Source of the DNA: a virus
Lineage: Duplodnaviria; Caudoviricetes
Strand: one strand, 5' to 3'
Virus record (IMG/VR): IMGVR_UViG_3300046697_000236
Span: 1 to 58,275 of that record
Length of the DNA: 58,275 nt
Shown: positions 1-58,275 of the stretch, in pieces
How the letters are laid out: the number at the start of each line of letters is the position of its first letter
Numbering within the stretch: the stretch's first letter is position 1
Position numbers and translations under genes: made by a program
The notes under the pieces: model-generated
Seen by the model: only the letters and a program-made list of their open reading frames with translations
Databases searched by the model: none
What the model was told of the DNA's origin: nothing

Positions 1-476
1 TATTGCAGGATATTATTCGATAATGTTTTTAAATAAATACTGTCTACCCAAGCTGAATCGACTAAAGAGTATTTATTAAAATAGGAATGTAAATTAGTAG
101 GATAGCTAGCTAAACCACTTCCCAATATCGTAAATGCCTTAATGCCATTATTTTTAATATAAAAAAACGTATCTGTTTTGGCAACAGTAACAAAAGAATT
201 AAAATAAAAAGGTCGTAACGATGAAGGAGTAAGCAAAACACCAATAACGGATCCGGTATTTTTCATTATTCTTAAATATGAATCATAGTATGCCGAAGTA
301 TAAGTGGATCCTATCGCATCAAAATAATTTGCATCAAGATAGGTGGCCCCAAATCTACCGTTATAATAAATCAAGGAATCTGCACTTGTGGGGAGTGCCG
401 ATCCTACAGTGGCTCTATAAATAATTCCTTTTGCTGATGCGGACAGATATGGTTTATATGCTCCCGATGAATATTG
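1..476. repeat. Terminal direct repeat, left copy (476 bp; circular-assembly overlap)
   Basis: tattgcagga...gatgaatattg at 1-476 recurs at 57800-58275; it lies inside an ORF that reads through the join. Confidence 0.95.
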
Positions 477-659
477 TAGGATATTATTAGTTGGTGTCAT
501 TGTTGTAGTAACCCAGTCTCTTGTTGCCAACAAATGACCACAGTATCTCAACAAGGATTGTTTGGCATATAAATCCAAAGTGTCTCCCGTCCTGGAGGTG
601 ATGAATTGACCAAAAGAAATCAATGGCGTGAATAATAATATAAAAAGTATTTTTCTCAT
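1..659 (-). CDS. 5' part of tail fibre/spike-like protein; continues across the circular join into 56620-57799 (about 612 aa in total)
   Basis: ATG at 659 overlaps the TGA of the upstream ORF; MRKILFILLFTPLISFGQ... is in frame with the track ORF 56620..58173. Confidence 0.8.
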   Translation of the reverse strand, partial: MRKILFILLFTPLISFGQFITSRTGDTLDLYAKQSLLRYCGHLLATRDWVTTTMTPTNNILQYSSGAYKPYLSASAKGIIYRATVGSALPTSADSLIYYNGRFGATYLDANYFDAIGSTYTSAYYDSYLRIMKNTGSVIGVLLTPSSLRPFYFNSFVTVAKTDTFFYIKNNGIKAFTILGSGLASYPTNLHSYFNKYSLVDSAWVDSIYLKTLSNNILQ

Positions 660-1132
660 CATACCGTCCTCCACCTCCACGTACCTGTTACTGCCTTGCC
701 TATGTATACCAATGTTTGATTTGCATTTATGTTTTGATAATCCAGATTCTGCCGTTGTCCGTTATTGTCAAATATAGTAATGACCGTATCCAGATTGTTA
801 TTATTAGCATTATGGGTAATTGTTGCGTTTTGATTTCCGTCTTGAATAGTATTTGTAAAAGTTCCTCTTAATATATTTACGTTGCCTCCCTGTATAAGCG
901 CTAATTGAGAAGTAATATAATCCATCAATGCAGAAAATACAACTTTAAATCCCGGATCATCTACATTTGATTTATCACCAATATTCTGTAGGTATTTTTG
1001 TTTCCAAGCCACTGCCGAAGTTGGAGGAGACTGAACGGCGAGCTGACCGGACTGTACATATTGATTTATGATAGTCTGGCAGATTGCCTCTACTCCATTT
1101 ATTATTGCATTATATTGATCTGATGGATTCAT
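659..1132 (-). CDS. Hypothetical virion protein
   Basis: 157-aa ORF translationally coupled within the late operon. Confidence 0.55.
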   Translation of the reverse strand: MNPSDQYNAIINGVEAICQTIINQYVQSGQLAVQSPPTSAVAWKQKYLQNIGDKSNVDDPGFKVVFSALMDYITSQLALIQGGNVNILRGTFTNTIQDGNQNATITHNANNNNLDTVITIFDNNGQRQNLDYQNINANQTLVYIGKAVTGTWRWRTV

Positions 1133-1767
1133 TACAATGTGTTTATCTTTATTAATTGTTCAAATTGCATTAAACAATATTGTGCAGCCTTGTCATTTTG
1201 AAAAATCTGTGCTAATTTCATTGCAGTATACCAACCCACAAATCTGCCTAAGTCATCATAGAATGTCTGTATCATGTTATTCACATCCCTTGTATATTTT
1301 GGGATATAATGACCCGTTGCTGTGTCTGTAGACAACACCGAATAACATTCCATTTGTTGAGGTGACCCAAGTGGTCCGGGTATCCTTACACATACCGGCT
1401 TGGACACCCCGCCACGAGTGTATGGATTATGCTGTAAATGATGATTAGGATTATCCAGGGAAATCTCATCATGGCATGGATAAAGCCAACTTGTAAATTG
1501 AATATCGGCTAATCGTACATAGTCAATCGGCAAATTAACGACAGCCTTCCCATTCACGATTGATAAAATTGCAGGAATCCATATAGTCGCCTGCAGTAAA
1601 TGCCTTGGTATTAATCGCTGGCTCTCATCCGCTGAATCATCAAGTATCTGATTGATATAGAAATCTAAAGGTTTAGGGTCACTATTTGTGACAATCATTC
1701 CTTCAAACCCCGATGGGAGTTCATCTAGTATTGCTTTTATTAACAATATTTGATTTGCCCTCGTCAT
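1132..1767 (-). CDS. Putative head-tail adaptor (tail tubular protein A-like)
   Basis: LPIDYVRL motif typical of podoviral adaptors; size and position downstream of the capsid gene. Confidence 0.5.
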   Translation of the reverse strand: MTRANQILLIKAILDELPSGFEGMIVTNSDPKPLDFYINQILDDSADESQRLIPRHLLQATIWIPAILSIVNGKAVVNLPIDYVRLADIQFTSWLYPCHDEISLDNPNHHLQHNPYTRGGVSKPVCVRIPGPLGSPQQMECYSVLSTDTATGHYIPKYTRDVNNMIQTFYDDLGRFVGWYTAMKLAQIFQNDKAAQYCLMQFEQLIKINTL

Positions 1768-1770
1768 CCA

Positions 1771-2277
1771 TTATACTATTTTAGGAAATATAATATTTAA
1801 TTTATCGGCTACTGATAATATGGCTGGTTTATTTTGCAATGTTTCGGGCACTAATGTAAAGTGACTTAAAAGATAATCTCTGGCTTCTTGGCAGGTTTTT
1901 ATTTCTGCAAGCACTGTCTTTATTTTCAGTCTTTCCTTGATCACCACATCCGGAACCATTGGTATGACTTCCTGTGTCGAGATCAACCGATAACTTTTAT
2001 TAAACTCTGGATTCGACTCAAGTTCTTTTTGTATCTTTTCGCTTGTGGTTTGATATTTTCCGGGTATCTTTCTGGCTTCATTCTGATAGCCACCAACAAA
2101 CTGTATCTCTACACGCTTACCGTCCATATAAAAAGGAAATGAAAGCCTGAGAGCATAGATAGATTGATAAACTTTTATTGTTTCTTTTTTTACAGCTACT
2201 GCCTTTTTTAGTTCCTCTGCTTGCTGAATAATTGGATCTAGGGTATCTGTAACTTGTTCATCTTTTTTCTTTGCCAT
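1771..2277 (-). CDS. Hypothetical protein
   Basis: 168-aa ORF immediately downstream of the capsid gene. Confidence 0.6.
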   Translation of the reverse strand: MAKKKDEQVTDTLDPIIQQAEELKKAVAVKKETIKVYQSIYALRLSFPFYMDGKRVEIQFVGGYQNEARKIPGKYQTTSEKIQKELESNPEFNKSYRLISTQEVIPMVPDVVIKERLKIKTVLAEIKTCQEARDYLLSHFTLVPETLQNKPAILSVADKLNIIFPKIV

Positions 2278-2294
2278 GTGTTTATTATATTAGT

Positions 2295-2324
2295 AGGTAG
2301 GAGAGGGTTCAATCTCTCCTACCT
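2295..2324 (-). terminator. Stem-loop just after the capsid gene (attenuator or mRNA-stabilising hairpin)
   Basis: 11-bp perfect inverted repeat aggtaggagag/ctctcctacct; no U-tract. Confidence 0.55.
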
Positions 2325-2330
2325 GATATT

Positions 2331-3704
2331 TTAGGAATTCGGTGTGATAACGCAATGAGTTGCTGTGTGAACGGTCAAAATGGAGAATGATTCATCACCA
2401 AAATAAGCGTTGACATTACGCTGTCCTGATTCTTTCAGCATAAGTTTGTTTAAAGCAAATGGGAATAAATCAGCACGTATGATATTATTAAGATCAATGA
2501 TGACACCCCAATCAGAATAGCCCTGACCAACAATATCAAAGATCGGATGATATTTAATATTCAACGTTCCGAATGGTGAATTGTATTGACTAAAATTGAT
2601 ACCGAATACGGCGGTTGTATTCTTAGCTTCGATCTGCTTCAGGTAGCTCTGTGATCCCATCAAGGCATTGATGAGATTCGAACCTGCGAACATAAATCTT
2701 TCGGGAGTACCATTGTTTGCTGCAAATACTTGCTTCATCATGGCCCTCATGTCCTCATCAGTGAAAGTATGGTTTCCGGCAGTTTCACCTGCTTTACCAT
2801 ATTTAAACATATTATTAGGAGCTACTTTTTGGATAAAGCCACCCATCATATATACAGTATCATTGATACTATTTACTACTGTTCCCATCTGTCCAAAAAG
2901 GAAGGTGGAATCCAAGGAAGCTTTGTAATCATAAATACGATCACGTTCTACGGTTGTGAAATCAAAATCAGAAAACTCTTTTTTCTGGAATCTTTCTACA
3001 AAGGTTTCTTCAAACTGAATACCGAAACGCTGACAATAGTTATTCTCATTGTTCGGTATACGAGCATAAGCACTTATCTGTGCAGCCTTTTCTGACATCG
3101 ACGATCCACAACGGCCAATAGATGTGCTAATTGGTAAAGCTGGCAGATCAGGGGCATTAGGTCCCTGTGTGTAAACCACCATCGAATTTCCTCCGATATT
3201 CACAGAGTCTACATATACCATAATATTCTGCGTAGGATCACTTGTGTTAATAGTAACAAGGCATGTATCTCCAGCATTCCACATGCGTGGGTTGTTAACC
3301 AACAGAGTTCCATAAGCCTGTCCCGGTACGTGGGTGTATGCTGCCGATAAGGTATCGCCAAATTCACGACCCTGCAAAGCATAATCTCTCACGGTCCAAC
3401 CTTCAGCCTTCATGCTTCGTTTTGATTCATGGATCATGGTATCAAGGGGAGCGATAGATGGATATTGTTCAATCAATTTCTGATAGACAGCAGGCAGATT
3501 CATTACTGATGTTGCCGTAGTATCTACCGCACCAGCACCACTGGTTCCTTCAACTACCGTGGTGGCTCCAAGTGCCATTATCGAACTGCCACCCAGTCCC
3601 ATAACTGCCAAGAGGTTCACTCCGGCCATTCCGCAAACCACAATAGCTGTGCCAAATAAGGCCAGCGAAAATAGCGCTACTCGTTTTAAATTTATTTTTT
3701 TCAT
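2331..3704 (-). CDS. Major capsid protein (SU10/DUF5309-like) with hydrophobic N-terminal extension
   Basis: NYCQRF, FLFGQ, MGG and SPFGTLNI..HP motifs; follows a scaffold-like gene and is followed by a hairpin. Confidence 0.75.
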   Translation of the reverse strand: MKKINLKRVALFSLALFGTAIVVCGMAGVNLLAVMGLGGSSIMALGATTVVEGTSGAGAVDTTATSVMNLPAVYQKLIEQYPSIAPLDTMIHESKRSMKAEGWTVRDYALQGREFGDTLSAAYTHVPGQAYGTLLVNNPRMWNAGDTCLVTINTSDPTQNIMVYVDSVNIGGNSMVVYTQGPNAPDLPALPISTSIGRCGSSMSEKAAQISAYARIPNNENNYCQRFGIQFEETFVERFQKKEFSDFDFTTVERDRIYDYKASLDSTFLFGQMGTVVNSINDTVYMMGGFIQKVAPNNMFKYGKAGETAGNHTFTDEDMRAMMKQVFAANNGTPERFMFAGSNLINALMGSQSYLKQIEAKNTTAVFGINFSQYNSPFGTLNIKYHPIFDIVGQGYSDWGVIIDLNNIIRADLFPFALNKLMLKESGQRNVNAYFGDESFSILTVHTATHCVITPNS

Positions 3705-3728
3705 TGTTTTGTTTATTTTACGTTTATA

Positions 3729-4529
3729 CTATTTCTTTTTTGAAATTTCTTTTTGTTTGGCTACTTCTCTCCAGTCCACGTCCTTGCCGTCTTTTTCTTT
3801 TGCTGGAACTGGTGATCCGGATTCGCTGGCGGCAACGATATTGGGCAATACTGGTTTCTCCGTAGTTATTTTCCTTTCTTTGATCTTGGTATTAAGTCCT
3901 TCGTTTTTACCATCCTCATGCGCTTCGGCAATCTTGGCTTGTGCTGTGAATCCTTCGTGTAGTTTTGCGATATGTTCGGGTGTCAATTTTCCATCATAAA
4001 GAGCCTGATGCATATCATTAATATGATCAACGAATGCTTTATGATCTTCATCGGATAATCCTTTCTCTTTCTTGAAGTTTTCCAGGTTCTTGCGGGACTC
4101 GGAAAGGTTCTTATTCAGTTCTTCACTGCGTTTCTTCATTCCCTCGACCTTGGCTTTTCTTTCACCAACAGCGGCTTTCATGTCCTCTGCTCCTTGCTCA
4201 CCATCACCGGGAACCAATTCTTCTGGATCAAAATGCGCTCCAATTGCAGACATGATGGTTTTGCGCTTACCCGTGGCATGATCACGAATCACGTCCGCCA
4301 ATCGGGGTTCTGCATGAAAAGCATCACTCATGATGTCCTTAAATTCACCATCTTTTTTTGATGTCTCGATAAGTGATTTGAGTTTTTCGGCTGCCTGTTC
4401 GGGAGTGGTTATCTTTTCTTCCGGATATCCTGCGGCAATTATTTCATGAAGCTGAACCGGAGTGGCTGCGGCTTCTGTAGGTTTAACTTCTGCGGGCGTA
4501 GCGACGGTATTATCTTTATTTTCAGACAT
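3729..4529 (-). CDS. Capsid scaffolding protein (putative)
   Basis: Highly charged coiled-coil protein directly upstream of the capsid gene. Confidence 0.6.
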   Translation of the reverse strand: MSENKDNTVATPAEVKPTEAAATPVQLHEIIAAGYPEEKITTPEQAAEKLKSLIETSKKDGEFKDIMSDAFHAEPRLADVIRDHATGKRKTIMSAIGAHFDPEELVPGDGEQGAEDMKAAVGERKAKVEGMKKRSEELNKNLSESRKNLENFKKEKGLSDEDHKAFVDHINDMHQALYDGKLTPEHIAKLHEGFTAQAKIAEAHEDGKNEGLNTKIKERKITTEKPVLPNIVAASESGSPVPAKEKDGKDVDWREVAKQKEISKKK

Positions 4530-4575
4530 ATTGATATGATTTTGTTTGGTACTTTATTTGTACATTAGTAGCAAT

Positions 4576-4639
4576 CAAAATTAACAGTTGTTAATATCTT
4601 GTTTATAGGAATAAACTATTGTCTTGTGGGGGACTCCTA
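4576..4639 (-). promoter_or_regulatory. Late promoter 1: TAATTTTG -7 box plus upstream ATAGGAAT...TGGGGGACTCC element
   Basis: Bacteroidota TAnnTTTG box at 4576-4583 (-); the 35-bp element at 4605-4639 is 26/35 identical to 30919-30953 and at the same spacing. Confidence 0.6.
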
Positions 4640-4675
4640 TGATTTTATATATTTGCTTTTCAATTACACTAAAGA

Positions 4676-4900
4676 ATGCACGGAAAAACAATTGAACGTG
4701 ATTCCACAAAATTGAAGTATGAGAAAGTTTTTGCTGTTTATGAGAGTGTTTTAAAAGGTTACGGGAAGCTGGCCACGAGTATTTCAAGGAAAAAGATCTA
4801 TGAGGATACTTCTGATAGTCTTAAATCCATGAATATATTTTACGAACCTTCTACAGTGTTAGATATTATATGCAATTATTTTCATTGTGGAAAACATTGA
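4676..4900 (+). CDS. Small hypothetical protein, possible late transcription regulator
   Basis: 74-aa ORF next to the divergent promoter, overlapping the terminase start. Confidence 0.45.
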   Translation: MHGKTIERDSTKLKYEKVFAVYESVLKGYGKLATSISRKKIYEDTSDSLKSMNIFYEPSTVLDIICNYFHCGKH

Positions 4901-6851
4901 GGAAATAATAAAGGAGAATAAAAAACGACTCACAGAACTTTATTCTCCGTATGACCCCATCAAGGGAATCGGTTCACCTATCCCAAGAACCGAATTGAAC
5001 TATTCATATAACAATGAGCAGCAATCATGGATGTGTCCCAATGAGATGATTGAATCAACTCCCTTAATCAAAGGACTTCTCGAAGCAAAATCTATAGAAA
5101 TATTATCACAGAAATACTCTCTCATCAAAGAAGAATTACATAAATGGATTTTTGATGAACGCATTAAATTTGACTTTGAATTCTGGGCTTACGTAAATGC
5201 AAAGATTCAAGACAAAGACACAAAGCAGATAATTCCTTTTCTTCTTAATCGCGCTCAACGAATATTATTAGAAAGACTGGAAGCAATGAGGCGAGCCGGT
5301 AAGTCTATCCGTGCTATACTTTTAAAAGCAAGACAGTGGGGTGGATCAACTTTGGTTCAGATATATATGTCGTGGATACAATTAGTTCATAAGACAAACT
5401 GGCATTCCGCGATAGTGGCAGACGTAGAAGATCAGACCAGAAATATTCGTGGGATGTATAATCGACTTATTGATAATTACCCAATTAAATTAACTTTCGC
5501 TCCATTCCAGGGATCATCAAAAAACAAGATCATATCTGAGCGTGGAAATATAGTAGGAATAGGATCAATGCAGAAGCCCGAAAATTTACGATCCTTCGAC
5601 TTTGCCATGCTACACTTATCTGAGGTTGCGAGTTGGAAAGAAACCTTAGGAAAGAAACCAGAGGATTTAGTACAGTCAACACTCGTGCCCACTGTCCCCA
5701 ATGTGCCATATTCCCTTATAGTAATGGAGTCAACGGCTAAAGGTGTAGGTACTTTTTTTCATAAAGAATGGGTGTCTGCCGAAGAAGGAAGGTCTGGATT
5801 TGATCCTGTGTTTATTCCTTGGTTTGCGATTGAGCGCTATCAGGAGGAAATTAAGAATTACAAAAAGTTCATCAGCACCTTTACTCCATATCATGAATTT
5901 TTATGGGAATCCGGAGCGACACTGGAAGGAATTAATTGGTATTTTAATTATAAAAAGGAATATAATTATGATGATTGGCGAATGCAATCCGAATTTCCAA
6001 CCAATTCAAAAGAAGCCTTCAACTCCACCGGTAAGAGAGTTTTCCCACCACTGTATGTTCAGAACATCAGAAAGGGCTGCCGTTCACCATTGTATATTGG
6101 TGATATTTTCCCAAATGGAATACGTGGAGAATCAGCTCTAAAAAACATAGAGTTTCAGAGATATAATAACGGCAATGCTTGTGTTTGGGCATTGCCGGAC
6201 TCCAGTGTGAAGGTTTCCAATCGTTATGTCGTAACCCTGGATATTGGAGGTAAAAGAGAAGGTGCGGATTGGTCGGTGATAAAAGTTATTGATCGGTACT
6301 GGATGATTGATGGAGGGAACCCAGAAACGGTATTTACATGGCGCGGACATTTGGATGCCGACTTGGTGGTATGGAAGGGAATACAGGTAGCTAAATTTTA
6401 TAATGATGCCTTATTCTGCCCGGAGGATAATTCTATTGAGCGCAAGGAATCAACCGAAGGTGATCACTTTTTGACAGTAATAGATGAGATCAAGGAAGTA
6501 TACGACAACATATACTGCCGCACACCAATCGAGAGGGTTATTGAGGGAGTTCCGGCCCAATATGGATTCTGGACGGGAACCAAGAATAAAGGAATGATCA
6601 TTGATAATTTTATTGCCTGTTGCAGAGAATTAGAATTCACGGAAAGAGACTCAAGGGTTTGTGATGAGATGGACCAATATGAATTAAAAGCCAATGGAAC
6701 ATTTGGAGCGGTTGATGGTGCTCATGACGATTTGGTCATGGCCACCGCGATAGGTCTTTGGTTGGCTATCTCATGCATGGAGAGACCTATTGAGATCATA
6801 CAAAAGACAACGAAAACCAAAAGACCTCCAAGAATTGAAGAAATAATATGA
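4887..6851 (+). CDS. terL: Terminase large subunit
   Basis: ILLKARQWGGST Walker A, LHLSEVA Walker B, MESTAKG motif III, TLDIGG and HDDLVMA nuclease motifs. Confidence 0.92.
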   Translation: MENIEEIIKENKKRLTELYSPYDPIKGIGSPIPRTELNYSYNNEQQSWMCPNEMIESTPLIKGLLEAKSIEILSQKYSLIKEELHKWIFDERIKFDFEFWAYVNAKIQDKDTKQIIPFLLNRAQRILLERLEAMRRAGKSIRAILLKARQWGGSTLVQIYMSWIQLVHKTNWHSAIVADVEDQTRNIRGMYNRLIDNYPIKLTFAPFQGSSKNKIISERGNIVGIGSMQKPENLRSFDFAMLHLSEVASWKETLGKKPEDLVQSTLVPTVPNVPYSLIVMESTAKGVGTFFHKEWVSAEEGRSGFDPVFIPWFAIERYQEEIKNYKKFISTFTPYHEFLWESGATLEGINWYFNYKKEYNYDDWRMQSEFPTNSKEAFNSTGKRVFPPLYVQNIRKGCRSPLYIGDIFPNGIRGESALKNIEFQRYNNGNACVWALPDSSVKVSNRYVVTLDIGGKREGADWSVIKVIDRYWMIDGGNPETVFTWRGHLDADLVVWKGIQVAKFYNDALFCPEDNSIERKESTEGDHFLTVIDEIKEVYDNIYCRTPIERVIEGVPAQYGFWTGTKNKGMIIDNFIACCRELEFTERDSRVCDEMDQYELKANGTFGAVDGAHDDLVMATAIGLWLAISCMERPIEIIQKTTKTKRPPRIEEII

Positions 6852-7189
6852 GCAAGCAATCATCATATCAAAAATTAAAAGATAAGAATCTTGAATTAAG
6901 AAAAAGAATAATACAACTTGAGTCGGATATTTATATTATAATTGAGCATCCGAACTCCGAAAGAGCAATTGTGATAAGAACAATCTCTCTCTTTAAGCAC
7001 GTTTCAGAAAACATGCTTTTGTTTGGGAATTTACCCCGTCTCGAAGAAAATAAAACATCTAGTGGATTTCTTGACATGATTAGCCAAAATAAATTTGTTA
7101 ATAAACCTAACTTTATTAACTTTGCTTTAGCTCACAAGGAGTCCATCTGGGACAATATAAAGAAAATAATAAAATGGAAAACCCGATAA
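6848..7189 (+). CDS. Hypothetical protein
   Basis: Coupled ORF in + strand operon. Confidence 0.55.
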   Translation: MSKQSSYQKLKDKNLELRKRIIQLESDIYIIIEHPNSERAIVIRTISLFKHVSENMLLFGNLPRLEENKTSSGFLDMISQNKFVNKPNFINFALAHKESIWDNIKKIIKWKTR

Positions 7190-7521
7190 TACCAAAACAG
7201 AGTTGGCTTGATTTTACCTGGCAGTATTTTAGCTTGACAAAACAACAGCAAGATTTATCAAAAGCCATTGCGCTTGCCAATAAAAAGGCAGTTGCTTATA
7301 ATAAACAATATTATGTCTTTCGTTGGGAAAATGGAATGTTCTATGTTTTGAATAGAATAGAGATTGAGGACATGAAGAAAAAAGGTGTTTTCTCCTATGC
7401 GTTCACATATGATAAAATGATCGAAAGGAAATTACATATTGCCATTCCGCCGAAGCCCGGAGAGAAGGTAAATAAAATAACCACGTGGAAAAGAATTATT
7501 AATTGGTTCACAACAAAATGA
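7174..7521 (+). CDS. Hypothetical protein
   Basis: Overlapping ORF in operon. Confidence 0.55.
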   Translation: MENPIIPKQSWLDFTWQYFSLTKQQQDLSKAIALANKKAVAYNKQYYVFRWENGMFYVLNRIEIEDMKKKGVFSYAFTYDKMIERKLHIAIPPKPGEKVNKITTWKRIINWFTTK

Positions 7522-7811
7522 TACGTAATAAAGAAAAAGACATCATGGGTGATTCTGTTTTTATGGAAAAGGCAATGCGTGTAAATATTGGAGATAAGCC
7601 AAGATTTACACACGGAGTTCACCACATAAACAAAGAAGGATTGAAGTTTTTCTATGAGTCTTTGGGACACGAGGCGTTTAAGACATTCATGAATACACAT
7701 GATGTTTATACAAATAAAAAAGGACTTCGTTTCGTAAGAAGAAGATATGGAAAACGAAACGAAGTAAAAACACATATAAGGATATTTTTACGTAACATTA
7801 AAAACTTATAA
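7518..7811 (+). CDS. Hypothetical basic protein
   Basis: ATGA-coupled start at 7518 within track ORF 7503..7811. Confidence 0.5.
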   Translation: MIRNKEKDIMGDSVFMEKAMRVNIGDKPRFTHGVHHINKEGLKFFYESLGHEAFKTFMNTHDVYTNKKGLRFVRRRYGKRNEVKTHIRIFLRNIKNL

Positions 7812-7812
7812 C

Positions 7813-8214
7813 ATGGGATTTAATAAAGTATTAATATTGGCACAGATCATTGTGGATCCAAGAATACAATACAGGGATAATGGAGATGCTTTCTGTGTGG
7901 TAAATGGGATTGAAGAAAACTTTATAAAAAGTGCGGATGGAGTTATAAAAAAAGAAATCAAAACACATAGATTTTACATGATCGCGCAAGTAGCAGAAAC
8001 TTTTGCGAAGATTGTTAGTAAAAATGACAACATTTTATTTGAAGGTAAAATAGAACCTATTCAGAAAATCAGAGATGGAAAAGCATTTATATTATCGGAA
8101 TTCAGAATTACTCATTTTACACAGATTCAACCACGTCAAGAAACCAATGATGTTGTAAGTAAACGTGTAGATGAAGAAATACAATCGCATATTGAATTTG
8201 AGGATTTAAAATGA
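7813..8214 (+). CDS. Single-stranded DNA-binding protein-like (divergent)
   Basis: MGFNKVLILAQIIVDPRIQY resembles the SSB N-terminus; FEGKI motif; acidic tail. Confidence 0.6.
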   Translation: MGFNKVLILAQIIVDPRIQYRDNGDAFCVVNGIEENFIKSADGVIKKEIKTHRFYMIAQVAETFAKIVSKNDNILFEGKIEPIQKIRDGKAFILSEFRITHFTQIQPRQETNDVVSKRVDEEIQSHIEFEDLK

Positions 8215-8420
8215 CGGCAATAGAGGTAAATAAGGTATTAATGGCAATCAAGCCGAAACATTTGACTTATCAATCATTTAGCGAAAAGAATATTGGTAAG
8301 AGAACTACTGTTGTTTATTTCAAATTGATAATAAAGCATCTCACAATAGAGGGATCTATAAAAGATGATCATGAATTATATCAGCATTTTAAAATGATGC
8401 TTAAAGGACAACGGGAATGA
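8211..8420 (+). CDS. Hypothetical protein
   Basis: ATGA-coupled at both ends. Confidence 0.55.
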   Translation: MTAIEVNKVLMAIKPKHLTYQSFSEKNIGKRTTVVYFKLIIKHLTIEGSIKDDHELYQHFKMMLKGQRE

Positions 8421-8800
8421 AAGAAGAACTTGATAGGATATTTAGTATATGGGTTCGCATAAACACATCTGATTATAATGGGTTTGTTGAATGTTGCTAT
8501 TGTGGCAAAATCGTACATTGGAGGGAATCGGAGAACTGTCATTATATAGATCGTAGGCATATCGTGTCGAGGTGGGATGAGATTAATTGTAATCCAGGGC
8601 ATGCCAAATGTAACCGAATAAATGATCGACTCAAATATAGGTCATTTCTTATTAAAAAACATGGCGAGCTTTCCGTATTAAAACTTGAGCAGAGAAAACA
8701 TATGGTGTGTCGGCTTATGTCGCACGAATTGGAAGAAATGATTGAGCGATATAAAAGTGAAATTTTGGTTTTATCTAAACAAAAGGGATTGGCGCTATGA
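8417..8800 (+). CDS. NinG/Rap-like recombination endonuclease
   Basis: LDRIFSIWVR, CCYCG, HYIDRRH, RWDEINC and CN motifs. Confidence 0.75.
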   Translation: MKEELDRIFSIWVRINTSDYNGFVECCYCGKIVHWRESENCHYIDRRHIVSRWDEINCNPGHAKCNRINDRLKYRSFLIKKHGELSVLKLEQRKHMVCRLMSHELEEMIERYKSEILVLSKQKGLAL

Positions 8801-8943
8801 AAAACAGAGGCTGCTTGATAATGATATTTTTATTGATCGTATTTATTGTGTTAATGGTTATTTCATGTAAGGCGAATAACAAAACATCAAAGAATAGGCA
8901 GGGATTATATAAATCAAATTACAATTACTTTTATCACCCATAA
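8797..8943 (+). CDS. Small lipoprotein (48 aa; not in ORF track)
   Basis: MKNRGCLIMIFLLIVFIVLMVISC lipobox; ATGA-coupled to the ninG-like gene. Confidence 0.5.
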   Translation: MKNRGCLIMIFLLIVFIVLMVISCKANNKTSKNRQGLYKSNYNYFYHP

Positions 8944-8954
8944 ATCTTAAATAT

Positions 8955-9431
8955 ATGACATTAACAACATTTGTAAAAACTAATTTAAAAAAAGATTTCT
9001 CTAATAGAAAAGAGATTTTAAATCGAGCTATTAAGGAAATGCATGCTACACCGAAGCAATTTTCTAATGTTATTTCTGACATCAATCGCAGGTCAGGTTG
9101 GAATAATTATCCGAACAAGGCAGGTAGGGGTTCCAAGGTAGAGATTAATACAGACATACAAGTCGAACGGAAGATAGGTATCAGTATTGATCAGTTCCGG
9201 AAGAAACATGATATATTTCATATTGTTTCCGAGGCCGCCCGGAAACTCAAAAAGGATGTTTTTCTTACCGAGTCAGAATTTGTGCAAGTAAATGGAATTC
9301 GCATGGTAGGCTATCGGGATGCTCTCGGATTGCCAGAGAACTCAAAATATAAAGGGAAAGCTGGATCGACTATTTATTGGTCGCACCCAGACACTATTCG
9401 CCAAATGAAATCAGAAGGAACTTTAATATAA
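8955..9431 (+). CDS. Hypothetical protein
   Basis: 158-aa ORF in operon. Confidence 0.6.
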   Translation: MTLTTFVKTNLKKDFSNRKEILNRAIKEMHATPKQFSNVISDINRRSGWNNYPNKAGRGSKVEINTDIQVERKIGISIDQFRKKHDIFHIVSEAARKLKKDVFLTESEFVQVNGIRMVGYRDALGLPENSKYKGKAGSTIYWSHPDTIRQMKSEGTLI

Positions 9432-9437
9432 ACAAAC

Positions 9438-10502
9438 ATGAAGAAAATAGGAATCTCCGCGGACACCCTTAAGTCCAAGCATTCGGAATACAAAAAAGCC
9501 TTAGAGCAAGAACTAAAGCAATCTGCTAAAATCTTGGATGAATACAAAAAAGATCATGGAAAGCTTGAGGTTTTCTTTAATCGAATAATTGATAATATCA
9601 CTCCTGTATTGGAAGCGCCTGGTGTATATAAGCCCGTAATCATAAAGGACAATAATCCAATAACAGCCATCATGCATATAACCGACGGGCACATGGGAGC
9701 GATTCAGGAGCCTAGTGAGATAGAGGGATTTAATATGTTCAATCCAGCAATCTGTGATTCGCGACAAATAAAATATGCACAAGATTTTATTAAATGGATT
9801 ACCGTACAGCGCTTCGGTTATTCTATCAATGAATGTTCCGTCATAGTGACTGGGGACTTGATTTCTGGGGACATACATGATGAGTTGAAAATAACAAATG
9901 CCTTTCCAGTCACCGAACAAGTAATAAGGGCTGCTGAATTATTATCTAAACAAATATTATTGCTTGCGCCTCATTTTGCAAAAATAAATATTGAGTTTAT
10001 AACCGAAGATAATCATTCTCGTCTTACAAAAAAACCACAAATGAAAGAGGCTGGAATGAACTCACTTAATTATCTTGTTGGCTATATTGCAAAACTTTAT
10101 GTGGCAAAACAGAAAAATGTCGAGTTCAATATATACCCGAAGTTTGAACAAATAATACACGTGGCAACGCGCAACTATCTTATTTGTCATGGACATGGAA
10201 GTTCTAGTTGGATGGGGGTTCCGTGGTATAGCATTGAAAGGAAAATGGGCAAAGAATCTCAGGCAAGAATGCAACTAATCATGCGAGACATTGAGTTGGC
10301 CAAATCAGTTGGATTTCACAAATATATATTTGGCCACTACCACACGCCAATCGATACTGAGCTTTATTCTGGTGGCGGTAGCGTGTCCGGAACCGATGCG
10401 TTGGATCACAAAATGGGTCGTTATGCCAAACCATCACAGCCAGCATGGCTTGTTTCCCAAAAACATGGAGAATTTAATAGGATTAATTTTAATTTGGAAT
10501 GA
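9438..10502 (+). CDS. Calcineurin-like metallophosphoesterase
   Basis: ITDGH, TGDLISG, NH, CHGH and GHYH metal-binding motifs. Confidence 0.8.
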   Translation: MKKIGISADTLKSKHSEYKKALEQELKQSAKILDEYKKDHGKLEVFFNRIIDNITPVLEAPGVYKPVIIKDNNPITAIMHITDGHMGAIQEPSEIEGFNMFNPAICDSRQIKYAQDFIKWITVQRFGYSINECSVIVTGDLISGDIHDELKITNAFPVTEQVIRAAELLSKQILLLAPHFAKINIEFITEDNHSRLTKKPQMKEAGMNSLNYLVGYIAKLYVAKQKNVEFNIYPKFEQIIHVATRNYLICHGHGSSSWMGVPWYSIERKMGKESQARMQLIMRDIELAKSVGFHKYIFGHYHTPIDTELYSGGGSVSGTDALDHKMGRYAKPSQPAWLVSQKHGEFNRINFNLE

Positions 10503-10804
10503 AAAAGTTAATTTATATTTCCGGCCCAATTAGCGGATTGAAGCTTTCGACAGCGAAGGCGCGTTTCAAGAGGGCTGAACGTGAATTAAATAAAGAAGGT
10601 TTTGAGGTAATTAATCCACTTGACCTGGATCACATGGATGAGGAAAGGGAAATGCAGTGGGGTGATTATCTTATCCGTGATCTGCATGTGCTGAACAAAC
10701 AACGTCCCGAAATGTATATGCTGAAAGGATACAAGGACTCTTCCGGATCATTATTAGAAATTTTATTTGCCCAAAAACTTGGTTTAAAAATACATTATCA
10801 ATGA
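10499..10804 (+). CDS. DUF4406 family protein (nucleoside deoxyribosyltransferase-like fold)
   Basis: IYISGPISG, VINP and S.G..LE motifs. Confidence 0.75.
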   Translation: MKKLIYISGPISGLKLSTAKARFKRAERELNKEGFEVINPLDLDHMDEEREMQWGDYLIRDLHVLNKQRPEMYMLKGYKDSSGSLLEILFAQKLGLKIHYQ

Positions 10805-10900
10805 ATGGAACATTCATAATAGCTTTATTGGTCGTAATGTTAATCGTGATCTTTTCAGAATATGGAGGGAATAACCCAACACCTACAACAAATGCGTGAT

Positions 10901-11179
10901 ATGAAAGCAAATTACATAAAGAAAGAATCTATTCTTTCTGAAGCAGAAAGAATAGTTAATGGTGAGAGACAAATTGATTACGATAATCCAGTATCTAATT
11001 TTAAAAACATAGCTGCGTTAGCATCTTTATTGATTGGTAAAGAACTAACTCCGGCGGACTGTTGTAAAATACTTATGGTGGTAAAATTAATTCGGGAAAA
11101 ACATAGGCACAAACGAGATAATTTAGTAGATTTGTGTGGCTATACTGAAATATTAAATAGAATAAACGATGATACTTAG
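10901..11179 (+). CDS. DUF6378 family protein
   Basis: EAERIVNGERQIDY and DNLVDLCGY motifs; start probably MKANY. Confidence 0.7.
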   Translation: MKANYIKKESILSEAERIVNGERQIDYDNPVSNFKNIAALASLLIGKELTPADCCKILMVVKLIREKHRHKRDNLVDLCGYTEILNRINDDT

Positions 11180-11375
11180 TAACGTATTAAGCTTAACGGA
11201 AAAATATTGCATTGAGAACGATGATAATATTGACGTAGATGTGAATCAGGAAATACTTAACATGACAGTGAAAGAACTGTGCGATATTGCGATTCATATT
11301 GGAAAACAAAAAGATGCATGCAGGGATGCGCTAAATGAAATATTCTCACGAGTGGAGGTTAAACTTTTCGGCTAA
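11169..11375 (+). CDS. Hypothetical protein
   Basis: 68-aa ORF in operon. Confidence 0.45.
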   Translation: MILSNVLSLTEKYCIENDDNIDVDVNQEILNMTVKELCDIAIHIGKQKDACRDALNEIFSRVEVKLFG

Positions 11376-11550
11376 TAATGATTGGGCTTTCTGAGTGTGA
11401 AACAATAATCAACGAAGAGCTTTTTGTAAGTTCACACAAGGCTATACTGGAGAATTCAGACTTTAAAAATAAACAGCCATATCAGGAAAGATTGAATAAG
11501 TACCTGAATTTAAAAGAATACATGAAGGCAAAAATAACATAAATTAATTT

Positions 11551-11904
11551 ATGGAAGAAACAAAAAACGTAGAACCAAAAAAGGAATTAACAGATTTTGA
11601 TTTAGATGTCTCAAATGCATTGAAAGACTTCCCATCAAACCAAGAAGATGCGTATATCTTCATTAGGGGGGGAATTAACAGAACAAAGATGAATGCCAAG
11701 AAAGGATTTATCTCTATCCATGGTACTCCTAATGCAATCAATACTGCAATGATGCCTGCCTTTTGGGAAAATGACATGATTAAAGGCGCAATGCTTATCA
11801 CTGTGCTTAATTTTCTAAAACAAAACAAGCCCGATGCCGATAACTTCGCAAGGCTCTTGGGCTATGATATTAATGATAATAAACTTAAATTATTTAAGCC
11901 ATGA
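11551..11904 (+). CDS. Hypothetical protein
   Basis: 117-aa ORF coupled to the next gene. Confidence 0.55.
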   Translation: MEETKNVEPKKELTDFDLDVSNALKDFPSNQEDAYIFIRGGINRTKMNAKKGFISIHGTPNAINTAMMPAFWENDMIKGAMLITVLNFLKQNKPDADNFARLLGYDINDNKLKLFKP

Positions 11905-12218
11905 AAAAACCAACGATTCTTCTTATTGCGTGTGTGTGTTTTGCAATAGCCACAACTATTAGTTCTTTCTGGATAATAGTGTCCTTTCTTATATTTTTAA
12001 CGAAAGACAAACCCTTTCAGTGGATATCTATTATTTGCTTCATTATTGCATTTGCGCTATCTATCGTATGTCAAGTCAAATTATCATTTTTATCTGAAAG
12101 ACATAGATTGAAAAGCAAACCATTTGAAGAATTTAATGTTTCTGCGTTTCAGCAAAGACTACATAAGATGGAAGAGTTGAGAAAAGAATGTACGCCATCG
12201 GATCTTAATAAACAATAA
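11901..12218 (+). CDS. Membrane protein (2 TM)
   Basis: Two hydrophobic segments. Confidence 0.55.
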   Translation: MKKPTILLIACVCFAIATTISSFWIIVSFLIFLTKDKPFQWISIICFIIAFALSIVCQVKLSFLSERHRLKSKPFEEFNVSAFQQRLHKMEELRKECTPSDLNKQ

Positions 12219-12220
12219 TT

Positions 12221-12757
12221 ATGAAACAACCAGGATACCAAAGAATGATTCTTATTCCAGACGAGGAGGGTGATTTGAAGATAAACGGAATCATTCACCC
12301 TTTCGGTGAGAACTATCGATACGCGACCGTTATTTCAATAGGACAGGGATTTAATGATCCACCAAAAGAAGGCAGTAAGGTTATTTACAAAGTTGGCGCC
12401 GACAATGAAAACAATCAATTCGTACATGAGTTTAAACATTATCTTCGTGTATGTGAAATGGATGTGCTGGCCATAGTAGAGAATGAAGGTATCATTCCGT
12501 TGGCTGATCGCATACTTGTGGACTGGCTTCCTTCGGAGCAAACCACCGCTAGCGGGATTATCATCCCAGAAACAACACTAGAAAAGCCTTATCGTGGAAA
12601 AATTATTGCAGTAGGTAATGGCATAGAGAAAGAGATCATGGTATGTAAGGCTGGAGATATTGTTTTGTGGTACAGATATGTTGGGATGAATATTATTATA
12701 AAAGGAAAAGATTTTAAACTCATGAGGCAATCGGAAATATTTGGAATCGTAGAGTGA
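12221..12757 (+). CDS. groES: Tandem double-domain GroES/Cpn10-like co-chaperonin
   Basis: C-terminal half PLADRILV..TTASGIIIP..GKIIAVG..AGDIVL..IFGIVE; N-terminal half is a diverged copy. Confidence 0.8.
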   Translation: MKQPGYQRMILIPDEEGDLKINGIIHPFGENYRYATVISIGQGFNDPPKEGSKVIYKVGADNENNQFVHEFKHYLRVCEMDVLAIVENEGIIPLADRILVDWLPSEQTTASGIIIPETTLEKPYRGKIIAVGNGIEKEIMVCKAGDIVLWYRYVGMNIIIKGKDFKLMRQSEIFGIVE

Positions 12758-12784
12758 AAAAGACGCACGTAAAACCTTTGGATA

Positions 12785-13171
12785 ATGAAATTAAAACCCA
12801 AAATAAAATATAAAATAATTGACTACAAAATTTACCCATTTGAGATATTAGTTTCGTTTCATGATTCATTTGAGGAATTGGAGTCAATTATTAAAAAAAA
12901 ACTACCTGGAAACATCCATGATGGAATAGAATTGTTTAAATCGACTGACTTGGCAAAAACAGTAATGTTTTCAAATGGAACGACTTGTATTTGGTTTACG
13001 CCTAAATTAATAAGTGGAGGATTGTGGGGTCATGGAGTTATCTCACATGAGGTATTTCATGCAGTTGATTTTCTTATGAATAAAATAGGCATTCGATTAT
13101 CAAATAAAAGCGATGAAGCTTATGCTTATTTAATTCAATATCTCACAAATGAGATTTATAAAATGTTTTAA
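12785..13171 (+). CDS. Zincin-like protein (HExxH)
   Basis: SHEVFHAV...EAYAY. Confidence 0.6.
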   Translation: MKLKPKIKYKIIDYKIYPFEILVSFHDSFEELESIIKKKLPGNIHDGIELFKSTDLAKTVMFSNGTTCIWFTPKLISGGLWGHGVISHEVFHAVDFLMNKIGIRLSNKSDEAYAYLIQYLTNEIYKMF

Positions 13172-13258
13172 AATGAAACATAATTCAAATACTCTTTGCC
13201 CTTTATATGAGTTTTGTTGTAATGACTGCAATGGATGTCCGAGTAATCCCGTGAATAA

Positions 13259-13471
13259 ATGAACGAAGCCACAATTATACAATTGGTTTTCCTGGGCGAA
13301 GATTCCTATCTTTTCCTTTATGGATTTAATAAGCAACGCGAATTAATGTTCCGTTCATCAAAAAATATTGAACATTTGCAATCCGAACCAATAAAGATTG
13401 ACGTACAGAAACAAATGGCCTATACCATATTTTACCAAATACCCACATTTTATTTTAGACATTTTCAATAA
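13259..13471 (+). CDS. Hypothetical protein
   Basis: 70-aa ORF at the end of the operon. Confidence 0.4.
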   Translation: MNEATIIQLVFLGEDSYLFLYGFNKQRELMFRSSKNIEHLQSEPIKIDVQKQMAYTIFYQIPTFYFRHFQ

Positions 13472-13499
13472 ACAAACGAAAGAATTTATCGTATATTTA

Positions 13500-15548
13500 T
13501 CATTGTGTCTGCGTTGCCGGTGGTTGAGGTTGTCCTTGAACAGCCTGTCCTTGTGCCTGCTGTATTAATTGTTGAGCTTGTGGATTCCCCTGTTGTGCGG
13601 CCTGAATAACTTGCGCCGGTATCCCTCCTTGTCCTCCTTGCTGTACCTGTTGGGCCTGTTGTTTAAGTTTATCAATCGCCTGCATTATTTTTTCCGCATA
13701 AGGCATGTCTGTAACTTGTAGATAAGCTTCAATGGGAATAAGTTTGTCCATAACAAACTGACTAAGTTGGCTCTCCATCGCCTGTCTGTAAGTGGGAGAA
13801 TCAAATCCATGACTCATAACTATATTATAATCAAAATTTTGAACCTGTTCAGCCTTAAATATTTTTGCTTCGTCTGTAAAATCCTTGCCTGCGGTTGCTA
13901 TAAATTGGTCTTGTGTGTAATACTGTTTAATGAGCTTTACTGTCTTGAGATCACATTGACATAAAAAATTTGCAAATACTTGCATTATGTCTATCGTATT
14001 CAAGCTCGCATTGGCGGCTTCTTGTTCATAAAGAGCAGCAGGTGTTCCCGCTGGTGCTTGTTGTCCCATTATTGGACCTTGTATTCCGGAAATTTGTTGA
14101 AGCGCCTTCATTTCCAAATTAAGCATTTCGGATATACCGGCGGGTATAGATGCTCCCGATACTGATTGTGGGGCTGGTGATCCGGCTTTAGGAGTATAGA
14201 CTATTACTCCGCCAAGTTGCGCCCAATCATCTGCGAATTGTTCCGGAGAACTATTTTTTGGTATCGCTGTCTCCGGAACGAGTAGAGTATTTTTTGATGA
14301 CGTGAGTATTACTCCATCTATCATATTGAACATCTTGTCGATCTGGCGCTGAATATCAATTAAGTCCTCCATCCATCCACGGACCTCCCCATCAATTAAT
14401 GGATGAAGTGTTAATACGTAGGGATGAGAAGCGTGTTCATAGAAAGTCTCTCCTTCTGCCAAGACATGACCCGTAGGAGCCATTATCTTATAAGACCAGA
14501 ACTGATCTCTTTTTTCTTCCCATGTAATCAGATTTTCCTTTATCTCATCATCGGTCATACCTGCAGCTTTGCCTTTTTCTGCTCTTTGTTTATTTTCTGC
14601 ATCTAGTTTTTTCTTTTCACTCATTGGATAAGCGCCATAACTTTCCGGATCTAGGGGATCATGGACACATCTTAATCTCCAATCAGACTTTATCTCCCAA
14701 ATCTCAAAGACACGACATTTATTAACAAGTGTCGGATAAAAGAAACTTAGGTTATCATATTGAATATTTGATAGAAAATTTATATTATTCCAATATCCCG
14801 GAAGGTTGGCTGCTGTAGAATAAATCTGCTTTATATTTTCCTCATCCTCTTTTGTCTTGGCAAACAAAGAGAGAACATCGTCAATATAAATATCATAAAA
14901 TTCACCAATTCTCCGAATGTCCTTCATTCTAATATCCGTAACATCGGTATTGAAAAACATTTTATTGATATTCACGTTATCGTACTGAATGACATTTCTG
15001 TGTTGGGTATGGTCATATACCCATTTTATTTTCCTGCATGGAGCACCAGAAAGAAGAAAGGTAGCTAGCGCCTGAGCATTCATTTCAACGCCTTGGTTTG
15101 CTTCATGGACTGCCTGAAGTGCGTTGGCGACCATCTCTGCTTCCATTTTCCCTTCCTGTGCCCTGGAACTGACAATGGGTTTCGGCGGATTCTTTCTGAA
15201 TTGACCCTTAATGTTTTTCTCAATAGAAGCCAAGAAATTGTTGGTAACAAGATTCCTTCCACGACGACGCATGTATTCTCTTTTCGTTGGCATGTCCTGC
15301 TCTATCTCGTCATATATCTTTTCATCACCCTGTTTGCCAAATCGAAAGTCACGATTTATACGATAGCGTTCACGTAAATCTTCCATGGCAAGATAGTCTG
15401 ACCAACAGCGCTCAAGTTGCCTGATGTTGTCCCCCAATACCTGATTAGAGTTATTGACAAGAGATTGATTAAATACTACATTTGATACGGCTACACTTGC
15501 CTGATTAATGGGTATTTTTGGTTTCTTGGGACTTGCATTATATTTCAT
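13500..15548 (-). CDS. Portal protein (podoviral, P22-like)
   Basis: 682 aa; EDLIDIQRQID and ISGI..MG motifs, Gln-rich C-terminal tail. Confidence 0.75.
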   Translation of the reverse strand: MKYNASPKKPKIPINQASVAVSNVVFNQSLVNNSNQVLGDNIRQLERCWSDYLAMEDLRERYRINRDFRFGKQGDEKIYDEIEQDMPTKREYMRRRGRNLVTNNFLASIEKNIKGQFRKNPPKPIVSSRAQEGKMEAEMVANALQAVHEANQGVEMNAQALATFLLSGAPCRKIKWVYDHTQHRNVIQYDNVNINKMFFNTDVTDIRMKDIRRIGEFYDIYIDDVLSLFAKTKEDEENIKQIYSTAANLPGYWNNINFLSNIQYDNLSFFYPTLVNKCRVFEIWEIKSDWRLRCVHDPLDPESYGAYPMSEKKKLDAENKQRAEKGKAAGMTDDEIKENLITWEEKRDQFWSYKIMAPTGHVLAEGETFYEHASHPYVLTLHPLIDGEVRGWMEDLIDIQRQIDKMFNMIDGVILTSSKNTLLVPETAIPKNSSPEQFADDWAQLGGVIVYTPKAGSPAPQSVSGASIPAGISEMLNLEMKALQQISGIQGPIMGQQAPAGTPAALYEQEAANASLNTIDIMQVFANFLCQCDLKTVKLIKQYYTQDQFIATAGKDFTDEAKIFKAEQVQNFDYNIVMSHGFDSPTYRQAMESQLSQFVMDKLIPIEAYLQVTDMPYAEKIMQAIDKLKQQAQQVQQGGQGGIPAQVIQAAQQGNPQAQQLIQQAQGQAVQGQPQPPATQTQ

Positions 15549-18500
15549 GGTTTGTGTTTTTTAAGTTCGTTATCTGCTGCATCATCCGCTTCTTTTATCA
15601 TCTGTAAATAATTATGAATCCTGTCGGCACGTTCTTTTTTGAGTTGTATCTTGTTTTCTTGTGTCTCATCCGCGGTTATCAAATCTTTATTGGATTCATC
15701 AACCTTATTTTCTAGTTTAGATACTTTCCTTTCATGTTTCTCGATATTATCCATAAATTTATATCTCAGATATAGCCTTGCGGTTTCTGGATGACTCATG
15801 TAGTTAGCGATCTCTGCTGGTGTGCTAATCGAATAATTCTGCTTGGCTGCTGCATTTTCTTCACGTAGCTTATTGAACTCTTGCATATCTGCATCTCCAT
15901 AAGTATTGCGATAGAAACGATTGAAAATAGGTATGTCGTTTATTTCGAATCCTGCCTTTTCAAAAGGAGCATCTTTTCCACTAACAATATTCGTACCGGC
16001 AGCAACTGCATGAGTTGTTGTTTTATATAACTGGTTGAAAAATTGACCAAGCCCACCTGTGTAATATTGTAGAAAGTATTCCACTTTTGATGGATTCCAA
16101 TCGGCAATTTTCCAAACATTTTCTTGAATACCCCTAAGTTCAGATCTTTGATTTACCAAAGTATGTTTATTTGGATTTCCTCCCGCAACATAAAATGAAA
16201 AATCCGTCATCCCTTTAATAAGGGGGTTTACGTTTTCTTTGCCAAGCGACGATGAGGGTAATACTTTTTCAAGTGCTTGTGAGAATGGTTCTCTGGTGAT
16301 CGTGTGTTGGGCATAGTCTTCATTAGACCAAAGATCATGAATGCCCATTCCGTATCCTGGAATAAGTGGACGACAAGAAAAATCACCTTTTCTATCTACA
16401 AAACCTCCGACATCTACCGGAGCAAAAGCATTAGTAAATCCATTTAGTGCTTGTCCTATTCCTGTTCCAAGTTCTGTCTGTCCTGATACTATCTCATATA
16501 ATCCCGCCCCAAGCCCATACCAGTTTCTGAAATAGAATCCAATTGGAATAGAGACATGATGACCCTCGTTCATTGTGGGGATAATCATATTGTTATGCTT
16601 GACATACGGACTTATCTTTTCGTAATACGGTTTTCCATCGACCGGATCTATATTCCCAATGGTAGAATTTACCCAGGCAGTGAAATATCCCACTACCATC
16701 CATCCCAGAGCATCGACACCCATGGCCTTACGTCTCTGATTACGCTGTTTATTTGATTTGCCTTCCTCGTATTCACCTTTTTCATTTGTGTAAGGAAAAT
16801 CATATTCATGGCCCACGCCAGACATTCGTAATGCATGATCGGCTCCCTGTATGGATGGGTTAAAAAACATATAATTTGCACCAAGTATTTTTCCAAGCGT
16901 TCCCTTGGTGTCGAAGTTTGAAGTCACATCTTTAGCGTCTTTTATGGCCGTTAACACACTGCGTCCTTTTTCAATAGAAGTAACAAAGGTCGCGAACCTA
17001 GCTGTCTGTTCTGAAAAAGATGATAGTTTTTCAAATGTTTCTTTTGACCATCTCAATGCTGAGGATTGTCCGATTTTATCCAATATCCCATTTGTACCAG
17101 TATATCGTTTATATACATTCGCTAAATCCTTTTCGATTGCTGATATTTTCTGTGCATTTACAAAACCTGTTGGACCGCCATTATCTGTATAGAGTTTATA
17201 TAAGGCATGGTCAGGATTCGTGGATGGATCAAAATGCTTACCAAAAGAATCTTTGATTGTTGCCAGCGCCCTACCCATGTTCTTTGCATACGCCCATCCT
17301 TGGTTATTAAATAAGGCATTCGCCTGCCATGCATATTGAAGATCACGAAGGAGATTGGGAATTTGAAAGGCAAGGTTCCATCCTGTTGCCGAACGGCTCA
17401 ACCAACCGGTAGTCCTACCAAGAAACTTACTCGGAGCATCTAATAGTTTTGCTAAGGATATCGTTTGGATATTGTTTTTATTTAAAGCATTTGCAACCTC
17501 AACTAATGATCCCATTTTTTCATTACCAAAAACCAATCTTACCTTATTGCCATTAATCATTACAGGCACCTCATGTTGTTTTGCTACTTCTGCTGGCCTT
17601 AATCGCTTGTGTTCGGCAAATAGTTTCAATGCAGCGCGACCTGATTTAAGCAACTCTGCTTTTGGTTTTTCGTAAGTTTCCTCTATTGATTCATTCCCAT
17701 CCTCATCCTTCGTTTTGATATAATAAACTTCTCTGGGTTCTACTATCCCCTTGAGTAAAGGCTTGCCTTCCTTGGTTAATTGATTTGCTTCAACAAAATG
17801 CAACATTGACTGATTGTAGGTGTTCTTTACACCATAAGCAATTGTGCACTGAGCCATATTTATCATTTGCGCAATTGGGTCTGCGGATTGTGATTCTCTC
17901 CCTTTGGCCTTTTGTAATCCATTAAAAGCGCCACCCATTTGCGTATTCTGATAATCGAATAATTCGGATTGATCATCCTTCCAGCCACGTTGTGGAACAT
18001 AGTCTTTCCAGGATGCTTTTATCTTCTGACCATCACTTATTGAAAGCATTCCGAACTCCACATTCATGTCAATATTTTTGTCCGTCAAATCCCTCCATTG
18101 GTCCCAAAACTTTTCAATAGTTTTTTTATCAACCTTGGATTCTAAATCATTAATTATTCTCTGGGCAAAATCATCGGTCAGTGGGTTGTTTCCAATACTC
18201 CCAGCGTACACTTTTGGTTCGGTATCTTTATTTTGTATTCGTTTAAATTTATTTCTTCCAATAGCATCCTTTGCCCTCATGTATTCTTGCAATTTTTGTT
18301 CATCAACCCCAGCTTCATGTGCTGTTTTCATTGCTATGTCAAGGAACGGCTCGATAAAGTCAGTCTTTAATTCTTTATCTTTCGACATCATGATTGATGC
18401 AGCACTATTAGCTTTCGCCCACACATCCATATCATCAGTTATTTTACCACCAGCCCTAACTACATCAAACATAAATTTCTTTACTGGCAGCATGGTATCC

Positions 18501-21500
18501 TGCACGGCTTCTCTTATTGCTTCTTCGATACTCAAATATCTGCGATTACCCATATGATCCTTTAGATATTCGTTCATAAGTTGATCGGGATCTTCCTCGT
18601 TTTTAAAAAACGCATTTACCGGAGAAACATAATTTTTCTTTTCGACAGGTTCATTGAGTTTTGATTTGATCTCAGAAATAATATCTTCTGCTCCTTTTGC
18701 TGTAGGTATCTCGATAGAATTTGTTTGTCCATTATCATGGTGAACATCAATAAATATCCGTGAGCGATAATCTCCCAAGGCTTCTCCGATGAGTTTTAAT
18801 TGTTCGTCTGTTGGATGTTGGTTCATTTCAACCATACCATCACCCGCGGAGATTCTTATTGCTCCGTCATGAATGAATCTTTCAAGGTAAGTTCTGGCCT
18901 CATCATATTTATCATGAGACTGATCTTCCAATGGCTTTGCTTCAAAGTCAGCAAATGCTTTAGCAATATTGATATGCTCTAATCTTCTGCCGTCTTTTAC
19001 AAAGTTCAGCATCCGGCCATCGGGCAAGATGAATCCTGCGTTTCGAATGTTCTTTGTCAACCCAAAGATACTGACTGCCTTTTCTATACCTTCGCTGAGG
19101 TACCTTTGTTCTGGTTCCCCAAGTCTGTATCCTTTTATTACAGGCCTTATTTGCACAGGCGATTGAAAAATTACACTGTTATATGATTGGTTTATTTTAG
19201 TGTCGATAATATCTATTAATCCATCGGAAAGACTTCTTTGTTCTTTTAATAAAGATGTGGTTTTAATGCTTCCGTCATGAACGATAGCGTAATGCTTAGC
19301 GGCATATAGGCCTGCATTTTTAACATGCTCGTTTATCTCATTAATTAGTAGCGTTATGTCAGAATTCAACAGGGGAATATATCCAGCCACCTTGAGTTGT
19401 GAATTCAACATAATTATTGCTGAGGGGAGTTGTTTTTCTGTCAAAAGACGCTTAGCGAATTGCGTCATTAAAATTACATCATTCACCTTGGGGGTTGGCA
19501 ATATTAATTTATCAACTGGTTCTTTATATTCTTTTTCTTCAAATTCACCGTTAGCGTATATAATAGTAAACTTATTATGATCTATGATGATATGTCCCTT
19601 AAATTCAGATCCAGAAGTAAGTTGTGCGGCAATATTCTTTGTGGCGCGAATATCTTCGCCTGACGGCAGATGATTACCAGAAGGATGGTTGTGTAATAAA
19701 TATACATCCGCATTCAGTTCTTTTGCCATTCTTGCTATTTGAATAAAATTATCATCATGAGTATCGTCAATCTTTGATCCCAAGCTTGTTGCCGAAGGAA
19801 TACCTAATGTCTCAGAATGATTTGCAATTATCTTGCCTGACTTATCAACAAAAACAACATGCCCTTTTTCGATATAAGGTGATCGTTGTAAGGAAAATAA
19901 TTGAGCTATATCCCTAGGAAATTTGATAACCTGACCAGCGAAGGAAATATGAAGTGATTCAGCGAAACCTTGAATAATGTGATTTTCGGGTATTTCCGTT
20001 GACGATTGGTCCGGAATGTTATATCTCCCCACAAAGTCAAATGATAGCTGTTTTCCGGCACCCATTGTATTTTTGGGTTTAGATTCCATAACAGCTTCGT
20101 CAATGGCCTTTTGGAAATATTCCTGTAAAAAACTCTTGCTTCCATAAGATTTATTTATGTTGTCCGAGTCTTGTAATTTATTAACCGCATCATTTAATAC
20201 TTGAACAAAGATATCATCTTTTTGTGAATATTCAACGTTTGGTTCTAATAATTGCACATGATCGATGGATAAATCTGAATTATCCGGGACTACATATTCG
20301 GTATCATCCCCTTCGGTTCTTTTCCATCCTTTTATTCCCGCTTCCCTAAGTATTTCATTTACCGTACTGTCGTCTGAGAAATGTGATAGATTATTGTATA
20401 TTTGCCCAAAATTTGAATTTTTTAGTGCAATGATATTTGGTAAGAATTTATGAGCAATAGGATTATCCTGCGCCGTCTTTAATAGATTGTCATAAATACT
20501 TATGGGTAGCTTCTTATCCCAATCGGGCAGTATAGTCTTTGATGGATCCGTCCCTTTGAATAATCTATATTGTAATTGTCCCGCATTTTTGTGTGCCACA
20601 AAGTACAATCCGGTTCCTGCATGTTTCTTTTCAATCTGATTAAGTCCACCAAATCCCAACTTTTCAAAACCCGTTGGCTGCGGATCGGACATATTCCCAT
20701 TATCAACTTCTTGCATTAGGTATTTTATGCCTTCGGACAGCATCAGGCTTGCTTGTTCCTGACTTTTAGCTTTAATAAATAACTGAGGTTTCCCAAATCT
20801 TATTCCCCTGTCAAACCATCCACCGGGCTGCGTGAAGTCCGCACGAATATAAATGGCAACCTGTGTTCCTTTTAATGTAGGATATTTATCAAGTGTTGTG
20901 GGTTCGATAGCTTGATTCAGATTTCCTAAAAATGTCGAACCAGTCAATCCAGCATTTATTTTATAGTGGTATGGCTGAATGGAATTTAAAATTGTTTCCC
21001 TCGGATGTAAGTATTGAATACCACCCATCGGATTAGTAACCTTATCCAGTGGATGCTCCCACCTGCCTACTGGTTGCATAAATGTGGGTAATGGCTTTAC
21101 TTCCTGTTCCTTTTCTTCAGGAAGCGTACTTTCTTCCTCATTCTTAAACATCGACTGTTCGCCCAGTCCGGTCTCCAACATTGCCGGGGTCATCTCGACT
21201 GAATGAAGCGTAACTCCATTTGGAAGGGTGTGTTTTCCTACAACGCCGCCCATTGGCTTAATGTATTTGACTATCCATGAAGGTTCGATCTTGTCATAAT
21301 AACCAACCATTCCAGGAGCCTGCGTTTTTATATCATCACCTACGAGTTCATAATTACCAGCACCATTGATTTCACTGGAAAGCAATTTATTTGCAGCATC
21401 CTTACCTATATAATCTGCAATTTTTTCAGGGACAACGCCTTGTTCTTTTAATACCTGTTGAGTTCCTTTTCGTGCAGACAATTGTTTAATTAATGGGTCA

Positions 21501-24500
21501 TAATGAATAGAGTCCACCTGCTTGCTCAAATCATACCGTTCCGCCTGCTGTTCCCCTGTTGGCCAGCAAATTCTATCAAATCCATTCTCGGCAGCATAAC
21601 GAAGCATTCTCTTAAATGCCAATCCCGTTATCTGTTCGGTGTTTTTAAATGGCATATCGGGAGCGGGGTTTAATCCAAGCTTTTTGTTTTCTTCGGCCAA
21701 TTCCTTATCTCTTTTTTCAAGTTCGAAAAGTCTGGCTGTTTCCTTCTGTGTTAATTCCGTTCCTTCCCTAGATTTCTTCTGAAGCGGAATCATTTCATTC
21801 TCTACGGTGGTCCATTCATCATGTAGTTTCTTTCTGATTGCCTTGGATTCATCAGAATTAAACCCTTCCTTTCTCCCCTTCTGTTGCCAATCACTCTGTG
21901 TTTCTTCTTTCACTAAAGATTTCGTTCCGTCCGGTTCATCAAATTCCTGAGAGCGGATGTGGGCTACTACGTTGGGTTCGTCCCAATGAGAAGATTTAAA
22001 GTTTTCTTTTTTTGATATATCAGTCCCGGGTTCTTTTAGATATTCGCTATATGATTCTTTTGCTCTTTCTTCTGAGCCGAAAACAACGCCATTTCTTGCT
22101 GAATCATTTTTGTATTCCTCAAATGTCATGGGCTTGCTGGGCATCGTCAGTAACCATTCCTTGTAGTTCTTGCCGCCGGGAAGGACGTAACCTTTAAACT
22201 TCGTATTGTCCGTTGATCCTATCTGAAGTCTGTCATTTATAGTATTAAATTCTTTGGATTCTTCTGGTGTGAATCTGCGTTTTTGACGTAGTTCTGTAAG
22301 CTCATTTATTCTGTCAAGATCATTTTGTGATACCTTGGCTTGCTCTTTAACCACCTCCTTCAACTCCACCTTATTCTCATTGACAAATTTTGTCAAATCA
22401 GATTTTGTCAACTTGGGATTCTCTTTTAAGAATTCAGGCAGTCCCATCCAGTCCATTTCGGATTGTTTGGCTCCGTTCTTTAAAAGCATTGCCATCCATT
22501 GTTCGGATGTGGCTTTCTCCTGTTGAATCTTATCAATGGCGCGGAGGGTGTTGGAGTAGAAGACTTCGGTAGATTCGTTTTTAAAAAGAGATTGATCTTT
22601 AAAATATATTTTCTTTGCCTTAAAACCACGCTCTGCATCTTTTACAAAATAGTGATGAAATTCGCTTGTTGTGTCATCTGTAGGTATCGACCCTCTTTTT
22701 AATGCGGAAATAAAACCACGAGATACATAGATATTGTCATCTTGAAAATCTTCATTCTTTAATGAAAATTGATTTTCTATTTTATGAATCTCAGTGCCTC
22801 TGTGAAAAATAGGAGTACCAATTTCTTCTACCTTAAACAATACCCACTGGTCCCCGGCAGTCCTCTTAATCCCCTCGATGAGTTTGTGGTTGCGGATGAT
22901 CTCGGCTTCGACTCGTGCCTTATCTGCCTCAAATGGATCAAGGATTCTCTTGATGTTTTCAATATCAATGTCAGGATTGACATCAAACATACTTTGCTGA
23001 ACGGCTTTCTTTCCCTCGAAACCAGCAAGTGATTGTTGAGTCTGTGTGCGATTTGCTATCTCATTTATTTTGGCTTGCTTATCCCTGGCAATCTGCTTGA
23101 TCTTATCTTTGAGATTCTGAATATTCGCTTCAGCTTCCTTAATTCGCCTTTGATCCGATACTAAAATGCCTTTCTTTTCAATTTTATTATTATCAACCAT
23201 GGGAGAAACGTTTGTATTCTCGCTCTCCTGTATTCCGGGCCTCCCACCTTCAGATAATCTATTTCCATTTTGAATAGTGCTTCTTCCGGACTCGGCCATT
23301 CCATTTCCCATAGCTTCCAATCCATTATCATCCCGTCCCGGTACACTGCTAAATAGATCGGGCTGATCTTCTTCAGTAGTTTTATTAATATCTTCATTTT
23401 TGAATGTGGTTTCGGAATTGGTTAAATGATAATTGAATGCTGCATGAACTATCTTTTTGAGATCCTCGTAAGCTAAAGGTATGTCTTTCCCGAATATTTT
23501 CCTAATTGTCTCCCGTAAATTTCTTAAGAATTGAATCCATGCTTTTGCTTCTGGCTTGGTAAAGTTTAGCTCGCCTTCCATGTGCATCTTTTCGGCTATA
23601 TGGGTAAGATATTCTTCGCCCAATTGCCATTTTTCTGCCTTGGGATATAAACGTTTCAGTCTATCGAATGCTGCTTTATCGTTATTCTCAGCGTAATCAA
23701 ATACCTTTTCGCATAATTGTTTGATGTCTGCCTCTGGCAGTATTCCCCTCAGTCCATAGTGCATCCCAACCTCGTGCACATATAGATATTTTGAGTATTC
23801 TGACACTGATAATCCAAGGTCTTTTCTTTCCTTAGAATTTATTATCTTGTCTGTAATAAATTCAGCAGTTCTTATTCCATGAAAATAACCCCCTGAATAA
23901 CTCGTATTGGGTTTAAATAATCTATCTTCAAAAGAATGAACAAGTATTTCAGGTCTGTTCTCGGAGAACTGATCCAATGCATTAAACATACTTGTTATGT
24001 TCTCAACCTCATTGTCTGTTGGCTTGGGATCAATGAAAGTTTTTGACGGAACAATTTCTTCTTCCTCATTCTTGAACGGAACTTCAATATCTTCGATTAG
24101 GTTTGGCGATATATCAGACAATGCATTAAGATCGCCCATGGAGTCCATCCATTCATCAACAGGTATGTTTCTCTTTTCGGCCCTTATAGTGTTTCCGTCA
24201 AATTGTCTTTTCAATTCATCAAGCGCCTTATTGGATGCAACAGATTTCTTTCCCTTGGTTATGTCTCTGGTAGCTTGCTCTCCTCCGACATTTGAAACTC
24301 CCCAAAACTTTCCACGAGGATCTGTTAATAACGTGTTAACAAACTCCACAAATTTAGGATCATCATATTCTTTCAAGCTTGGGTGAGATTCAATCTCAGT
24401 TCTTGCAGTCTTAACAACATCTCGTCTGACAGGTTTTCTTGAATACTTGTCGATGAGAAAGGAATCTCCGTCCGTGTCTGTCGTGATCTCGTATTTGTTT

Positions 24501-27500
24501 CTAAGGTCTTCGTCTCCATTTAATATACTATTGGCTGATTTCAGCTCTCCTTTTCTTGTCTTACTATTTTTGGCATATTCATTCGCAGACTGAATCCTAT
24601 CCATAACCCTGTTTTTTGTAGTCACAGGCACCGTGGCAGACTCCTTGCCCATTATCATTGATGGTTTTACATAGGTCAACGGCTTCTTGGTCAGTCTTGG
24701 ATGTTGAACAAACTCAGCAAATTCCTCATTGGTCATTGTGGTTGTTGCTCCATGTCCAACCCAGTCAATAGAATAATTCTCACGGTAGGCATGTTCAGCT
24801 GCAGCCTGATATTTAAATCCGATCATGGCTTTGTACTCGTCAAATTCTCCGGAAGGGTCAACCTGATCAATAATATAGGTGTTCTTTGAAGCTAAATCGG
24901 GACCAAGGAAAACATCAATATGTTCGCCGGTACGATCTTTCGTTCCAAGAATATACCCATAAGGATTCTTCATTTCGGTTTTCCATTCCCTGCCTTGGGG
25001 GTCGGTTCCGGTTCTGACTGATCCGCGCGGGTTCTCAATAGAAATAGTCAACCCATTAATGTTCATCTTGCCTTTCGGGTAGTTGCCTGCTTCGATCTGT
25101 GCCTTGGAAGGATTCATCTCTGTTTCCTTTTCGGCTTGATCTAATTTCTTTTGAAGTTTTACTTCTTCAGGTGTTTGAAATATTCGACCTGTTCTAGTCT
25201 CTTCTTCGCCTGTCCCTTTGATAGGTTCGGTGCTGATAGGTTCTTGCCCTTTTCCGATACTACCTTGTATCCCTGACTTGTTTTTACTAACATTTGATTC
25301 TGGTTTTAATTCATCATGTTTTCTTTCCTCTTGCCTTCTGCTATATTCTTCCGGATTTTCTTTTTTAAGTTTCTCCATTTCGGCATCCGCTTCCGCCCAA
25401 TCATTTTTTCGGGGAGTATTTCGAAACTCTTCAGCATCTTTGGCAATCTTCTCTCGCGGTTCAATATCAGCGGGAGAGCCAGCACCTTGTTCAACCGGGT
25501 GCTGTACTCCAGATACATTTTCCTGAACAGGAGTAGTAATCTGTCCGCCTTCGGGAGGTGAACCCTGGTTCCCCTGAGTTCCAACCTCTTTTTCTTTTGA
25601 TAATATTTGCCAACCTGGAGTCATTTTGTTTCCAGTATTAACTTTCTTTAGTTCTAATACGAAATCGTCACCAATTTGCTCATTTAACTTATCAATTGCA
25701 ACTTTAGCCTCCGAGAACGTCATCATTTGTGAAAGCGATTCCCCCTTATTTTGTGTAGGAGTGAAAGTTGCTGCATTCTTATCTTCATATTGCACAACTA
25801 CTGGTTGCGGTTGTGCCTGTACTTGTTGTTGCGCTTGCTGTTCGACTTGGTTCTGTGTGGCTTCATCAATGTTCGGAGGGATGATTTGATCGTAATCCTT
25901 AGGATCAATATCAATTGAATTCTGACCTTCTACTGCAATTTTAATCCTTCCGTTCTGAATCTTCCGTATTCTTCCTTCCCTGCCACCAGAGAGCTGTATC
26001 ATGTCGCCCGCCTGTAGTTTGTTTACATAAAATTCGGTTAATTGATCTTTGATTTTATCAACAGGATATGCTTGTTGCATGTTGGCAACTTCTTTTTGAA
26101 TATATTCATCTTTGGTGAACTCACTAACAGGTGTTAGTTTATCATTCAGAATCATTTTTTTCTTTCCCTCGATAGGGTCATATACTATAGATGTCTCGTC
26201 ATTTAATGCACTAATCACATGAACGGGATTGCCTTCTATGTCTGTAGCTGTCTTAACTGTACCGGTGGCCTTGTCAGCATTTTGATTATAATTATCATTG
26301 GCTTTTTGATTATATCTGTTATTCCATGCTGTTTTTTCCGCATCTTCGAGTCTTAGTTGTCCGTTCGCCAATGTTTCTTTTATCCGTGCAGCGTCTTCTT
26401 TGGTTATCCTAACCGTGTTATTTAACTGATCCATAGAAACTGACCCAATAGATCCATCACTATTCACTATCTGAACTGGGACGTTTCTTTTAACATTGGC
26501 TTGTTCGTCACCTTCAAGCGATTCCCATGTTTTCCCATATAGTTTTTGAGAAATATTATCAACAATTTTATTCATGTTGGGATTACCCAACACAGCAACA
26601 ACACTTCCATCATCGGTCCTTGTGCCAAGATTATACCCGAATTTGTCAAAGTTTTCCTGTATGTTTTTAGGGAAACCTTTCATTGCGCCAACACCACCCA
26701 TAAATCCACCCATCAGCATCATGGGAAGTGCACTCGTGGCGAATATTTTCCCATAGTTTTTCCAATCATCAATCTTACCTGTGGGTAGCTCGTTAATAAA
26801 TTTAGTCGATGCTGCTAGCCCCCCCATGGTCAGACCGGCATTAATGCCATTTTTCAGTGCGGCGTCAGCAATATTCTTAAGCATATTTGGTGCTTCGGGA
26901 GCTGATGTAAGAAATTTAGATATGGCATAATCTGCAATTTCGGGATCAAGCTTCATTAATTGTGTTGCCGCAAAATCAGAAAGATATTTTCCCTGCATGG
27001 ACTGGGCAAGCTTCCCTCCCCATTGGCTCATAAATATTTGATTTAGTGCCCCTGACATTAATACCGCCCCTCCTTTTAGATATGGATTAATGTCCTCCCC
27101 TGTTTGTTTCTGATAATCATCAAGATTCTTAAGCGTTCCGCCCATTTGGTCCGCGGTCATTGTTCCAATCATACCTTGAGTCAATGCCCGACCTACAGTT
27201 CCAGATATTCCACCTATACCTTCACCTACCCCACCAACCGCAAATAAAGCTATAGGAAGTATCTGTTTTACAGCCTCCGCCCATCCCGTTGTGTTTTCCC
27301 CCTGCTGCATCCACCGTGCTCCCGTTGTTTGCATTTTGTTGCCAAGGTCGTCTTGGTTTAACGTGGAAATTTGTCCAAGAACTTCGGGTGTTGTCTTATT
27401 AGTACTTGGCGTTTCTGCTGGCAGGAATAATCCTCCGCTCATTCCTCCAAGACTGCCGATATTTTCAGCTCCTGTCTTGTAATCAGGAGAAATCAGCTCA

Positions 27501-28369
27501 CCAATACCTTTATACAACTCCTTTTCGGACCGTAAGCGATTGTCTTCGGTCTTTAAATCCATGTAGGTTCTTTTGTTCCATGGATGATCAATATACTTTT
27601 GATCCTCATCAATCCCCTTCATTAATGCAGCTTCTTGTGGAGTACCTTTTAAAATAGACGATAAATTATTCAGCTCTTCTTTGGCTGATTCAAGATAATT
27701 TATCTTCTTATCCATGTCGTTAATAAACGAGCCATTAGTAATTGTCTGATTCTTATCTAACCAATTATTTGAAAATGCATTATGTTGATTTTCAACATCT
27801 TTCGATTTGTTAAAATAGTCCTCCGGATTGTCTCCCAAATCCTCAAATTTAACTCCTTGGGTTTCTAGTGTTTTTTTAAGACACTCAAGCTTAGCTTGAC
27901 CTGAAAGATTTTTTACTGCTTCACCTGCTCCATAAAGTATTGGTCCTACAGTACTTTTTCCAAAAGCTTCTACTCCCTGCAGGGGGGTTGTTAATGACTT
28001 GATTTCTTTGGGTTGTTTATACGAGGGATCCATCCATTCCGCTGCTTGCTCTGAGGCAATATTCGGGAGATTTGCGGCTTGATTAAATTCATTACCAACA
28101 ACATCTGATCTGTCTTTATTTGTTATTGCCCAAGAAGGAAGCTTATTCTCTATTTCAGGACCTGATGCACCTTGGTCTATTTGGCTATTTTGTTTATTTT
28201 CCCCAATGCTTGCCGAACCGCCAACTTCTTTTCCTTTGGGAGAATAACCGTATTCTTCATCAATAAGCTGGTCGTCTGTTTTTGGAACAGAAGTATCAGC
28301 CTCTGGGTCTTTAACCTGAGAATTGTATAAAGAATCAAACTGCGCGAGTTCTTCCGGAGTAAAAGGCAT
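15545..28369 (-). CDS. Giant polyvalent (probably ejected) protein with PPase-like, zincin peptidase, JAB/RadC and LPD38-like domains
   Basis: YGYILGT..GEHIDVFLGP (~24750-25120), HEVGMHYGLR (~23760), HNHPSG..PSGEDI (~19685), LPD38-like C-terminus. Confidence 0.75.
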   Translation of the reverse strand: MPFTPEELAQFDSLYNSQVKDPEADTSVPKTDDQLIDEEYGYSPKGKEVGGSASIGENKQNSQIDQGASGPEIENKLPSWAITNKDRSDVVGNEFNQAANLPNIASEQAAEWMDPSYKQPKEIKSLTTPLQGVEAFGKSTVGPILYGAGEAVKNLSGQAKLECLKKTLETQGVKFEDLGDNPEDYFNKSKDVENQHNAFSNNWLDKNQTITNGSFINDMDKKINYLESAKEELNNLSSILKGTPQEAALMKGIDEDQKYIDHPWNKRTYMDLKTEDNRLRSEKELYKGIGELISPDYKTGAENIGSLGGMSGGLFLPAETPSTNKTTPEVLGQISTLNQDDLGNKMQTTGARWMQQGENTTGWAEAVKQILPIALFAVGGVGEGIGGISGTVGRALTQGMIGTMTADQMGGTLKNLDDYQKQTGEDINPYLKGGAVLMSGALNQIFMSQWGGKLAQSMQGKYLSDFAATQLMKLDPEIADYAISKFLTSAPEAPNMLKNIADAALKNGINAGLTMGGLAASTKFINELPTGKIDDWKNYGKIFATSALPMMLMGGFMGGVGAMKGFPKNIQENFDKFGYNLGTRTDDGSVVAVLGNPNMNKIVDNISQKLYGKTWESLEGDEQANVKRNVPVQIVNSDGSIGSVSMDQLNNTVRITKEDAARIKETLANGQLRLEDAEKTAWNNRYNQKANDNYNQNADKATGTVKTATDIEGNPVHVISALNDETSIVYDPIEGKKKMILNDKLTPVSEFTKDEYIQKEVANMQQAYPVDKIKDQLTEFYVNKLQAGDMIQLSGGREGRIRKIQNGRIKIAVEGQNSIDIDPKDYDQIIPPNIDEATQNQVEQQAQQQVQAQPQPVVVQYEDKNAATFTPTQNKGESLSQMMTFSEAKVAIDKLNEQIGDDFVLELKKVNTGNKMTPGWQILSKEKEVGTQGNQGSPPEGGQITTPVQENVSGVQHPVEQGAGSPADIEPREKIAKDAEEFRNTPRKNDWAEADAEMEKLKKENPEEYSRRQEERKHDELKPESNVSKNKSGIQGSIGKGQEPISTEPIKGTGEEETRTGRIFQTPEEVKLQKKLDQAEKETEMNPSKAQIEAGNYPKGKMNINGLTISIENPRGSVRTGTDPQGREWKTEMKNPYGYILGTKDRTGEHIDVFLGPDLASKNTYIIDQVDPSGEFDEYKAMIGFKYQAAAEHAYRENYSIDWVGHGATTTMTNEEFAEFVQHPRLTKKPLTYVKPSMIMGKESATVPVTTKNRVMDRIQSANEYAKNSKTRKGELKSANSILNGDEDLRNKYEITTDTDGDSFLIDKYSRKPVRRDVVKTARTEIESHPSLKEYDDPKFVEFVNTLLTDPRGKFWGVSNVGGEQATRDITKGKKSVASNKALDELKRQFDGNTIRAEKRNIPVDEWMDSMGDLNALSDISPNLIEDIEVPFKNEEEEIVPSKTFIDPKPTDNEVENITSMFNALDQFSENRPEILVHSFEDRLFKPNTSYSGGYFHGIRTAEFITDKIINSKERKDLGLSVSEYSKYLYVHEVGMHYGLRGILPEADIKQLCEKVFDYAENNDKAAFDRLKRLYPKAEKWQLGEEYLTHIAEKMHMEGELNFTKPEAKAWIQFLRNLRETIRKIFGKDIPLAYEDLKKIVHAAFNYHLTNSETTFKNEDINKTTEEDQPDLFSSVPGRDDNGLEAMGNGMAESGRSTIQNGNRLSEGGRPGIQESENTNVSPMVDNNKIEKKGILVSDQRRIKEAEANIQNLKDKIKQIARDKQAKINEIANRTQTQQSLAGFEGKKAVQQSMFDVNPDIDIENIKRILDPFEADKARVEAEIIRNHKLIEGIKRTAGDQWVLFKVEEIGTPIFHRGTEIHKIENQFSLKNEDFQDDNIYVSRGFISALKRGSIPTDDTTSEFHHYFVKDAERGFKAKKIYFKDQSLFKNESTEVFYSNTLRAIDKIQQEKATSEQWMAMLLKNGAKQSEMDWMGLPEFLKENPKLTKSDLTKFVNENKVELKEVVKEQAKVSQNDLDRINELTELRQKRRFTPEESKEFNTINDRLQIGSTDNTKFKGYVLPGGKNYKEWLLTMPSKPMTFEEYKNDSARNGVVFGSEERAKESYSEYLKEPGTDISKKENFKSSHWDEPNVVAHIRSQEFDEPDGTKSLVKEETQSDWQQKGRKEGFNSDESKAIRKKLHDEWTTVENEMIPLQKKSREGTELTQKETARLFELEKRDKELAEENKKLGLNPAPDMPFKNTEQITGLAFKRMLRYAAENGFDRICWPTGEQQAERYDLSKQVDSIHYDPLIKQLSARKGTQQVLKEQGVVPEKIADYIGKDAANKLLSSEINGAGNYELVGDDIKTQAPGMVGYYDKIEPSWIVKYIKPMGGVVGKHTLPNGVTLHSVEMTPAMLETGLGEQSMFKNEEESTLPEEKEQEVKPLPTFMQPVGRWEHPLDKVTNPMGGIQYLHPRETILNSIQPYHYKINAGLTGSTFLGNLNQAIEPTTLDKYPTLKGTQVAIYIRADFTQPGGWFDRGIRFGKPQLFIKAKSQEQASLMLSEGIKYLMQEVDNGNMSDPQPTGFEKLGFGGLNQIEKKHAGTGLYFVAHKNAGQLQYRLFKGTDPSKTILPDWDKKLPISIYDNLLKTAQDNPIAHKFLPNIIALKNSNFGQIYNNLSHFSDDSTVNEILREAGIKGWKRTEGDDTEYVVPDNSDLSIDHVQLLEPNVEYSQKDDIFVQVLNDAVNKLQDSDNINKSYGSKSFLQEYFQKAIDEAVMESKPKNTMGAGKQLSFDFVGRYNIPDQSSTEIPENHIIQGFAESLHISFAGQVIKFPRDIAQLFSLQRSPYIEKGHVVFVDKSGKIIANHSETLGIPSATSLGSKIDDTHDDNFIQIARMAKELNADVYLLHNHPSGNHLPSGEDIRATKNIAAQLTSGSEFKGHIIIDHNKFTIIYANGEFEEKEYKEPVDKLILPTPKVNDVILMTQFAKRLLTEKQLPSAIIMLNSQLKVAGYIPLLNSDITLLINEINEHVKNAGLYAAKHYAIVHDGSIKTTSLLKEQRSLSDGLIDIIDTKINQSYNSVIFQSPVQIRPVIKGYRLGEPEQRYLSEGIEKAVSIFGLTKNIRNAGFILPDGRMLNFVKDGRRLEHINIAKAFADFEAKPLEDQSHDKYDEARTYLERFIHDGAIRISAGDGMVEMNQHPTDEQLKLIGEALGDYRSRIFIDVHHDNGQTNSIEIPTAKGAEDIISEIKSKLNEPVEKKNYVSPVNAFFKNEEDPDQLMNEYLKDHMGNRRYLSIEEAIREAVQDTMLPVKKFMFDVVRAGGKITDDMDVWAKANSAASIMMSKDKELKTDFIEPFLDIAMKTAHEAGVDEQKLQEYMRAKDAIGRNKFKRIQNKDTEPKVYAGSIGNNPLTDDFAQRIINDLESKVDKKTIEKFWDQWRDLTDKNIDMNVEFGMLSISDGQKIKASWKDYVPQRGWKDDQSELFDYQNTQMGGAFNGLQKAKGRESQSADPIAQMINMAQCTIAYGVKNTYNQSMLHFVEANQLTKEGKPLLKGIVEPREVYYIKTKDEDGNESIEETYEKPKAELLKSGRAALKLFAEHKRLRPAEVAKQHEVPVMINGNKVRLVFGNEKMGSLVEVANALNKNNIQTISLAKLLDAPSKFLGRTTGWLSRSATGWNLAFQIPNLLRDLQYAWQANALFNNQGWAYAKNMGRALATIKDSFGKHFDPSTNPDHALYKLYTDNGGPTGFVNAQKISAIEKDLANVYKRYTGTNGILDKIGQSSALRWSKETFEKLSSFSEQTARFATFVTSIEKGRSVLTAIKDAKDVTSNFDTKGTLGKILGANYMFFNPSIQGADHALRMSGVGHEYDFPYTNEKGEYEEGKSNKQRNQRRKAMGVDALGWMVVGYFTAWVNSTIGNIDPVDGKPYYEKISPYVKHNNMIIPTMNEGHHVSIPIGFYFRNWYGLGAGLYEIVSGQTELGTGIGQALNGFTNAFAPVDVGGFVDRKGDFSCRPLIPGYGMGIHDLWSNEDYAQHTITREPFSQALEKVLPSSSLGKENVNPLIKGMTDFSFYVAGGNPNKHTLVNQRSELRGIQENVWKIADWNPSKVEYFLQYYTGGLGQFFNQLYKTTTHAVAAGTNIVSGKDAPFEKAGFEINDIPIFNRFYRNTYGDADMQEFNKLREENAAAKQNYSISTPAEIANYMSHPETARLYLRYKFMDNIEKHERKVSKLENKVDESNKDLITADETQENKIQLKKERADRIHNYLQMIKEADDAADNELKKHKP

Positions 28370-28371
28370 GT

Positions 28372-29655
28372 TTACTTTTGTATAAGCGGTTTCGATTTAT
28401 TTTCCACCCATTGGTTAGTAAGTTGTTTGGCATCTATGGCGGAATATCCTTGATCCCTTAGTTGCTTAAACATATCCTTACTTGTCAGTCCTTTATTTGC
28501 CTTTTCTATGCCGGCAACATCCTGGAATGCTTTTCTAATGTTGGGTTTTATATCTGTCGAAACCTGATTGCCTTCTTTTGGATTGTTCCCCATGGGATTA
28601 AACGATTTGCTCCACCAATCACTCGCTGCCTCTGTCGCTGTTTTATCCGGCGCGGGCGTGGGATAGTTGCTTGCGTTTTTCCCTGGGGCTTCCGCTCCAA
28701 GATTAAACTGTGGAAAATATTGTTTCGAGAAAGTCCTCATGTGATTGAGTATCTCTGGGAATTCTTTTGCGTGTGCTGCTACAAAATCCTTCAATGCCAC
28801 CTGGTTGCCAAAGTCTCCAGTCTCTGCATTGAATTGTAGCAGTTTAGCTGTTGCATCCTTCTTGTCTGGATTTGCTGAAATATAAGCATTAAACAATGCA
28901 TGGGTGTCTCCTTCCGTCAATCCTATTTTTTGGTCAGGACTGTCGGGATCATTGATATCAAAATACGGCTTATGGGTCCCCGCTCTTTGGCTCATTTGTT
29001 TTGCCAATCTTTCATCCACTGCCTTTTGCCGTGCAGCTAATGCTCTATTCTTAAAATCTAAATCTTCTGCATGTCTGGTATTACGTCCAGCCTCTAAATC
29101 TAAAGCATGATCGGTTTTCCCTTGCTTGACTCCAAGATTCTTATTGGCAATGTCTTCCTGAGTTTCATTTCTATTTTCGGCCAATTTATTCTTGGTCCAA
29201 TCTTGTAAACCTTCCTTATGCAAATTCTCAAGTTCCTTAAGATAATTACCCGACTCTTTGGCGTAGTTGTTTTGTAGATCACGATTTCTTGCCATTGCCC
29301 TCAAGATTGAGTCATCTTCCTGCGTCTTTTCTACCGGAGCGCCACCATAAGACTGAGCGATACCTCCGAGGGCACCCAGGGCATTCCCAAGCGCTTGAAT
29401 ACGCGCCGATTTTTTATTTGCGTTGATCTCGTCAACTGGATATTTGGGTTTTTGAGCAATAATCAGATCCCTCAATGCTTCGTAGTCTGGAGGTTGCTGA
29501 TATGCTTTGGTGGTTGTGGCTGCGACATGCATGCCAGATTGACCTAGTTGTGGTTGAATAGGCGTCTGTGTTTTCTCTGTCCCGGGTGTTTGTAAATCGG
29601 GATCAGGTTGAACAGCCTTTACTGGAGGTGTGTTATTTATGTCGTTATCTGCCAT
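28372..29655 (-). CDS. Putative internal virion/ejection protein
   Basis: Coiled-coil with ALGNALGALGG segment, upstream of the giant protein. Confidence 0.5.
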   Translation of the reverse strand: MADNDINNTPPVKAVQPDPDLQTPGTEKTQTPIQPQLGQSGMHVAATTTKAYQQPPDYEALRDLIIAQKPKYPVDEINANKKSARIQALGNALGALGGIAQSYGGAPVEKTQEDDSILRAMARNRDLQNNYAKESGNYLKELENLHKEGLQDWTKNKLAENRNETQEDIANKNLGVKQGKTDHALDLEAGRNTRHAEDLDFKNRALAARQKAVDERLAKQMSQRAGTHKPYFDINDPDSPDQKIGLTEGDTHALFNAYISANPDKKDATAKLLQFNAETGDFGNQVALKDFVAAHAKEFPEILNHMRTFSKQYFPQFNLGAEAPGKNASNYPTPAPDKTATEAASDWWSKSFNPMGNNPKEGNQVSTDIKPNIRKAFQDVAGIEKANKGLTSKDMFKQLRDQGYSAIDAKQLTNQWVENKSKPLIQK

Positions 29656-30134
29656 TATTCCTTTGTTGCGGGTGCGCTTGAAGATTTATTGTACCAACTT
29701 GATACTCCACCTAATTTATTAAAGACAGACTGTCCCTCCGGAACATGTTCCGTAACCTCATTGTTTTTTTCTGGAGTTGCCTCTGCTTGTTTCATTGAAT
29801 AATCCTTTATGTCGCCCGTATTATCTCTCTCGAAATCATAAGATGTGCCTGCAGATGTAGGCTTCCATGCTTTTTTTGCGATATTGAAATCTACAACTCC
29901 ATCCGCATTGACGAACTTTTTTCCCACATTAGGAAACTTATCTTTAAACTCTGAGCGTAGATCCTGTCTTTGCCTTAAGGTATCATCATCCATTGAATCA
30001 TCCGCAAATACTATTTTGTGTCTCCCATTATCATTGAGCCAACTCACAGCCATGGGAATCTCTCCTTGGTTGCTAGGCGTTGCTTTTGTTGTCGAAATAT
30101 TTTCTAATGGGTGACTTTTACCTGGTTCTGCCAT
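29655..30134 (-). CDS. Hypothetical virion protein
   Basis: Coupled ORF in the ejection-protein cluster. Confidence 0.5.
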   Translation of the reverse strand: MAEPGKSHPLENISTTKATPSNQGEIPMAVSWLNDNGRHKIVFADDSMDDDTLRQRQDLRSEFKDKFPNVGKKFVNADGVVDFNIAKKAWKPTSAGTSYDFERDNTGDIKDYSMKQAEATPEKNNEVTEHVPEGQSVFNKLGGVSSWYNKSSSAPATKE

Positions 30135-30146
30135 ATTGTTTTAGTT

Positions 30147-30872
30147 TTAACCTATTACTTTCTCTCCCATATCAGCCATGATATTAAACCCACCTCCATT
30201 ATCAGAATTGCCCTTATTGGACAATGAGGAATCATTTTGGAAAATGCTTCCTGGCTTCGTTCCTCCACTTCCGGAAAAAGCGCTACTCACATCCTTCCCC
30301 GCTCCACTAAAATTAGCCATTGCGTTATTTATGGATTGCTGTTGTTGAGTCCATAAGTTCTGTTGCTGTTGATCGAGCGGCATTTGTTGATTAAGATATT
30401 GATTACGTATACCCTGTTTGTATGATTGTCCGCTTGCCGCCAAGCTACCATAAGCATTCGCTATCTGTCCCTCCATACCTGTTTTTTGTGCTATCTTGGA
30501 TTCATCAGACGCACCGGTTATTGCTCCGGTTCCTGCGGATTGCAAATTTGCCTCCTTAACACTATTCTCAAGACCGGTCTGTAAAGCTTTGCCTTGAGCT
30601 GTGTCAAGAATATCCTTATTGTATTCCGTGTTGTAATAATTCTGATTAGCTAACTCTCTTTGAGAGACAAGTCCTTGTTTTTTTGACTGAATATCAGCTT
30701 GTTTTTTCCCTGAAAAGAATCCCGCTACGCCACCAATAAGACCTCCGGCAGCAGCTCCTATCGCAGTTCCTTCAGGACCAACAAAACTCCCTATTTCGGC
30801 GCCCATAGCCGCACCCGTTCCTGCTCCTTTTAATGCGCTTCCTGCTTCTGTTGCTCCGGTACCATTTGCCAT
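30147..30872 (-). CDS. DNA pilot/ejection protein
   Basis: Gly/Ala-rich hydrophobic N-terminus (GAAAGGLIGGVAG) followed by Gln-rich coiled coil. Confidence 0.6.
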   Translation of the reverse strand: MANGTGATEAGSALKGAGTGAAMGAEIGSFVGPEGTAIGAAAGGLIGGVAGFFSGKKQADIQSKKQGLVSQRELANQNYYNTEYNKDILDTAQGKALQTGLENSVKEANLQSAGTGAITGASDESKIAQKTGMEGQIANAYGSLAASGQSYKQGIRNQYLNQQMPLDQQQQNLWTQQQQSINNAMANFSGAGKDVSSAFSGSGGTKPGSIFQNDSSLSNKGNSDNGGGFNIMADMGEKVIG

Positions 30873-30889
30873 AAGGATAATTTATGGGC

Positions 30890-30983
30890 TAAAATTAACT
30901 AAGAGTTATTGAAATAAAATAGGAATTATCCATTGATCTATGGGGGATTCCAACATAATTCAAAAATGTTATGTTTAATTTTG
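30890..30983. promoter_or_regulatory. Late promoter 2 (divergent): ATAGGAAT...TGGGGGATTCC element with -7 boxes on both strands
   Basis: TAATTTTA (-) at 30890-30897, element at 30919-30953, TAATTTTG (+) just upstream of ATG 30990. Confidence 0.6.
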
Positions 30984-30989
30984 CATATT

Positions 30990-31403
30990 ATGAATAAACA
31001 TTATACGCGCGAAGACAAGATCGCCATACTATGCTTACTGAGGGATCATGATTACAACTATCCCGTTGTGGCTAAATTAACAAAAGTTACTCCTAAAACG
31101 CTAAGTGCCTGGAATGATAAATTAGGGGATAAGATTGCTGATGATAATAATCTACCGACTATCATCGCTCATGCCAAAGTCGATATTCAAGTTAAGCGCA
31201 ACGAGGTGATAGAAAGAGCATTCCCGGTAATCGAGATGATTACTGACCGAATGAAAAAACTTATTCCTAAATGCAAAAGAATGGATCATCTGGCTCAAGC
31301 CTATAAGATTCTTAATGAAGCTACTGTCAATCCTGCACATGTCAATATTCAAAATACACAGATAAACATCATTGATCAACTCAATGAGAGACTTAAAAAT
31401 TAA
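30990..31403 (+). CDS. Putative terminase small subunit (N-terminal HTH)
   Basis: YTREDKIAIL..VAKLTKVTPKTLSAW HTH, helical middle, NIQNTQINI beta-tail; start MNKHY follows the promoter. Confidence 0.5.
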   Translation: MNKHYTREDKIAILCLLRDHDYNYPVVAKLTKVTPKTLSAWNDKLGDKIADDNNLPTIIAHAKVDIQVKRNEVIERAFPVIEMITDRMKKLIPKCKRMDHLAQAYKILNEATVNPAHVNIQNTQINIIDQLNERLKN

Positions 31404-31408
31404 ATAAA

Positions 31409-34045
31409 ATGGGAAAAGGAATAGTTAATTTTAAGGGAACAATGCGAAACTATTCCCATGACAATGTTCCTGATGGAGCCTGTGAGCAAATTATTAACAT
31501 GCGTTATGAAAAGAATGCGTGGGTTCCGGTAGGACCTAAATCTTTAATTACTTTTCCTACCATACCCGCCAATCTGGTAGGCGGTATTTCTTCTACAAAA
31601 AAAATGTGGGGGTGTAATCTTGATACAGGAATGGTACTTGTTATATTTGATTCCTCTACAGGCGTTATCCAGATAATGAAAAATTACCAAGACACTGGTT
31701 GGGCGGGTCCGTTTGCGTTAGCTACTTTTTTAGGTAAGACGATAAATATAAAATTTCTCAATAATGTTATTTTAATTTTCGACAATACGGACAAGCAAAT
31801 CCATTATGCAATATCTTCACCTGATCCCACCATTATTTATTATTATGCAGGCACTATGCAACTGCCAGAGATCGATTTTAACCCCATCAATTATACGTTG
31901 GTAGGACCAGGAAGTATCGTCATCAATTACACATCAGTAGATCAACTAGACTGGAATACGGCTTTTAGTGCTGCCCTGTACGCTGACCAAAATGTTAAAT
32001 ACCAGGCAGGATTCATAGAGGGCTCTGTGAGTATTATCTGCGCCTATGAGCTTTTTGACGGAACATATATTTATCATTCTGTCCCCAAGAGATTATTTGT
32101 TGGTAATTCTTCAGGGATATTCGATAACTCTCCCGGGTATCCCTATGCGCCTCTAAATCCAAAAATGTTATTATGGTCGAATGGCGCACCAAATACGCTT
32201 GGCCTTCAAGGGTATGCTTATGGACAGATTTTGATGGAATTTAATATTGGAGCTAATCTGGCACTGCTGAAATCGAACTATAAAGACATCATTAAAAATA
32301 TAACTGTTTTTATGACCAAACCACAACCATCTATCTTGCTTGATGATGCGTGGCAAATAGGAGCATCACCAGGAAGCGAACGGGTGCTAAAACATTCTCC
32401 TTATTACGATATTAATACGGGACCCACTACTTCTGGTTCTATGATATATCAAGATATTAATTACTATAGAGTTGCAATATATTCACTAGACGATACGAGA
32501 CTTGCCCTGGGTTCAAATCCATTGCCCGTAGGCGATCTTACGGATATTGCAACCAGGCTAGAGCTTCCGGTTGATAATTTCTCTAGAGTCCAGCTTCACT
32601 CAACAGTTTCACAACTTTATAATTCGCGTCTCAATCTAGCTAATATTAATGTTAATTTTCCAAGCATTTTAAATTTTTGGATATCAACGGCAGGAAACCC
32701 CACTACTAATATTTATTGGTGCGAGTTTACTATTAATACTGATCAGGGAATATTTGTTGTTAATAGCGCTACCGTGAATTCGACAAATAGTGATGGATCT
32801 GTTGATGTTCTTAGTTTTCCTTTTCCTGACTCTAGGTGTTCAAAAATGAGAATAGTTAAGCAAGCAGGAGTAAGTGGTCCCATGTACGCTACCGGTTACT
32901 TCAATATGGCTCCTAATAACATTCATAATTTTTCTTATTTTTATGATCCGGCTCAACAGTCTACATTTAATATTCCGGATTCTGCCTTCGCTACCGCAAC
33001 ACTAGGAACCAAAATGTCGTATACTGAACCTACTAGAGTTCAGATTTCGCAAGTTAATAATCCTTTTTATTTCCCCGCAAATCTTTCTTATCATGTTGGT
33101 GCTTCCGACATACTGGGACTTGCTGATAATGCCATGCCAGTTGACCTCACCCAATTTGGACAGTATCCAATAATCGTCTTTTCCAAAGACGGAAATTGGG
33201 CAATGAATATAGGAACGGGGAATGTTTATATAACAAACATAACACCTCATAGCTCTAAGCCTGCCGTTTCGGGCACGATACTTGCCAGGGTAGAAGACTT
33301 TATAATCTATCAATCCATTGAGGGATTAATGATAATGGGGGGTAGGGATTCGAATTGTGCCACTAAAATCCTAGAGACAGGTTTTGGTAATCCGTTAATT
33401 AATGACACAATATATCAATCAATCCTTGGTTCGCTACAATTGGTTGGATTGTATTCCTCGGTGACAAACGACGATTTTCTGAATAATTTTATCGCAATCC
33501 CATCTAACTTAATTTTAGGTTATAATTTTAAAAAGAGAGAGATAATAATCTCGAACTTGGGTAATCAAAATTATAGTTGGGTTTATTCATTAATATCAAA
33601 TAGTTGGCAGAAGATATCAGATACTTTTTCTTCATTTATTAATTGCTTTGGATTATGGTATGGCATCAGATCTGGTGATGGTAAGATTGTTGATCTTGCA
33701 GTTGAGACACAGAATGCTCCGGTACAAGTAATGATACAGACCGCTCCGGTAAATTTCGGGGACCAAATGTTTAAAAATCTCAAACGTTCTTTATTGAGAT
33801 GCCGCGTGACTTTAAATAATGGCTGTTTTTTCGGCTTTTATCTTTATCGTAGGCAAATAGATAGTTGGCTGCTCGTTGGTGGAAACGAGACTGCCGGAAT
33901 CGCAAATATCGTTAACAATTCACCTATACCAAAAGGATCAACAAGCCAAGAATACATATTTATTTTCATTGGCCAATTAACCCAAGGATTTATAACTGGA
34001 ATCGAATCTGAAATAGAACAGGCTTACACTTCTAAAATACGTTAG
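31409..34045 (+). CDS. Putative tail nozzle / head-stabilisation protein (tail tubular protein B-like)
   Basis: 878-aa beta-rich protein; YNSRLNLAN, FGQYPIIVF and FKNLKR motifs. Confidence 0.6.
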   Translation: MGKGIVNFKGTMRNYSHDNVPDGACEQIINMRYEKNAWVPVGPKSLITFPTIPANLVGGISSTKKMWGCNLDTGMVLVIFDSSTGVIQIMKNYQDTGWAGPFALATFLGKTINIKFLNNVILIFDNTDKQIHYAISSPDPTIIYYYAGTMQLPEIDFNPINYTLVGPGSIVINYTSVDQLDWNTAFSAALYADQNVKYQAGFIEGSVSIICAYELFDGTYIYHSVPKRLFVGNSSGIFDNSPGYPYAPLNPKMLLWSNGAPNTLGLQGYAYGQILMEFNIGANLALLKSNYKDIIKNITVFMTKPQPSILLDDAWQIGASPGSERVLKHSPYYDINTGPTTSGSMIYQDINYYRVAIYSLDDTRLALGSNPLPVGDLTDIATRLELPVDNFSRVQLHSTVSQLYNSRLNLANINVNFPSILNFWISTAGNPTTNIYWCEFTINTDQGIFVVNSATVNSTNSDGSVDVLSFPFPDSRCSKMRIVKQAGVSGPMYATGYFNMAPNNIHNFSYFYDPAQQSTFNIPDSAFATATLGTKMSYTEPTRVQISQVNNPFYFPANLSYHVGASDILGLADNAMPVDLTQFGQYPIIVFSKDGNWAMNIGTGNVYITNITPHSSKPAVSGTILARVEDFIIYQSIEGLMIMGGRDSNCATKILETGFGNPLINDTIYQSILGSLQLVGLYSSVTNDDFLNNFIAIPSNLILGYNFKKREIIISNLGNQNYSWVYSLISNSWQKISDTFSSFINCFGLWYGIRSGDGKIVDLAVETQNAPVQVMIQTAPVNFGDQMFKNLKRSLLRCRVTLNNGCFFGFYLYRRQIDSWLLVGGNETAGIANIVNNSPIPKGSTSQEYIFIFIGQLTQGFITGIESEIEQAYTSKIR

Positions 34046-34440
34046 TTATATACATACTTAGTACGCAATTGCACATAAGTGCATTGGCCAGCCCTCAAAA
34101 TGGTATCCACTGAGGCATACCATTCTTCCTGATTAATAAGACCAGTTATGTGACATTGCATTGTTTCGGATTCCCCTAATCCGATCACCAAAGAAACAGA
34201 CTTTCCGTCCCCGAATCTAGGGACTGAATCACAATTTTCAAAACTTTTATAAGCAATAGAATTACCCAATGAGGAAGTCCCCTTCCATATTACTGCGGAA
34301 GAAGCGTAGGAACCTGTTGCCTCAAATATCGAATTCATTGTCTTTCTATTCTGCCAAATACAAACCTGTGCGGTATGATTTTCTTTCTGGCAGCCAGCAA
34401 TGATAATTGCAATTACGCTGATTAATAAGAGTTTCTTCAT
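34042..34440 (-). CDS. Lipoprotein
   Basis: MKKLLLISVIAIIIAGC lipobox from the ATG at 34440. Confidence 0.7.
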   Translation of the reverse strand: MKKLLLISVIAIIIAGCQKENHTAQVCIWQNRKTMNSIFEATGSYASSAVIWKGTSSLGNSIAYKSFENCDSVPRFGDGKSVSLVIGLGESETMQCHITGLINQEEWYASVDTILRAGQCTYVQLRTKYVYN

Positions 34441-34445
34441 ATAAT

Positions 34446-35126
34446 TTAATTTTGAATTGTTAATGTTTGCGATAACCAATTAATTCCCTTTTGTGTCACT
34501 AATGTTTTAACATGTATGCGTGTTCGCTCGCCAATAATTATTGGCGTTTCAATGCACGTAAAGTAGCCCTGCCCAATAAATCGTTGGTAGGGAATATTAT
34601 CTTTATCTAAAATATTTTGCTCACGAAGCCTTTTGAAAAGACCATTTCTGCCAACACCAAACTTCAAAACCTTTGCTGCATCTCCAATATCAATGCAGTC
34701 ACCTGAACTCATTACCTTATCGAATGTCTCTGCCTTGGGCGTGAGTTCTTTTATTTTGATTTCAGCAAGTTCCCTAGCTTCTTCTGCTTGAACAACCATA
34801 AGGGCAAGATCCTTTCTGGAAAGTTCTTTTTTGAGGTTGCAGTAATCTTTTTCACATTCAATAAAATAATTACGAGCGAGCATTCCTTGGCTTGTACGTT
34901 GCATCATACTCCAATGTTTCGCACACTCAATTGTTAAAACCCAATCAACCATCTGATTTTCAATGCTCACTTTTGAGCAATCAATATCTACGGTAAATCC
35001 ATAATCTATCATTCTATAAACCCACGTATCAAATCGTGTTTCAATTTGTAGAAATTCATGCAATTCCCTTGCGGAAATAACATTTTTACCGCCCTCTGAT
35101 TTTTTAACTTTAATCAATTCGTTCAT
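34446..35126 (-). CDS. ant: Phage antirepressor (AntA/AntB N-terminal plus KilAC C-terminal)
   Basis: ISARELHEFL, ARNYFIECEK, PYQRFI and VTQKGINWL motifs; start MNELIK. Confidence 0.85.
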   Translation of the reverse strand: MNELIKVKKSEGGKNVISARELHEFLQIETRFDTWVYRMIDYGFTVDIDCSKVSIENQMVDWVLTIECAKHWSMMQRTSQGMLARNYFIECEKDYCNLKKELSRKDLALMVVQAEEARELAEIKIKELTPKAETFDKVMSSGDCIDIGDAAKVLKFGVGRNGLFKRLREQNILDKDNIPYQRFIGQGYFTCIETPIIIGERTRIHVKTLVTQKGINWLSQTLTIQN

Positions 35127-35151
35127 ATTATTTATTTTTATTAAAAACCAC

Positions 35152-35273
35152 GAAGCCCGAATCAGTGCTACCAGGCAACTAAAACGGGCTTCTTTTCTAT
35201 TTGGTTTTATCTTGTTATTGCTGGTAGACAATGAATCAAAAATACAATATTAAAACTCAAAAGTCAAGTAAAA
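35152..35273 (-). promoter_or_regulatory. Promoter and structured leader of the antirepressor gene
   Basis: TATTTTTG -7 box 35237-35244, TTTTACTTGACTTT 35260-35273, hairpin gaagcccg/cgggcttc 35152-35192. Confidence 0.6.
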
Positions 35274-35284
35274 AGTGATTTATT

Positions 35285-36121
35285 TTACATTGGTGAATAA
35301 ACAGACTGCCGGGATTTATCATCTAGAGGATTATAAACTTGGCTGATGTCCTGGTTGTGGTAATAATGCAAAATACTTTTAATTGATCTGTGTCCGGTCA
35401 TCTGCATTGTCTTTGGCAAACTTGCGTTATCAACCAACTTTGTAATGTATTGATGTCTGAAGCTGTGAGGGGTTATTTTCCTGCCGATCTGCGTTTCGGC
35501 TTCATGGAGTACATTTCTTATGCTTGTCTCAGAATATTGGCCTCCATTTGGATTTTCAAAAAGATACTCTTTTGGATTAAACCTTTTAAGATATGCCAAG
35601 ATATATTTTTTCGCTACCTCATGAATCTGAACATCCCGGTTAATTCCATGCTTTAAGGTGTGAATAAAGATTTTGTCATGGATTAAGTCTACTTGAGATA
35701 ATTTGATATTGAGTAATTCCGATATTCTTATGCCAGTCGAAAATAGAAGTATTGTAAAAGTTTTATGTTTCAGATTACTGATTGATTTCATTACAGATAC
35801 AAATTCCTCATAGGTCATTACTTGGTGAAATTTCTTTTCAGACTTAATTGGAACAAACCAATTCATTTTGTTTGGCTGTTTCAATACTCGTTCATAAAGA
35901 ATTTTGGCTGCACTGCAAATCACATTATAATAGGAATCTGAATACCGTTCCCGGAATCCCGAAAAGTATCGTTTCAAATCAAGTTCAGACATTCTATAAA
36001 CTCGCTCGTTCTCAGAAAGGAATTTATTCTTTACTGATTTGTAGTTTTCTTTTGTTATTTCCGACAGCGGCATGAGTCCTAATTCTATGGCATACCTTTT
36101 ATTTAACTCTGACAATTCCAT
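35285..36121 (-). CDS. Tyrosine recombinase; integron-integrase-like (cassette recombinase)
   Basis: GIRISE (R), TLKHG (K), HSFRH, GHRS, HYYH and C-terminal NPLD; adjacent to attI-like site and cassette array. Confidence 0.9.
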   Translation of the reverse strand: MELSELNKRYAIELGLMPLSEITKENYKSVKNKFLSENERVYRMSELDLKRYFSGFRERYSDSYYNVICSAAKILYERVLKQPNKMNWFVPIKSEKKFHQVMTYEEFVSVMKSISNLKHKTFTILLFSTGIRISELLNIKLSQVDLIHDKIFIHTLKHGINRDVQIHEVAKKYILAYLKRFNPKEYLFENPNGGQYSETSIRNVLHEAETQIGRKITPHSFRHQYITKLVDNASLPKTMQMTGHRSIKSILHYYHNQDISQVYNPLDDKSRQSVYSPM

Positions 36122-36147
36122 ATAAAATGATTTTAATTATCAAACAC

Positions 36148-36181
36148 TTACCTTTATTGTAATTAATATATGTTATGTGGC
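36148..36181 (+). other. attI-like site; crossover G/TT at 36172/36173
   Basis: AT-rich aattaatatatGTTATGTGGC 51 bp from the integrase start; no hairpin to its left; core complementary to GCCACATAAC at 36339. Confidence 0.75.
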
Positions 36182-36328
36182 ATTAGGCTTCGGTGCATTC
36201 ATTTCTCGCACCAATTCCATTATCTTCTCCATAACTTTAACAACATATTTTTCACTACATTCGGTTTCTATTTTTACACCAGCCCGAACCAATGGTGCTT
36301 CAATTGTAATTTTATATTTATTGTTCAT
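36173..36328 (-). CDS. Cassette 1 hypothetical protein (51 aa)
   Basis: MNNKYKIT...; stop TAA is the TTA of the recombination core. Confidence 0.65.
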   Translation of the reverse strand: MNNKYKITIEAPLVRAGVKIETECSEKYVVKVMEKIMELVREMNAPKPNAT

Positions 36329-36338
36329 AATAATTAAC

Positions 36339-36463
36339 GCCACATAACAACGTGTATAAAACATTGCCCTTCGTGGTCTTTTTTTAGTTTATATTAATTT
36401 TATAATTCTGTTCATTCTATTAAGTTCTGTGTTGGCAACGTTTCATACACGCAGCCGTTAGAG
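36339..36463 (+). repeat. attC-like site 1
   Basis: GCCACATAAC-cgtgtataaaacattgcc...ggcaacgtttcatacacg-cagcc-GTTAGAG. Confidence 0.85.
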
Positions 36464-36540
36464 TTCAATCGGATTGCTCGCACTAAGCCCTCCCGCTGCA
36501 ATCCGAACGAGAAAGCAAAATTAAAATAAATGCCACCCCA

Positions 36541-36873
36541 CTAAAAATAATTAACCTCGTAACTTACTTTCATTCCTTCATCAAAAGAATATAGAGGCGA
36601 AGGAAATTCAAACGTAACAATACGTTCTCCTTCAATGGTATCGTTATCTACATACCATATTTCTTTGTCTGGATATTTTTCGCATATAATACGTTTGAAT
36701 CTCCTTTTGCTAAGATCATTTAATAAATATCCATATCCTTTTTTGATAAGTCGATCTTTAATTATTTCTTCTTTTTTCGCCTCTATATCTGAGGCCTGTT
36801 TCATCAATAATTCATTTAATGAGCGTTGTTTATCACCCATCTCCGAAAATAATGATTCTAAATTTTTATCCAT
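36541..36873 (-). CDS. Cassette 2 hypothetical protein (110 aa)
   Basis: ATG 36873 preceded by GGGAGGT. Confidence 0.7.
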   Translation of the reverse strand: MDKNLESLFSEMGDKQRSLNELLMKQASDIEAKKEEIIKDRLIKKGYGYLLNDLSKRRFKRIICEKYPDKEIWYVDNDTIEGERIVTFEFPSPLYSFDEGMKVSYEVNYF

Positions 36874-36971
36874 ATTACCTCCCAAATTTATTTTAATTAA
36901 GCATCTTTTCTCTTTGAACTCTAACGATCAGTAGCAACAGCCCATCTACATAGTACCCACGCAATCCGACT

Positions 36972-37076
36972 GACTCTAACAAGACCTATCAGCGATATAT
37001 GCGCTGTACTTCGGGGCTGTTTCAGCTTTACTTTATGCGAAGCGCATAAACCGCTGATAGCTCCTGATCGTTAGTC
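36972..37076 (+). repeat. attC-like site 2
   Basis: gactcTAAC-ctatcagcgatatatgcgct...agcgcataaaccgctgatag-ctcctgatc-GTTAGTC. Confidence 0.8.
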
Positions 37077-37200
37077 GCAAACCGCTTGCACCCCAATGAT
37101 GCCCGAAGCGGTCATCCCCTTTAACACACACGGGCGAACAAAACAATGAAATAAAATAAAATTAGTTTTACCACCACACATCGGATTGTACCAATCCGTG

Positions 37201-37230
37201 AAAATAAGGGCTGCTATCATACAGCCCCTA
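37201..37230 (-). terminator. Intrinsic terminator-like hairpin inside cassette 3
   Basis: GGGCTG-tatgatag-CAGCCC-TTATTTT on the minus strand just after the cassette 3 gene. Confidence 0.55.
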
Positions 37231-37245
37231 TCAATATTACCTTAA

Positions 37246-37461
37246 TCAATCCTTAAGGTCAACCAATATCCAACTATCAGCCGATACCAGTTCACTCCTG
37301 CCATTATTCATGCAGGTTTTTTTTCCATTTAATTGAGCAACTGAATCTATTAAATCTAATAGATTCCCTGATAATTGATCAAGTTTTTCTGTCTTGTCGA
37401 TAAGGGTTTTTACTCTGTTTTCAAGAAAATACACCCTGTTTTCTAATTTTTCTTTTGTCAT
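37246..37461 (-). CDS. Cassette 3 hypothetical coiled-coil protein (71 aa)
   Basis: MTKEKLENRV...; A-rich upstream region. Confidence 0.65.
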   Translation of the reverse strand: MTKEKLENRVYFLENRVKTLIDKTEKLDQLSGNLLDLIDSVAQLNGKKTCMNNGRSELVSADSWILVDLKD

Positions 37462-37638
37462 ACTTTTAATTGTTTTAAATTTATAATAAAGATAATAAAA
37501 AAATAAAAATTTCCTTCCCAAAAAACTAATTTAATTTATTTCAAAGTTTCTTTGTTCTTTTGCGACTAATGGCCGAGGCTGAGAGGCGTAATGTAATACG
37601 GCTTCTTTCTGTATCATATTACCCTTGCAAGTGGTCAG

Positions 37639-37743
37639 ACGACTAACAGGTCTGTAAACGTAATCGAGCGTATTACAAAAGCCTCAAACTCTCGTCGGGC
37701 AAAACAAAACGCCCGACTACGTTTACAGCCTCGGCCATTGGGA
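37639..37743 (+). repeat. attC-like site 3 (non-canonical A/TT core)
   Basis: acgacTAAC-ctgtaaacgtaatcgagcgt...acgcccgactacgtttacag-cctcggcc-ATTGGGA. Confidence 0.8.
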
Positions 37744-37880
37744 AGAATTATGCTCGCACGGCTATCCGCACAAAGCATCCACCTTCCACCACACTCACCA
37801 AAAGCAAATTCTTCCCAATGAGTCGGGCATAAGGCCGTCCGCACATTCCATCTATGACTTGCGCCTCCCCGCAAAACTCT

Positions 37881-38129
37881 CACCAACAAGTCATAAATGA
37901 AATAAAATCTATGACTTTTTTCGCCACCACTCACATGATCTATATGAACGTAGTACCCTAAATAACCCAGTACTATTATTAATATAATTTAATACGCAAA
38001 CACCCTTCTGATATTTGACAACTCTGTCATAATAATCACAGTTTGTACATTTTTTTTCCATATTTATATAATTTACATTTCGCACAAAAGTCATAAATTT
38101 TACATTCACTTATGCCCGACTCGTTACCT
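37881..38129 (+). repeat. attC-like site 4 with a gene in its loop
   Basis: cacCAAC-aagtcataaatgaaataaaatctatgac...gtcataaattttacattcacttatg-cccgactc-GTTACCT. Confidence 0.7.
37909..38061 (-). CDS. Cassette 4 small Cys-rich protein (50 aa)
   Basis: MEKKCTNCDYY...C...CEWW, possible zinc-binding. Confidence 0.6.
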   Translation of the reverse strand: MEKKCTNCDYYDRVVKYQKGVCVLNYINNSTGLFRVLRSYRSCEWWRKKS

Positions 38130-38666
38130 GCAATGCCTTTCAACACTTGCGATAGTGTCGTGAATAGCCCCGCCATGTGAAAATAATGCAATTCGCTCAA
38201 CATTAAAGCCTCTATTAACTCCCATTGTGTTACTGTGGTAGCCGAAGGTTATTACAAGTCCATTTGGTTTTAGTATTCTCGGTAGTTCATCTTTAAGTTG
38301 GCGAAACGGTGAGGCTTTAATACCTTTGTACATTTCCATACTTTTACGATATGCGTATGGCGGGTCTAACAAAACCGTAGCAAACCTATCTCCATTCCAC
38401 TCTTTTACAAATTGTAGCGCATCTTTGTTATAGTCTGCCAACGCTTCAATATCAAGGTCGTTTCTTATTTCATCTATATTTAGCTTTGTTTTGCCAGCAA
38501 ATAAATTAAGCGTCTTGCCTTCGCACGTTTTTTCAGTCCACTCCCTAATAGGTTTGATACTAAACGTCCATCTACTTAATGGGCATTTTATGTAATCGAA
38601 CAACGGCACAGCAGGTAACACGGTATATAGTGCATTGCTTCCGTTCTCTGTTTTTAGTTTATCCAT
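38124..38666 (-). CDS. Cassette 5 DNA adenine methyltransferase-like protein
   Basis: LNLFAG (motif I) and LDPPY (motif IV); starts in the attC loop and stops in the core. Confidence 0.75.
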   Translation of the reverse strand: MDKLKTENGSNALYTVLPAVPLFDYIKCPLSRWTFSIKPIREWTEKTCEGKTLNLFAGKTKLNIDEIRNDLDIEALADYNKDALQFVKEWNGDRFATVLLDPPYAYRKSMEMYKGIKASPFRQLKDELPRILKPNGLVITFGYHSNTMGVNRGFNVERIALFSHGGAIHDTIASVERHCR

Positions 38667-38732
38667 AATTTTAACTTTTGTATTTCAATTTTAGTTTTGT
38701 GATGCAACGCACCATATACCCAATCGTTATAC
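38611..38732 (+). repeat. attC-like site 5
   Basis: GCAGGTAAC-ggtatatagtgcattgc...gcaacgcaccatatacc-caatc-GTTATAC. Confidence 0.85.
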
Positions 38733-38817
38733 CGCAATCCTTCCCAGCTCACACAATCCACCCCCAAAGTATTGCGGTATAACGGGCGAGCGCATTCGCA
38801 CACCGCTGTGAAGGACA

Positions 38818-39071
38818 GCGGATAACACCACATAAAGCAAATTTTATAATCTTAAATTTCACGCACAATCTGTTTTTCATCTATTTCTATCATTGAATCA
38901 TCATCAAAATCATCTCCATCGTAATACCATGAATTAAACATCCAATGCGCAACGTGCCAAAATGGTTTATCTGACCATTTATAACCTAATACCCAATAAT
39001 AACCATCTTCTCTTTTCATATATCCAAAATTTAAAATTATAAAACTTGCCTTATGCGCTCGCCCGTTATGT
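38818..39071 (+). repeat. attC-like site 6 with a gene in its loop
   Basis: gcggaTAAC-cataaagcaattttataat...attataaaacttgccttatg-cgctcgccc-GTTATGT. Confidence 0.75.
38852..39019 (-). CDS. Cassette 6 small Trp-rich acidic protein (55 aa)
   Basis: MKREDGYYWV...; the longer track start crosses the cassette boundary. Confidence 0.65.
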   Translation of the reverse strand: MKREDGYYWVLGYKWSDKPFWHVAHWMFNSWYYDGDDFDDDSMIEIDEKQIVREI

Positions 39072-39137
39072 TCAATTAAATATTTTAAAAGTTTTTTGCC
39101 CACGCTCTCTTTCAATTTTTTCAAAATTGTGAAAAGG

Positions 39138-39716
39138 TTAGTTAAACCATCTAATTACTGTTTCGCCTTTAAATCCTTTCTCCCAAACATACCACGCATA
39201 GCAATTAGCAGAAGGTGTATTGTATTTCACAAAGTCTGCATTTTTAGCTAACAGCAATCTACTGCTGCTCACATAAACATATTTCGGAGGGTATGCTTTC
39301 AAAAATGGTTTTCGCCTTTGTCCTTCTAAAAATTGTATTCGCATAAGCATTACTACTTTACTTCCATCATCTACTAATCTCAATGCGTGTTCGCAAAATT
39401 GTTTCGCATCTCCGTATGGTGGGTTGGTAAGTATATCTCCATTCCAAGTTTCTAATTGCTCATACAAGTTTATTCCTGTTTCGCCATATCCTCTATCAAT
39501 CAAATCACTTGCCCTGCCAAGCAATCCTTTTGCTTCTAACACCTTTGCTAAATGCCCTTCACCACAGGCACACTCCCAAACATTTTTCAATTCTATTTCG
39601 GGCAAAAATATTTCTAATGCTTTCGGGTCGGTTGCGTAAAAATCATTTTCTTCTCTTTCTCCGTCAGCGTGAGCAGATGCTCCTAATGTTGTAAAATCTC
39701 CTTTTTTCATAATCAT
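39138..39716 (-). CDS. Cassette 7 N6-adenine DNA methyltransferase
   Basis: DFYATD, WECACGEG and LTNPPY motifs. Confidence 0.8.
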   Translation of the reverse strand: MIMKKGDFTTLGASAHADGEREENDFYATDPKALEIFLPEIELKNVWECACGEGHLAKVLEAKGLLGRASDLIDRGYGETGINLYEQLETWNGDILTNPPYGDAKQFCEHALRLVDDGSKVVMLMRIQFLEGQRRKPFLKAYPPKYVYVSSSRLLLAKNADFVKYNTPSANCYAWYVWEKGFKGETVIRWFN

Positions 39717-39806
39717 TGTTTTAAGTTGTAAATAAATCCCACCGCACCCCTCTCAAAAAAACTTTTAAAATATTTAACTGCCCTTCGCTCGAAAACCCTA
39801 CGCACC

Positions 39807-39880
39807 AACATAACACCGTATATACGCTATTCTCCCACCCACAAGCAACGCACAACAGCGCATATACTTTTTCGTTAGGT
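39807..39880 (+). repeat. attC-like site 7
   Basis: AACATAAC-gtatatacgct...agcgcatatac-T-run-c-GTTAGGT. Confidence 0.8.
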
Positions 39881-39886
39881 GCAATA

Positions 39887-40786
39887 TTAAAAAATAGCCC
39901 CACCGCACATCGGCTTTTTCAAAGCCGTTTGGATAGCTACATCGTAAGTTACACCATTGTTTTTATAATTCATTCCTATTTCAAATGCTTTTGGTTGTGT
40001 TTCTTTTAATCTTATAAATCTATCGTCTTTGTGGCAACCAAATCCACAAATCATACAGCCTGTCTGTGTTTCTCCTTTGTCGTAAATTTCACAATACGGT
40101 ATTTTGTTTTGTTTTATAAAGTTCCATTTATCTTCATCAGTCCAAATACTTATCGGATAACTTGCAGGTCTATTCACTTCAAAAGCATTGCATCCAGTAG
40201 TTAAGTATTTTTGTAGTCTTAATCTGCTTTCATTTACAGAAGTTCCGATAATTGGAAATAGCTTATTTTCTTTTTCATACTTGTATGCAGGTCGCTTCTT
40301 TAAGTGGTAACAGCATTTTTCTGAAATATCAAATGGTGTATTTATTAAGTGTTGCCATTTATTTGATATTTTGCCCTGATTTCCTTTTCTGCCATTCAAT
40401 CTAAGTTCTAAAAGTTTTTCACTTTTTGTTGTTCTTGCTTCCCTTATGTATTGTGCCTGTTCTTTTGATATTAAGGGAAATCCACATTTTTCAATAACTG
40501 ATTTTAAATTCATTTCAGGCTGTATTTTCACACAGTCAATTTCTTTTATGAACTTATAAATCTCTGGAAATTCATTTGTAGTATTGAAAAATACTGCTTT
40601 AATATCAGGTTTAATAATCCTTGCTAAATGCAGTAATATTGTGCTGTCTTTACCTCCACTAAAAGAAACATAAGCATTTCCATTTGAGTAAGTCAAAGCA
40701 TTTTCAATAGTAAAAAGTGAATGGTCAATCTTTTGGTCAAGTGTCCAATTCAATCTTTCGTTTAATATTTCTCTTGTAATTATCAT
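39887..40786 (-). CDS. Cassette 8 PAPS reductase family protein
   Basis: SFSGGKDS PP-loop, SEKCC and TGCMICGFG Cys motifs. Confidence 0.85.
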   Translation of the reverse strand: MIITREILNERLNWTLDQKIDHSLFTIENALTYSNGNAYVSFSGGKDSTILLHLARIIKPDIKAVFFNTTNEFPEIYKFIKEIDCVKIQPEMNLKSVIEKCGFPLISKEQAQYIREARTTKSEKLLELRLNGRKGNQGKISNKWQHLINTPFDISEKCCYHLKKRPAYKYEKENKLFPIIGTSVNESRLRLQKYLTTGCNAFEVNRPASYPISIWTDEDKWNFIKQNKIPYCEIYDKGETQTGCMICGFGCHKDDRFIRLKETQPKAFEIGMNYKNNGVTYDVAIQTALKKPMCGGAIF

Positions 40787-40835
40787 AATGTGAAAATAAA
40801 AATTTCCCACGCTTCGCTATTTTTTAAGTATTAAT

Positions 40836-42097
40836 GCAAAAGAAATCCCCTATCCCTTTAGGGTAGCGGGATGAATTTTGCCTGTTTTTGTTTGTTATTA
40901 TGGTTATTAATCGTATATTTGCATTGTGAGAGCGTATAAATTCAGAATATATACTACAAGAAAACAAGAGGAGTTGCTGCAATTCACTCTTAATCATTGC
41001 CGTTGGCTTTATAACACAGCGCTTCAACAGCGAAGGGATGTTTATAGGAGTACGGGCAAAAGCATTGGTTATTCCATCCAGCAAAACGAAATGCCTCTTT
41101 TGAAAGATCAGTTTCCCGAATACAGACAGATTCATTCTCAGGTCTTGCAGAGCGTTCTTAAACGTGTTGATCTGGCCTACCAAAGTTTCTTTCGCAGGAT
41201 TAAGCAAAAGGGAGAAAAAGCCGGATTTCCTCGCTTTCACGGCAAAGAACATTACGATAGCTTCACCTACCCCCAAAGTGGTTTTTCGTTTACTAAAGGC
41301 AAAAACAGGATTAATCTTTCCAAGATAGGACTGGTAAAAATTAAACTTCATAGACAAATTCCTCTTGGCACTCAAATAAAAACCTGCACAATTAAAAGAG
41401 AGAGCGATAAATGGTATGCCATTTTCTCCTGTATGCTTTCTAATCCAGCCCCAAAAAAGAAAGCCGTTACAAATGTTATCGGTATTGATCTGGGGTTGAC
41501 CGATTTTGCCGTATTGAGTAATGGAGAAGAAATTGCCAATCCCAAATATCTGAAACAGTCTGAGGATAAACTTAAAGAAATTCAAAGCAAGTACTCTAAA
41601 GGTAAAAGCAAGAAGGTTAAACGACAGATTGGTAATCTTTATCATAAAATCACTAATCAGCGCAACGATTTTCAGCACAAACTTTCTTATAAATTGGTAA
41701 ATACTTTTGATCTTATTGCTTATGAAGATTTGAAAATAAAACAAATGATTGAAGATAATAAATTCAATCTTCAAAAACATATTTCCGATGCCGCTTGGGG
41801 TAAATTTATTTTTATGCTTAAATACAAAGCTGAAAACGCTGGTAAGTATTGCATAGCAGTAAATCCAAAAGGCACAACGCAAAGGTGCAGTCATTGTAAC
41901 TCTGTTGTGAAAAAAACGCTCTACGAACGCTCTCACAAGTGTCCTGCTTGCGGTTTTGAAACAACAAGGGACATCAATGCTGCACTGAACATTGAAAAGC
42001 TGGGTATCAGCTTGGTTGATAAATCTGTATGTTCTGATATAGTTCATCCTTTTTTGTTTTCCGAAGCCGCTTCGCCTTTAGGCAAGCGGTAGTTCAC
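40836..42097 (+). mobile_element. IS200/IS605-family element, TnpB only (IS1341-type), inserted in cassette 8
   Basis: Subterminal hairpins with ctttagg loops at both ends, right end ...ggtagTTCAC, upstream TTAAT; left boundary approximate. Confidence 0.8.
40926..42092 (+). CDS. tnpB: RNA-guided endonuclease TnpB
   Basis: AYKFRIY HTH, GIDLG / YEDL / RDINAALNI RuvC motifs, CSHC..CPAC zinc ribbon; TATATTTG promoter just upstream. Confidence 0.93.
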   Translation: MRAYKFRIYTTRKQEELLQFTLNHCRWLYNTALQQRRDVYRSTGKSIGYSIQQNEMPLLKDQFPEYRQIHSQVLQSVLKRVDLAYQSFFRRIKQKGEKAGFPRFHGKEHYDSFTYPQSGFSFTKGKNRINLSKIGLVKIKLHRQIPLGTQIKTCTIKRESDKWYAIFSCMLSNPAPKKKAVTNVIGIDLGLTDFAVLSNGEEIANPKYLKQSEDKLKEIQSKYSKGKSKKVKRQIGNLYHKITNQRNDFQHKLSYKLVNTFDLIAYEDLKIKQMIEDNKFNLQKHISDAAWGKFIFMLKYKAENAGKYCIAVNPKGTTQRCSHCNSVVKKTLYERSHKCPACGFETTRDINAALNIEKLGISLVDKSVCSDIVHPFLFSEAASPLGKR

Positions 42098-42103
42098 TAC
42101 AGA

Positions 42104-42234
42104 CACCTAACACGTGCTATAAGCAATAGCGGGTTCGCTGGTTATTTGAAGTTCTGTATCTCGTTCAATCATTTATTGTAATTTGAAAGTTTATCACTCG
42201 TATTCCGCTACTGCTCAGAGCACCACCGTTAGCA
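42104..42234 (+). repeat. attC-like site 8
   Basis: CACCTAAC-gtgctataagcaatagcgg...ccgctactgctcagagcac-cacc-GTTAGCA. Confidence 0.85.
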
Positions 42235-42240
42235 GTAATA

Positions 42241-43089
42241 CTACATTCCATCTCCGAATAAAGTTTTCTGCGTTAAATCTTTTTCTTTTCTTTTTTCTCC
42301 CGCCCTTTTTAAAATCAAATCAATATTACTTTGTTCTTTATCAATTAGTAGGTAGTTTCTATTTGTATCAATGCAAACAAGTCCAGTAGTTCCACTTCCT
42401 GCAAAGCAATCCACTATCAAATCACCTTCGTTGCTAAAACTTTTTACAAAAAACTCAACCAACTTTTCAGGGAATGTTGCTGAATGGTCGCTCTTTAAAG
42501 TAAATTGGTTGCTTACATTATTTACGTTTACAACATTTGAAGGTCTTGCAAATTCAAGGTTTCTTATATTGGTTGTGTTCATTCCTGTCATACCACTTCC
42601 GTTTTTTGGCGCACCACATTGTTTTCTGTATGTTCTTGCAATACTTTCTTCCTTCATTGGCGTTCCGCAAGCAATCGGGTTAAATGTTATTTGGTTTGGG
42701 TTTCCTTTTGTAAAGTGGTAAACAGGCTCAAAAGCGTTTTTAAACCTACCTTTCAAACTACCTGGAAATGCGTTTTTAGTCCAGCAATATTCTTCTACAA
42801 ATAAAAATCCAAGTTCCTTTTTTAGCATAATAACCAATTCAAAAACGTATAAACTTCTTTCTCCTTTATTGGTATGCGGTTTTATATTCAAAAAGAAACT
42901 ACCAGTTGGCTTTAAAACCCGTTTAACCTCAATCGCAATAGGTTTGAACCACTCTAAATATTTATCTTCTGCAATACCACCATAGGTATTTTTTCTCCTA
43001 TCTGCATAAGGTGGCGAAGTAAATACCATATCCACGCTATTGTCAGCAAGTTTTTTTAGTTCGTTTTCACTATATCCGTGTATTATCAT
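42241..43089 (-). CDS. Cassette 9 beta-class N4-C/N6-A DNA methyltransferase
   Basis: FTSPPY, HSATFP and DCFAGSGTTG motifs; start probably MIIHG. Confidence 0.88.
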   Translation of the reverse strand: MIIHGYSENELKKLADNSVDMVFTSPPYADRRKNTYGGIAEDKYLEWFKPIAIEVKRVLKPTGSFFLNIKPHTNKGERSLYVFELVIMLKKELGFLFVEEYCWTKNAFPGSLKGRFKNAFEPVYHFTKGNPNQITFNPIACGTPMKEESIARTYRKQCGAPKNGSGMTGMNTTNIRNLEFARPSNVVNVNNVSNQFTLKSDHSATFPEKLVEFFVKSFSNEGDLIVDCFAGSGTTGLVCIDTNRNYLLIDKEQSNIDLILKRAGEKRKEKDLTQKTLFGDGM

Positions 43090-43186
43090 ATTTTTAATTT
43101 TTTCAAAATTATTTTTGCCATCGCTCAAAAAAAGAAAAGAAAAAGGTTCGGTTCTTCGATTGAGCATTTGTGGTTTAAATCCGTAC

Positions 43187-43220
43187 TACTGCTAACATCG
43201 TGCTGAGAGGCGTAATGTAA
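43187..43220 (+). repeat. Left arm of attC-like site 9 (right arm not found)
   Basis: TACTGCTAAC is the reverse complement of GTTAGCAGTA at 42228. Confidence 0.6.
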
Positions 43221-43308
43221 AAACCAAGCAATGTTTTTATCTGTTTGCGTTTTAGAATTGTAACCAGTTATTTCTTTTTGTTTTGGTAATTTTTCTGTTG
43301 TTGTCATA

Positions 43309-43452
43309 TTATTTTAATGATTTTATTAATTCTTCCAGTTCATTTGTTTTTAATCCACGCAAGTATGCATCGCTATACCCTTTTTTTAACAACTCTTTTC
43401 TCATAGCAAGTCTGCGAGTATATTCCTTCCCGGCGTAAGTGCTTATCGGCAT
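43309..43452 (-). CDS. Small hypothetical protein (47 aa; not in ORF track)
   Basis: MPISTYAGKEYTRR...; fills the gap in the early operon. Confidence 0.45.
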   Translation of the reverse strand: MPISTYAGKEYTRRLAMRKELLKKGYSDAYLRGLKTNELEELIKSLK

Positions 43453-43455
43453 GTG

Positions 43456-43971
43456 CTATCGCTTAGATTTACCTTTGAATTCAATCTTCTGATTTTTTTC
43501 AACAAATTGTATTTCGCCGGATTGCAGTTGTTTTACGGTAGTATCAAAAGTACACGTATTGGCATATTGCTTCTGTTCCTTCCGATAAAAAAATGCCTTT
43601 CTTCCAATTTCGTCCCATTCTTTTTCTGTGGTAGTTCTATGATTCCACGCTATCATCCAGTCGGGTTCTTGATCCGCTTCTGCTTTTCTAAAAAACACCT
43701 TCTTAAAATTAACAATCAGTGTTTTGGAATTTAACTTATCTAATTCAATTGTTCCTCCGGCAATTTGAGCGAAAAATGTTACGAGCAAACCACGTCTATA
43801 GTTTCCGTAGCGGGATAAAACAAATTCCATAAATTCCGATAGCCATGTTGCGAAATGGGTTCCGTCTGGTTTTGCCTGCCCTATCGATACCATTGTTTTT
43901 GCCATAAGTTCCGCAATTATTTTTCTCAAGTCAATTTCTGGCAATTCTTTTATTTTTAAATTATTATCCAT
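43456..43971 (-). CDS. Hypothetical replication-associated protein
   Basis: Overlaps the end of the initiator-like gene. Confidence 0.5.
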   Translation of the reverse strand: MDNNLKIKELPEIDLRKIIAELMAKTMVSIGQAKPDGTHFATWLSEFMEFVLSRYGNYRRGLLVTFFAQIAGGTIELDKLNSKTLIVNFKKVFFRKAEADQEPDWMIAWNHRTTTEKEWDEIGRKAFFYRKEQKQYANTCTFDTTVKQLQSGEIQFVEKNQKIEFKGKSKR

Positions 43972-44725
43972 TTTGATAGTCTTTAATGAAATCCAAAGGA
44001 CTTCCGTTATTAAACTTACTTTCTGGTAGCGTGTATTTTAATTCTATTTCCCATGAACGCTGATGTAGAAATGTTTTTAAATGTTGCCACCCAGCAATAA
44101 AGGCCTTTTTTTCTTTTGCTTCTTCGCGTATCTTTATTTGATTTTCAATAATAAACTTAAGCCTTGGTAAAATCTCATTCCAATCTTTGTGTTTTTTAAA
44201 CTCAGCGAATTCTGTTTCTAATCCCCTCTTAGTACCTGGATATAATTTTCTAAACTCGTCAAAAATTAAAATACTATCTTGCTCTATTGTTTCTTGTTTA
44301 TTTGTTTCTTGTTTATTTGTTTCTTGTTTGTCTATATAGACCTTGCTTTGACCAATGCTTTGCCCGGTGCTTTGTCCTTGCTTTGCCCGGTGCTTAATGA
44401 ATGCTTTGTCCAGTGCTTTGTCTTTTTTTGGCATAGCATAAGTTATACTTATTATATTGGCAGAATATTGATTTTGAGACTTTTGAACCATTTTAAAGAA
44501 TCCCCAACTTATAAGATCATTAAAATACTTAATATAAGTCTGATGCTTCTTTATTCCTATTGCCTCCATAACCATCTGTGACGGAAACCCGAATTTCTCT
44601 TTATCTCCAAGTCTATTACAATGCTCTAATGCAAAAAAGTAAATAGCCGTATGACCTGGACTTATTTTCTCAGGGTTTTCAAAGCTGAAATTAAACCAAT
44701 TTCGTGATAAATCAAAAGAGTTCAT
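43964..44725 (-). CDS. Putative replication initiator (lambda O-like layout)
   Basis: N-terminal wHTH-like region, repeat-rich linker, FDEFRKLYP C-terminal domain. Confidence 0.65.
   Translation of the reverse strand: MNSFDLSRNWFNFSFENPEKISPGHTAIYFFALEHCNRLGDKEKFGFPSQMVMEAIGIKKHQTYIKYFNDLISWGFFKMVQKSQNQYSANIISITYAMPKKDKALDKAFIKHRAKQGQSTGQSIGQSKVYIDKQETNKQETNKQETIEQDSILIFDEFRKLYPGTKRGLETEFAEFKKHKDWNEILPRLKFIIENQIKIREEAKEKKAFIAGWQHLKTFLHQRSWEIELKYTLPESKFNNGSPLDFIKDYQNG
44286..44422. repeat. Iteron-like repeats; putative replication origin
   Basis: Three 15-bp tttgtttcttgttta-type units plus seven TGCTTTG-type boxes at 11-12 bp spacing (44344-44420). Confidence 0.65.
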
Positions 44726-44739
44726 ATTATAAATAATAA

Positions 44740-44888
44740 ACTCCACTAAAGAAAAAGCCATGTAGGAAAGCGTCAACAAACCTTTCATGGCTATTCGATA
44801 GTGGAGTATTTTGTTTAAGATTATTAAACTTATTCATTTGACACTTTTATGTTGACAAACATACAATTTTTATTTCAATCCACAAATT
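44740..44888 (-). promoter_or_regulatory. Promoter and structured leader of the replication gene
   Basis: TATGTTTG at 44856-44863; long hairpin actccacta/tagtggagt 44740-44807. Confidence 0.55.
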
Positions 44889-45074
44889 TTATTGGCACCA
44901 AATTATAACAGAATCGATAGTTGATTGATATTCACGATACACAACCGTATAGGTCGCTCCGTTATCCGCTATTAGCTTTTCGGTGATCCTAGGTGATTTT
45001 ACAGGATCTAATAGCAGACCATCAAAATGTATAGCTGAGTTTCCAATACATCGTACCTCAATAGTTTTTGCCAT
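44889..45074 (-). CDS. Hypothetical protein
   Basis: 61-aa ORF in early operon. Confidence 0.5.
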   Translation of the reverse strand: MAKTIEVRCIGNSAIHFDGLLLDPVKSPRITEKLIADNGATYTVVYREYQSTIDSVIIWCQ

Positions 45075-45079
45075 AAAAT

Positions 45080-45541
45080 TCAGTGTTTGATTATTTTCGC
45101 TAATGGTGTCTTATTAAATCGAATAATCACACACTGAGAATTATTTCTCCAAGACTTTCCCCAACGATGCCTCCAAAGACTTTTATACGCATCTTGAAGG
45201 TTAGGCGTCCATGTATTAATCCCATCAAAATAGTCGCCATATACCCTATAAGACCGAGTTAATCCGAATGTCTTACTATCAAGACCCTCGTCCATAGCCT
45301 CTCTCTCTGATATCGAGAAACAATTTCCTAAAGAAAAATCAAACTCCAGTTCCCCATTATTTAAACATCCAACCACTTTAGTAAATATATCTTTTGATGT
45401 TATCTCAACATATTGTGGTTTAAATATGTTATTAATCCATTCCCAAGAACCACCTGTACGGGGTACCGGAATCCTTAATTGCTTGATTTTACCGGAAAGT
45501 ATTTCTTTCCGAAGCTCCTGTGATATTAAATTTTTTCCCAT
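45080..45541 (-). CDS. ASCH-like phage protein
   Basis: ILSGK..QLR, ISEREAMDEG and LW...SW.NN motifs. Confidence 0.5.
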   Translation of the reverse strand: MGKNLISQELRKEILSGKIKQLRIPVPRTGGSWEWINNIFKPQYVEITSKDIFTKVVGCLNNGELEFDFSLGNCFSISEREAMDEGLDSKTFGLTRSYRVYGDYFDGINTWTPNLQDAYKSLWRHRWGKSWRNNSQCVIIRFNKTPLAKIIKH

Positions 45542-46005
45542 ATTTCATCTACTATTTTTTTGATTTCTGTATTATAAACCCTGTGTGTGTGTGTGTTAAT
45601 GCTAATATCGTTAGATATAGAAGTATGGCCAAACATAACCGTACAATGATCAAAGCCTCTGGGATTATATTCGCAGCTCAATGATTGCCCAATCTTAACC
45701 AAAGAAATCCTCATCTTGCCATTATTATTTATCTCAACCATAAAGTAATAGAATAAATGTCTACAAATTCTATACTCCGTCTTTCTATTTGGCATCATTG
45801 CGTGTTCTGGTTTTACGTTCATGTACTCACAGATCACTCTGAATATTTTTTTGGGATCATATCGTATGTGTGGATCATGCTCTCCCGTTAATCCCAATGA
45901 TTGACTTATCTTATTAGCCAACGCCTCTTCGTTCACCTCCTTGATTGGAGGAAGGTCAGATAACTTTAGTCCAAAATGTTCGAGATATGCTTCTAATATA
46001 CTCAT
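45526..46005 (-). CDS. Protein with DnaA C-terminal (domain IV) HTH-like domain
   Basis: VICEYMNV..NRKTE..CRHLFYY..SLVKIG..FDHCTV pattern. Confidence 0.65.
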   Translation of the reverse strand: MSILEAYLEHFGLKLSDLPPIKEVNEEALANKISQSLGLTGEHDPHIRYDPKKIFRVICEYMNVKPEHAMMPNRKTEYRICRHLFYYFMVEINNNGKMRISLVKIGQSLSCEYNPRGFDHCTVMFGHTSISNDISINTHTHRVYNTEIKKIVDEIWEKI

Positions 46006-46010
46006 AAAAT

Positions 46011-46133
46011 TTAATTATTTCGTTTTTCTACATAATCATCATATTCCTGATCTGGGTCGAACTCGTTTTCTTCTTCTTCCCCCGGTGGATTTAAGGGAAG
46101 GTCGGGCAGTGCTTCAAGGATTCCGTATCTCAT
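46011..46133 (-). CDS. Small acidic protein (40 aa; not in ORF track)
   Basis: MRYGILEALPDLPLNPPGEEEENEFDPDQEYDDYVEKRNN fills the operon gap. Confidence 0.45.
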   Translation of the reverse strand: MRYGILEALPDLPLNPPGEEEENEFDPDQEYDDYVEKRNN

Positions 46134-46134
46134 G

Positions 46135-48216
46135 TTATTTTTTATAAATTGCTTGAAATCTTATTGTCCCCGGATAATCGGGAGACTTTATTAATCCATC
46201 ACCTTTTCCCGCTAACGATTCCGCACCCGTCTCGTCTAGTATCACCTTTGAGTCAATTTCCTTGGGAACCTTAAAACAAACCTGAACGGGGAAGTTAACT
46301 TTTGCATCTCCCGTGATTACTTTTACCGAAGCTCTTTGGGTAGCAGCGATTATTCTATATCCGGATGACCGACCTTTCTGTAATAATATCCTAAGATTTT
46401 CTTCAAGAGACTTTTTAACTTCTCTTACTTGCCGTTCATATTTTGGAGATCCATCTCTCTTGGTCCCAACTCTAATATTTTCATAAACATTTAATTCATT
46501 TCCCTTTTTGGAATTAGCAACAGCATCGGCAAATTCATCAAATACAATCAATGTGTTTTGTGTTTTTCCACTCTTGACCAATTCATTCATTTCCTTAACA
46601 AGCATTTCCATGAATTGCTCTATTTCTTCGATGTCATTAAAAACAGAAGCTATATTGGAATAGTATTTGAATTCATGTTTGGGGTCAAATATCACTATGT
46701 GATTAAACCCCGCCAACTTGCAATATTCAATAGTAGATGTCAGGAATACGGATTTACCAGAACCGGTTGAACCACAAACAAGAATATGGGGTGTTGATGG
46801 ATTGTTAATATTCCAGGTAATCTTTTTCCCGAAATTATCTATACCTAAAGGGATCATATCTCCTGTTAAAAAAGAAGGATCGTACTCAAGATCGATATCC
46901 CGAACCTTAGTTGCCTCTACGGCCAGATAAGATTTCCCGTCATGGACAAATAAATCCTTAAGTATTCTTATTGAGGGAACATTTAATGCACACGCAATGT
47001 CTAATTTATATTTCTGTATGCTTCCCAGATTAATACCCGCAGAAGCCTCTAATAAGAAAGTATTACTTGAATAACCATTAAATGTATGAGTTACCTTAAC
47101 AAGAATACCAAGGGTTCTTAATACGTGTTCTATTTTTTCTTCTTTAGTCATATCTTTATTTGTAAGATCATATTGGATAAATTCCGATGCGTTCTCTCTA
47201 AACTTTCTTATTATACTGGGATCAATAACCGCCAAGGTAGAATCTTTTACTTTCTTTAATCTCTTGGTGATCATTTCTTTTTTTGACTCTAGAATATTAA
47301 AGGCTGATATCTCCGCTATCATGGTCTGTGCCCAGAACTCATATATCTCCGCCTTGTCCACAAAGTTGTCATTTTCATTTATCAGATAGACATAATCGGG
47401 ATTAGACACAGCCTCTATCATTCGCTTTAAAGGTTCGTACAACATGGCTTCATAAAGGCGCCTCGTGTCCTTATCAATGGTGATTTTAAAGGGGACTACC
47501 TGAGATGACTTATCTTTATTTGCACTAATCTTATTTTCAATAAACCAAACTTCATTTATCTCCAAACCAGTCTTTGATTCATAAAGATTTACATATGTTA
47601 TCGCTTGCTTGCCGATGGAAAATTTCATTTCTTTTTCATCAGAAAATACAGACTTGGATTTATGATCAATAATAACGATTTTGTCATCTGTGGTTTTTAT
47701 TATCAAATCTATTTGTCCATGACAAGGCAGTGGAATGTCTACGCCATTTATTGTCAACCATTCGTTGCAATAGACCTCAATATCTATTATTTCTTTTATT
47801 TCTGATACATAAACTTGAATCTCTGAAAAGAAGTTGTTTAAAAGTTTTGTTACAGTTTCTGTTGCTTTAATCTTGCATTCATCCACCGAGGGAGTAGTCT
47901 TTTGAATCTTCCAGTCATTAGCACCAATTTCATCAATGTAATTATAAGCAACGGTTTGAAGTGTTGGTAAATCTTCCTTCATTCCATTCTTGAGACTTGC
48001 AAAATAGAATTCAATTGCTGCATGATAGGCGGATCCAGCAACGCTAGAGAATGAACTTTTATAAGGCTGCCTGTAGATATATTGCATTTCGAAAGCCTTT
48101 TCATTTCGGGCAAATGCACTGACTTTCGAAAAACTCCAACTATCCAAAAGATAATTTGAAAATAATTCTTCTAATTGTTCAGGATTGAATTTTTTATATT
48201 TGTTTTCTTGTATCAT
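46135..48216 (-). CDS. PD-(D/E)xK nuclease fused to an FtsK/SpoIIIE ATPase domain
   Basis: GQIDL..IIDHKS nuclease; PHILVCGSTGSGKS, VFDEFAD, AATQRAS and GAESLAGKGDGL FtsK motifs. Confidence 0.85.
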   Translation of the reverse strand: MIQENKYKKFNPEQLEELFSNYLLDSWSFSKVSAFARNEKAFEMQYIYRQPYKSSFSSVAGSAYHAAIEFYFASLKNGMKEDLPTLQTVAYNYIDEIGANDWKIQKTTPSVDECKIKATETVTKLLNNFFSEIQVYVSEIKEIIDIEVYCNEWLTINGVDIPLPCHGQIDLIIKTTDDKIVIIDHKSKSVFSDEKEMKFSIGKQAITYVNLYESKTGLEINEVWFIENKISANKDKSSQVVPFKITIDKDTRRLYEAMLYEPLKRMIEAVSNPDYVYLINENDNFVDKAEIYEFWAQTMIAEISAFNILESKKEMITKRLKKVKDSTLAVIDPSIIRKFRENASEFIQYDLTNKDMTKEEKIEHVLRTLGILVKVTHTFNGYSSNTFLLEASAGINLGSIQKYKLDIACALNVPSIRILKDLFVHDGKSYLAVEATKVRDIDLEYDPSFLTGDMIPLGIDNFGKKITWNINNPSTPHILVCGSTGSGKSVFLTSTIEYCKLAGFNHIVIFDPKHEFKYYSNIASVFNDIEEIEQFMEMLVKEMNELVKSGKTQNTLIVFDEFADAVANSKKGNELNVYENIRVGTKRDGSPKYERQVREVKKSLEENLRILLQKGRSSGYRIIAATQRASVKVITGDAKVNFPVQVCFKVPKEIDSKVILDETGAESLAGKGDGLIKSPDYPGTIRFQAIYKK

Positions 48217-48839
48217 GGCAATTCCGTGATTGAAGTTGTCCCCTTGCTTTTTAAATCAATTTTCTTTTCATCGCCAGTACGCGTGTCGGTTATTATCACT
48301 GCATCTTCTATCTCGTCGGTTGTATGCATACCCATTGTTACCTCAGGACAATAAAGGCGACTAAAGAATGAAGCTGCCCTATATCTCATCATAAGCTCTG
48401 GCATGGTTTTCCATTTTGATCCACTTTTACTAATCCATCCCTCGGCTTCAGCCATCGCCATAGTTACAGCTGGGCCTTCCAGTTTTTCATCATTTTTATC
48501 AATCGTCCATGCTACACATGATCTGTCTTTTCCCAATCCACTCATCGCGTATCTTAGTGGACATTTGAATTTTCCACAATCATTTATGGCTGCTATTAGA
48601 AACGTACTTGACCATGACGGCGTTCCATTGATGATATTTAAGTGCTGCATTACCATTAAGGGACTTGCGCCAATCCTGCCTGCGATATCAAGTGCAATGA
48701 GAGTATTGGGAATATTATTTTTAAATCTCGTTGGGACTAAATCACTCGAAGAAACTGCCTTGGCCATTCGTTGGGCGTTTTCAAAATTCGCTCCGAACAC
48801 ATTATCTACAGTTGCGATATCATTTTTCTTCTCGTTCAT
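48213..48839 (-). CDS. RecT/Bet-like single-strand annealing protein
   Basis: SDLVP, MQHLNIINGTPSW and WKTMPELMMRYRA motifs. Confidence 0.75.
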   Translation of the reverse strand: MNEKKNDIATVDNVFGANFENAQRMAKAVSSSDLVPTRFKNNIPNTLIALDIAGRIGASPLMVMQHLNIINGTPSWSSTFLIAAINDCGKFKCPLRYAMSGLGKDRSCVAWTIDKNDEKLEGPAVTMAMAEAEGWISKSGSKWKTMPELMMRYRAASFFSRLYCPEVTMGMHTTDEIEDAVIITDTRTGDEKKIDLKSKGTTSITELP

Positions 48840-48850
48840 AATATTTGGAT

Positions 48851-49048
48851 TTAAAAGGTTATTAATTGTTTAAATTTTTCAAGTCCATAGGCATTTGATT
48901 TTTTAAGCATCGGCAATAATTCAACTGGGTTAAAACCTGCGGGTATGGAAGTGAGCGACCTCAAATCCAAATCAACTGTTATCTTTTGTTTTCCACAAAA
49001 CTGATCTGTCGAAATACCATGTTTCTTACAAAATTCCGTTTTATTCAT
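48851..49048 (-). CDS. Small protein with a single LDLRSLTSIPAGFNP repeat unit
   Basis: LRR-like unit present once. Confidence 0.45.
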   Translation of the reverse strand: MNKTEFCKKHGISTDQFCGKQKITVDLDLRSLTSIPAGFNPVELLPMLKKSNAYGLEKFKQLITF

Positions 49049-49054
49049 AAAAAA

Positions 49055-49270
49055 TTATTTATTATTTAGTTGTTCCAAATACCATAAATCAAAATCTTTT
49101 GCTGTAAATTCTTCGCCACGATATTGAATATCGATCAAATGGTTGTTTTTAAATATCTTTATTAGATGAGATTCCGTTATGTAACAAATCATAATATGTT
49201 TTGTGAACTTTCTTTTTATAAGCATGCCTGCGTTTATAAAATTGCTTGGATGGGCGGTCAATGTTTGCAT
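49055..49270 (-). CDS. Hypothetical early protein
   Basis: 71-aa ORF. Confidence 0.5.
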   Translation of the reverse strand: MQTLTAHPSNFINAGMLIKRKFTKHIMICYITESHLIKIFKNNHLIDIQYRGEEFTAKDFDLWYLEQLNNK

Positions 49271-49297
49271 AAAATCAAGGTTTAAATTATTGGGATA

Positions 49298-49552
49298 TTA
49301 ATTTGCCAATGATATATTTTTGAGTTTCATTTTTTCAACAGGCGGTTCGATTATAGGATCCGAGAATCCCTTTAGATATTGACTACCGAATGTATAGAAA
49401 ATCTTGTTTCGTATAACGTAATACAAATGTTTCTCTTTTCTCCATTCATTGAGATATGGTTTCTCAAACCTTAGATAAAGATTATTGAAAGTGCTCGTTA
49501 CTAACGTATATCCAAGTTCATTCATTGTCCATATGAGAGTTTTTCGCATCAT
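49298..49552 (-). CDS. Hypothetical early protein
   Basis: 84-aa ORF coupled to the upstream gene. Confidence 0.5.
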   Translation of the reverse strand: MMRKTLIWTMNELGYTLVTSTFNNLYLRFEKPYLNEWRKEKHLYYVIRNKIFYTFGSQYLKGFSDPIIEPPVEKMKLKNISLAN

Positions 49553-49701
49553 GGCCTTTTGTTTTTTATCTGATCGATATAATAAGAGATCATGTGTTCT
49601 GCTTGTTCTGGAACAGATCGATGTTCTGTCTTTGCTATTGCAGAAACCTTCTCGTAAAGCTTCTTGTCATGCGGATTTGATATCCTGATTGTTTTTGCCA
49701 T
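49549..49701 (-). CDS. Arc/Mnt-like ribbon-helix-helix regulator (50 aa; not in ORF track)
   Basis: MAKTIRIS..KLYEKVSAIAKTEHRSVPEQAEHMI; first gene after the early promoter. Confidence 0.65.
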   Translation of the reverse strand: MAKTIRISNPHDKKLYEKVSAIAKTEHRSVPEQAEHMISYYIDQIKNKRP

Positions 49702-49722
49702 AATTCATTTGCGTTATGGCAA

Positions 49723-49775
49723 CAAATGTACAACATCGACATGCCCAAAGTCAAGTAAAATCGTATTTATTTTTT
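49723..49775 (-). promoter_or_regulatory. Early operon promoter
   Basis: TACATTTG -7 box with TTTTACTTGACTTT upstream, the same as the antirepressor promoter. Confidence 0.65.
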
Positions 49776-49800
49776 AGAGAAAATAATAAAGAATTGAAAA

Positions 49801-50556
49801 TTACATACTTGGCCTTCTAATCAATGGCCTTGTTGTATTGAGAAATGAAGATTTAACAGAAGTAATGGCATCCTCCCAGTCTTTTTCGGCAATTACATAG
49901 TCTTGGCCAAGTCCAGTAGTCTTCCACCATTCTTTAAGAACGAATTTCTGCAAGGATAACCATGTGTTATTATCCAATGTGCTTAGAAAGTTTTGATTGA
50001 AGTGCCTTGGCTGTTCGATGATGTATGTGATTTTCCCTGTGCTATTCAACCAATTTGCGTTAACCCAAAAAGCTGAAGCGTTGGGATCACTTGGCGCTGC
50101 CATTGTGTTTTGAATACACATATAAATAATATTGTCAGTAAACATAACGAAAGATCCAAAGACATAGGCATTACCTGGAATATAGTTCGGTACCGGCGCA
50201 ATCTGATCATAAAGAAACGCATATTGTGTCTTATGTGTCAATCCTGTGAGATATTTAAACACTTCATTGGCTGAATCTTTCGACAAAGAATTAAACAAAA
50301 GTTGCTCATTGGTACTCATCGCCAAACGTTCAGTTTGCGATATTCCTTTTTGATCGATGATAAACTTGGTCCTCATGGATGTGCGTTTCCATATCTCATC
50401 TTGTAAGTCAGCTAAAGCATATGATAATATAATAACATCGATTTTCTTTTGATGTTTGATTGTAAAAGGTGTAGGATTTGTTATTTGTATCTGAGTAAAA
50501 TACTCATATAACAGATCGCTTAATTGTGCCTCTAATATGTCGAGTTGATATACCAT
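49801..50556 (-). CDS. Hypothetical virion protein with internal CBM5/12-like segment
   Basis: YIPGNAYVFGSFV..IYMCIQ..FW pattern. Confidence 0.5.
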   Translation of the reverse strand: MVYQLDILEAQLSDLLYEYFTQIQITNPTPFTIKHQKKIDVIILSYALADLQDEIWKRTSMRTKFIIDQKGISQTERLAMSTNEQLLFNSLSKDSANEVFKYLTGLTHKTQYAFLYDQIAPVPNYIPGNAYVFGSFVMFTDNIIYMCIQNTMAAPSDPNASAFWVNANWLNSTGKITYIIEQPRHFNQNFLSTLDNNTWLSLQKFVLKEWWKTTGLGQDYVIAEKDWEDAITSVKSSFLNTTRPLIRRPSM

Positions 50557-50633
50557 TTTATATTTTTTAAAACAACCATGCCTTGACTTTTACGTCAAGA
50601 CATGATTGTAACACAGGGCGCAGAAAAAATAAA

Positions 50634-51467
50634 TTAAATATTCGGGTTAACGATCCATGCTCTCCCGAAGCGTGTCTTATGAGTTCCGGAAGTAGTATAA
50701 TCTATTCTGTAAAATTTGAAATAAGCAAACACAGGAGAAAAAGATTGTTCGTAATCTGCTCTGCTTAATCCAACTTTCTGAATCGTTATCCACTCAGTGC
50801 CATTATTCGATCCTTTTAGGTAAGCAAATCCAGACATAGTCTGGGAGGCCACGGTATCGACAAGATAAAATGCAGTCAATGTTCCATAATAAAGACCAGC
50901 ATTCAACATCGACAGTGTACCAAACGCAGTGTTCTTTATGGTGATGGAATCTTTTGTAGGTTTTGTGTATACTGACAAATAATCACTTTTAAAGAACGGT
51001 CTGTTCTGAATCATATATTCATGAGTGAGTGGTTTTTTGTAACAATAAGCCAACCCATATCTGTTTTTAGCAGATCCGGTTTGAACGATTTTTATCCGAC
51101 TATACAGGGAATAAAAATTCGCTTCGGTAATTATAATAGATGAGTCTTTGGCTTTGATTAAGGCCACGGAGTCACGTGTTATCCAATTCACGCTATCAAT
51201 AGAACTTTGTAAGTAAGCATAACCTGCGAGAGTATTAGCCCCAGAATGTGCGACTGAGTCGATGAGTATCTGAAAGGAGGCCGAACAACTATAGTGCGCC
51301 GTGTAGCATGGGATAATCTTCGTTACCGCATTCACGGTAGTATCCTTGTAGGGTATGCTTTTCGTGTTACCAAGATCCGATTTAGGAAAATAGGTCTTAA
51401 TAGCACCCTGCTGTGCAAATCCTGAAATTGTCAGAATCAAAAATGCAAATTTTATTAATTTTTTCAT
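50634..51467 (-). CDS. Signal-peptide protein with two related beta-domains
   Basis: MKKLIKFAFLILTISGFAQ; AYLQSSIDSVNW and AYLKGSNNGTEW repeats. Confidence 0.6.
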   Translation of the reverse strand: MKKLIKFAFLILTISGFAQQGAIKTYFPKSDLGNTKSIPYKDTTVNAVTKIIPCYTAHYSCSASFQILIDSVAHSGANTLAGYAYLQSSIDSVNWITRDSVALIKAKDSSIIITEANFYSLYSRIKIVQTGSAKNRYGLAYCYKKPLTHEYMIQNRPFFKSDYLSVYTKPTKDSITIKNTAFGTLSMLNAGLYYGTLTAFYLVDTVASQTMSGFAYLKGSNNGTEWITIQKVGLSRADYEQSFSPVFAYFKFYRIDYTTSGTHKTRFGRAWIVNPNI

Positions 51468-51633
51468 GTTGTTTTTGTTTTTTATTATTTCCAAAGTTAA
51501 TTATGTTTTTCTTGTTTTTGCTTCAATTCTCTTAAATATTTTGTAAGTTCCTTCATGCCAGCCTCTGCGCCTTTTAAAAACTCAGGAGATCCTTCCATCT
51601 TTCCTACCAGCATTTCTATAACATCTGTTATTT

Positions 51634-52317
51634 TCATTCAATTACCGCTATTTTATTACCAGAATTATCAACAATAGAGAATGGATTTATTAAATTCCAA
51701 TCATTATCATTAATGGCTACCTGTATTGAGTCCATGCGATAATGGTCCCTGGCTATTGCTCCTCCTTTATTTGCCATCCATTGCTTCCTTGCTGCGACAT
51801 ATTGAGTGACCCATGTTTTTTCATCACCATCTGAATCCGGAGTAAGTTCTGAAAACATATCCCGAACATCCATTCGGATTGATCCGGAATTTATAAAACT
51901 GTCAAATATCACTAACATCGAAAGATTTAGCGTAAAATCATGTCTATTAAACCAATCAAAAGCTGGAACCCAGTAGTGATTATTGAAATATATATTTTGA
52001 CAATCCTGCATCACTATATCACTACCGGAGTTTCGTAATAATTCTATAAATACAGTATCTGCATAAAGAGAAACGACTCCTATTTTATTCAGATAGGGTT
52101 GGAGTTGCTTTGAATATTTTCCACAAGCATTAACATAAGATTGTATGAGTCCTTTTAACGATCCACCCCATTCCGTGCATTGCAATACTCCATAACTCAA
52201 CATGTCGATTCCGTTAGGTCCATCATTATTGAATGATACTTGTCCATAATCAACAATCTTTCCATTCTCGAAAACTTGTACAATCTTATCAATTTTATCT
52301 TTGATCGAATCGTTCAT
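51634..52317 (-). CDS. Endolysin, GH46 chitosanase-like lysozyme fold
   Basis: IVQVFENG, NDG and SYGVLQCTE motifs; adjacent to membrane-protein genes. Confidence 0.7.
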   Translation of the reverse strand: MNDSIKDKIDKIVQVFENGKIVDYGQVSFNNDGPNGIDMLSYGVLQCTEWGGSLKGLIQSYVNACGKYSKQLQPYLNKIGVVSLYADTVFIELLRNSGSDIVMQDCQNIYFNNHYWVPAFDWFNRHDFTLNLSMLVIFDSFINSGSIRMDVRDMFSELTPDSDGDEKTWVTQYVAARKQWMANKGGAIARDHYRMDSIQVAINDNDWNLINPFSIVDNSGNKIAVIE

Positions 52318-52328
52318 TTCTTTATTTT

Positions 52329-52694
52329 TTAATCACAATCTTTATGAGCTAAGAATCGATACATCCATGTTTTTTTCAAACCAAAAGCACCCAGCGCCCT
52401 GGCAATTATTTCAATTAATCCGACCATTGCAATTGCTGTAACCACGCAGATTGGGAGTATGAATTTTATCGCTTCCCAAAATAACAGTATATACGGAGGC
52501 GACATGCTTACCTGATTTATTCTCTCGTAAGATAAGCTAGTGAGATAATTTAATTTTATTACTTCCATTCCATTTACATGCACAACAGCAACAAGCCCTA
52601 GTACCGTTCCAATAAATAAAGATGTATTAATTGCCTTTGCCGAAAGGTTTAATATTTTACAAATCCAATCGCTTATTTTTTTATATGTTTTCAT
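52329..52694 (-). CDS. Membrane protein (lysis cluster)
   Basis: Two hydrophobic segments. Confidence 0.55.
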   Translation of the reverse strand: MKTYKKISDWICKILNLSAKAINTSLFIGTVLGLVAVVHVNGMEVIKLNYLTSLSYERINQVSMSPPYILLFWEAIKFILPICVVTAIAMVGLIEIIARALGAFGLKKTWMYRFLAHKDCD

Positions 52695-53137
52695 TTTTTT
52701 TCTACTCCAATTTTATAATTTATCGTATCCCGTTTTGTGGTATTTTTAAATAAATGAATTTCGTCAATAATTGCCTTTTTCCCAATATTCCAATTGTCAA
52801 CCATAAAGATTATCTGATCTGCCATATCATTTTTTACATTACTTTCTGACCTACTAATCCATATCGGAACGTTCATAATCAAAAAATCTACCGTGCTTTC
52901 TAACTTATTAAAATGTTCTTTGTTCTCATTTCGTGCGCTGTCAATCTTGTGTATCTCTGCTGCTTTCATCTGTATCAGAAAAGATTTTGATCTTGAATGA
53001 AGGTCAATATTCTCACTAAATTTATTTGTAAAATAAATAAAACAACCCGCCAGGACAATTAATGCAGCCAACGGACGGCCTAGATTCTTGCACATCCATT
53101 TCCATGTGCCTTTTGCCGCTTCGATTTCCCAGCTCAT
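52691..53137 (-). CDS. Membrane-anchored protein (lysis cluster)
   Basis: One N-terminal TM segment. Confidence 0.55.
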   Translation of the reverse strand: MSWEIEAAKGTWKWMCKNLGRPLAALIVLAGCFIYFTNKFSENIDLHSRSKSFLIQMKAAEIHKIDSARNENKEHFNKLESTVDFLIMNVPIWISRSESNVKNDMADQIIFMVDNWNIGKKAIIDEIHLFKNTTKRDTINYKIGVEKK

Positions 53138-53385
53138 TTTTTAAACCTTTTTAAAAACTTTTCATCGGTATTGTAGATGCATCCATCGCAGCCCTTTGGC
53201 TTTTTAAATACTCCAATAAACGCCAAAACAATAGATGCAAATAAAAAGACTATGCCAATTATAAAGCTCCATTTTCCTAATGTCGTATCAGCTTTTAATA
53301 CACCAATAAAAAGCATTAATATTGTCGGTATGGTTGTCCATACCGCAAATCTAATATCGTCATATGAGCCGGCTTTATTTGGCAT
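53134..53385 (-). CDS. Small 2-TM protein, holin candidate
   Basis: Two TM segments, basic C-terminus. Confidence 0.5.
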   Translation of the reverse strand: MPNKAGSYDDIRFAVWTTIPTILMLFIGVLKADTTLGKWSFIIGIVFLFASIVLAFIGVFKKPKGCDGCIYNTDEKFLKRFKK

Positions 53386-53390
53386 TATAA

Positions 53391-53687
53391 TTATTTTATA
53401 ACAGGATTTGCACTTGTTATTGTATCTGATTCCTTCTTAAATACTTCGCCGTTTGAATTGGTAAAAAATAAAGTGATTGCTTTGCGCAGTCCTAATACCA
53501 CGGCTCCTGTCAATGCTGCCTTTGCACTTACAAGCGAAAATATAGCACCTCCTGAAAGTATTGGAAGTACATACCCGGCAACTGCACCAATAGCTGCCTC
53601 AACTCCTGCCTTTACATAATCATTCTTTGAGAGTGATTTATAAACGCTAATCGCTTTTGGTTTTAAACTGTTGAAAAATTCTTTCAT
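53391..53687 (-). CDS. Holin-like membrane protein
   Basis: Hydrophobic core and FFTNSNG C-terminal motif. Confidence 0.5.
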   Translation of the reverse strand: MKEFFNSLKPKAISVYKSLSKNDYVKAGVEAAIGAVAGYVLPILSGGAIFSLVSAKAALTGAVVLGLRKAITLFFTNSNGEVFKKESDTITSANPVIK

Positions 53688-53700
53688 ATAATTTAGCACA

Positions 53701-53724
53701 AAGAAACCGCTTCGCCTTTAGGCG
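53701..53724 (+). mobile_element. Orphan IS200/IS605 end fragment
   Basis: ccgcttcgcctttaggc is identical to the IS right-end hairpin at 42067-42083. Confidence 0.55.
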
Positions 53725-53784
53725 ATTTACTTGATTTATTAAAGGTTAATACTTTATTTATCAATATAATCAATTCGCTATCTG

Positions 53785-54651
53785 TTAATATTTGTTTCGT
53801 CCTAAAATACCATTCACTCCATACATTATATTCATAAAAGATTGTCTCATTGAATAATTTACAAAAGACTTACCATACGCAAATCCCATTAATTCGCCAC
53901 CAGCCCATGTGTATGTAGCACTTTCACGCCCACAATCCAGAACATTAGTAGTGGGTGACGATGCGACAACTGTAGAATCGAATGCAGTAGTATTATGATC
54001 TATTGTGCTATACGTAGATGCCTTACGATTAATTATCCATTGTCCGAGTTGTTGTGTATTTGCCTTGCTCCCATAACCACTACCACAAACTTTATAATAA
54101 AGAGTTGTGCCACCATAAATAGGAAATAACTCTACGGCTCTATCAGTTGTTCCATATACACAGCCATTACCGGGTACTGTTTCCTGTGGTAAATAACAAT
54201 AAACAAAAAAGTCATTTTGATAAGTTGCGCTCATTGTCCAATGTGTCTGATAATAACTGGTATAAAGATTAACGCCATACGAAGCGTTATGTATTAGCGT
54301 TACGCCACTACCAGTCAGAAATAAAGAACTATCTGCACGGGTAGGATTCATAAAATTCGTTTGATCAAAAACAGAATCAGTACCAAACATCGGATAAAGA
54401 GCTTTAATTCTTGACCCCGCTATATCTCCAAACACAGCAGTACCAGAGGTTGTCCAATTAAGTTTTTTTAGATTAATTGCCAAATAATTCGCCGCCGTGT
54501 ATTGTGTTGTTGTTGGCGTGTGAAGTGTAGAAATAGCTTTCAAATATTTAGCCGCATCTTTATCCAACGGTACAATCGTAGAGGCATAATATCCCAGTTG
54601 TCCAAAAACAGACGAACAAACAAAAGATAATATCGTTAAATATTTTCTCAT
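53785..54651 (-). CDS. Signal-peptide beta-rich protein (tail region)
   Basis: MRKYLTILSFVCSSVFGQ; IKALYPM and LGRN motifs. Confidence 0.6.
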   Translation of the reverse strand: MRKYLTILSFVCSSVFGQLGYYASTIVPLDKDAAKYLKAISTLHTPTTTQYTAANYLAINLKKLNWTTSGTAVFGDIAGSRIKALYPMFGTDSVFDQTNFMNPTRADSSLFLTGSGVTLIHNASYGVNLYTSYYQTHWTMSATYQNDFFVYCYLPQETVPGNGCVYGTTDRAVELFPIYGGTTLYYKVCGSGYGSKANTQQLGQWIINRKASTYSTIDHNTTAFDSTVVASSPTTNVLDCGRESATYTWAGGELMGFAYGKSFVNYSMRQSFMNIMYGVNGILGRNKY

Positions 54652-55181
54652 TAGAATATAGGGATTATATTAACAACACAATAAACACCATTCCAATGAT
54701 AAGTAACCATTGTATAACCCGTAGGTGGCAAGGTCAAATAAGAACCCGAAGGAATCAAAAACCTGCCCGGTGTTTGACTTGATGTGATAGTCATGTTGTA
54801 AGTGCCCTGTGTGAGATAATATCTTACCTCCGTTCCTCCAGTTATCTTACCCGTGCTTTTTAAAACTACCGTTCTATTTGTTTTTACGGTGTCAGTCAAA
54901 GAAAATTCCTTACTTAACACATTACAATAAACGGTATCATTCGCTAATGCTACGGGTGATTTAGTGGTAAATTCATTAACACCGGAAGCTGTTACGAGCG
55001 CTATAATCTGCGCCATCGTGGTCTTATAACTCGTATCGCCCGTTGCTGTTCCATTGCGTTCTACTGCTACAATAGACGTACTTTTCAGTGCGTTCGCTGG
55101 CATGGAAGGAAGGTTATAATCCGCCTGCCCGAAAGCGATCACGGACAAAATCAGTCCTATAAAAATAAGTGTCTTTTTCAT
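54651..55181 (-). CDS. Signal-peptide protein (tail region)
   Basis: MKKTLIFIGLILSVIAFGQ. Confidence 0.6.
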   Translation of the reverse strand: MKKTLIFIGLILSVIAFGQADYNLPSMPANALKSTSIVAVERNGTATGDTSYKTTMAQIIALVTASGVNEFTTKSPVALANDTVYCNVLSKEFSLTDTVKTNRTVVLKSTGKITGGTEVRYYLTQGTYNMTITSSQTPGRFLIPSGSYLTLPPTGYTMVTYHWNGVYCVVNIIPIF

Positions 55182-55182
55182 A

Positions 55183-55338
55183 TTAGTTTGCTGTTCTTAA
55201 TCTTATTGTTCCATTTGCGTTATGCTGCACCGTGCCGTCTGCGTACAGTGCTGTATTTGTGGGTGGCGGAGTAACTCCATTAAATGCGTAGTTCTGCTGT
55301 CCAACAAATATCCCTATGGCTATTAGTATTCCGTACAT
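55183..55338 (-). CDS. Small protein (51 aa; not in ORF track)
   Basis: MYGILIAIGIFVGQQNYAFNGVTPPP... fills the operon gap. Confidence 0.55.
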   Translation of the reverse strand: MYGILIAIGIFVGQQNYAFNGVTPPPTNTALYADGTVQHNANGTIRLRTAN

Positions 55339-55341
55339 ATA

Positions 55342-55743
55342 CTATCTCCCAATATAAATTCTAGTTACTGTGTTGTTCGCATCATGGAGTATTACCGTAA
55401 CAACTTCTGGATTCCATCCTGGAAGAAATGGCCAACGTACCGTGTCGGTTTGTGAAGGAGTGCTATTAGCCATTACGCATTTTAACCAAATCGTACCAAG
55501 TGAAAGATTTTTTATTCTGAAATGTTCTCCATTGCTGTAACTGACAGAGGCTACGGACACACTATCACAACGCGTAACATCAAAACTTTCTTGCCCTCTA
55601 CGCAGATTATCTCTGTTTTCTATGCTAAATATAGCAAGCATGCGACTAGTTGTGTTCTTTAAGTTCGATGCATTGGGCAAAAAATACAATATTGCCAATA
55701 ATATCATTAATGATAGCCCGATCTTGGATGTTGTTGTTTTCAT
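55342..55743 (-). CDS. Signal-peptide or TM protein
   Basis: Hydrophobic N-terminus; FLPGWNPE motif. Confidence 0.6.
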   Translation of the reverse strand: MKTTTSKIGLSLMILLAILYFLPNASNLKNTTSRMLAIFSIENRDNLRRGQESFDVTRCDSVSVASVSYSNGEHFRIKNLSLGTIWLKCVMANSTPSQTDTVRWPFLPGWNPEVVTVILHDANNTVTRIYIGR

Positions 55744-55814
55744 ATTTTTATTTTATTTCTTGTTTAATTTTATAAACAATTCTTTCATTTCTTTTCCCGG
55801 TTTTGCCGGGCCTA

Positions 55815-56039
55815 TTACTTTGCTGCGGCTCCTGCCTGTGCTGCCTGAATAGCCGGAGTTGCTGTGACTACTATTGCCTTCGAATTAGTTATAATAGCCT
55901 GTATCTCGGCTTCAATTGCCTGCAATACCACAGGGTGCTTGAGTAGCCATTCAACGCCAGCTATGATTCCCTTTTCTGTTTCCGAAAGTACTTTTACTAC
56001 TTCCACTTCTGCCTCTTTTAGATCTTTTAAAATATTCAT
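55815..56039 (-). CDS. Hypothetical protein
   Basis: 74-aa ORF in late operon. Confidence 0.5.
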   Translation of the reverse strand: MNILKDLKEAEVEVVKVLSETEKGIIAGVEWLLKHPVVLQAIEAEIQAIITNSKAIVVTATPAIQAAQAGAAAK

Positions 56040-56050
56040 ATTCGTTATTT

Positions 56051-56620
56051 TTAAATAGTTATAATCGTTTTAAAAAGCTTACTTGCCGCAAAATCGGCTG
56101 GAGACATGGTGTAGTTATCATTTTTAAACATACCCATTCCGTCCTTATACCATTGTTCTACTTGTTGGGAGCAAACCTCCATATGTTTATCATTTCCGAT
56201 ATTCAGCCATTCTTGTTTTTTTGTTATCTCGTAGGCGACAAATTTATAAGCAAAATTAACAACACCCAGGACGTTATACACACCCTTACCATTGTCTGAT
56301 TCCATTAATTTAAATAACATTACTTGATCTTGAATAGACAATCCCTGCAATGGTTCCCTAATCATGAATGTCGAATTATCATTTGCCAGATAATCATCCA
56401 ATGGTGTCTGAATAATTGATTGGAATAACCTGCCTTCTTCTTCTACGAAATATTGTCCATTCTTAACCTTAATCATTCCTGCATGATGAAACCTAGCTAT
56501 TTCCCAAGGATACTCTAATGCTTGAAATTTCTGTATTTCTTTTGCAAAAAACCCAGCATCGCCATCACAAACCAACAATGCCTGTCCGTTTTTTAATATT
56601 GATTTATCCAAAATCTTCAT
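56051..56620 (-). CDS. Permuted NlpC/P60 papain-like enzyme (YiiX/YaeF-like)
   Basis: His (FHHAGM) precedes Cys (VCSQQV); GVYN and SPADF motifs. Confidence 0.7.
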   Translation of the reverse strand: MKILDKSILKNGQALLVCDGDAGFFAKEIQKFQALEYPWEIARFHHAGMIKVKNGQYFVEEEGRLFQSIIQTPLDDYLANDNSTFMIREPLQGLSIQDQVMLFKLMESDNGKGVYNVLGVVNFAYKFVAYEITKKQEWLNIGNDKHMEVCSQQVEQWYKDGMGMFKNDNYTMSPADFAASKLFKTIITI

Positions 56621-58275
56621 TATCTTCCTATCCTATACATTATTAAATTACCACTCCCAAATCCATAAGTTCCTCCTGTTTGTGTACAACTTGAATATAC
56701 AGAAATTTTATCATTTGTATTTAATGAGACAATTATTGGATAAGTTCCTAAATTAAAAGCATAAGAACTACTCGATACTGTTACTGAATTAGTTGCCGCG
56801 GATATGGCTGATCCATTTTTATAAAGATATACCGTTACGGATGCCGTTCCGGCTATAGTCACCGACCCCCTAAAGTAAATATAATATATTCCATCACCCC
56901 CTGTTGATATGATTGATGTGTTTGATGAGGAAGCTACATACTTATTATTTGTAGTGGTTCCGCTACTTAATATTGTTGGACTACTCCATGCTGAACTTAC
57001 CGAATTACCAAGTCCATGTATTTCTCCATACGCAGACTCAACCAATGTTTGTCCCTGCGTGCTGTCGTCCATTAAGTAGATGTTTTTATTATCTCTAAAT
57101 GCCTTACCGGTATCTCCAGTAGAATAATCATATTTGCTGGACTTGTTAAAGTGTATGTAATTAACCGATGAAATCGATCCCTTGGGTTGATATGTTGCTG
57201 CTGCGTGTGTCTTGGTCTCTAGTTTCCATAATGCAGAATCGGTAGTCTTTAAATATAAACTATCTGCCGCACTTTTGGGTATCAATGTTTGCGATGTCAG
57301 CAAGGAATTCTTATTGCCCACATATTGTGCGGTTCCATTTGCCAAGACACGAAATGTGTTACTAAAATTATATTGACAATCCAAAATATCATTAGCGTTA
57401 CTTGCGCTATCATTTATTACCAATCCTATCCCTTTGGCCGCGTAAATAGATATGCCCGCTCCCGTACCATGACTCTTAGCGCTTAATCCAATTCCCCAAC
57501 TTTCAGCCCATACGCCAGAACTGGAGACAGAATTAGTTATACCTTTAACTCCTATCCCGCCATTAGAATATCCCTCAACTCCGATACTTCCGCCTCCGGA
57601 TATTCCATATATACCTATGCCTGTCCCTGCGCTGGTTCCCGTTATGGCCGTATTGTATGATGGAGCATATGCGTATAATTGAGATGACCGAAATAGCCCA
57701 TCATAGTTTAATGTAGAATCTAAATGTAAAGGAGTGGTTGCTCCCGTGTATAGCACACCCGTTGATCGTAAGAAATATGGATGGTATTTATTGCCAGAGT
57801 ATTGCAGGATATTATTCGATAATGTTTTTAAATAAATACTGTCTACCCAAGCTGAATCGACTAAAGAGTATTTATTAAAATAGGAATGTAAATTAGTAGG
57901 ATAGCTAGCTAAACCACTTCCCAATATCGTAAATGCCTTAATGCCATTATTTTTAATATAAAAAAACGTATCTGTTTTGGCAACAGTAACAAAAGAATTA
58001 AAATAAAAAGGTCGTAACGATGAAGGAGTAAGCAAAACACCAATAACGGATCCGGTATTTTTCATTATTCTTAAATATGAATCATAGTATGCCGAAGTAT
58101 AAGTGGATCCTATCGCATCAAAATAATTTGCATCAAGATAGGTGGCCCCAAATCTACCGTTATAATAAATCAAGGAATCTGCACTTGTGGGGAGTGCCGA
58201 TCCTACAGTGGCTCTATAAATAATTCCTTTTGCTGATGCGGACAGATATGGTTTATATGCTCCCGATGAATATTG
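56620..58275 (-). CDS. 3' part of tail fibre/spike-like protein (true start at 659 across the join)
   Basis: Ser/Gly/Thr-rich, GIGIYG beta-repeats, C-terminal beta-sandwich (VYLYKNG, SLNTNDKISV). Confidence 0.7.
   Translation of the reverse strand, partial: QYSSGAYKPYLSASAKGIIYRATVGSALPTSADSLIYYNGRFGATYLDANYFDAIGSTYTSAYYDSYLRIMKNTGSVIGVLLTPSSLRPFYFNSFVTVAKTDTFFYIKNNGIKAFTILGSGLASYPTNLHSYFNKYSLVDSAWVDSIYLKTLSNNILQYSGNKYHPYFLRSTGVLYTGATTPLHLDSTLNYDGLFRSSQLYAYAPSYNTAITGTSAGTGIGIYGISGGGSIGVEGYSNGGIGVKGITNSVSSSGVWAESWGIGLSAKSHGTGAGISIYAAKGIGLVINDSASNANDILDCQYNFSNTFRVLANGTAQYVGNKNSLLTSQTLIPKSAADSLYLKTTDSALWKLETKTHAAATYQPKGSISSVNYIHFNKSSKYDYSTGDTGKAFRDNKNIYLMDDSTQGQTLVESAYGEIHGLGNSVSSAWSSPTILSSGTTTNNKYVASSSNTSIISTGGDGIYYIYFRGSVTIAGTASVTVYLYKNGSAISAATNSVTVSSSSYAFNLGTYPIIVSLNTNDKISVYSSCTQTGGTYGFGSGNLIMYRIGR
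57800..58275. repeat. Terminal direct repeat, right copy
   Basis: Identical to 1-476. Confidence 0.95.

Follow-up and report, generated by a model that had tools for sequence, protein, structure and literature searches.

Integron integrases use an IntI-specific domain on folded attC sites. For Xer enzymes, the CTX phage is a precedent for folded single-stranded substrates, and the pdif modules of Acinetobacter plasmids are flanked by inverted repeats. Cassette-type sites with methyltransferase cargo are also described in phages, including virulent ones. The relevant passages of Qi et al. 2023 (PMC9892861) deal with 21 phages, in which IntegronFinder and HattCI identified classical integrons or integrase-less CALINs that were tested with IntI1. 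Here we analysed a 58,275-bp stretch of phage DNA (the window), in which a tyrosine recombinase gene is followed by an array of nine cassettes. We consider it quite probable that the phage carries a cassette platform of integron-like type, in which a small tyrosine recombinase of the Xer type takes the place of an integron integrase. A literature search found no published description of such a phage cassette system.

A polar array of nine cassettes

The array is polar and spans positions 36172-43196. Each unit starts with G/TTA and ends with TAAC, and is followed by a long hairpin. The R'' box at the cassette end is the reverse complement of the start of the same cassette. After R'' come 2-3 unpaired nucleotides, an L'' arm, a loop, an L' arm and 5-6 unpaired nucleotides ending in CC, followed by the G of the next GTTA. 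Successive units in the window are separated by hairpins of 59-303 nt. An earlier note on this DNA had listed nine inverted-repeat pairs, and all 18 words were found at the positions given there, every pair being an exact reverse complement. All words but two occur once in the window (16 of 18); the exceptions are the 8-mers of pair 7, with three and four occurrences. Cassette 4 is an exception in that it begins with ATT instead of GTT. The start/end relationship is not limited to the window. Among 25 hairpin sites that a strict structural detector returned for five phages, R'' complements an upstream GTTA-anchored word of at least 9 nt in 19, compared to 4 of 324 TAAC positions that lie outside the arrays and served as controls; at a length of at least 10 nt the counts are 12/25 and 1/324. 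The ORFs of all nine window cassettes are antisense to the classical cassette orientation and co-directional with the recombinase gene, which puts each hairpin 5' of its ORF and would add new cassettes at the promoter-distal end. Some ORFs sit within a hairpin loop.

All cassettes are given on the plus strand and their ORFs, unless indicated, lie on the minus strand; bit scores without a family name are those of the covariance model described below. Cassette 1 (36172..36456; R' GTTATGTGGC, R'' 36339-36348) has a hairpin at 36342-36463, which is matched at 36341-36464 (114.8 bits), and a 51-aa ORF (36173-36328) with its TAA stop within the core. The R'' box is duplicated in cassettes 2 and 3. 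Cassette 2 (36457..37069; 46.3 bits) shows a 12-nt R'/R'' pair (36457 / 36914-36925), a second R'' (36973-36980), a 110-aa ORF (36541-36873) and a hairpin (36919-37076) with an inner canonical site at 36973-37077. Cassette 3 (37070..37736) has a 12-nt pair ending in AAT (37070 / 37559-37570), a second R'' (37640-37647), a 71-aa ORF (37246-37461) and a hairpin at 37564-37743; its inner site, with ATTG as R', was missed by the model. In cassettes 4 and 6 the R'-R'' segments (83 and 58 nt) are devoid of an ORF, which is instead found in the loop of the next hairpin. In cassette 4 (37737..38122) a 13-nt pair, ATTGGGAAGAATT / 37807-37819, surrounds just 57 nt, and the 303-nt hairpin has a 14-bp stem (37820-37833 / 38109-38122) enclosing a 50-aa ORF with a CxxC motif (37909-38061). 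In cassette 6 (38726..39064) a 13-nt pair surrounds 32 nt, and the 281-nt hairpin contains a 17-nt perfect inverted repeat (38779-38795 / 39053-39069) and a 55-aa ORF (38852-39019).

The other cassettes carry recognisable enzymes. Cassette 5 (38123..38725; 9-nt pair; hairpin 38612-38733, 100.1 bits) encodes a 180-aa DNA methyltransferase (38124-38666; DPPY motif; phrog_11619, E=1.7e-41), whose start codon lies within the hairpin loop and whose TAA stop lies within the core. A second DNA methyltransferase, of 192 aa (39138-39716; NPPY motif; phrog_799, E=9.2e-56), is found in cassette 7 (39065..39873), which has an 8-nt pair, a 23-nt inner inverted repeat (39075-39097 / 39756-39778) and a hairpin at 39807-39881 (40.1 bits). 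Cassette 8 (39874..42227; 8-nt pair 39874 / 42104-42111) encodes a 299-aa PAPS-reductase-family protein (39887-40786; PAPS_reduct 84.7 bits; phrog_424). Between this ORF and the R'' box a TnpB-only IS200/IS605-type element is inserted (TnpB 40926-42092, plus strand; OrfB_IS605, Cas12f1-like_TNB and HTH_OrfB_IS605 domains). The hairpin of cassette 8 (42104-42235) was matched with 59.7 bits although it was outside the training set. Cassette 9 (42228..43196; 10-nt pair, R'' 43187-43196) encodes a 308-aa N6/N4 DNA methyltransferase (42241-43167; N6_N4_Mtase 154.9 bits; phrog_67), and no foldable hairpin was found after its R'' box. The distal array end (43197..43270) is degenerate and likewise has no foldable hairpin. 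Its 19-mer at 43202-43220 recurs without change in the cassette 3 hairpin (37578-37596), and TAACCA/GTTATTTC at 43267 is a possible relic.

A XerA-like recombinase and hairpins with conserved pairing

The recombinase (278 aa; 35285..36121, minus strand) belongs to the Xer/IntI clade and matches the Pfam Phage_integrase family with 83.5 bits. It is the sole PF00589 match, and thus the sole tyrosine recombinase, of the phage genome. Its best NCBIfam match is XerA_Arch (112 bits, cut-off 220), and its score is below the equivalog cut-off for every Xer model; the integron integrase model gives 66.8 bits with a cut-off of 265. The nearest PDB entries are XerA (4a8e and 5hxy), followed by IntI4 (2a3v), which is split over two stretches. 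The IntI-specific domain is absent: residues ~209-246 of IntI4, an insertion of ~38 residues, have no counterpart. The recombinase is nearest to archaeal XerA and is not an integron integrase. The catalytic residues R132, K157, H219-x-x-R222, H244 and Y253 are invariant in the alignment of its 22-member family. Among the best 80 loci from 185,579 prokaryote species (one genome per species), no relative of more than 32% identity was found. Together with the full set of catalytic residues and its being the only such enzyme of the phage, this argues against a prophage integrase. An Ant-like gene adjoins the recombinase gene, and the enzyme could additionally serve lysogeny.

The strict detector found 4 sites in the window, all within the array, compared to 0.2 per shuffled window. 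In the five phages its 25 sites were all located in recombinase-side arrays (0.05-0.2 per shuffled sequence), while 2.1 Mb of other loci gave 17 scattered sites in 15 loci, with at most 2 per locus. A covariance model (R1) was then built from array sites, as the earlier note had proposed. With E<=1, R1 gave 36 matches in 181.7 kb of family loci, of which 34 were in arrays on the array strand; the other two represent one solitary opposite-strand site common to the relatives G003 and G004. In the window all 5 matches were within the array, 2 of them outside the training set, and 3 of 8 hairpins (3, 4 and 6) were missed. Around distant Xer-like recombinases no match was obtained in 1.33 Mb and 0.77 Mb. 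Both detectors were built from the pattern itself. The stems of sites 4 and 6 are paired throughout, and with ORFs in loops of ~280-300 nt these sites would fold poorly as single strands.

The shape of these sites bears on whether the recombinase acts on folded or on duplex DNA. It is conceivable, but in our view unlikely, that it drives the array through double-stranded, pdif-module-like Xer sites, exchanging both strands without folding or replicative resolution. The absence of the IntI-specific domain would fit such a mechanism, as would the closeness of the enzyme to XerA, whose substrate is duplex dif. Cassette bodies and hairpin loops also each have inverted-repeat flanks in the manner of pdif modules. 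However, the arms vary outside TAAC/GTTA and a loose L-box consensus of ~12 nt (GTATATAAnTAAT … TCATATAC-nAaCC-GTTA), whereas their pairing is kept. In 28 distinct model-aligned sites, an alignment biased to the model's own structure, 92.8% of cells are paired, compared to 66.1% after shuffling and 23-36% with slid partners. Of the L-stem pairs, 13/14 are altered on both sides, and 11 of 18 pairs among 11 sites are compensatory. Recognition of structure rather than sequence would lead one to expect such arms. The claim of the earlier note that the arms share little sequence and all fold has to be qualified by the L-box consensus and by cassette 9, which lacks a hairpin. Moreover, the arms flanking one core are not inverted repeats of one another. 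The 1-3 / 4-6 spacer asymmetry is forward in all 25 sites and reversed in none, and of 21 distinct sites 20 have the more stable hairpin on the minus strand. Mismatches in the top-strand stems are A·C in 39 cases and C·A in one, which corresponds to G·T wobbles on the bottom strand. For a duplex site, this mismatch bias and the strand preference would be meaningless.

Cassette movement in related phages

The array layout was matched in four contigs of related phages, whose recombinases are 41-48% identical, and in one metagenome contig, L110 (29%). In the attI-like region (36122..36175), the first core (G at 36172) is separated from the start codon of the recombinase gene by 50 nt. The region ends in TATTGTAATTAATATAT/GTTA and is directly adjoined by the first cassette. 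In agreement with the attI-like site proposed in the earlier note, the motif TATTGnnTTTAATAWWW/GTTR was found 49-52 nt from the recombinase start codon in all 7 loci compared. In L110 the attI spacing, the first cassette and a site with 2/5 spacers all match.

That note had also predicted that relatives change cassettes exactly at the G/TT cores, and this was indeed observed. Over 10.6 kb, as far as TAATAATA/GTTA next to the recombinase gene, G003 and G004 show 99.4% identity, and they diverge immediately past this attI-like GTTA. One 472-bp cassette differs in position: it is the first in G003 and lies behind 2.5 kb of other cassettes in G004. Their common distal block resumes at a GTTAGCAG core. 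In addition, a short cassette segment reads A/TTAGCGTGC in G002 and G/TTAGCGTGC in G004 and G001, suggesting in this single case that the first base travels with the upstream context, as predicted for a G/TT crossover. Distant phages also have cassette parts in common that start or end at cores. For instance, the ends of cassette 9 are 90-96% identical to those of a G003 cassette, with similarity running from GTTAGCAG to CTGCTAAC-A, whereas the methyltransferases are just 28% identical, so only the ends are in common. Outside the array, G003/G004 breakpoints are not at GTTA cores, which indicates that ordinary mosaicism is also at work in these genomes.

These observations leave it very unlikely that the phage acquired ordinary bacterial integron cassettes (a CALIN) that are moved by a host IntI, with its own recombinase serving lysogeny or dimer resolution. 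The AAC/GTT cores and the R''/L''/L'/R' layout would suit such an origin, as would the phage having a single tyrosine recombinase, and CALINs, some with methyltransferase cassettes, are described in IntI-less phages in the passages of Qi et al. (PMC9892861). However, a host IntI does not account for the conserved site that opens the array in 7/7 loci, with a constant spacing to the recombinase gene, a link that persists down to 29% recombinase identity. The antisense ORFs in nine of nine window cassettes and the spacers (2-3 and 5-6 nt) and L-box consensus particular to the phage arrays also argue against it. Furthermore, R1 found 0 sites in Polaribacter phage P12002L, one of the published CALIN phages.

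Slightly less probable still is that the hairpins function in the RNA or in regulation (as processing sites, attenuators or PeSL-like promoter/terminator cassettes) and that the units are shuffled by homologous or microhomology recombination without a site-specific recombinase. The better-folding strand is the mRNA-sense strand, where the mismatch bias yields G·U pairs, and part of the strand bias could therefore reflect an RNA-level role. The ~12-nt consensus could support microhomology, and PeSL-mediated shuffling is documented for T4-type phages (PMC2839356, PMC4122927). Nevertheless, this leaves unexplained why the start and the end of one and the same unit are complementary, why a conserved site next to a recombinase marks the beginning of the array, and why breakpoints fall at the 4-nt core and not within the longer L-box homology. 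None of the inter-cassette (attC-like) array hairpins was called terminator-like, and promoters (37 vs 33.1±4.5) and terminators (6 vs 5.3±2.2) in the region were at chance level. Chance inverted repeats in AT-rich intergenic DNA can practically be dismissed: 8-nt GTTA-anchored repeats within 3 kb are fairly frequent (19/324 control TAAC positions), but clustering, polarity, covariation and recurrence in independent phages contradict this explanation.

Proposed mechanism and relation to known systems

Taken together, the comparative sequence data suggest that the integron-like platform is a working one. We propose that the bottom (minus) strand folds, as in attC sites, and that the recombinase would recognise the R stem, the asymmetric internal loop and the L stem, with strand exchange at G/TT. 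Cassettes would leave as circles, their own start paired with their own R'' box, and would re-enter at attI or another hairpin. The attI-like site would act double-stranded. We know of no precedent for hairpin recombination by a recombinase without the IntI-specific domain, and we infer its role in cassette recombination here. The window array carries three DNA methyltransferases and one PAPS-reductase-like enzyme, and methyltransferases are the commonest family among 53 ORFs in the relatives' arrays (4 N6_N4_Mtase plus others). Since the cargo consists mostly of DNA-modification enzymes, the platform probably serves to exchange the phage's anti-restriction genes.

PeSL cassettes of T4-type phages resemble the array in their small phage genes, variable regions, stem-loop brackets and modular shuffling. 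However, they differ in carrying promoter and terminator motifs and are thought to be driven by homologous recombination (PMC2839356, PMC4122927). They are not known to have a recombinase, attI or start/end complementarity. Xer systems (XerA, XerC/D; dif; IMEX and pdif modules) contain the enzymes most similar in sequence and fold, yet the phage recombinase is below all Xer equivalog cut-offs (XerA 112 vs 220 bits), and the array has long variable hairpins instead of a 28-bp dif-like conserved duplex site. The phage integron components of Qi et al. (PMC9892861) share the location of sites in phage genomes and the methyltransferase cargo, whereas a dedicated phage recombinase or attI is not described in the passages concerned.

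Compared to integrons, the recombinase differs in being XerA-like, with 278 aa, no ~38-residue IntI insertion and 66.8 vs 265 bits. The ORFs lie on the bottom strand with the hairpin 5' of the ORF, certain ORFs are inside hairpin loops, and the unpaired spacers are 2-3 and 5-6 nt. The location in a phage genome and the absence of recombinase relatives above 32% among the best 80 prokaryote loci also set it apart. The description as integron-like has to be modified for the enzyme and the ORF strand, but it applies to layout, sites and movement. Both systems consist of a recombinase gene, an adjacent attI-type site and a polar array in this order, with the recombinase gene oriented, like intI, away from the top-strand direction of the sites. 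Both have imperfect hairpins with R''-L''…L'-R' boxes and AAC/GTT cores, conserved in pairing and variable in sequence, of which the bottom strand is the better folder. As in integrons, the cassette start is complementary to its own R'' box, and cassettes are gained, lost and moved at the core.

Phage genome and layout of the cassette region

The record is complete in IMG/VR (58,275 bp) with direct terminal repeats, and among the proteins encoded in the window are a large terminase subunit, a portal and a head protein. The only cultured relatives of the portal are three Bacteroides phages (27-31% identity), so the host of this phage is likely a member of the Bacteroidota. Just upstream of the portal gene in the minus-strand sense, there is an ORF of 4,274 aa (15545-28369, minus strand), at the end of which the portal gene begins.

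The recombinase gene (35285-36121, minus strand) encodes the sole tyrosine recombinase in the phage genome. To its right, 50 nt of AT-rich DNA precede nine units that read G/TTAxxxx … xxxxTAAC on the plus strand and are separated by hairpins of 59-303 nt. The earlier note had described nine inverted pairs, in which the start of a cassette (R′) recurs as its reverse complement (R″) within the same cassette. All 18 words were present where they had been placed, every pair is an exact reverse complement and 16 of the 18 words are unique in the window; the start complements its own R″ box in 9/9 window cassettes. An attI-like site had also been claimed, and a conserved motif next to the recombinase, where the first cassette begins, is present in all seven loci compared. 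In each of them, 49-52 nt separate the recombinase start codon from the first core (the GTTA/TAAC boundary), which follows TATTGnnTTTAATAWWW; the motif ends at GTTR. Two of the four related phage contigs that carry both a recombinase and an array (G001-G004), namely G003 and G004, part ways directly after the attI-like GTTA, and we infer that the motif is a recombination site. The same attI spacing was found in L110, a metagenome contig with a recombinase that is only 29% identical; its first cassette has a 10-nt start/end pair, and one of its sites has 2/5 spacers.

Every cassette ORF, whether one of at least 50 aa with family matches or one of the small ones, lies on the minus strand, co-directional with the recombinase. 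The start codon of one methyltransferase (38666) falls within hairpin 5, which places this hairpin 5′ of its ORF, and the TAA of the core serves as stop codon for two ORFs. The window cassettes encode three DNA methyltransferases (phrog_11619, phrog_799 and phrog_67), a PAPS-reductase-family protein (phrog_424) and five small ORFs without matches. Methyltransferases are also the commonest families among 53 ORFs from the arrays of the relatives, a count from 10-kb stretches that extend beyond the array in at least G002, as seen from the small terminase subunit among its matches.

Several cassettes depart from this layout. Cassettes 4 and 6, and at least four cassettes of the relatives, have the ORF within the loop between the hairpin arms L″ and L′, with an R′-R″ segment of just 58-154 nt. 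As a circular single strand, such a cassette would form a dumbbell with two equivalent loops, which may explain the position of the ORF. The R″ boxes of cassettes 2 and 3 are duplicated, making an alternative fully paired fold possible, and cassette 9 has no foldable hairpin. Further AT-rich inverted repeats of 21-29 nt bracket ORFs just inside the R or L boxes (39075-39097/39756-39778, 42276-42296/43128-43148 and 38831-38859/39027-39055). Cassette 8 contains a TnpB-only IS200/IS605-type element (40824-42103), which has the PAPS-reductase ORF on one side and the R″ box on the other and is on the plus strand, opposite to every neighbouring gene. Its TnpB (40926-42092, 388 aa) has HTH_OrfB_IS605, OrfB_IS605 and Cas12f1-like TNB domains, and similar subterminal hairpins were found at 40844-40869 and 42064-42089.

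Directly downstream of the recombinase gene, a homologue of Ant-type anti-repressors is encoded (34446-35231, minus strand; phrog_63, E=1.7e-43), which hints at a temperate lifestyle. A 693-aa protein (46135-48216, minus strand) combines an exonuclease-like N-terminal part with an FtsK/SpoIIIE-like ATPase (phrog_1358, phrog_69). FtsK controls XerCD in bacteria, and a link between this protein and the Xer-type recombinase is a matter of speculation. The distal backbone gene (43964-44788) is not conserved in the relatives, so that the array ends could not be aligned by it. Sigma-70 promoters and terminators were predicted in the region at chance level.

Hairpin sites between the cassettes

Five of the eight window hairpins share a common design, consisting of TAAC, 2-3 unpaired nt, the L″ arm, a loop, the L′ arm, 5-6 unpaired nt that usually end in CC, and GTTA. 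Using a strict detector (TAAC followed by 1-3 nt, then a stem of 9 or more that tolerates one mismatch, then 4-6 nt before GTTA), four sites were found in the window and 6, 3, 8 and 4 in the four related contigs. All 25 sites are inside arrays beside the recombinase, compared to 0.05-0.2 sites in each of the shuffled sequences, and the 2.1 Mb of unrelated loci contained 17 scattered sites in 15 loci, with a maximum of two per locus. Polarity was the same in 25/25 sites, and no site was detected when the spacer asymmetry was reversed. In addition, the R″ box was complementary to an upstream GTTA-anchored word of at least 9 nt in 19/25 strict sites, compared to 4/324 control TAAC positions outside arrays. 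Greedy chaining of sites, which stops at any stem with more than one mismatch, gave seven links in the window, four each in G001 and G002 and none in G003 or G004.

When 11 sites were folded with RNAalifold, four invariant R pairs, an internal loop and an L stem with compensatory changes in 11/18 pairs were obtained. A new covariance model, as the earlier note had suggested, was built from these same 11 sites. Family loci with a total of 181.7 kb gave 36 matches at E≤1, of which 34 were within arrays and on the array strand, and the model had no match in the 1.33 Mb and 0.77 Mb surrounding Xer-like recombinases that are more distant. All five window matches are in the array, sites 7 and 8 being outside the training set. 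The other two matches are one solitary opposite-strand site common to G003 and G004. This site lies about 14 kb beyond the array (14932-15060, minus strand, in locus L021 and identical at 11915-12043, minus strand, in L022; 34.1 bits, E=4e-4) and has the same design, GCGCTAAC-AA-stem … stem-AAAC-GTTGTACA.

Among 28 distinct sites aligned by the model, a fit that itself favours the structure, 92.8% of cells pair, compared to 66.1% in shuffled sequences and 23-36% with slid partners. Changes on both sides were observed in 13/14 L-stem pairs. The hairpin is more stable as the minus (bottom) strand in 20 of 21 distinct sites. Stem mismatches on the top strand are A·C in 39 cases and C·A in one, and are therefore G·T wobbles on the bottom strand. 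These sequence proxies, like the single polarity of the sites, agree with recombination that would be limited to the folded bottom strand. With their R″, L″, L′ and R′ boxes, AAC/GTT cores and a structure that is kept over sequence, the sites are of the attC type. No Rfam 15 family matched the window from 35000 to 43600 at E≤1.

Cassette movement among related phages

The four related phage contigs, with recombinases 41-48% identical, were found with a profile built from the 22 proteins of the recombinase family. A scan of viral contigs with the single protein returned no relatives, whereas the alignment-based scan did. Scanning metagenomes added only the short family contigs L107 and L108, plus L110.

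Comparing relatives for gain and loss of cassettes exactly at G/TT had been proposed in the earlier note, and G003 and G004 provide such a case. The two contigs are 99.4% identical across 10.6 kb up to TAATAATA and the following attI GTTA, 50 nt from the recombinase start, where they diverge. Both contain a 472-bp cassette made up of R′ GTTATGCCCA, an ORF of 119 aa on the minus strand, R″ TGGGCATAAC and a short hairpin. It comes first in G003 and is preceded by 2.5 kb of other cassettes in G004, and the common distal block resumes at a GTTAGCAG core. What more distant phages share likewise keeps to the cores. A segment of G001, starting at the core at 14369, has 97% identity with the segment that comes first in G004. 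This short segment is also found in G002, where its first base is A instead of G and the following TTAGCGTGC is kept; this single example is consistent with a crossover behind the first base. Beyond the array, the breakpoints between G003 and G004 fall outside the cores and reflect ordinary mosaicism in these genomes. The comparison among phages indicates that cassettes probably move as units, being gained, lost and reordered at the cores.

At its ends, window cassette 9 matches a G003 cassette with 90-96% identity, from GTTAGCAG to CTGCTAAC-A. The methyltransferases of the two cassettes are only 28% identical, so what is shared is the cassette ends (about 80 nt each) and not the whole cassette.

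The recombinase and the comparison with integrons

The recombinase has the complete catalytic set of tyrosine recombinases in the alignment of the 22-protein family, with 87 residues from R132 to H219. It scores best as an archaeal XerA, yet stays under every curated cut-off (XerA_Arch 112.2 bits vs 220, XerC 80.5 vs 335 and XerD 68.8 vs 330) and is thus outside the Xer equivalogs; it falls far short of the integron-integrase models TIGR02249 (66.8 bits vs 265) and PRK15417 (36.9 vs 435). The nearest PDB entries by sequence and fold are XerA (4a8e, 5hxy), followed by IntI4 (2a3v), for a predicted model with a pLDDT of 87.3. The alignment to IntI4 splits in two stretches, leaving IntI4 residues about 209-246 without counterpart, the region of the IntI-specific domain. 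The recombinase therefore lies outside the IntI subfamily; a published account states that IntI carries a specific domain (PMC4792948).

The family is small: at 50% clustering, it has a single representative at 426 bits and six more at 204-241 bits, below which Xer-like proteins form a continuum; recombinase P0002 is 83% identical to that of the window. Among the best 80 loci from one genome each of 185,579 prokaryote species, there were only distant Xer-like proteins, the closest 32% identical, and no integrated relative; hosts may be unsampled. The best relative in a cultured phage is likewise 32% identical. The Polaribacter Freya phages were considered as a further case and rejected: their integrase is 27% identical and has a variable small-ORF block upstream (a difference of up to about 4 kb between Freya_10, L024, 1-4146, and Freya_1, L025) and one GTTAGCAAC/GTTGCTAAC pair beside it, with no chain of sites and no model match. 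Polaribacter phage P12002L, a published CALIN phage, has no annotated integrase and no model match at E≤10.

Integrons are the textbook bacterial gene-capture machine. What defines their integrase is an extra domain, believed to be linked to the recombination of folded single-stranded sites. The integron-like interpretation of the earlier note is supported in substance. The element appears to work like an integron but departs from the definition on two points, the IntI domain and the orientation of the ORFs. Here, the recombinase would catalyse the exchange, with folded single strands and circular intermediates. We lean slightly towards reading the element as a second kind of integron, so far seen only in phages (probably of Bacteroidota), in which a minimal recombinase of the Xer type, lacking the IntI-specific domain, takes up and reshuffles cassettes via folded hairpin sites, resulting in an exchangeable store of anti-restriction genes. 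Its origin would be either separate from that of bacterial integrons or in a shared Xer-like stock, at a time when IntI did not yet have its extra domain. If this reading is true, the IntI-specific domain is dispensable for hairpin-site recombination. If the system works as inferred, cassette capture would have evolved more than once or earlier than thought, and the recombinase would offer a minimal enzyme for the study of structure-specific recombination. The phage would then keep counter-defence genes, mostly orphan DNA methyltransferases, in a store that is the counterpart of the defence-gene stores of bacterial integrons (bioRxiv 10.1101/2024.07.02.601686). The arrays also suggest that searches keyed to IntI miss a class of cassette arrays.

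In the literature searched, no description was found of an array in a phage that has its own dedicated recombinase of the Xer type; the nearest report, on 21 phages, describes classical integrons and CALINs that lack an integrase (Qi et al. 2023, PMC9892861). Like integrons, the element has an attI-type site next to the recombinase, attC-type hairpins, complementarity between cassette start and R″ box, and movement at the cores. Unlike integrons, it uses a recombinase without the IntI-specific domain, and its ORFs are on the minus strand, in contrast to the classical arrangement with top-strand ORFs, an attC site after each and a promoter at the attI end. Spacer lengths and the L-box consensus differ from the usual values of classical attC sites. 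The cassette logic is that of integrons, here found in a virus and with a plain Xer-type enzyme in charge.

Follow-up and report, generated by a model that had tools for sequence, protein, structure and literature searches.

It was found that positions 35285–43196 of the window, a complete 58-kb phage record (58,275 nt), probably hold a phage-borne integron-like gene-capture platform, namely an Xer-type recombinase gene, an attI-like site and nine cassettes that would be exchanged at G|TTA cores. The genes of every array examined face attI, which is the reverse of the orientation of classical cassettes. The cargo consists largely of DNA methyltransferases, and for this reason escape from host restriction is the likely use of the system.

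The array (36172–43196) is a chain of nine units located beside the recombinase gene. From its G|TTA start, each unit runs through cargo on the minus strand and a TAAC core into an imperfect hairpin, which ends at the G|TTA of the next unit. The G|TTA-type cores are located at positions 36172, 36457, 37070, 37737 (ATT), 38123, 38726, 39065, 39874 and 42228, and the TAAC-type cores end at positions 36348, 36925, 37570 (AAT), 37819 (AAT), 38619, 38783, 39814, 42111 and 43196. Every gene segment is framed by inverted repeats of 8–13 nt that include the cores, and each unit opens with a sequence complementary to its own inner core. Eight hairpins of 66–314 nt resemble attC sites in their imperfect pairing, AAC/GTT triplets and variable sequence and length. 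Hairpins 2, 3, 4 and 6 fold far beyond shuffled sequences (z from −5.6 to −9.4), and hairpins 1, 5, 7 and 8 form modest end-to-end folds (z from −1.6 to −3.3, minus strand). A strict site descriptor gave 42 matches in 97 kb of arrays versus 2 in 127 kb outside them.

All nine cassettes were assigned to the minus strand. Cassette 1 (36173–36457) contains ORF63 (36173–36364), a weakly supported gene for which no homologue was found, and hairpin 1 (36343–36461; minus-strand fold −13.8, z −3.3), with GTTATGTGGC / GCCACATAAC as inverted-repeat ends. Cassette 2 (36458–37070) includes ORF114 (36541–36885) and hairpin 2 (36920–37074; fold −33.3 / −40.4, z −6.8 / −9.4); its ends are 12-nt inverted repeats, and the sequence TAnnTTTG is found 17 nt upstream of the ATG at 36873. 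Cassette 3 (37071–37737) carries ORF91 (37246–37521), the doubtful ORF49 and hairpin 3 (37565–37741; z −6.7 / −7.2), and its inverted-repeat ends are GTTAGTCGCAAA / TTTGCGACTAAT. Cassettes 4 (37738–38123) and 6 (38727–39065) consist of empty segments of 63 and 55 nt, respectively, joined to the 314-nt hairpin 4 (37814–38127; z −5.6 / −5.8) and the 292-nt hairpin 6 (38778–39069; z −7.5 / −9.0). Both of these hairpins have a 13-nt inverted repeat and a small ORF in the loop (37909–38109 in hairpin 4; 38852–39124, with a probable ATG at 39019, in hairpin 6).

The remaining cassettes contain larger genes. In cassette 5 (38124–38726), a DNA methyltransferase of 180 aa (38124–38666) matches phrog_11619 (1.7e-41), and hairpin 5 (38614–38730; minus-strand fold −11.6, z −2.6) overlaps the first codons of its ORF; the cores of this cassette were confirmed. 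Cassette 7 (39066–39874) encodes a DNA methyltransferase of 192 aa (39138–39716; phrog_799, 9e-56) and contains hairpin 7 (39813–39878) as well as a 22-nt inner inverted repeat at 39076 / 39777. Cassette 8 (39875–42228) is composed of a gene for a PAPS-reductase-like protein of 307 aa (39887–40810; PF01507, 1e-23), an IS element (40822–42097) and hairpin 8 (42108–42232). The limits of the IS element were set by a 1276-nt contig with a depth of 36 from run X6, and its tnpB gene (40926–42092, plus strand) matches PF07282, PF01385 and PF12323. Cassette 9 (42229–43196) encodes an N6/N4 DNA methyltransferase of 308 aa (42241–43167, with a probable start at 43089; PF01555, 3.9e-45) and finishes with the TAAC core that ends at 43196. 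Its ends are 85–89% identical to those in the Flavobacterium phage mymlan6-1 and 76–83% identical to those in L005, and the similarity stops at the cores. A degenerate ninth hairpin at 43191–43290 did not show folding above that of shuffled sequences.

It had been predicted that the cargo lies on the minus strand, points toward attI and is co-directional with the integrase and the upstream genes, and the ORF map of 36173–43167 confirmed this: all cargo ORFs have the orientation of the recombinase gene (35285–36121) and of the upstream genes at 43456–44788. The sole plus-strand gene of the array is tnpB, which belongs to the inserted IS element and is not cassette cargo. The core TTA does serve as the stop codon in cassettes 1 (ORF63, 36173–36175) and 5 (the 180-aa methyltransferase, 38124–38126). 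When ORFs were selected greedily, minus/plus counts of 15/1 in the window, 16/1 in L003, 16/2 in L004, 16/3 in L005 and 22/3 in L006 were obtained. The annotated array genes occupy one strand throughout in eight Flavobacterium phages and in Freya_10, and in P12002L they also do so, except for one small ORF. Thus, the random orientation in homologous arrays that the original prediction had named as its possible refutation was not found, the orientation being uniform. Co-orientation with the phage gene block is ordinary, and it is the orientation relative to the direction of recombination that goes beyond chance.

This direction was evaluated by comparing related arrays. L005 and L006, whose backbones are 99.4% identical, diverge exactly at the G|TTA beside the recombinase gene, and this supports the predicted location of attI next to that gene. 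Within these two arrays, each of the four block edges coincides with a G|TTA core, and one edge is at the site beside the recombinase gene. A 472-nt unit, made up of a segment and its attI-distal hairpin, occupies the first position in L005, and in L006 about 2.5 kb of other cassettes come before it. For the variant contigs of the window phage, 18 loose ends are listed, and seven of them are at three G|TT cores (38122, with X3 and X4 breaking there; 39873/39876; 42227/42230), one is at a TAAC side (42108, run X6), and in one variant hairpin 7 is connected to a start resembling that of cassette 4. Eight cultured Flavobacterium phages yielded 57 distinct junction contexts, namely 39 of the GTT type, 7 of the AAC type and 11 others, with the TAAC-end breaks representing two independent events; the first cassette past the conserved left junction differs in seven of the eight.

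These comparisons show that site-specific exchange at G|TTA has evidently added, removed and rearranged units, with new ones entering mainly at attI. As in integrons, the crossover would lie at G|TT and a cassette would comprise one gene region and one attC-like hairpin, a minority of the breaks being at the other core; also as in integrons, the main insertion point appears to be an attI beside the 5′ end of the recombinase gene. It follows from the polarity of the L005/L006 blocks, the variant contigs and the Flavobacterium junctions that the hairpin sits 5′ of its gene, in agreement with the expectation that attC would be found upstream of or around the gene.

The alternating orientation of the cores, which frame gene segments and hairpins alike, could also suggest dif-like double-stranded Xer sites subject to ordinary Xer-type exchange, with the hairpins being incidental. 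Such an arrangement would be similar to the pdif modules of Acinetobacter plasmids, in which a 28-bp site consists of two 11-bp arms around a 6-bp spacer. The Xer-like nature of the enzyme fits this explanation, as does the occurrence of gene segments between different hairpins (the hairpins flanking the cassette 9 segment are not the same in the window, mymlan and L005). However, equal double-stranded sites should break equally both ways, and the breaks are strongly one-sided (39 GTT-type versus 7 AAC-type contexts, four of four block edges, and seven loose ends versus one). In addition, only 4–5 nt are common to the junctions, and hairpin arms match within one hairpin and differ between hairpins. 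This explanation is therefore very improbable.

The preferred reading, exchange of integron-like cassettes, was further examined through the strand features of the hairpins. The gene-sense strand gives the stabler fold in all eight window hairpins and in all five L005 hairpins, and the plus-strand GC skew is negative in 8/8 window hairpins. In the portion of Nivina et al. 2016 (PMC5027507) that concerns classical attC sites, a stabler fold and GC skew are features of the reactive strand. The mymlan hairpins showed no bias in strand stability (three plus, four minus, two ties), and the G:T wobbles of their basal stems favour the opposite strand (13 versus 2). The longer unpaired spacer (4–6 nt versus 1–3 nt) adjoins the cleaved triplet at 16 of 17 Flavobacterium phage sites; in the window family it does so at 4/7 sites, and 3/7 are symmetric. 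As far as the same source (Nivina et al. 2016, PMC5027507) describes them, classical attC sites carry their extrahelical bases on the arm that does not contain the cleaved AAC triplet, whereas here the extra unpaired bases are located on the other arm.

In the proposed mechanism, a circular unit would be topologically equivalent to a classical cassette. The crossover would lie where the gene's 3′ end adjoins the hairpin and would take place on the gene-sense strand, in its AAC triplet, instead of in the antisense (bottom) strand as in classical integrons. Consequently, every gene would face attI and carry its hairpin on the 5′ side. The adjoining recombinase presumably acts on folded single strands.

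The recombinase of 278 aa (35285–36121, minus strand; PF00589, 83.5 bits) had been termed an integrase. Its identification as an integron integrase was rejected, as it scored 66.8 bits with TIGR02249 (cut-off 265) and 36.9 with PRK15417 (cut-off 435), far below the IntI models. The best NCBIfam match was XerA (112.2 bits versus a cut-off of 220), and the scores for XerC (80.5; cut-off 335) and XerD (68.8; cut-off 330) were also below the equivalog cut-offs. The best solved relative is XerA (5hxy), and IntI4 (2a3v, 320 aa) aligns only to residues 67–203. On the basis of these comparisons, the enzyme is classified as a small Xer-like, non-IntI recombinase. Twenty-two metagenomic relatives of 268–300 aa were found, and none with more than 32% identity was revealed among 185,579 bacterial and archaeal species, represented by one genome each.

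The recombinase gene reads away from the adjoining attI-like junction (36122–36175), where the putative crossover at G|TTA (36172–36175) is 50 nt from the start codon. In the window, L003–L006, L111, L112 and the Polaribacter phage Freya_10, the distance between a GTT core and the start codon of the recombinase gene is 47–60 nt, and the recombinases of these eight lineages share only 27–51% identity with that of the window. The window enzyme is thus a candidate catalyst of cassette exchange. At the same time, a tyrosine recombinase gene was found in none of the five whole Flavobacterium phage records searched, although their active-looking arrays vary at the same cores, which means that a phage-borne enzyme is not required and that the window recombinase may do something else. 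Along these lines, the array could be a recombinase-less attC cluster (CALIN) served by an enzyme of the host or of a co-infecting element, with the neighbouring gene encoding a lysogeny integrase with its attP. P12002L has an array without an adjacent integrase, one of its sites could be recombined by bacterial IntI1 in the assay described in the section of Qi et al. 2023 (PMC9892861) on that site, and the Freya integrase was taken as a sign of a temperate lifestyle in the relevant part of Bartlau et al. 2021 (PMC8776804). However, the fixed distance of the first core from such divergent recombinase genes argues against this explanation, which is considered unlikely. The absence of relatives above 32% identity in the 185,579 species genomes, where no prophages of this kind were seen, also argues against a lysogeny integrase, and the short recombinase leaves little space for the arm-binding domain typical of phage integrases.

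If the integron-like reading is correct, expression would depend mostly on read-through from promoters upstream of the array. The minus strand contains exact matches to the Bacteroidota −7 motif (TAnnTTTG) at 44863 and 49730, and read-through from about 44860 and 49725 may occur. No RNA run was found to contain the phage. The first of these motifs defines a candidate promoter (44856–44870, minus strand), based on a motif scan only, upstream of the gene block running into the array. A Pc-like motif was not found, TAnnTTTG being absent from the plus strand at attI (36100–36200). Given the geometry of the array, new cassettes would land as far as possible from promoters upstream of it and immediately before the recombinase gene, which may be co-transcribed with the cassettes as the last gene of the transcript.

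The presence of TAnnTTTG just before the start codon in two of the nine cassettes, the position of every hairpin 5′ of a gene and the better folding of the gene-sense (mRNA-sense) strand in the window family could indicate a regulatory or structural role for the hairpins as intergenic elements (terminators, RNA stem-loops or cassettes of a promoter plus a stem-loop) that are shuffled by homologous recombination. Promoter-plus-stem-loop cassettes have been described in T4-type phages. Nevertheless, the junctions share the core only and both flanks are unrelated, the motif is lacking near the start codon of the other seven cassettes, and no Rfam family was matched within the window; we regard this as the least credible explanation, with hardly any probability.

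The integron-like platform shares with classical integrons an attI beside the recombinase gene, imperfect-hairpin units with AAC/GTT cores, exchange at G|TT, entry at attI and a presumed reactive strand that is the stabler, G-rich one. It differs in being phage-borne, in its Xer-like enzyme, in the lack of a Pc-like motif and in its mainly methyltransferase cargo. In addition, the genes occupy the strand that integrons keep non-coding, so that, instead of an ORF before attC reading away from attI, the hairpin is 5′ and all cargo reads toward attI. XerA-type recombinases are the closest relatives of the enzyme in sequence and structure; unlike in Xer/dif systems, its gene lies beside a phage cassette array and its scores are far below the equivalog cut-offs.

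Phage attC clusters (CALINs) have been published, including that of the Polaribacter phage P12002L, for which two predicted sites 'with divergent directions' and no recombinase are given in the passages of Qi et al. 2023 (PMC9892861) devoted to it; these passages describe no Xer-like recombinase, attI or reversed cassettes. The P12002L array is similar in its methyltransferase genes on one strand and its TAAC...GTTA hairpins, in which the 5′ spacer is short and the 3′ spacer long. Like the members of the CALIN class, the window array lacks an integron integrase and has at least two attC-like sites spaced by no more than a few kb; that class does not foresee an abutting non-IntI recombinase. 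Neither the recombinase link nor the reversed polarity was found in print.

In the usual view, integrons are bacterial devices whose defining component is IntI, and their fixed cassette orientation is attributed to the strand choice of this enzyme. The phages considered here appear to use integron logic (attI, hairpin sites and G|TT exchange) with a simpler recombinase and the opposite gene strand. We tentatively consider, as somewhat short of probable, a separate phage-specific capture system in which a minimal Xer-type recombinase without the extra domain of IntI acts on folded single-stranded hairpins with the gene-sense strand selected, either as an independent invention or as a simpler sister of integrons, and serves a phage library of anti-restriction genes. 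Cassettes would then stack at the promoter-distal end of the early operon, directly before the recombinase gene, so that array length itself would set the amount of recombinase. If the enzyme link is true, it becomes testable whether an Xer-type enzyme lacking the IntI-specific domain can recombine folded single strands and what sets strand choice.

Cassette exchange would explain mechanistically how methyltransferase genes turn over so fast. In Baltic Flavobacterium phages, such turnover accompanied plating efficiency across hosts, according to the part of Nilsson et al. 2020 (PMC7077304) that deals with it. Cultured phage–host pairs are represented by the Polaribacter phages Freya_1 to Freya_10 and by the Flavobacterium Muminvirus set.

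The window is a complete IMG/VR virus record of 58,275 bp and has direct terminal repeats; the runs containing this phage were peat metagenomes, and no RNA run was among those listed. Almost all genes between about 34 kb and the right end are located on the minus strand. One minus-strand ORF of 4274 aa was found at 15545–28369. The sequence at 36172–43196 is a chain of alternating GTT and AAC cores. The cores of the G|TTA type are located at 36172, 36457, 37070, 37737 (ATT), 38123, 38726, 39065, 39874 and 42228, and those of the TAAC type end at 36348, 36925, 37570, 37819, 38619, 38783, 39814, 42111 and 43196. Between every GTT core and the AAC core that follows it, the sequence is flanked by inverted repeats of 8–13 nt and usually contains a gene on the minus strand; the part from there to the following GTT core is an imperfect hairpin of 66–314 nt. 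Three of the cargo proteins are DNA methyltransferases, one is PAPS-reductase-like, and the others are small and have no family. A search of the window with Rfam at gathering thresholds and a tRNA scan of it gave no matches.

Folding was compared with mononucleotide shuffles, and a control set of 27 coding 120-mers had a mean z of -0.56. Hairpins 2, 3, 4 and 6 were found to be very stable (z from -5.6 to -9.4), hairpins 1, 5, 7 and 8 fold from end to end with modest stability, and the ninth hairpin is degenerate. Of two generic hairpin detectors, one was too permissive and the other too strict. A hairpin set derived automatically from 7-mer cores carried chance cores, and its own-arm and cross-arm values (-6.0 vs. 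-4.8 kcal/mol) were discounted. About 19 nt are common to the 5' arm of hairpin 3 (37577–37596) and the region past the last TAAC core (43203–43222), and this shared stretch may be a hairpin remnant at the far end of the array.

The original prediction was that all cassette genes lie on the minus strand and point toward attI, in reverse of canonical integron cassettes. This description of the array was accurate: the cargo is on the minus strand, and the plus-strand tnpB is part of an inserted IS. Greedy ORF calling gave minus/plus counts of 15/1 for the array of the window and 16/1, 16/2, 16/3 and 22/3 for those of its relatives, where some plus calls are shadows of minus-strand genes and the minus call opposite tnpB is also a shadow. 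In the arrays of eight cultured Flavobacterium phages, all annotated genes (15–24 per array) are located on one strand, as are the ten genes ahead of the integrase of Polaribacter phage Freya_10. One small orientation exception was found in the array of Polaribacter phage P12002L. Orientation in homologous arrays had been set beforehand as a check, and the ORF counts together with the single-strand Flavobacterium and Freya_10 arrays indicate that it is not random. A motif scan revealed exact -7 motifs on the minus strand at 44863 and 49730, which are candidate promoters; no such motif was found on the plus strand at attI, and it stands just before the start codon in only two of the nine cassettes. 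Short tandem repeats with periods of 15 and 23 nt are located at 44277–44432, within a 274-aa ORF upstream of the array.

Both strands of a hairpin read AAC...GTT, so the claim of polarity rests on the position of attI and on the pairing of hairpins with genes. It was tested in three ways, namely using relatives that carry the recombinase, variants of the window phage and the cultured Flavobacterium phages. The related IMG/VR phages L005 and L006 share 99.4% identity over backbone and recombinase gene alike and diverge exactly at the G|TTA about 50 nt from this gene. One 472-nt unit (a gene segment with its attI-distal hairpin) comes first in the L005 array, and in L006 approximately 2.5 kb of other cassettes precede it. 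Within these two arrays, all four block edges fall at GTT cores. Variant contigs from other peat runs leave the window sequence at 38122 (two runs), 39873/39876 and 42227/42230 (two runs); these three GTT cores account for 7 of the 18 loose ends among those listed (there are 15 further ends), with one listed end at the TAAC core at 42108 and several at the ends of the IS. A read-based check of the variants found no joints.

The eight Flavobacterium phages are 97–100% identical elsewhere and have an array of the window type. Their 57 distinct junction contexts were divided into 39 at a GTT end, 7 at an AAC end and 11 elsewhere; on inspection, one "AAC" context was a misassigned GTT site and three "other" contexts were the terminal GTTA of the array. 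The true AAC-end contexts come from two events. In seven of the eight phages, the first cassette past the conserved left junction differs. The three comparisons bear out the earlier proposal that attI adjoins the recombinase gene and that each hairpin is located 5' of its gene. From these comparisons, the mobile unit is [TTA, minus-strand gene, TAAC, hairpin, G]. Gene segments with identical ends may hold unrelated genes or lie between different hairpins, which indicates that exchange at the other (AAC) core also occurs. In L005, the core pair GTTATGTGGC / GCCACATAAC encloses genes unrelated to those that it encloses in the window. In the Freya phages, ten isolates obtained on a single host vary in genome length by up to 4.9 kb. 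The match of Freya_1 to Freya_10 (region 1–4147) begins only at position 4098, where the first GTT core is located, 49 nt ahead of the integrase gene.

According to Nivina et al. (2016, PMC5027507), cleavage in classical recombination is at the AAC triplet of the bottom strand in its folded form and places a promoterless gene downstream of Pc, recombining the top strand would flip the cassette, and the bottom strand is more stable, richer in G:T pairs and rich in purines. The circularised phage units share the topology of classical cassettes (gene, AAC, hairpin, GTT, gene). However, the crossover in the phage uses the AAC of the gene-sense strand, and the longer unpaired spacer of the phage hairpins adjoins the cleaved triplet rather than lying on the opposite arm as in classical attC. 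In the window family, the gene-sense strand is more stable in 8/8 window hairpins and in 5/5 further hairpins (L005), leads in wobble pairs (5 vs. 0) and is G-rich in all 8 window hairpins. The strand stability in phage mymlan is unbiased (3/4/2), and the basal wobbles of the Flavobacterium phages favour the other strand (13 vs. 2). The phage sites are no simple mirror image of classical attC.

The best match of the 278-aa tyrosine recombinase (35285–36121, minus strand) was XerA, at 112 bits (cut-off, 220), and the integron-integrase model TIGR02249 scored 66.8 bits (cut-off, 265). Among solved structures, XerA was also the best relative, and IntI4 was aligned only over residues 67–203. On its sequence features, the recombinase is not an IntI. 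Its family consists of metagenomic proteins of 268–300 aa, and no relative with more than 32% identity was found among 185,579 bacterial and archaeal species, each represented by a single genome. The recombinase sequence alone as a query revealed no relative in viral contigs, and a homologue alignment was required to find them; genome and metagenome scans gave distant relatives only, except for two short contigs. Four IMG/VR phages with recombinases 41–48% identical to that of the window have the same order of recombinase, about 50 nt, first GTT core and array, and a GTT core is located at an equal distance from the recombinase in two short metagenome contigs and Freya_10. A tyrosine recombinase was found in none of five Flavobacterium phage records, and the arrays there still vary at the same cores. 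The adjoining recombinase is a putative catalyst of cassette exchange.

Clusters of attC sites were described in 17 phages, including P12002L with two predicted sites, one of which was recombined by IntI1 (Qi et al. 2023, PMC9892861; accessible text); the P12002L array is of the same type as that of the window. In the available portions of the following reports, methyltransferase content was tied to plating efficiency with no mention of the repeats (Nilsson et al. 2020, PMC7077304), and the Freya integrase was taken as a sign of lysogeny, with hairpins, cassettes and a variable region absent from the text (Bartlau et al. 2021, PMC8776804). No published description of phage cassette arrays with an adjoining Xer-like recombinase, or of reversed cassettes, was found among publications represented mostly by their titles and abstracts.

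As originally predicted, the TTA of the core serves as the stop codon both in ORF63 and in the 180-aa methyltransferase gene. ORF63 itself is a candidate gene; the L005 cassette with identical ends carries an unrelated gene. Cassettes 4 and 6 (hairpins 37814–38127 and 38778–39069) have a small ORF in the hairpin loop, and their usual gene slot is an empty 55–63 nt. The borders of unit 4 are supported by variant contigs. In cassette 8, tnpB (40926–42092, plus strand) belongs to a TnpB-only IS of 1276 bp (40822–42097), with the PAPS-reductase gene start on one side of the insertion and the TAAC core on the other. In the sequencing run X6, a 1276-nt contig corresponds exactly to this element with a depth of 36 versus 2–5 for the flanks, which indicates that the IS is multi-copy or resides elsewhere in the X6 community. 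The possibility that the hairpins derive from the TnpB element, as its ends or in miniature form, was rejected, since the IS is a separate insertion of 1276 bp that has ends of its own, and the hairpins occur in phages without any such element.

The ends of a methyltransferase cassette are 76–89% conserved across three phages (window, 42228–42313 and 43081–43197; L001, 2821–2907 and 3615–3722; L005, flipped, 14764–14924 and 15531–15642), and the gene body has no detectable DNA similarity. These ends include an inner 21-nt inverted repeat (42276–42296 / 43128–43148). In the array region of the related phage L004, a TROVE-domain (Ro60-like) protein of 475 aa is encoded at 2913–4340.

Follow-up and report, generated by a model that had tools for sequence, protein, structure and literature searches.

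Four cassettes of an integron-like array in a virus record each contain an antisense copy of a sequence that is contiguous only when the cassette is closed into a circle, which raises the question of what such an element does within a linear array. The array lies at about 36,172-43,196 of the 58-kb record and adjoins a recombinase gene; the record as a whole (58,275 nt) is referred to as the window. As originally predicted, the elements in cassettes C2, C3, C4 and C6 are reverse complements of the cassette end joined to the cassette start, with 18/18, 23/23, 26/27 and 25/25 matching positions, respectively. In the reverse complement of each element, the prefix matches the cassette end and the suffix the cassette start. 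On the + strand, the elements, termed outer arms in the following, are located at 36914-36931 in C2 (R''out 36914-36924 and flush clamp 36925-36931; prefix at 37064, suffix at 36456), 37559-37581 in C3 (R''out 37559-37569 and clamp 37570-37581; prefix at 37726, suffix at 37071), 37807-37833 in C4 (prefix at 38109, suffix at 37736), and 38771-38795 in C6 (prefix at 39053, suffix at 38725). The single mismatch in C4 is the base before TT, which is T in the element and G at the cassette end.

Between 36101 and 40000, the sequence contains three exact start/element/end triplets (18, 23, and 25 nt), and dinucleotide shuffles gave any triplet of at least 15 nt in only 4 of 200 cases (longest, 16 nt). 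No comparable triplets were present at 1-35000, at 40001-43500, or from 43501 to the end of the window. The four element matches are far beyond chance; their perfection is partly due to ascertainment, because the outer arms were located by a search for perfect complementarity. They belong to an unbroken chain of inverted repeats (36171-39777) whose arms abut at the GTTA/TAAC core, and 21 of the 60 inverted repeats of at least 11 nt in the whole record sit in the 36-40 kb region. An assembly artefact was ruled out by contigs of 100% identity from two other sequencing runs, covering 36919-37208 and 37426-37692 (run X4, the latter contig spanning the C3 outer arm) as well as 37593-37771 and 37809-38012 (run X3). 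These other runs are peat metagenomes, too, and may belong to one campaign.

The gene beside the array (35285-36121, − strand) encodes a 278-aa Xer-like tyrosine recombinase (Pfam PF00589, 83.5 bits), and its 5' end faces the array. Residues R132, K157, H219, R222, H244, and Y253 were invariant in 22 homologues, and the closest solved structures were those of XerA (5hxy and 4a8e). The protein scored below the cut-offs of NCBIfam XerA (112 bits, cut-off 220), the integron integrase model TIGR02249 (66.8 bits, cut-off 265), and NF011946 (36.9 bits, cut-off 435). Residues 209-246 of IntI4 (2a3v) had no counterpart in the alignment; the recombinase lacks the IntI-specific insertion, the additional domain of IntI-type integrases. 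A search of a phage collection retrieved no close relative of the enzyme. Four related phage contigs (L002 to L005, 27-59 kb) encode recombinases 41-48% identical to that of the window, and in all four an array of the same layout lies directly 5' of this gene. Between gene and array lies a stretch of about 50 nt (36122-36172, + strand) that ends in G|TTA at the first cassette (the vertical bar denotes the crossover); the first cassette starts ~50 nt from the recombinase start codon, and the array runs away from the gene. The motif TTATTG..TTTAAT.A..G|TTA was aligned in this stretch in 5/5 arrays, and L004 and L005 share the same flank with different first cassettes. This region beside the recombinase gene probably plays the role of attI. 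A search of the window against Rfam, which may hold no attC model, gave no matches.

Cassettes were delimited so that each begins with TT and ends in G or A, and all are given on the + strand. C1 (36173-36457) has 10-bp arms (36172-36181/36339-36348) and a typical attC-like site at 36339-36466 (115.1 bits with covariance model R1). It is followed by C2 (36458-37070), which carries a 114-aa ORF on the − strand (36541-36885), and by C3 (37071-37737), with a − strand ORF at 37246-37521 and A instead of G as the last base. C4 (37738-38123) consists of a short hairpin segment with a 57-nt loop (37738-37819) and a long segment, possibly with a small ORF. C5 (38124-38726) has no outer arm; it carries a DNA methyltransferase ORF on the − strand (PHROG 11619, E 1.7e-41) and a typical site at 38610-38735 (106.1 bits with model R1). 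C6 (38727-39065) again combines a hairpin segment, here with a 32-nt loop, and a long segment. C7 (39066-39874) contains a methyltransferase ORF on the − strand (39138-39716), a 22-nt inverted repeat (39076-39097/39756-39777), and a short typical site (39805-39883), whereas C8 (39875-42228) contains a PAPS-reductase-domain ORF, a 407-aa ORF, and a typical site at 42102-42237. C9 was followed from its start up to the R'' box (42229-43196; arms 42228-42237/43187-43196) and carries an N6/N4 DNA methylase ORF on the − strand. The cargo of the array includes three methyltransferase genes and one PAPS-reductase-domain gene. ORFs of at least 60 aa lie mainly on the strand opposite to the attC top strand in all five arrays; in that of the window, six (677 aa) are on the − strand and one (99 aa) on the + strand.

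The assignment of the crossover to [G/A]|TT on the + strand was borne out by relatives and by other metagenome contigs. L004 and L005 are 100% identical in both flanks, with a single unit of roughly 455 nt distinguishing them; both its breakpoints are inside TAA|C, corresponding to G|TTA on the + strand of the window. In agreement, contigs from runs X4 and X5 diverge left of 38122, an X5 contig diverges left of 39873, X5 contigs break at 39873-39876, and one X5 contig continues from 39757-39876 into the start of a C4-like cassette. The core, G|TTA or else A|TTG, is in only loose agreement with RRRY; gain or loss of single cassettes at this G|TTRRRY core is apparent both from the L004/L005 comparison and from the breakpoints in the other runs. 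None of the breakpoints is at an outer arm. The cassette shifted between L004 and L005 has only a short typical site without an outer arm; as cassettes without it have moved, the outer arm is not required for mobility. Conversely, the C4-like cassette elsewhere in an X5 array indicates that at least one cassette type with an outer arm has moved.

Pairing in the typical sites of this array family involves an R box of 9-10 bp and an imperfect L stem with covariation, with an unpaired spacer in between. R'' complements the cassette's own start with exact arms of 9-10 nt, whereas its agreement with the adjacent arm averages only 1.07 of 6 positions; in every cassette of the family, the arm next to TAAC is complementary to the own start and not to the neighbor. 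An alignment of 14 typical sites showed compensatory changes in 11 of 14 stem pairs, with 96.0% paired cells versus 71.6% in shuffles (0/500 reached the observed value) and 24-37% when the partners were slid. In sequence, solely the 4-nt core and the GTATA/TATAC L box are conserved; in the structure, two conserved A.C mismatches were seen instead of the extrahelical bases typical of IntI substrates. At E ≤ 1e-5, the covariance model detected four sites in the window, all on the + strand; it had no hits in 1.01 Mb from 75 loci encoding more distant recombinases. On this evidence, the typical sites are real folded elements.

In C2, C3, C4, and C6, the outer arm is additional to an inner hairpin with its own, weaker R''-like box, as the original prediction had it. 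On the + strand, these inner parts comprise a box at 36972-36980 (8/9 complementary to the start) with stem 36986-36994/37052-37060 in C2 (36972-37060 overall), a box at 37640-37647 (8/8) with hairpin 37652-37662/37718-37728 in C3 (37640-37728), a degenerate box at 37877-37887 (7/10) with stem 37910-37919/38086-38095 in C4 (37877-38095), and a box with a one-base deletion at 38818-38826 with a 29-nt stem (90%) at 38831-38859/39027-39055 in C6 (38818-39055). The inner box of C3 would pair with G, although the actual last base of this cassette is A. In a 6.6-kb search without filters, model R1 matched the inner hairpins of C2 (15.8 bits, E 0.1, 36971-37079), C3 (10.4 bits, E 1.1, 37638-37746), and C4 (10.5 bits; E between 0.1 and 1.1 for the three) weakly and that of C6 not at all, so that their assignment to a two-tier class rests partly on motifs read by eye.

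This two-tier layout, with a perfect, flush, GC-rich outer arm of 18-27 nt located 5' of a weaker, often degenerate inner R'' and hairpin, was found in 11 distinct examples in four phage genomes. Five records totaling 262,348 bases were scanned under stringent settings, with a threshold above the 18-nt arm of C2; this yielded 21 intervals, of which 18 were GC-rich (0.42-0.68) and three AT-rich. When coordinates were compared with the array maps, 18/18 GC-rich intervals fell inside arrays; 11 of them were outer arms (10 distinct) and seven were matching + sites. Each outer arm covers a few bases inside L', the spacer, the crossover, and 11-14 nt of the cassette start, and none of these 18-27-nt arms shows decay. 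The distance to the inner box is 43-77 nt in the four cassettes of the window and 184 nt in one relative. An inner R''-like box, after which come C-A-nnn and an L stem, was recognized by eye in 10 of the 11 two-tier sites, the exception being K1, in which this box is indistinct. Most sites have no outer arm (35 model matches at E ≤ 1 versus 11 two-tier sites). A BLAST comparison of 10 two-tier sites gave no similarity at E ≤ 1e-3 in any of the 45 pairs. Homologous two-tier cassettes in which covariation between arm and ends could be analyzed were not found, nor were relatives of the ORFs in C2 and C3 among viral contigs. In L003, an outer arm is located inside an 81-aa ORF.

Predicted single-strand folds reproduced the geometry proposed earlier. 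In the circular form, the element pairs with the rejoined junction: 18/18 in C2, where forbidding this pairing costs 23.6-24.3 kcal/mol, 22/23 in C3, 27/27 on the top strand (with one G.T) and 26/27 on the bottom strand in C4, and 25/25 on both strands in C6. In the fold of the linear array, its halves pair with the own start and the own end of the cassette, abutting at the crossover, and not with the R box of the neighbor. The outer arm is worth 19-25 kcal/mol in the predicted folds of the four cassettes, and the bottom (−) strand fold is the more stable one in all of them.

The reading that we favor, with a probability of roughly 0.6, is that each of these elements is the outer 5' arm of a two-tier attC-like site in a phage-borne integron-like array. 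Cassettes are cut and joined at [G/A]|TT, and the crossover splits the 3' arm between neighboring cassettes; a 5' arm pairing with it consequently reads as antisense of the own end plus the own start. In the four cassettes, a second R'' is located 43-77 nt further 5' and runs directly into a GC-rich clamp, whose pairing partner is the spacer left unpaired in typical sites; in single-stranded DNA, a perfect 18-27-bp stem is predicted to close around the weaker inner hairpin. By analogy with integrons, the adjacent Xer-like recombinase presumably acts on the sites of the array, and a folded single strand would be the recombination substrate; the outer arm probably provides the R box and the fold or reinforces them. 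Xer recombination on folded single-stranded phage DNA is known from CTX-phi attP(+) with XerCD, where an enzyme of the same family also uses a hairpin from one DNA strand; that case differs in being a single integration site for the whole phage genome without a cassette array. Small phage genes also move as stem-loop-bounded units in the PeSL (promoter-early stem-loop) cassettes of a hyperplastic region in T4-type phages. In contrast to the array studied here, this exchange is thought to be homology-based and involves neither a dedicated site-specific recombinase nor a conserved crossover core.

The original prediction regarded the element as having no equivalent in canonical integrons. This does not hold: the R''-L'' arm of attC pairs with L'-R' (Nivina 2016, PMC5027507), and the attC belonging to a cassette is by definition whole only in the circular form (Joss 2009, PMC2674596), so that an antisense copy of the circular junction is normal in integron cassettes. 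It is also countered by the array itself, in which every typical cassette has an R'' matching its own start over 9-10 nt. The outer arms are therefore a variation on a known design and not a new kind of element; only their duplication and perfection are unusual. Like integron attC sites, those of the array have cassettes bounded at G|TT, a 3' arm split by the crossover, a whole site only in the circle, a 5' arm complementary to the own start, an R box with unpaired spacer and imperfect covarying L stem, a bottom strand predicted to be more stable, and an attI-like region beside the 5' end of the recombinase gene, from which the array reads away. The typical sites are imperfect palindromes with R and L boxes and a spacer, conserved in structure over sequence. 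In contrast to integrons, the recombinase has no IntI-specific insertion and scores far below the IntI cut-off, the R arms comprise 9-14 nt versus 7, and some sites carry a second outer arm that is perfect and flush, of which literature searches gave no description. Moreover, integron cassettes have promoterless ORFs on the attC top strand that are expressed from Pc; here, ORFs are mainly on the other strand, their TAA stop often being inside the core, which makes the analogy to integrons incomplete.

Clusters of attC-like sites and DNA methyltransferase cargo occur in phage genomes, and the Bacteroidota phage Polaribacter P12002L is reported to have attC sites in divergent directions (PMC9892861, 2023). 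The present array shares the attC-like sites and the cargo; those sites differ in having been found with integron tools and tested with IntI1, and a dedicated phage recombinase or attI is not among the features described in the relevant parts of that report.

On the present sequence comparisons, the outer arm may serve as a replacement arm or a clamp, act as a lock, or be a relic. For IntI1, pairing of the central spacer and perfection of the hairpin are reported to be unfavorable; a perfect hairpin would favor the reverse reaction, and a mutant IntI1 was required for VCR2 when its central spacer was paired (Nivina 2016, PMC5027507). This speaks against simply regarding the second arm as a better one, unless an enzyme without the IntI insertion behaves differently. 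It would fit an arm that, through perfect pairing of spacer and R box and by holding the own start and end together in the array, disfavors productive recombination or favors the reverse reaction and so stabilizes cassettes in the array, as would the pairing of its halves with the own start and end instead of the neighbor's R box in the linear fold. Given the C4-like cassette at a different array position in run X5 and an enzyme that is not IntI, so that the IntI1 rules may not transfer, such a brake is unlikely.

Less probable is a phage-specific cis guide that sets the own crossover points of a cassette flush on one template or clamps the junction in the circle, in which case an Xer-like enzyme without the IntI domain that reads extrahelical bases could excise or re-insert a cassette without the site of a neighbor. 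The related leading idea of the original prediction, that the element aligns both crossover points on one template for a strand swap releasing the circle, agrees with the flush arrangement of start and end exactly at the crossover in the linear fold and with the recurrence of the layout in 11 distinct cassettes. We consider it improbable, as typical cassettes without the arm are mobile, most sites do without it, and, to our knowledge, no tyrosine recombinase acts on such a double-flap substrate.

More improbable still is a relic without present function, left, for example, by copying that used the 3' arm as template and crossed the junction of the circle. The exact copy beside a persisting, older-looking inner R'' fits such an event, whereas the same layout in 11 cassettes without mutual sequence similarity, the 43-77-nt spacing in the window, and GC-rich arms free of decay in a genome of about 35% GC suggest selection.

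A function of the repeats in − strand transcripts, where they would pair message ends for stability, processing, or circular RNA formation, is very doubtful: all cassette ORFs are on the − strand, where the A.C mismatches that typical sites show on the + strand turn into G.U-compatible pairs, but the conserved core coincides with DNA rearrangement breakpoints, and not only ORFs but also non-coding segments lie between the arms. Equally remote is an inversion system of the shufflon or inverton type, or pdif-like Xer modules, flipping or swapping modules at double-stranded sites; the Xer-like recombinase, the alternating orientation of sites, and inverted repeats flanking every segment recall the pdif modules of Acinetobacter plasmids with their Xer-type flanking sites of alternating orientation, but the arms of pdif are conserved XerC/XerD binding sequences in double-stranded DNA, whereas the arms here differ at every site, are conserved solely as complements, and form no conserved 11-6-11 dif-like sites, no segments in both orientations were found among the four relatives, the segments shared between arrays are all co-linear (every BLAST match plus/plus), and the rearrangement seen is the insertion or deletion of a unit.

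Under the favored two-tier attC-like reading, every cassette built in this way is expected to contain its circular junction in antisense. As sites with a perfectly paired outer stem and sites lacking one occur together in a single array, the two-tier sites represent a natural experiment on the role of the unpaired spacer and the R box. If the outer arm were instead a cis guide, it would make the cassette a self-contained recombination substrate of a kind not known in integrons. If the array works as proposed, it would be a phage-borne integron analogue operating on an Xer-like recombinase without the IntI signature domain and loaded with DNA-modification genes, which would bear on the origin of integrons and attC sites and on the way in which phages shuffle anti-restriction genes.

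The cassette array of the window contained all four antisense copies of a cassette's own circularization junction (splints) named in the original prediction, with matches at 18 of 18 positions in C2 (36458-37070), 23 of 23 in C3 (37071-37737), 26 of 27 in C4 (37738-38123), and 25 of 25 in C6 (38727-39065). The reverse complement of each splint consisted of a prefix located at the end of its own cassette and a suffix located at its own start (4/4); these cassettes end with G or A and begin with TT. A scan for exact start/element/end triplets identified three in the region 36101-40000 (18, 23, and 25 nt) and none in the rest of the window, and among 200 dinucleotide shuffles just four produced a triplet of ≥15 nt, the longest having 16 nt. 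The inverted repeats, the four splints included, form an unbroken chain from 36171 to 39777, with repeat arms that meet at a GTTA/TAAC core. Contigs of 100% identity from two other sequencing runs, which are peat metagenomes too and may share one campaign, span several sites of the splint region; thus, the pattern is not an assembly artifact of the window record. Contigs of runs X3-X5 span the array in part only.

The 58,275-base virus record is complete and carries direct terminal repeats; one ORF of 4,274 aa is found at 15545-28369 on the minus strand. A tyrosine recombinase of 278 aa (Pfam PF00589 match) is encoded on the minus strand directly left of the inverted-repeat chain. Its best NCBIfam match was archaeal XerA, the closest solved structures were XerA proteins, the integron-integrase model gave 66.8 bits versus a cut-off of 265, and IntI4 residues 209-246 (38 residues) had no counterpart in the alignment to IntI4. 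Taken together, these properties identify the recombinase as Xer/IntI-like, not as an IntI. Recombinase homologues (n = 21) shared 42-83% identity, and four of them were located on phage contigs that could be read (L002-L005). In each of these, the array sits just 5' of the recombinase gene, and its segments are bracketed by inverted repeats of 9-10 bp (GTTA+N5-6 ... N5-6+TAAC); stretches of ∼47-140 nt with conserved flanks lie between the segments. In all five arrays, a conserved attI-like stretch of ∼50 nt spans the interval from the start codon of the recombinase to the first G|TTA. The array cargo includes two DNA methyltransferases assigned by PHROGs, one PAPS-reductase-domain protein, and one N6/N4 methylase; the small ORFs of C2, C3, C4, and C6 gave no match in Pfam, NCBIfam, or PHROGs. 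The region 35285-43196 looks like an integron analogue with an Xer-like recombinase lacking the IntI insertion, an attI-like stretch, and at least nine cassettes, and the layout of recombinase, attI-like stretch, and cassettes was also present in the four related phage contigs.

Searches of the phage collection retrieved neither a close DNA relative of the window nor a close recombinase, and viral contigs contained neither relatives of the ORFs of C2 and C3 nor a sequence matching a degenerate C4-start motif. The metagenome scan yielded just two close loci (L021 and L022), both short and devoid of array sequence. In the genome scan, none of the top matches, which came from DPANN archaea and one Chitinophagaceae MAG, exceeded 32% identity. 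Rfam gave zero matches.

Alignment of 14 inter-segment stretches revealed a clear attC-like design. In such a typical site, the N6-TAAC R'' box comes first. A short unpaired spacer separates it from a 14-bp stem in which two A.C mismatches are conserved; the loop is AT-rich, and a longer second spacer, likewise unpaired, ends in CG just before TTA+N6. Covariation in this stem was strong, with compensatory changes in 11 of the 14 stem pairs, and 96.0% of the stem cells were paired, in comparison to 71.6% in shuffles (0/500 as high) and 24-37% with the partners slid. With a covariance model made from the aligned sites, the window and close loci yielded 35 sites at E ≤ 1, every one opposite the recombinase-gene strand; four are in the window (36339, 38610, 39805, and 42102), and the array therefore spans at least 36,172-43,196. 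Whole records of the four relatives contained 13, 3, 14, and 7 sites, and 75 loci with more distant recombinases (1.01 Mb) contained none. The R'' box next to TAAC is the exact antisense of the own start over 9-10 nt in every cassette of the family, and its mean match to the arm actually adjoining in the array was 1.07 of 6 positions.

Several further features of these arrays were observed. In two of the whole records scanned, typical sites also form another cluster, which lies on the opposite strand and at a long distance from the record's only recombinase gene (G003:C1:54948-58860 and G004:C1:45582-46274). A third has sites at both ends of the linear record (G001:C1:332-5322 and 51171-57711), which would form one array of roughly 12 kb, or ∼1/5 of the genome, if the genome is circularly permuted. 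ORF-less mini-cassettes with 10-bp arms around a 60-62-nt loop are found in L002, L003, and L005 and recur in different phages (e.g. L005 locus 9872-9951; L002 locus 3349-3428 and 2307-2387); one pair, L002 versus L005, is 97% identical. The R arms GTTATGTGGC and GTTACCTGC are common to the window (36172-36181 and 38123-38131) and to L004 (locus 6158 and 7319), with cargo of differing lengths; BLAST detected no similarity between the two arrays.

Each cassette frame implies its mirror image, so arm complementarity alone cannot separate the two, and three contig comparisons were decisive. L004 and L005 differ in the position of one ∼455-nt unit, and the sequence to either side of it is 100% identical; both breakpoints fall inside TAA|C on the locus strand, corresponding to G|TTA on the window plus strand, and on that strand the moved unit comprises a cargo segment and the attC-like site after it. 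Contigs of X4 and X5 match the window from 38122 rightwards and diverge to the left, as does one X5 contig from 39873. Another X5 contig matches 39757-39876, which contains the R'' and site of C7, and continues with C4-start-like sequence. At this junction, G precedes TT where the window has A; the crossover thus falls directly before TT, after this variable base, and a C4-type cassette evidently takes different array positions. The start of the C4-like X5 cassette departs from that of C4 at base four. None of the compared contigs (L004/L005, X4, X5) showed a breakpoint at a splint. The breakpoints and junctions agree with the cassette boundaries originally drawn. The mirror frame, in which cassettes start at the splints, read on the minus strand, and have ORFs in canonical orientation, was rejected: the unit moved between L004 and L005 is cargo plus the following site on the plus strand, the X5 contig retains the R'' and site of C7 before a different cassette, and the element adjoining attI is always a cargo segment. 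Consequently, relative to canonical integrons, the cassette ORFs are encoded on the opposite strand. This reversal applies to all five arrays, where the ORFs share the recombinase-gene strand, and many of them stop at the TAA of the crossover core itself. Each cassette thus reads site-then-ORF in the sense direction, and its own promoter could be located in the AT-rich loop of its site.

The unusual feature of C2, C3, C4, and C6 is a second tier: besides the splint, they have an inner R''-like box (36972-36980, 37640-37647, 37877-37887, and 38818-38826, respectively) and, after it, the C-A-nnn and L stem seen in typical sites. The inner sites scored 15.8 (C2), 10.4 (C3), and 10.5 bits (C4) with the covariance model; C6 gave no hit. 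The view that C4 and C6 form a separate class lacking an inner site was dropped because degenerate inner boxes and stems are present in both. Measured core to core in the four window cassettes, the splint, or outer arm, is placed 5' of the inner box at a distance of 43-77 nt; its R part is longer (11-14 nt) and runs directly into a GC-rich clamp (7-15 nt), which complements the stretch just 5' of the crossover, i.e. the unpaired spacer of typical sites. A stringent scan of five records (262,348 bases) was preferred, since AT-rich background at 18-20 nt overwhelmed a looser triplet scan. It returned 21 intervals, three AT-rich and 18 GC-rich (0.42-0.68). Comparison with the array maps placed the 18 GC-rich intervals inside arrays, and they represent 11 outer arms (10 distinct) and the seven + sites that mirror them. 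Including the C2 arm, which at 18 nt is under the scan threshold and was added separately, 11 distinct two-tier cassettes are present in four phage genomes, and an inner box and stem could be read in 10 of them. BLAST found similarity in 0 of 45 pairs among 10 two-tier sites; homology, hinted at by a short motif common to two G001 sites, was accordingly dropped. What is conserved in two-tier sites is architecture, not sequence.

GCGAAGC-like motifs, read by eye, recur in loops, linkers, and clamps of two-tier sites (window 37040-37052 and several in G001); GCGAAGC forms a very stable DNA mini-hairpin. C7 (39066-39883) is irregular: a 22-nt inverted repeat (39076-39097/39756-39777) begins 10 nt inside the cassette and is followed by a GC-rich stretch without a partner at the cassette end, and the R'' of its short typical site (39805-39883) matches the true start at 39066. 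C7 may be a fused or rebuilt cassette. A 44-nt stretch of it (39085-39128) is the sole match of a 154-nt low-depth X1 contig, with three mismatches, two gaps, and unrelated flanks.

Single-strand folds were computed with DNA parameters and exact cassette limits. In the predicted circular cassettes, the outer arm paired with the rejoined junction at 18/18 (C2), 22/23 (C3), and 25/25 (C6) positions, and in C4 at 27/27 on the top and 26/27 on the bottom strand; barring this pairing was predicted to cost 19-25 kcal/mol. The minus strand was the more stable one in all four predicted circles. In the predicted linear array, one half of the arm paired with the start of its own cassette and the other with the end, the two meeting flush at the crossover. 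The folds thus reproduced the proposed geometry, in which the element pairs with both cassette ends and abuts them at the crossover. This follows from perfect complementarity and is alone no evidence of function.

The original prediction regarded such an element as foreign to canonical integrons, which does not hold in view of two papers on attC: R''-L'' pairs with L'-R' (Nivina 2016, PMC5027507), and the attC belonging to a cassette is that seen in the circular form, where it is whole (Joss 2009, PMC2674596). The antisense own-start box beside TAAC in the phage cassettes follows the same logic as the attC R''. We assign a probability of about 0.6 to the reading that the splint is the putative outer 5' arm of a two-tier attC-like site, where it would make up for a weak inner R'' with a complete R box and a clamp. 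An outer arm that instead acts as a lock and disfavours productive recombination appears unlikely; this reading draws on the report in Nivina 2016 (PMC5027507) that spacer pairing and hairpin perfection are unfavourable for IntI1, but the phage recombinase lacks the IntI insertion, and IntI1 rules may not transfer. Still more doubtful is a guide function of the arm in circularization, which is not needed because the cassette moved between L004 and L005 has a short typical site only and no outer arm. A relic of templated copying, likewise improbable, would account for the exactness of the outer arms but fits poorly with a layout conserved across unrelated sequences.

Attachment-site clusters without IntI, with methyltransferase cargo, have been reported from virulent phages (Qi 2023, PMC9892861); the supplementary site lists and boundaries of that study might show whether related phage sites are already catalogued. 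Full-text searches, with supplements outside their scope, retrieved no account of two-tier sites or a second/outer R'' arm, of an Xer-like recombinase in phages that has an attI-like site and a cassette array of its own, or of reversed cassette-ORF polarity. The integron-like system surrounding the splints is the more interesting and larger result than the splints themselves.

Follow-up and report, generated by a model that had tools for sequence, protein, structure and literature searches.

The long-range inverted repeats that bracket small genes in this phage DNA most plausibly derive, with a probability of roughly 60%, from a long recombination hairpin that every mobile cassette has for itself, an extended single-strand structure that is split into two halves in the integrated array. 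The window analyzed here is an entire 58-kb phage record (58,275 nt) of flavobacterial type, with an integron-like array at 36.1–43.3 kb in which methyltransferase and small-gene cassettes adjoin a Xer-like, non-IntI tyrosine recombinase (278 aa, 35285..36121, minus strand) that lies at the array end and points in the same direction as the cassette genes. The array cargo consists of three DNA methyltransferases, one PAPS-reductase-like enzyme and small ORFs; a RecT-like protein and a PD-(D/E)XK nuclease are also among the phage's gene products. This integron-like gene-swapping system of flavobacterial phages is described in the literature in part only. Four things are documented below: the anatomy of the stems, the bias toward one strand, the persistence of the design where the cargo is unrelated, and natural variants that break at the cores.

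The stems of the array form an unbroken chain, in which adjacent members have 1–6 bases in common at GTTAx/xTAAC cores. Within each cassette the repeat pairs fall in one helix, whose outer layer is an extension of the cores and whose inner AT-rich arms carry T6/A6 at their ends and G-rich boxes immediately inside. At the recombinase side, the gene-enclosing stem (wrap) of orf63 (36171..36349; arms 36171-85 / 36335-49; cores GTTAT 36172-76 and ATAAC 36344-48) has 14/15 Watson-Crick pairs, the exception being a sense-strand G·T at core position 11, and the AAC-first (attC-like) hairpin beside it (36351..36451; arms 36351-68 / 36434-51; 16/18 Watson-Crick and 2 sense-strand G·T) contains the orf63 start codon. 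The wrap of a 114-aa gene (C2, 36456..36926) is paired throughout in both its outer arms (36456-68 / 36914-26, GTTAG/CTAAC, 13/13) and its inner AT arms (36519-31 / 36886-98, 13/13), with predicted pair probabilities of 0.96–0.99. It overlaps by 6 nt the noncoding attC-like hairpin S1 (36921..37074, CTAAC...GTTAG; outer 36921-35 / 37060-74, inner 36980-37005 / 37041-66), which in turn overlaps by 4 nt the wrap of a 91-aa gene (C3, 37071..37569; outer 37071-81 / 37559-69, 11/11 paired; inner AT 37154-69 / 37522-37, 15/16). Two gene-less hairpin modules (37568..37820; S2, 37568-81 / 37726-39; S3, 37736-49 / 37807-20), each 14/14 paired with loops that are G-rich on the sense strand, are followed by a hairpin with a ~50-aa gene inside (37817..38125; outer 37817-33 / 38109-25, inner 37903-19 / 38086-102, 16/17 paired each).

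Further along lies the weak wrap of the methyltransferase MT180 (38123..38619; GTTACCTGC / GCAGGTAAC; 15/18 paired, G·T at position 11), the right core of which sits ~45 nt within the ORF. The gene-less module S4 (38725..38784, CGTTAT...ATAACG, 17/18 paired) leads into a hairpin that holds a 56-aa gene (38779..39069; outer 38779-95 / 39053-69, 17/17); its inner arms (38831-59 / 39027-55) have 26/29 positions paired plus 3 sense-strand G·T, and DNA folding gives it a z-score of -5.64 for the sense strand, compared to -4.71 for the opposite one. The wrap of the methyltransferase MT192 (C7, 39065..39814) combines outer arms GTTATGTT / AACATAAC (39065-72 / 39807-14) with inner arms 39073-97 / 39756-80 and G-rich boxes, C-rich on the plus strand, at 39098-107 and 39738-55. 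The attC-like hairpin S5 (39818..39878; stem 39818-28 / 39857-67) ends in the core GTTAG (39874-78), at which the wrap of the PAPS-reductase gene begins (39874..42111; outer GTTAGGTG / CACCTAAC, 39874-81 / 42104-11). Another attC-like hairpin (42114..42232; arms 42114-32 / 42205-23; 16/19 paired, 2 sense-strand G·T) likewise ends in a GTTAG core (42228-32), and the wrap of the methyltransferase MT308 (C9, 42228..43196) follows, with outer arms 42228-41 / 43183-96 (G·T at position 11), inner arms 42276-96 / 43128-48 and G boxes at 42297-306 and 43117-27.

An earlier note on this DNA had proposed that AT-rich inverted repeats and C/A-rich linkers wrap each cargo gene. The repeats are real and lie where it placed them: the C7 pair 39076-39097 / 39756-39777 is a perfect 22-mer within a longer form (39073-39097 / 39756-39780) of 25 nt at 96%, and the C9 pair 42279-42296 / 43128-43145 is a perfect 18-mer within 21 nt at 95%. 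Additional pairs occur in the 56-aa gene hairpin (inner, 29 nt, 90%; outer, 17 nt, 100%), in the ~50-aa gene hairpin (37820-33 / 38109-22 and the inner arms), in the outer arms of C3 and in both layers of C2. The word "each" was too strong, because the MT180 and PAPS-reductase wraps are only weak. The recurrent motifs were also recovered, on the plus strand only (cccaccgcac at 39738 and 39899, cccacgct at 39099 and 40806, gccatcgct at 43117, ccaccacac at 37171 and 37786), and the linkers are indeed C-rich on that strand but not A-rich (sense strand G 26.8%, C 13.1%).

In a scan for gapless inverted repeats with arms 80–1600 nt apart and a score of at least 14, the array (7,334 nt) yielded 6 against 1 in the other 50,941 nt. 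The earlier note had named shuffled sequence as a control, and 200 dinucleotide shuffles of the array gave a mean of 0.115 such repeats and a maximum of 2; at a score of at least 17, the array held 4 against a shuffle mean of 0.005. Complementarity between 5′ and 3′ flanks reached a score of at least 12 for 6/11 array ORFs compared to 1/58 ORFs elsewhere and 5/600 non-cognate flank pairs. Furthermore, GTGCG occurs 10 times on the gene-sense strand of the 1,809 nt of array noncoding DNA, where 0.45 would be expected from the rest of the genome. A wider scan of 145 sources (492,892 nt) for GTTA...TAAC pairs 120–1900 nt apart, with 9/9 core pairing and at least 3/5 pairs at positions 12–16, returned 43 pairs compared to a mean of 3.33 (maximum 10) with permuted partners. 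Among T6-GAGCGnTGG sites with enough downstream DNA, 11/63 had a partner scoring at least 12 (upstream control, 3/67), so that many matches to this pattern are unrelated DNA.

The helices carry a marked strand bias. We compared 36 distinct wraps, drawn from 21 loci: 35 have a G·T wobble at position 11, which is on the coding strand in 30/31 cases where that strand is clear. Position 12 is Watson-Crick in 36 of these wraps and positions 13 and 14 in 35 each, although the set was selected for pairing at positions 1–9 and 12–16 and only positions 10–11 are therefore unbiased. The non-Watson-Crick positions of 25 window stems include 22 G·T/G·U on the gene-sense (minus) strand compared to 2 on the plus strand (p = 3.6e-5), and the sense-strand GC skew is +0.34 in unpaired noncoding DNA compared to +0.09 in stems. 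The sense strand was predicted to fold more stably than its complement in 6/6 cassettes, with DNA and RNA parameters alike, and predicted pair probabilities of the inner arms ranged from 0.62 to 0.98. The better folder is the G-rich strand and not the C-rich plus strand that the earlier note had described. Since this strand is also the mRNA strand, the wobble bias by itself cannot tell DNA from RNA. Classical attC bottom strands show a bias of like kind: Nivina 2016 (PMC5027507) reports G:T mispairs of 1.24 versus 0.39 and an enrichment of G and purines on the recombined attC strand.

These patterns agree with the earlier proposal that each cassette folds as a structured single-stranded molecule, in that the pairing looks selected in single-stranded form; a regulated switch between two conformations, also proposed, found no such support. 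The 5′ segment of C2 that was said to pair in two ways (tcggattgc, 36469) does have partners at 36498 and 36961, a single 9-nt triple, but the corresponding C3 segment (accgcttgc) has its one exact complement at 42082, so that a local 7-bp hairpin is all that speaks for the C3 alternative. The 1–6 core bases held in common do imply that a gene-wrapping helix and the neighboring attC-like hairpin compete for the core.

One and the same frame surrounds unrelated cargo, namely Mom, D12, C5 and N6_N4 enzymes. Arms and G box are alike around the N6_N4 enzyme (window and loci L026, L027 and L029), the D12 enzyme (L095) and ORF117 plus MT192 (L028); the MT308-type frame recurs in L025–L029 and L095, and the wider T6-GAGCGnTGG leader also precedes Mom and C5 enzymes. 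The MT192 gene (82–84% identity), for its part, sits in differing frames in L003/L006/L008, L004 and L007. An isolated phage, Flavobacterium phage vB_FspS_mymlan6-1, has the same design. Contigs from other metagenome runs part from the window at 38122 (the ~50-aa gene hairpin), 39873/39876 (S5) and 42227/42230/42231 (hairpin 42114..42232), all at most 4 nt from a GTTAx core, and also at two arm edges, 42276 and 43125; comparisons between arrays break at cores as well. In L006/L008 and L025/L026/L029, as at 3/3 core breakpoints of the other-run contigs, it is the sense-downstream gene that keeps the hairpin; breaks at the other core separate L003 from L006/L008 and the window from L025. Breakpoints between arrays thus occur at both cores, which counts against our preferred explanation. 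Alignment of reads to the window revealed no joints indicative of excision or a circular form.

On the gene-sense strand, a cassette runs from a GTTAx core through a helix half, a T-run, a G-rich box (~GAGCGnTGGC) and an AU-rich leader to the ORF, and then through a G-rich box, an A-run and the other helix half to an xTAAC core, with an attC-like AAC...GTT hairpin beyond. We propose that excision by strand exchange at the core would make the helix halves adjoin as the basal 14–45 bp of a recombination hairpin; in the integrated array this hairpin would stand opened mid-way, its halves bracketing the gene. Whenever the G-rich strand becomes single-stranded, pairing would draw the flanking cores together and leave the cargo as a loop between them, and the invariant position-11 G·T, a frequent position-10 T·T and the G-rich unpaired flanks would allow one strand alone to fold well. 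The folded form is presumably DNA, the exchange would be carried out by a Xer-like tyrosine recombinase, either the phage's own or the host's, and the helix probably aids recombination. The cassette idea of the earlier note fits this scheme, but instead of a device in their own right the wraps are better seen as the halves of a cassette's recombination hairpin. One further observation runs against the scheme: on hand reading, the AAC-first hairpins carry their extra spacer bases on the arm for which the extrahelical-base rule would make the plus strand the recombined one.

The recombinase itself belongs to Pfam Phage_integrase (1.9e-23), with a XerA-type NCBIfam family as its best match (112 bits, cut-off 220) and XerA as its closest solved relative (1e-15; IntI4, 2e-10 over residues 67-203 only). 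Its identity as an IntI is ruled out by a score of 66.8 bits against a cut-off of 265 for the IntI model TIGR02249, matched in two stretches of which the better covers positions 14-174 of the 315-position profile. No IntI above cut-off was found in 201 genomes of the host-like family searched, and relatives of the window recombinase were present in only 2/10 other cassette-bearing records; a non-IntI neighbor with so few relatives is a point against the recombination reading. More tentatively, and at slightly less than even odds, we suggest that Bacteroidota phages run a mirror-image, IntI-independent integron. Its cassette genes would lie on the recombined, G-rich strand; its recombination hairpin would exceed attC by 14–45 bp; the strand that a Xer-type recombinase is to fold and cut would be marked by a near-invariant G·T, frequently accompanied by T·T, at a distance of one helical turn from the core; and a standard leader and trailer (T-run, GAGCGnTGGC box ... 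G box, A-run) would accept any anti-restriction gene.

Alternatively, the stems might act in mRNA, as a single array transcript in which the 5′ and 3′ untranslated ends of every ORF pair into a closing helix, an explanation that we consider rather unlikely. Such helices could serve RNase III processing, protect both ends or insulate the folding of each cassette, and C-poor, G-rich unpaired spacers (G 26.8%, C 13.1%) could deter Rho loading on long untranslated stretches. RNase III cleaves double-stranded RNA some two helical turns long, and the 21–29 bp arms reach the size of its substrates; the wobbles would be G·U on the gene-sense strand in both the window stems and the wraps (22 vs 2 and 30/31), and the inner arms adjoin ORFs, some of them containing a start codon (L003/L008) or a stop codon (the 56-aa gene). 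In RNA folds, moreover, arm probabilities are predicted at 0.62–0.97 and sense RNA is predicted to be 25–40 kcal/mol more stable than antisense. Against this, the conserved G·T occupies a set position, 11, relative to the GTTA/TAAC core at which DNA variants break, which ties the helix to recombination; gene-less modules carry like stems; and in classical attC the same G:T and G-skew bias occurs on the non-mRNA strand, so that selection at the DNA level suffices as an explanation.

It is improbable, in our view, that arms and boxes are mere homology handles for RecT-type annealing exchange between co-infecting phages, their mutual complementarity having no role. The RecT-like protein and PD-(D/E)XK nuclease, the identical 18-nt arms and boxes around different cargo, and variant breakpoints of other-run contigs at the arm edges of the MT308 wrap (42276, 43125) would all suit such exchange. 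Handles need no inverted copies, yet cassette ends match each other even when cassette-private; the position-11 G·T and the strand bias indicate a folded form, and 5-nt cores, where breakpoints fall, are too short for annealing. It is very improbable that the pairs represent the terminal inverted repeats of small transposons or, alternatively, sites at which individual genes are inverted: single genes are flanked by inverted repeats and a tyrosine recombinase adjoins the array, but each pair's sequence is private, no direct target duplications flank the pairs, the cargo of the loci read in gene orientation always ran from T-run/G-box leader to A-run trailer with no flipped copy, and the sole transposase-like gene belongs to a TnpB element that is itself an insertion.

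Several known systems come close to the recombination hairpin. In the CTX phage of Vibrio, the Xer-type recombinase XerCD acts on a hairpin of one folded DNA strand with mispairs marking the site, although there a whole phage integrates at the host dif site rather than gene cassettes. T4-type phages have PeSLs, or mobile regulatory cassettes, in which small accessory genes likewise stand between repeated structured elements and are shuffled among phages; PeSLs, however, are direct repeats that combine a promoter with a local stem-loop, while the units here have inverted ends fixed to recombination cores. Cistron-enclosing RNase III stems, as in rRNA operons and T7 early RNA, share the long-range pairing of gene-flanking sequences on the transcribed strand, whereas the phage helices are in register with DNA recombination cores and also surround gene-less modules.

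Likeness to the classical integron lies in rows of mostly single-gene units separated by imperfect hairpins and bounded by ...AAC and GTT... cores (here 36351-451, 36921-37074, 39818-78 and 42114-232, with xTAAC/GTTAx cores), in the complementarity of a unit's first bases to the core at its far end, in a tyrosine recombinase gene at one array end, and in variants that break at the core, where contig and array comparisons suggest a G|TT crossover. G:T mispairs and G skew on one strand likewise match attC as reported by Nivina 2016 (PMC5027507). Departures from the classical design are the recombinase that fails the IntI model, the near-invariant position-11 G·T, some hairpin loops that contain genes or start codons, and the extent of complementarity, ~7 bp (R boxes) in integrons compared to 8–17 bp end to end plus inner arms of 13–29 bp here; the 36 wraps all have at least 14 bp, well outside ~7-bp R boxes. 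Classical cassettes, furthermore, carry top-strand genes with attC downstream, whereas here the G-rich, bottom-like strand bears the genes, and a hairpin consequently comes before its gene.

Integrons are the textbook means of gene collection and reshuffling in bacteria, and a dedicated integrase domain is considered necessary for their hairpin sites. The phage array follows integron logic but has a plain Xer-like recombinase or none, reversed genes and much longer hairpins with a fixed wobble; if our reading is correct, cassette capture by folded DNA extends beyond the IntI family, which would account for the exchange, among flavobacterial phages, of methyltransferases and other DNA-modification genes that weaken host restriction. 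For studies of how a simple tyrosine recombinase reads a hairpin, the arm lengths and the position-11 G·T offer exact mutation targets, and the design could provide compact gene stacking and swapping in Bacteroidota and their phages.

With several attC-like hairpins, as judged by eye, and no IntI, the array may be akin to the CALINs (attC clusters without integrase) reported in phages by Qi 2023 (PMC9892861). That paper covers 17 arrays in all, rich in DNA methyltransferases and including that of the Polaribacter phage P12002L (flavobacterial host), whose attC sites run in "divergent directions", and reports that IntI1 recombined 5/6 tested phage attC sites; the sections consulted mention neither stem extensions nor a conserved wobble, and neither leader/trailer boxes nor a reversal of gene direction. 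Phage attC clusters are already in print, while a description of these long stems was not found in the literature. At least one methyltransferase gene of P12002L is itself enclosed by a GTTA...TAAC wrap (29237-30011).

Outside the cassette design, a TnpB-only IS200/IS605-type insertion (40822..42097, plus strand; Pfam OrfB_IS605 and Cas12f1-like_TNB) occupies part of the PAPS-reductase cassette. The earlier note's C8 pair (39883-39898 / 40816-40832) is present, with 12 nt perfect at 39887-98 / 40816-27, but its right arm is half IS-derived (6/12 perfectly paired bases) because the inserted element begins at ~40822. The limits of the element are given by an other-run contig that spans exactly 40822-42097, at a depth of 36 and with unlike flanks.

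The complete IMG/VR virus record that makes up the window (58,275 bp, with direct terminal repeats) carries a tailed-phage gene set that includes RecT, a nuclease/FtsK-like protein and an antirepressor, together with a single 4,274-aa ORF (15545-28369, minus strand). By DNA, its closest isolated relative is Flavobacterium phage vB_FspS_mymlan6-1, which is 86.8% identical over the cassette of the methyltransferase MT308. The integron-like array of small cassettes (~36.1-43.3 kb) sits to the right of a gene for a 278-aa tyrosine recombinase (35285-36121, minus strand) and contains ten minus-strand ORFs and one insertion: small ORFs of 63, 114, 91, about 50, 56 and also 60 aa, the DNA methyltransferases MT180 (38124-38666), MT192 (39138-39716) and MT308 (42241-43091), a PAPS-reductase-like gene (39887-40786) and, on the plus strand, a TnpB element (about 40822-42097). 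The latter is a TnpB-only element of IS200/IS605 type inserted in the leader (5′ gene flank) of the PAPS-reductase cassette, and it looks active, since a contig from another metagenome run spans exactly 40822-42097 (1,276 nt) at depth 36 with unrelated flanks. Across the whole window, Rfam gave no match at gathering threshold and ARAGORN found neither tRNA nor tmRNA.

The inverted repeats that the earlier note had reported around the cassette genes are present at the positions it cited and exceed chance. Counting gapless inverted repeats with arms 80-1600 nt apart, a scan of the whole window returned seven that score ≥14, of which six lie inside the array; 200 dinucleotide-preserving shuffles of the array gave a mean of 0.115 and a maximum of 2 such repeats, and at score ≥17 four were observed compared to 0.005 from shuffles. 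Likewise, complementarity of ≥12 between 5′ and 3′ flanks was found for 6/11 array ORFs, compared to 1/58 ORFs elsewhere and 5/600 non-cognate flank pairs. The C-rich motifs said to flank the stems occur where described, on the plus strand only, and sense-strand GTGCG has 10 copies vs 0.45 expected over 1,809 nt of noncoding array DNA; the linkers containing them, called C/A-rich, are indeed C-rich but not A-rich. Other parts of the description needed narrowing. Not every cassette gene is convincingly wrapped, as the wraps (long-range inverted-repeat helices around a cassette gene) of MT180 and the PAPS gene are weak. The pair assigned to cassette C8 exists, but six of its 12 perfectly paired right-arm bases are IS sequence, given that ~40822-42097 is the inserted TnpB element. 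The alternative pairing proposed for cassette C3 is absent, because an exact complement of accgcttgc occurs at 42082 only, and the two conformations suggested for each cassette survive only in the limited sense that the wrap and an attC-like hairpin compete for shared core bases.

On the gene-sense strand, the array is a continuous chain of stem-loops in which neighbors overlap by 1-6 bases, and the bases held in common are GTTAx or xTAAC cores. Two hairpin types alternate along it: one reads 5′-xTAAC...GTTAx-3′, the order of integron attC sites, and the other reads 5′-GTTAx...xTAAC-3′ and surrounds a gene or is sometimes empty (the gene-less modules S3 and S4). The gene-wrapping helix has two layers, an outer one that lengthens the core by 8-17 bp and an inner one formed by the AT-rich arms of the earlier note (13-29 bp). 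The 5′ inner arm ends in a T-run and the 3′ one in an A-run, and a G-rich box is found just inside each. A unit thus opens with a core, a helix half, a T-run, a G box and the leader, continues with the ORF, and closes with a G box, an A-run, the other helix half and a second core; several other phages have both layers merged into one continuous helix of 20-26 bp. Two small genes (56 and about 50 aa) lie inside the loops of AAC-first hairpins (38779-39069 and 37817-38125, respectively), at the place of the variable terminal loop in an attC site. For MT180 and the 63-aa ORF, the start codon and first ~16 codons fall within the preceding attC-like hairpin (38619-38723 and 36351-36451, respectively), and each ORF contains a GTTAx core roughly 45 nt from its start. 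Two gene-less hairpin modules separated by 5.6 kb share an exact 19-nt direct repeat, GCTGAGAGGCGTAATGTAA (37578-37596 and 43202-43220), and the noncoding modules appear to make up separate families.

A permissive count of wobble pairs over all loci (1371 vs 1285 for long-range pairs) was swamped by chance AT-rich matches and was replaced by defined stems and core-anchored wraps. For the latter, GTTA and TAAC had to lie 120-1900 nt from each other, with full pairing at positions 1-9 from the core and at least 3/5 pairs at positions 12-16; positions 10 and 11 were left outside the selection criteria. We obtained 43 such pairs in 492,892 nt of phage DNA, compared to a mean of 3.33 and a maximum of 10 for permuted partners. 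Among distinct wraps (36, from 21 loci), position 11 is G·T in 35, and this wobble is on the coding strand in 30 of the 31 wraps whose coding strand is clear; position 10 is T·T in 14/35, and Watson-Crick pairs occupy positions 12, 13 and 14 in 36, 35 and 35 of the 36. Within the window, the 25 defined stems place G·T pairs on the sense strand 22 times vs 2 on the other strand (p = 3.6e-5). Unpaired noncoding DNA of the sense strand holds 26.8% G and 13.1% C (skew +0.34 vs +0.09 in stems). Predicted folds of the sense strand are more stable than those of its complement in 6/6 cassettes with DNA and RNA parameters alike, with inner-arm pair probabilities of 0.62-0.98; for the DNA fold of the 56-aa unit, z is -5.64 (sense strand) and -4.71 (opposite strand).

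We propose, with a probability of roughly 0.6, that each long-range repeat pair is one helix that extends the recombination hairpin of its cassette outward. The core would lie mid-way in a long hairpin, such that strand exchange there parts the two halves to either side of the cargo, and in an excised unit the halves would be adjacent again. In single-stranded DNA, pairing of the arms would loop the cargo out and draw the two cores together, while the fixed G·T, T·T and G-rich flanks would bias folding toward one strand. The folding strand is the transcript strand as well, so the wobble bias is also compatible with the main rival, stems that act in mRNA, whether to direct processing, to protect ends, to insulate, or to keep Rho off long untranslated spacers. 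This rival appears less likely to us: the wobble stands at a fixed distance from a recombination core, the identical type of stem surrounds gene-less modules, and classical attC sites have the same bias on their non-transcribed strand, all of which favor a role in DNA. Repeats serving as shared handles for RecT-type exchange fit the observations less well and are improbable, and an origin as transposon or inversion repeats, another poorer fit, is very improbable.

Contigs from four other metagenome DNA runs, each holding about 0.17-0.25 of the array words, were compared with the window. Among the divergence points listed, those at 38122, 39873, 39876, 42227, 42230 and 42231 all lie ≤4 nt from a GTTAx core, and contigs also diverge at 42276, where one inner arm has its outer edge, and at 43125, where the other inner arm borders its G box. 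No joint was found in the four DNA runs, neither a precise cassette-loss allele nor a circle junction, and among 24 runs none was listed as an RNA run containing the array (five runs guessed as RNA contain 0.05-0.06 of array words). Comparison of arrays indicates that either core of a hairpin can serve as breakpoint: the hairpin moves with the sense-downstream gene in two sets of related loci from other phages (L006/L008 and L025/L026/L029), and the break is on the opposite side of the hairpin in the locus L003 and the window.

MT192 has 23 relatives in viral contigs, and among the 21 with both flanks, seven show flank complementarity of ≥10, with a different sequence in each. In one of these viral loci (L007), an unrelated phage of higher GC content carries the MT192 gene as a lone insert, bracketed by GTTAGTTGCAGTACT and AGTATTGCAACTAAC; this cassette (2877-3720), with its own hairpin and wrap, has a glycosyltransferase gene on one side and a structural gene on the other and resembles a natural “filled site”. 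Four methyltransferase cassettes of the same build occur in the isolated phage mymlan6-1, whose MT308 homolog is enclosed by arms and G boxes identical to those of the window. A search for the arm-plus-box pattern recovered four further contigs; the window and one related locus (L002) have 47/58 and 45/56 bases in common over the two halves of the frame (arms plus boxes) and nothing between them. The looser pattern T6-n-GAGCG-n-TGG matched 70 distinct sites, but many of the matches are unrelated DNA, since a downstream partner of ≥12 was found in only 11/63 sites with enough flank vs 3/67 for the upstream control; about 15 sites are cassettes. Genes behind the common leader include those for a Mom-family protein, one methylase each of the D12 (adenine) and C5 (cytosine) types, several methylases of the N6_N4 type, and unknowns. 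Because one locus (L095) carries the arms and leader of the window, yet a D12 enzyme in place of the N6_N4 enzyme, the frame is portable and does not depend on its cargo. No empty frame (arm, G box and arm without a gene) turned up among all loci collected, and eight candidates whose box has a T-run upstream and an A-rich stretch downstream proved to be ordinary leaders. Another phage locus (L008, 1025-1931) has a perfect 27-nt inverted repeat around four small ORFs.

In integrons, it is the folded bottom strand of attC that recombines, at its AAC triplet; G:T mispairs average 1.24 in folded bottom strands vs 0.39 in top strands, and the recombined strand is enriched in G and purines (Nivina et al. 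2016, PMC5027507). The gene-sense strand bears these marks and is for this reason the probable recombined strand here; by those marks, the cassette genes would be reversed relative to those of classical integron cassettes. Although placed as intI would be, at the array end and divergent from the top strand, the window recombinase is not an IntI (66.8 bits vs a cut-off of 265, in two stretches); its best family match is XerA-type and its closest solved structure is XerA. A Flavobacterium genome bears an MT192 relative, and a search of 201 genomes from its family returned no IntI above the cut-off; the five bacterial loci with an MT192 gene were uninformative on integrase. Relatives of the window recombinase occur in 2/10 other cassette-bearing records, in one of them once more at the array's downstream end, and peptide patterns confirmed none in viral contigs. 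The best matches among 121 genomes of the host-like family reach only 28-36% identity, so that no tight family link could be traced.

Excision of integron cassettes requires both flanking sites to be folded simultaneously, and long cassettes can reduce excision by the single-strand pathway (Loot et al. 2017, PMC5371416). Phage attC clusters are already known: clusters lacking an integrase were reported in 17 phages, including a Polaribacter phage with methyltransferase cassettes, and IntI1 recombined 5/6 tested phage sites (Qi et al. 2023, PMC9892861). The abstract and section 3.4 of that report do not describe extended stems, wobble, leader/trailer boxes or reversed genes, and a full-text literature search found no other description of the system. 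At least one wrap is present in the published CALIN phage Polaribacter phage P12002L (29237-30011), where GTTAGGCAC...GTGCCTAAC surrounds a methyltransferase gene; in place of the usual G·T, this wrap has A·A/A·A at positions 10-11 of the record strand, read as T·T/T·T on the gene strand.

Five of the eight minus-strand copies of GYGGTGG lie within the array, and the G motif was ruled out as a Chi-like site since it clusters there and not genome-wide; support was not found for the G box as a G-quadruplex, kink-turn or priming site. Past the G box, many leaders inspected by hand (L049, L083, L095 and L117 among the related loci; window 43091-43127, sense) read TTGGCA or ATGGCA, 16-17 nt, ATTAAA, 3-7 nt and ATG. 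Compared by hand with promoter consensus sequences (Bacteroidetes -33/-7, sigma-70-like TTGGCA-N17-ATTAAA and sigma-54-like), this leader has a spacing unlike the Bacteroidetes type, and it may be a cassette-borne promoter. A short element 3′ of the G box in the leader reappears 5′ of the G box in the trailer (3′ gene flank), as with ATCATTAAATCATT in the related locus L102 and AATTTTGAAAAAATT in the window (39108-39137 / 43092-43116), so the genes are also bracketed by direct repeats in swapped order.
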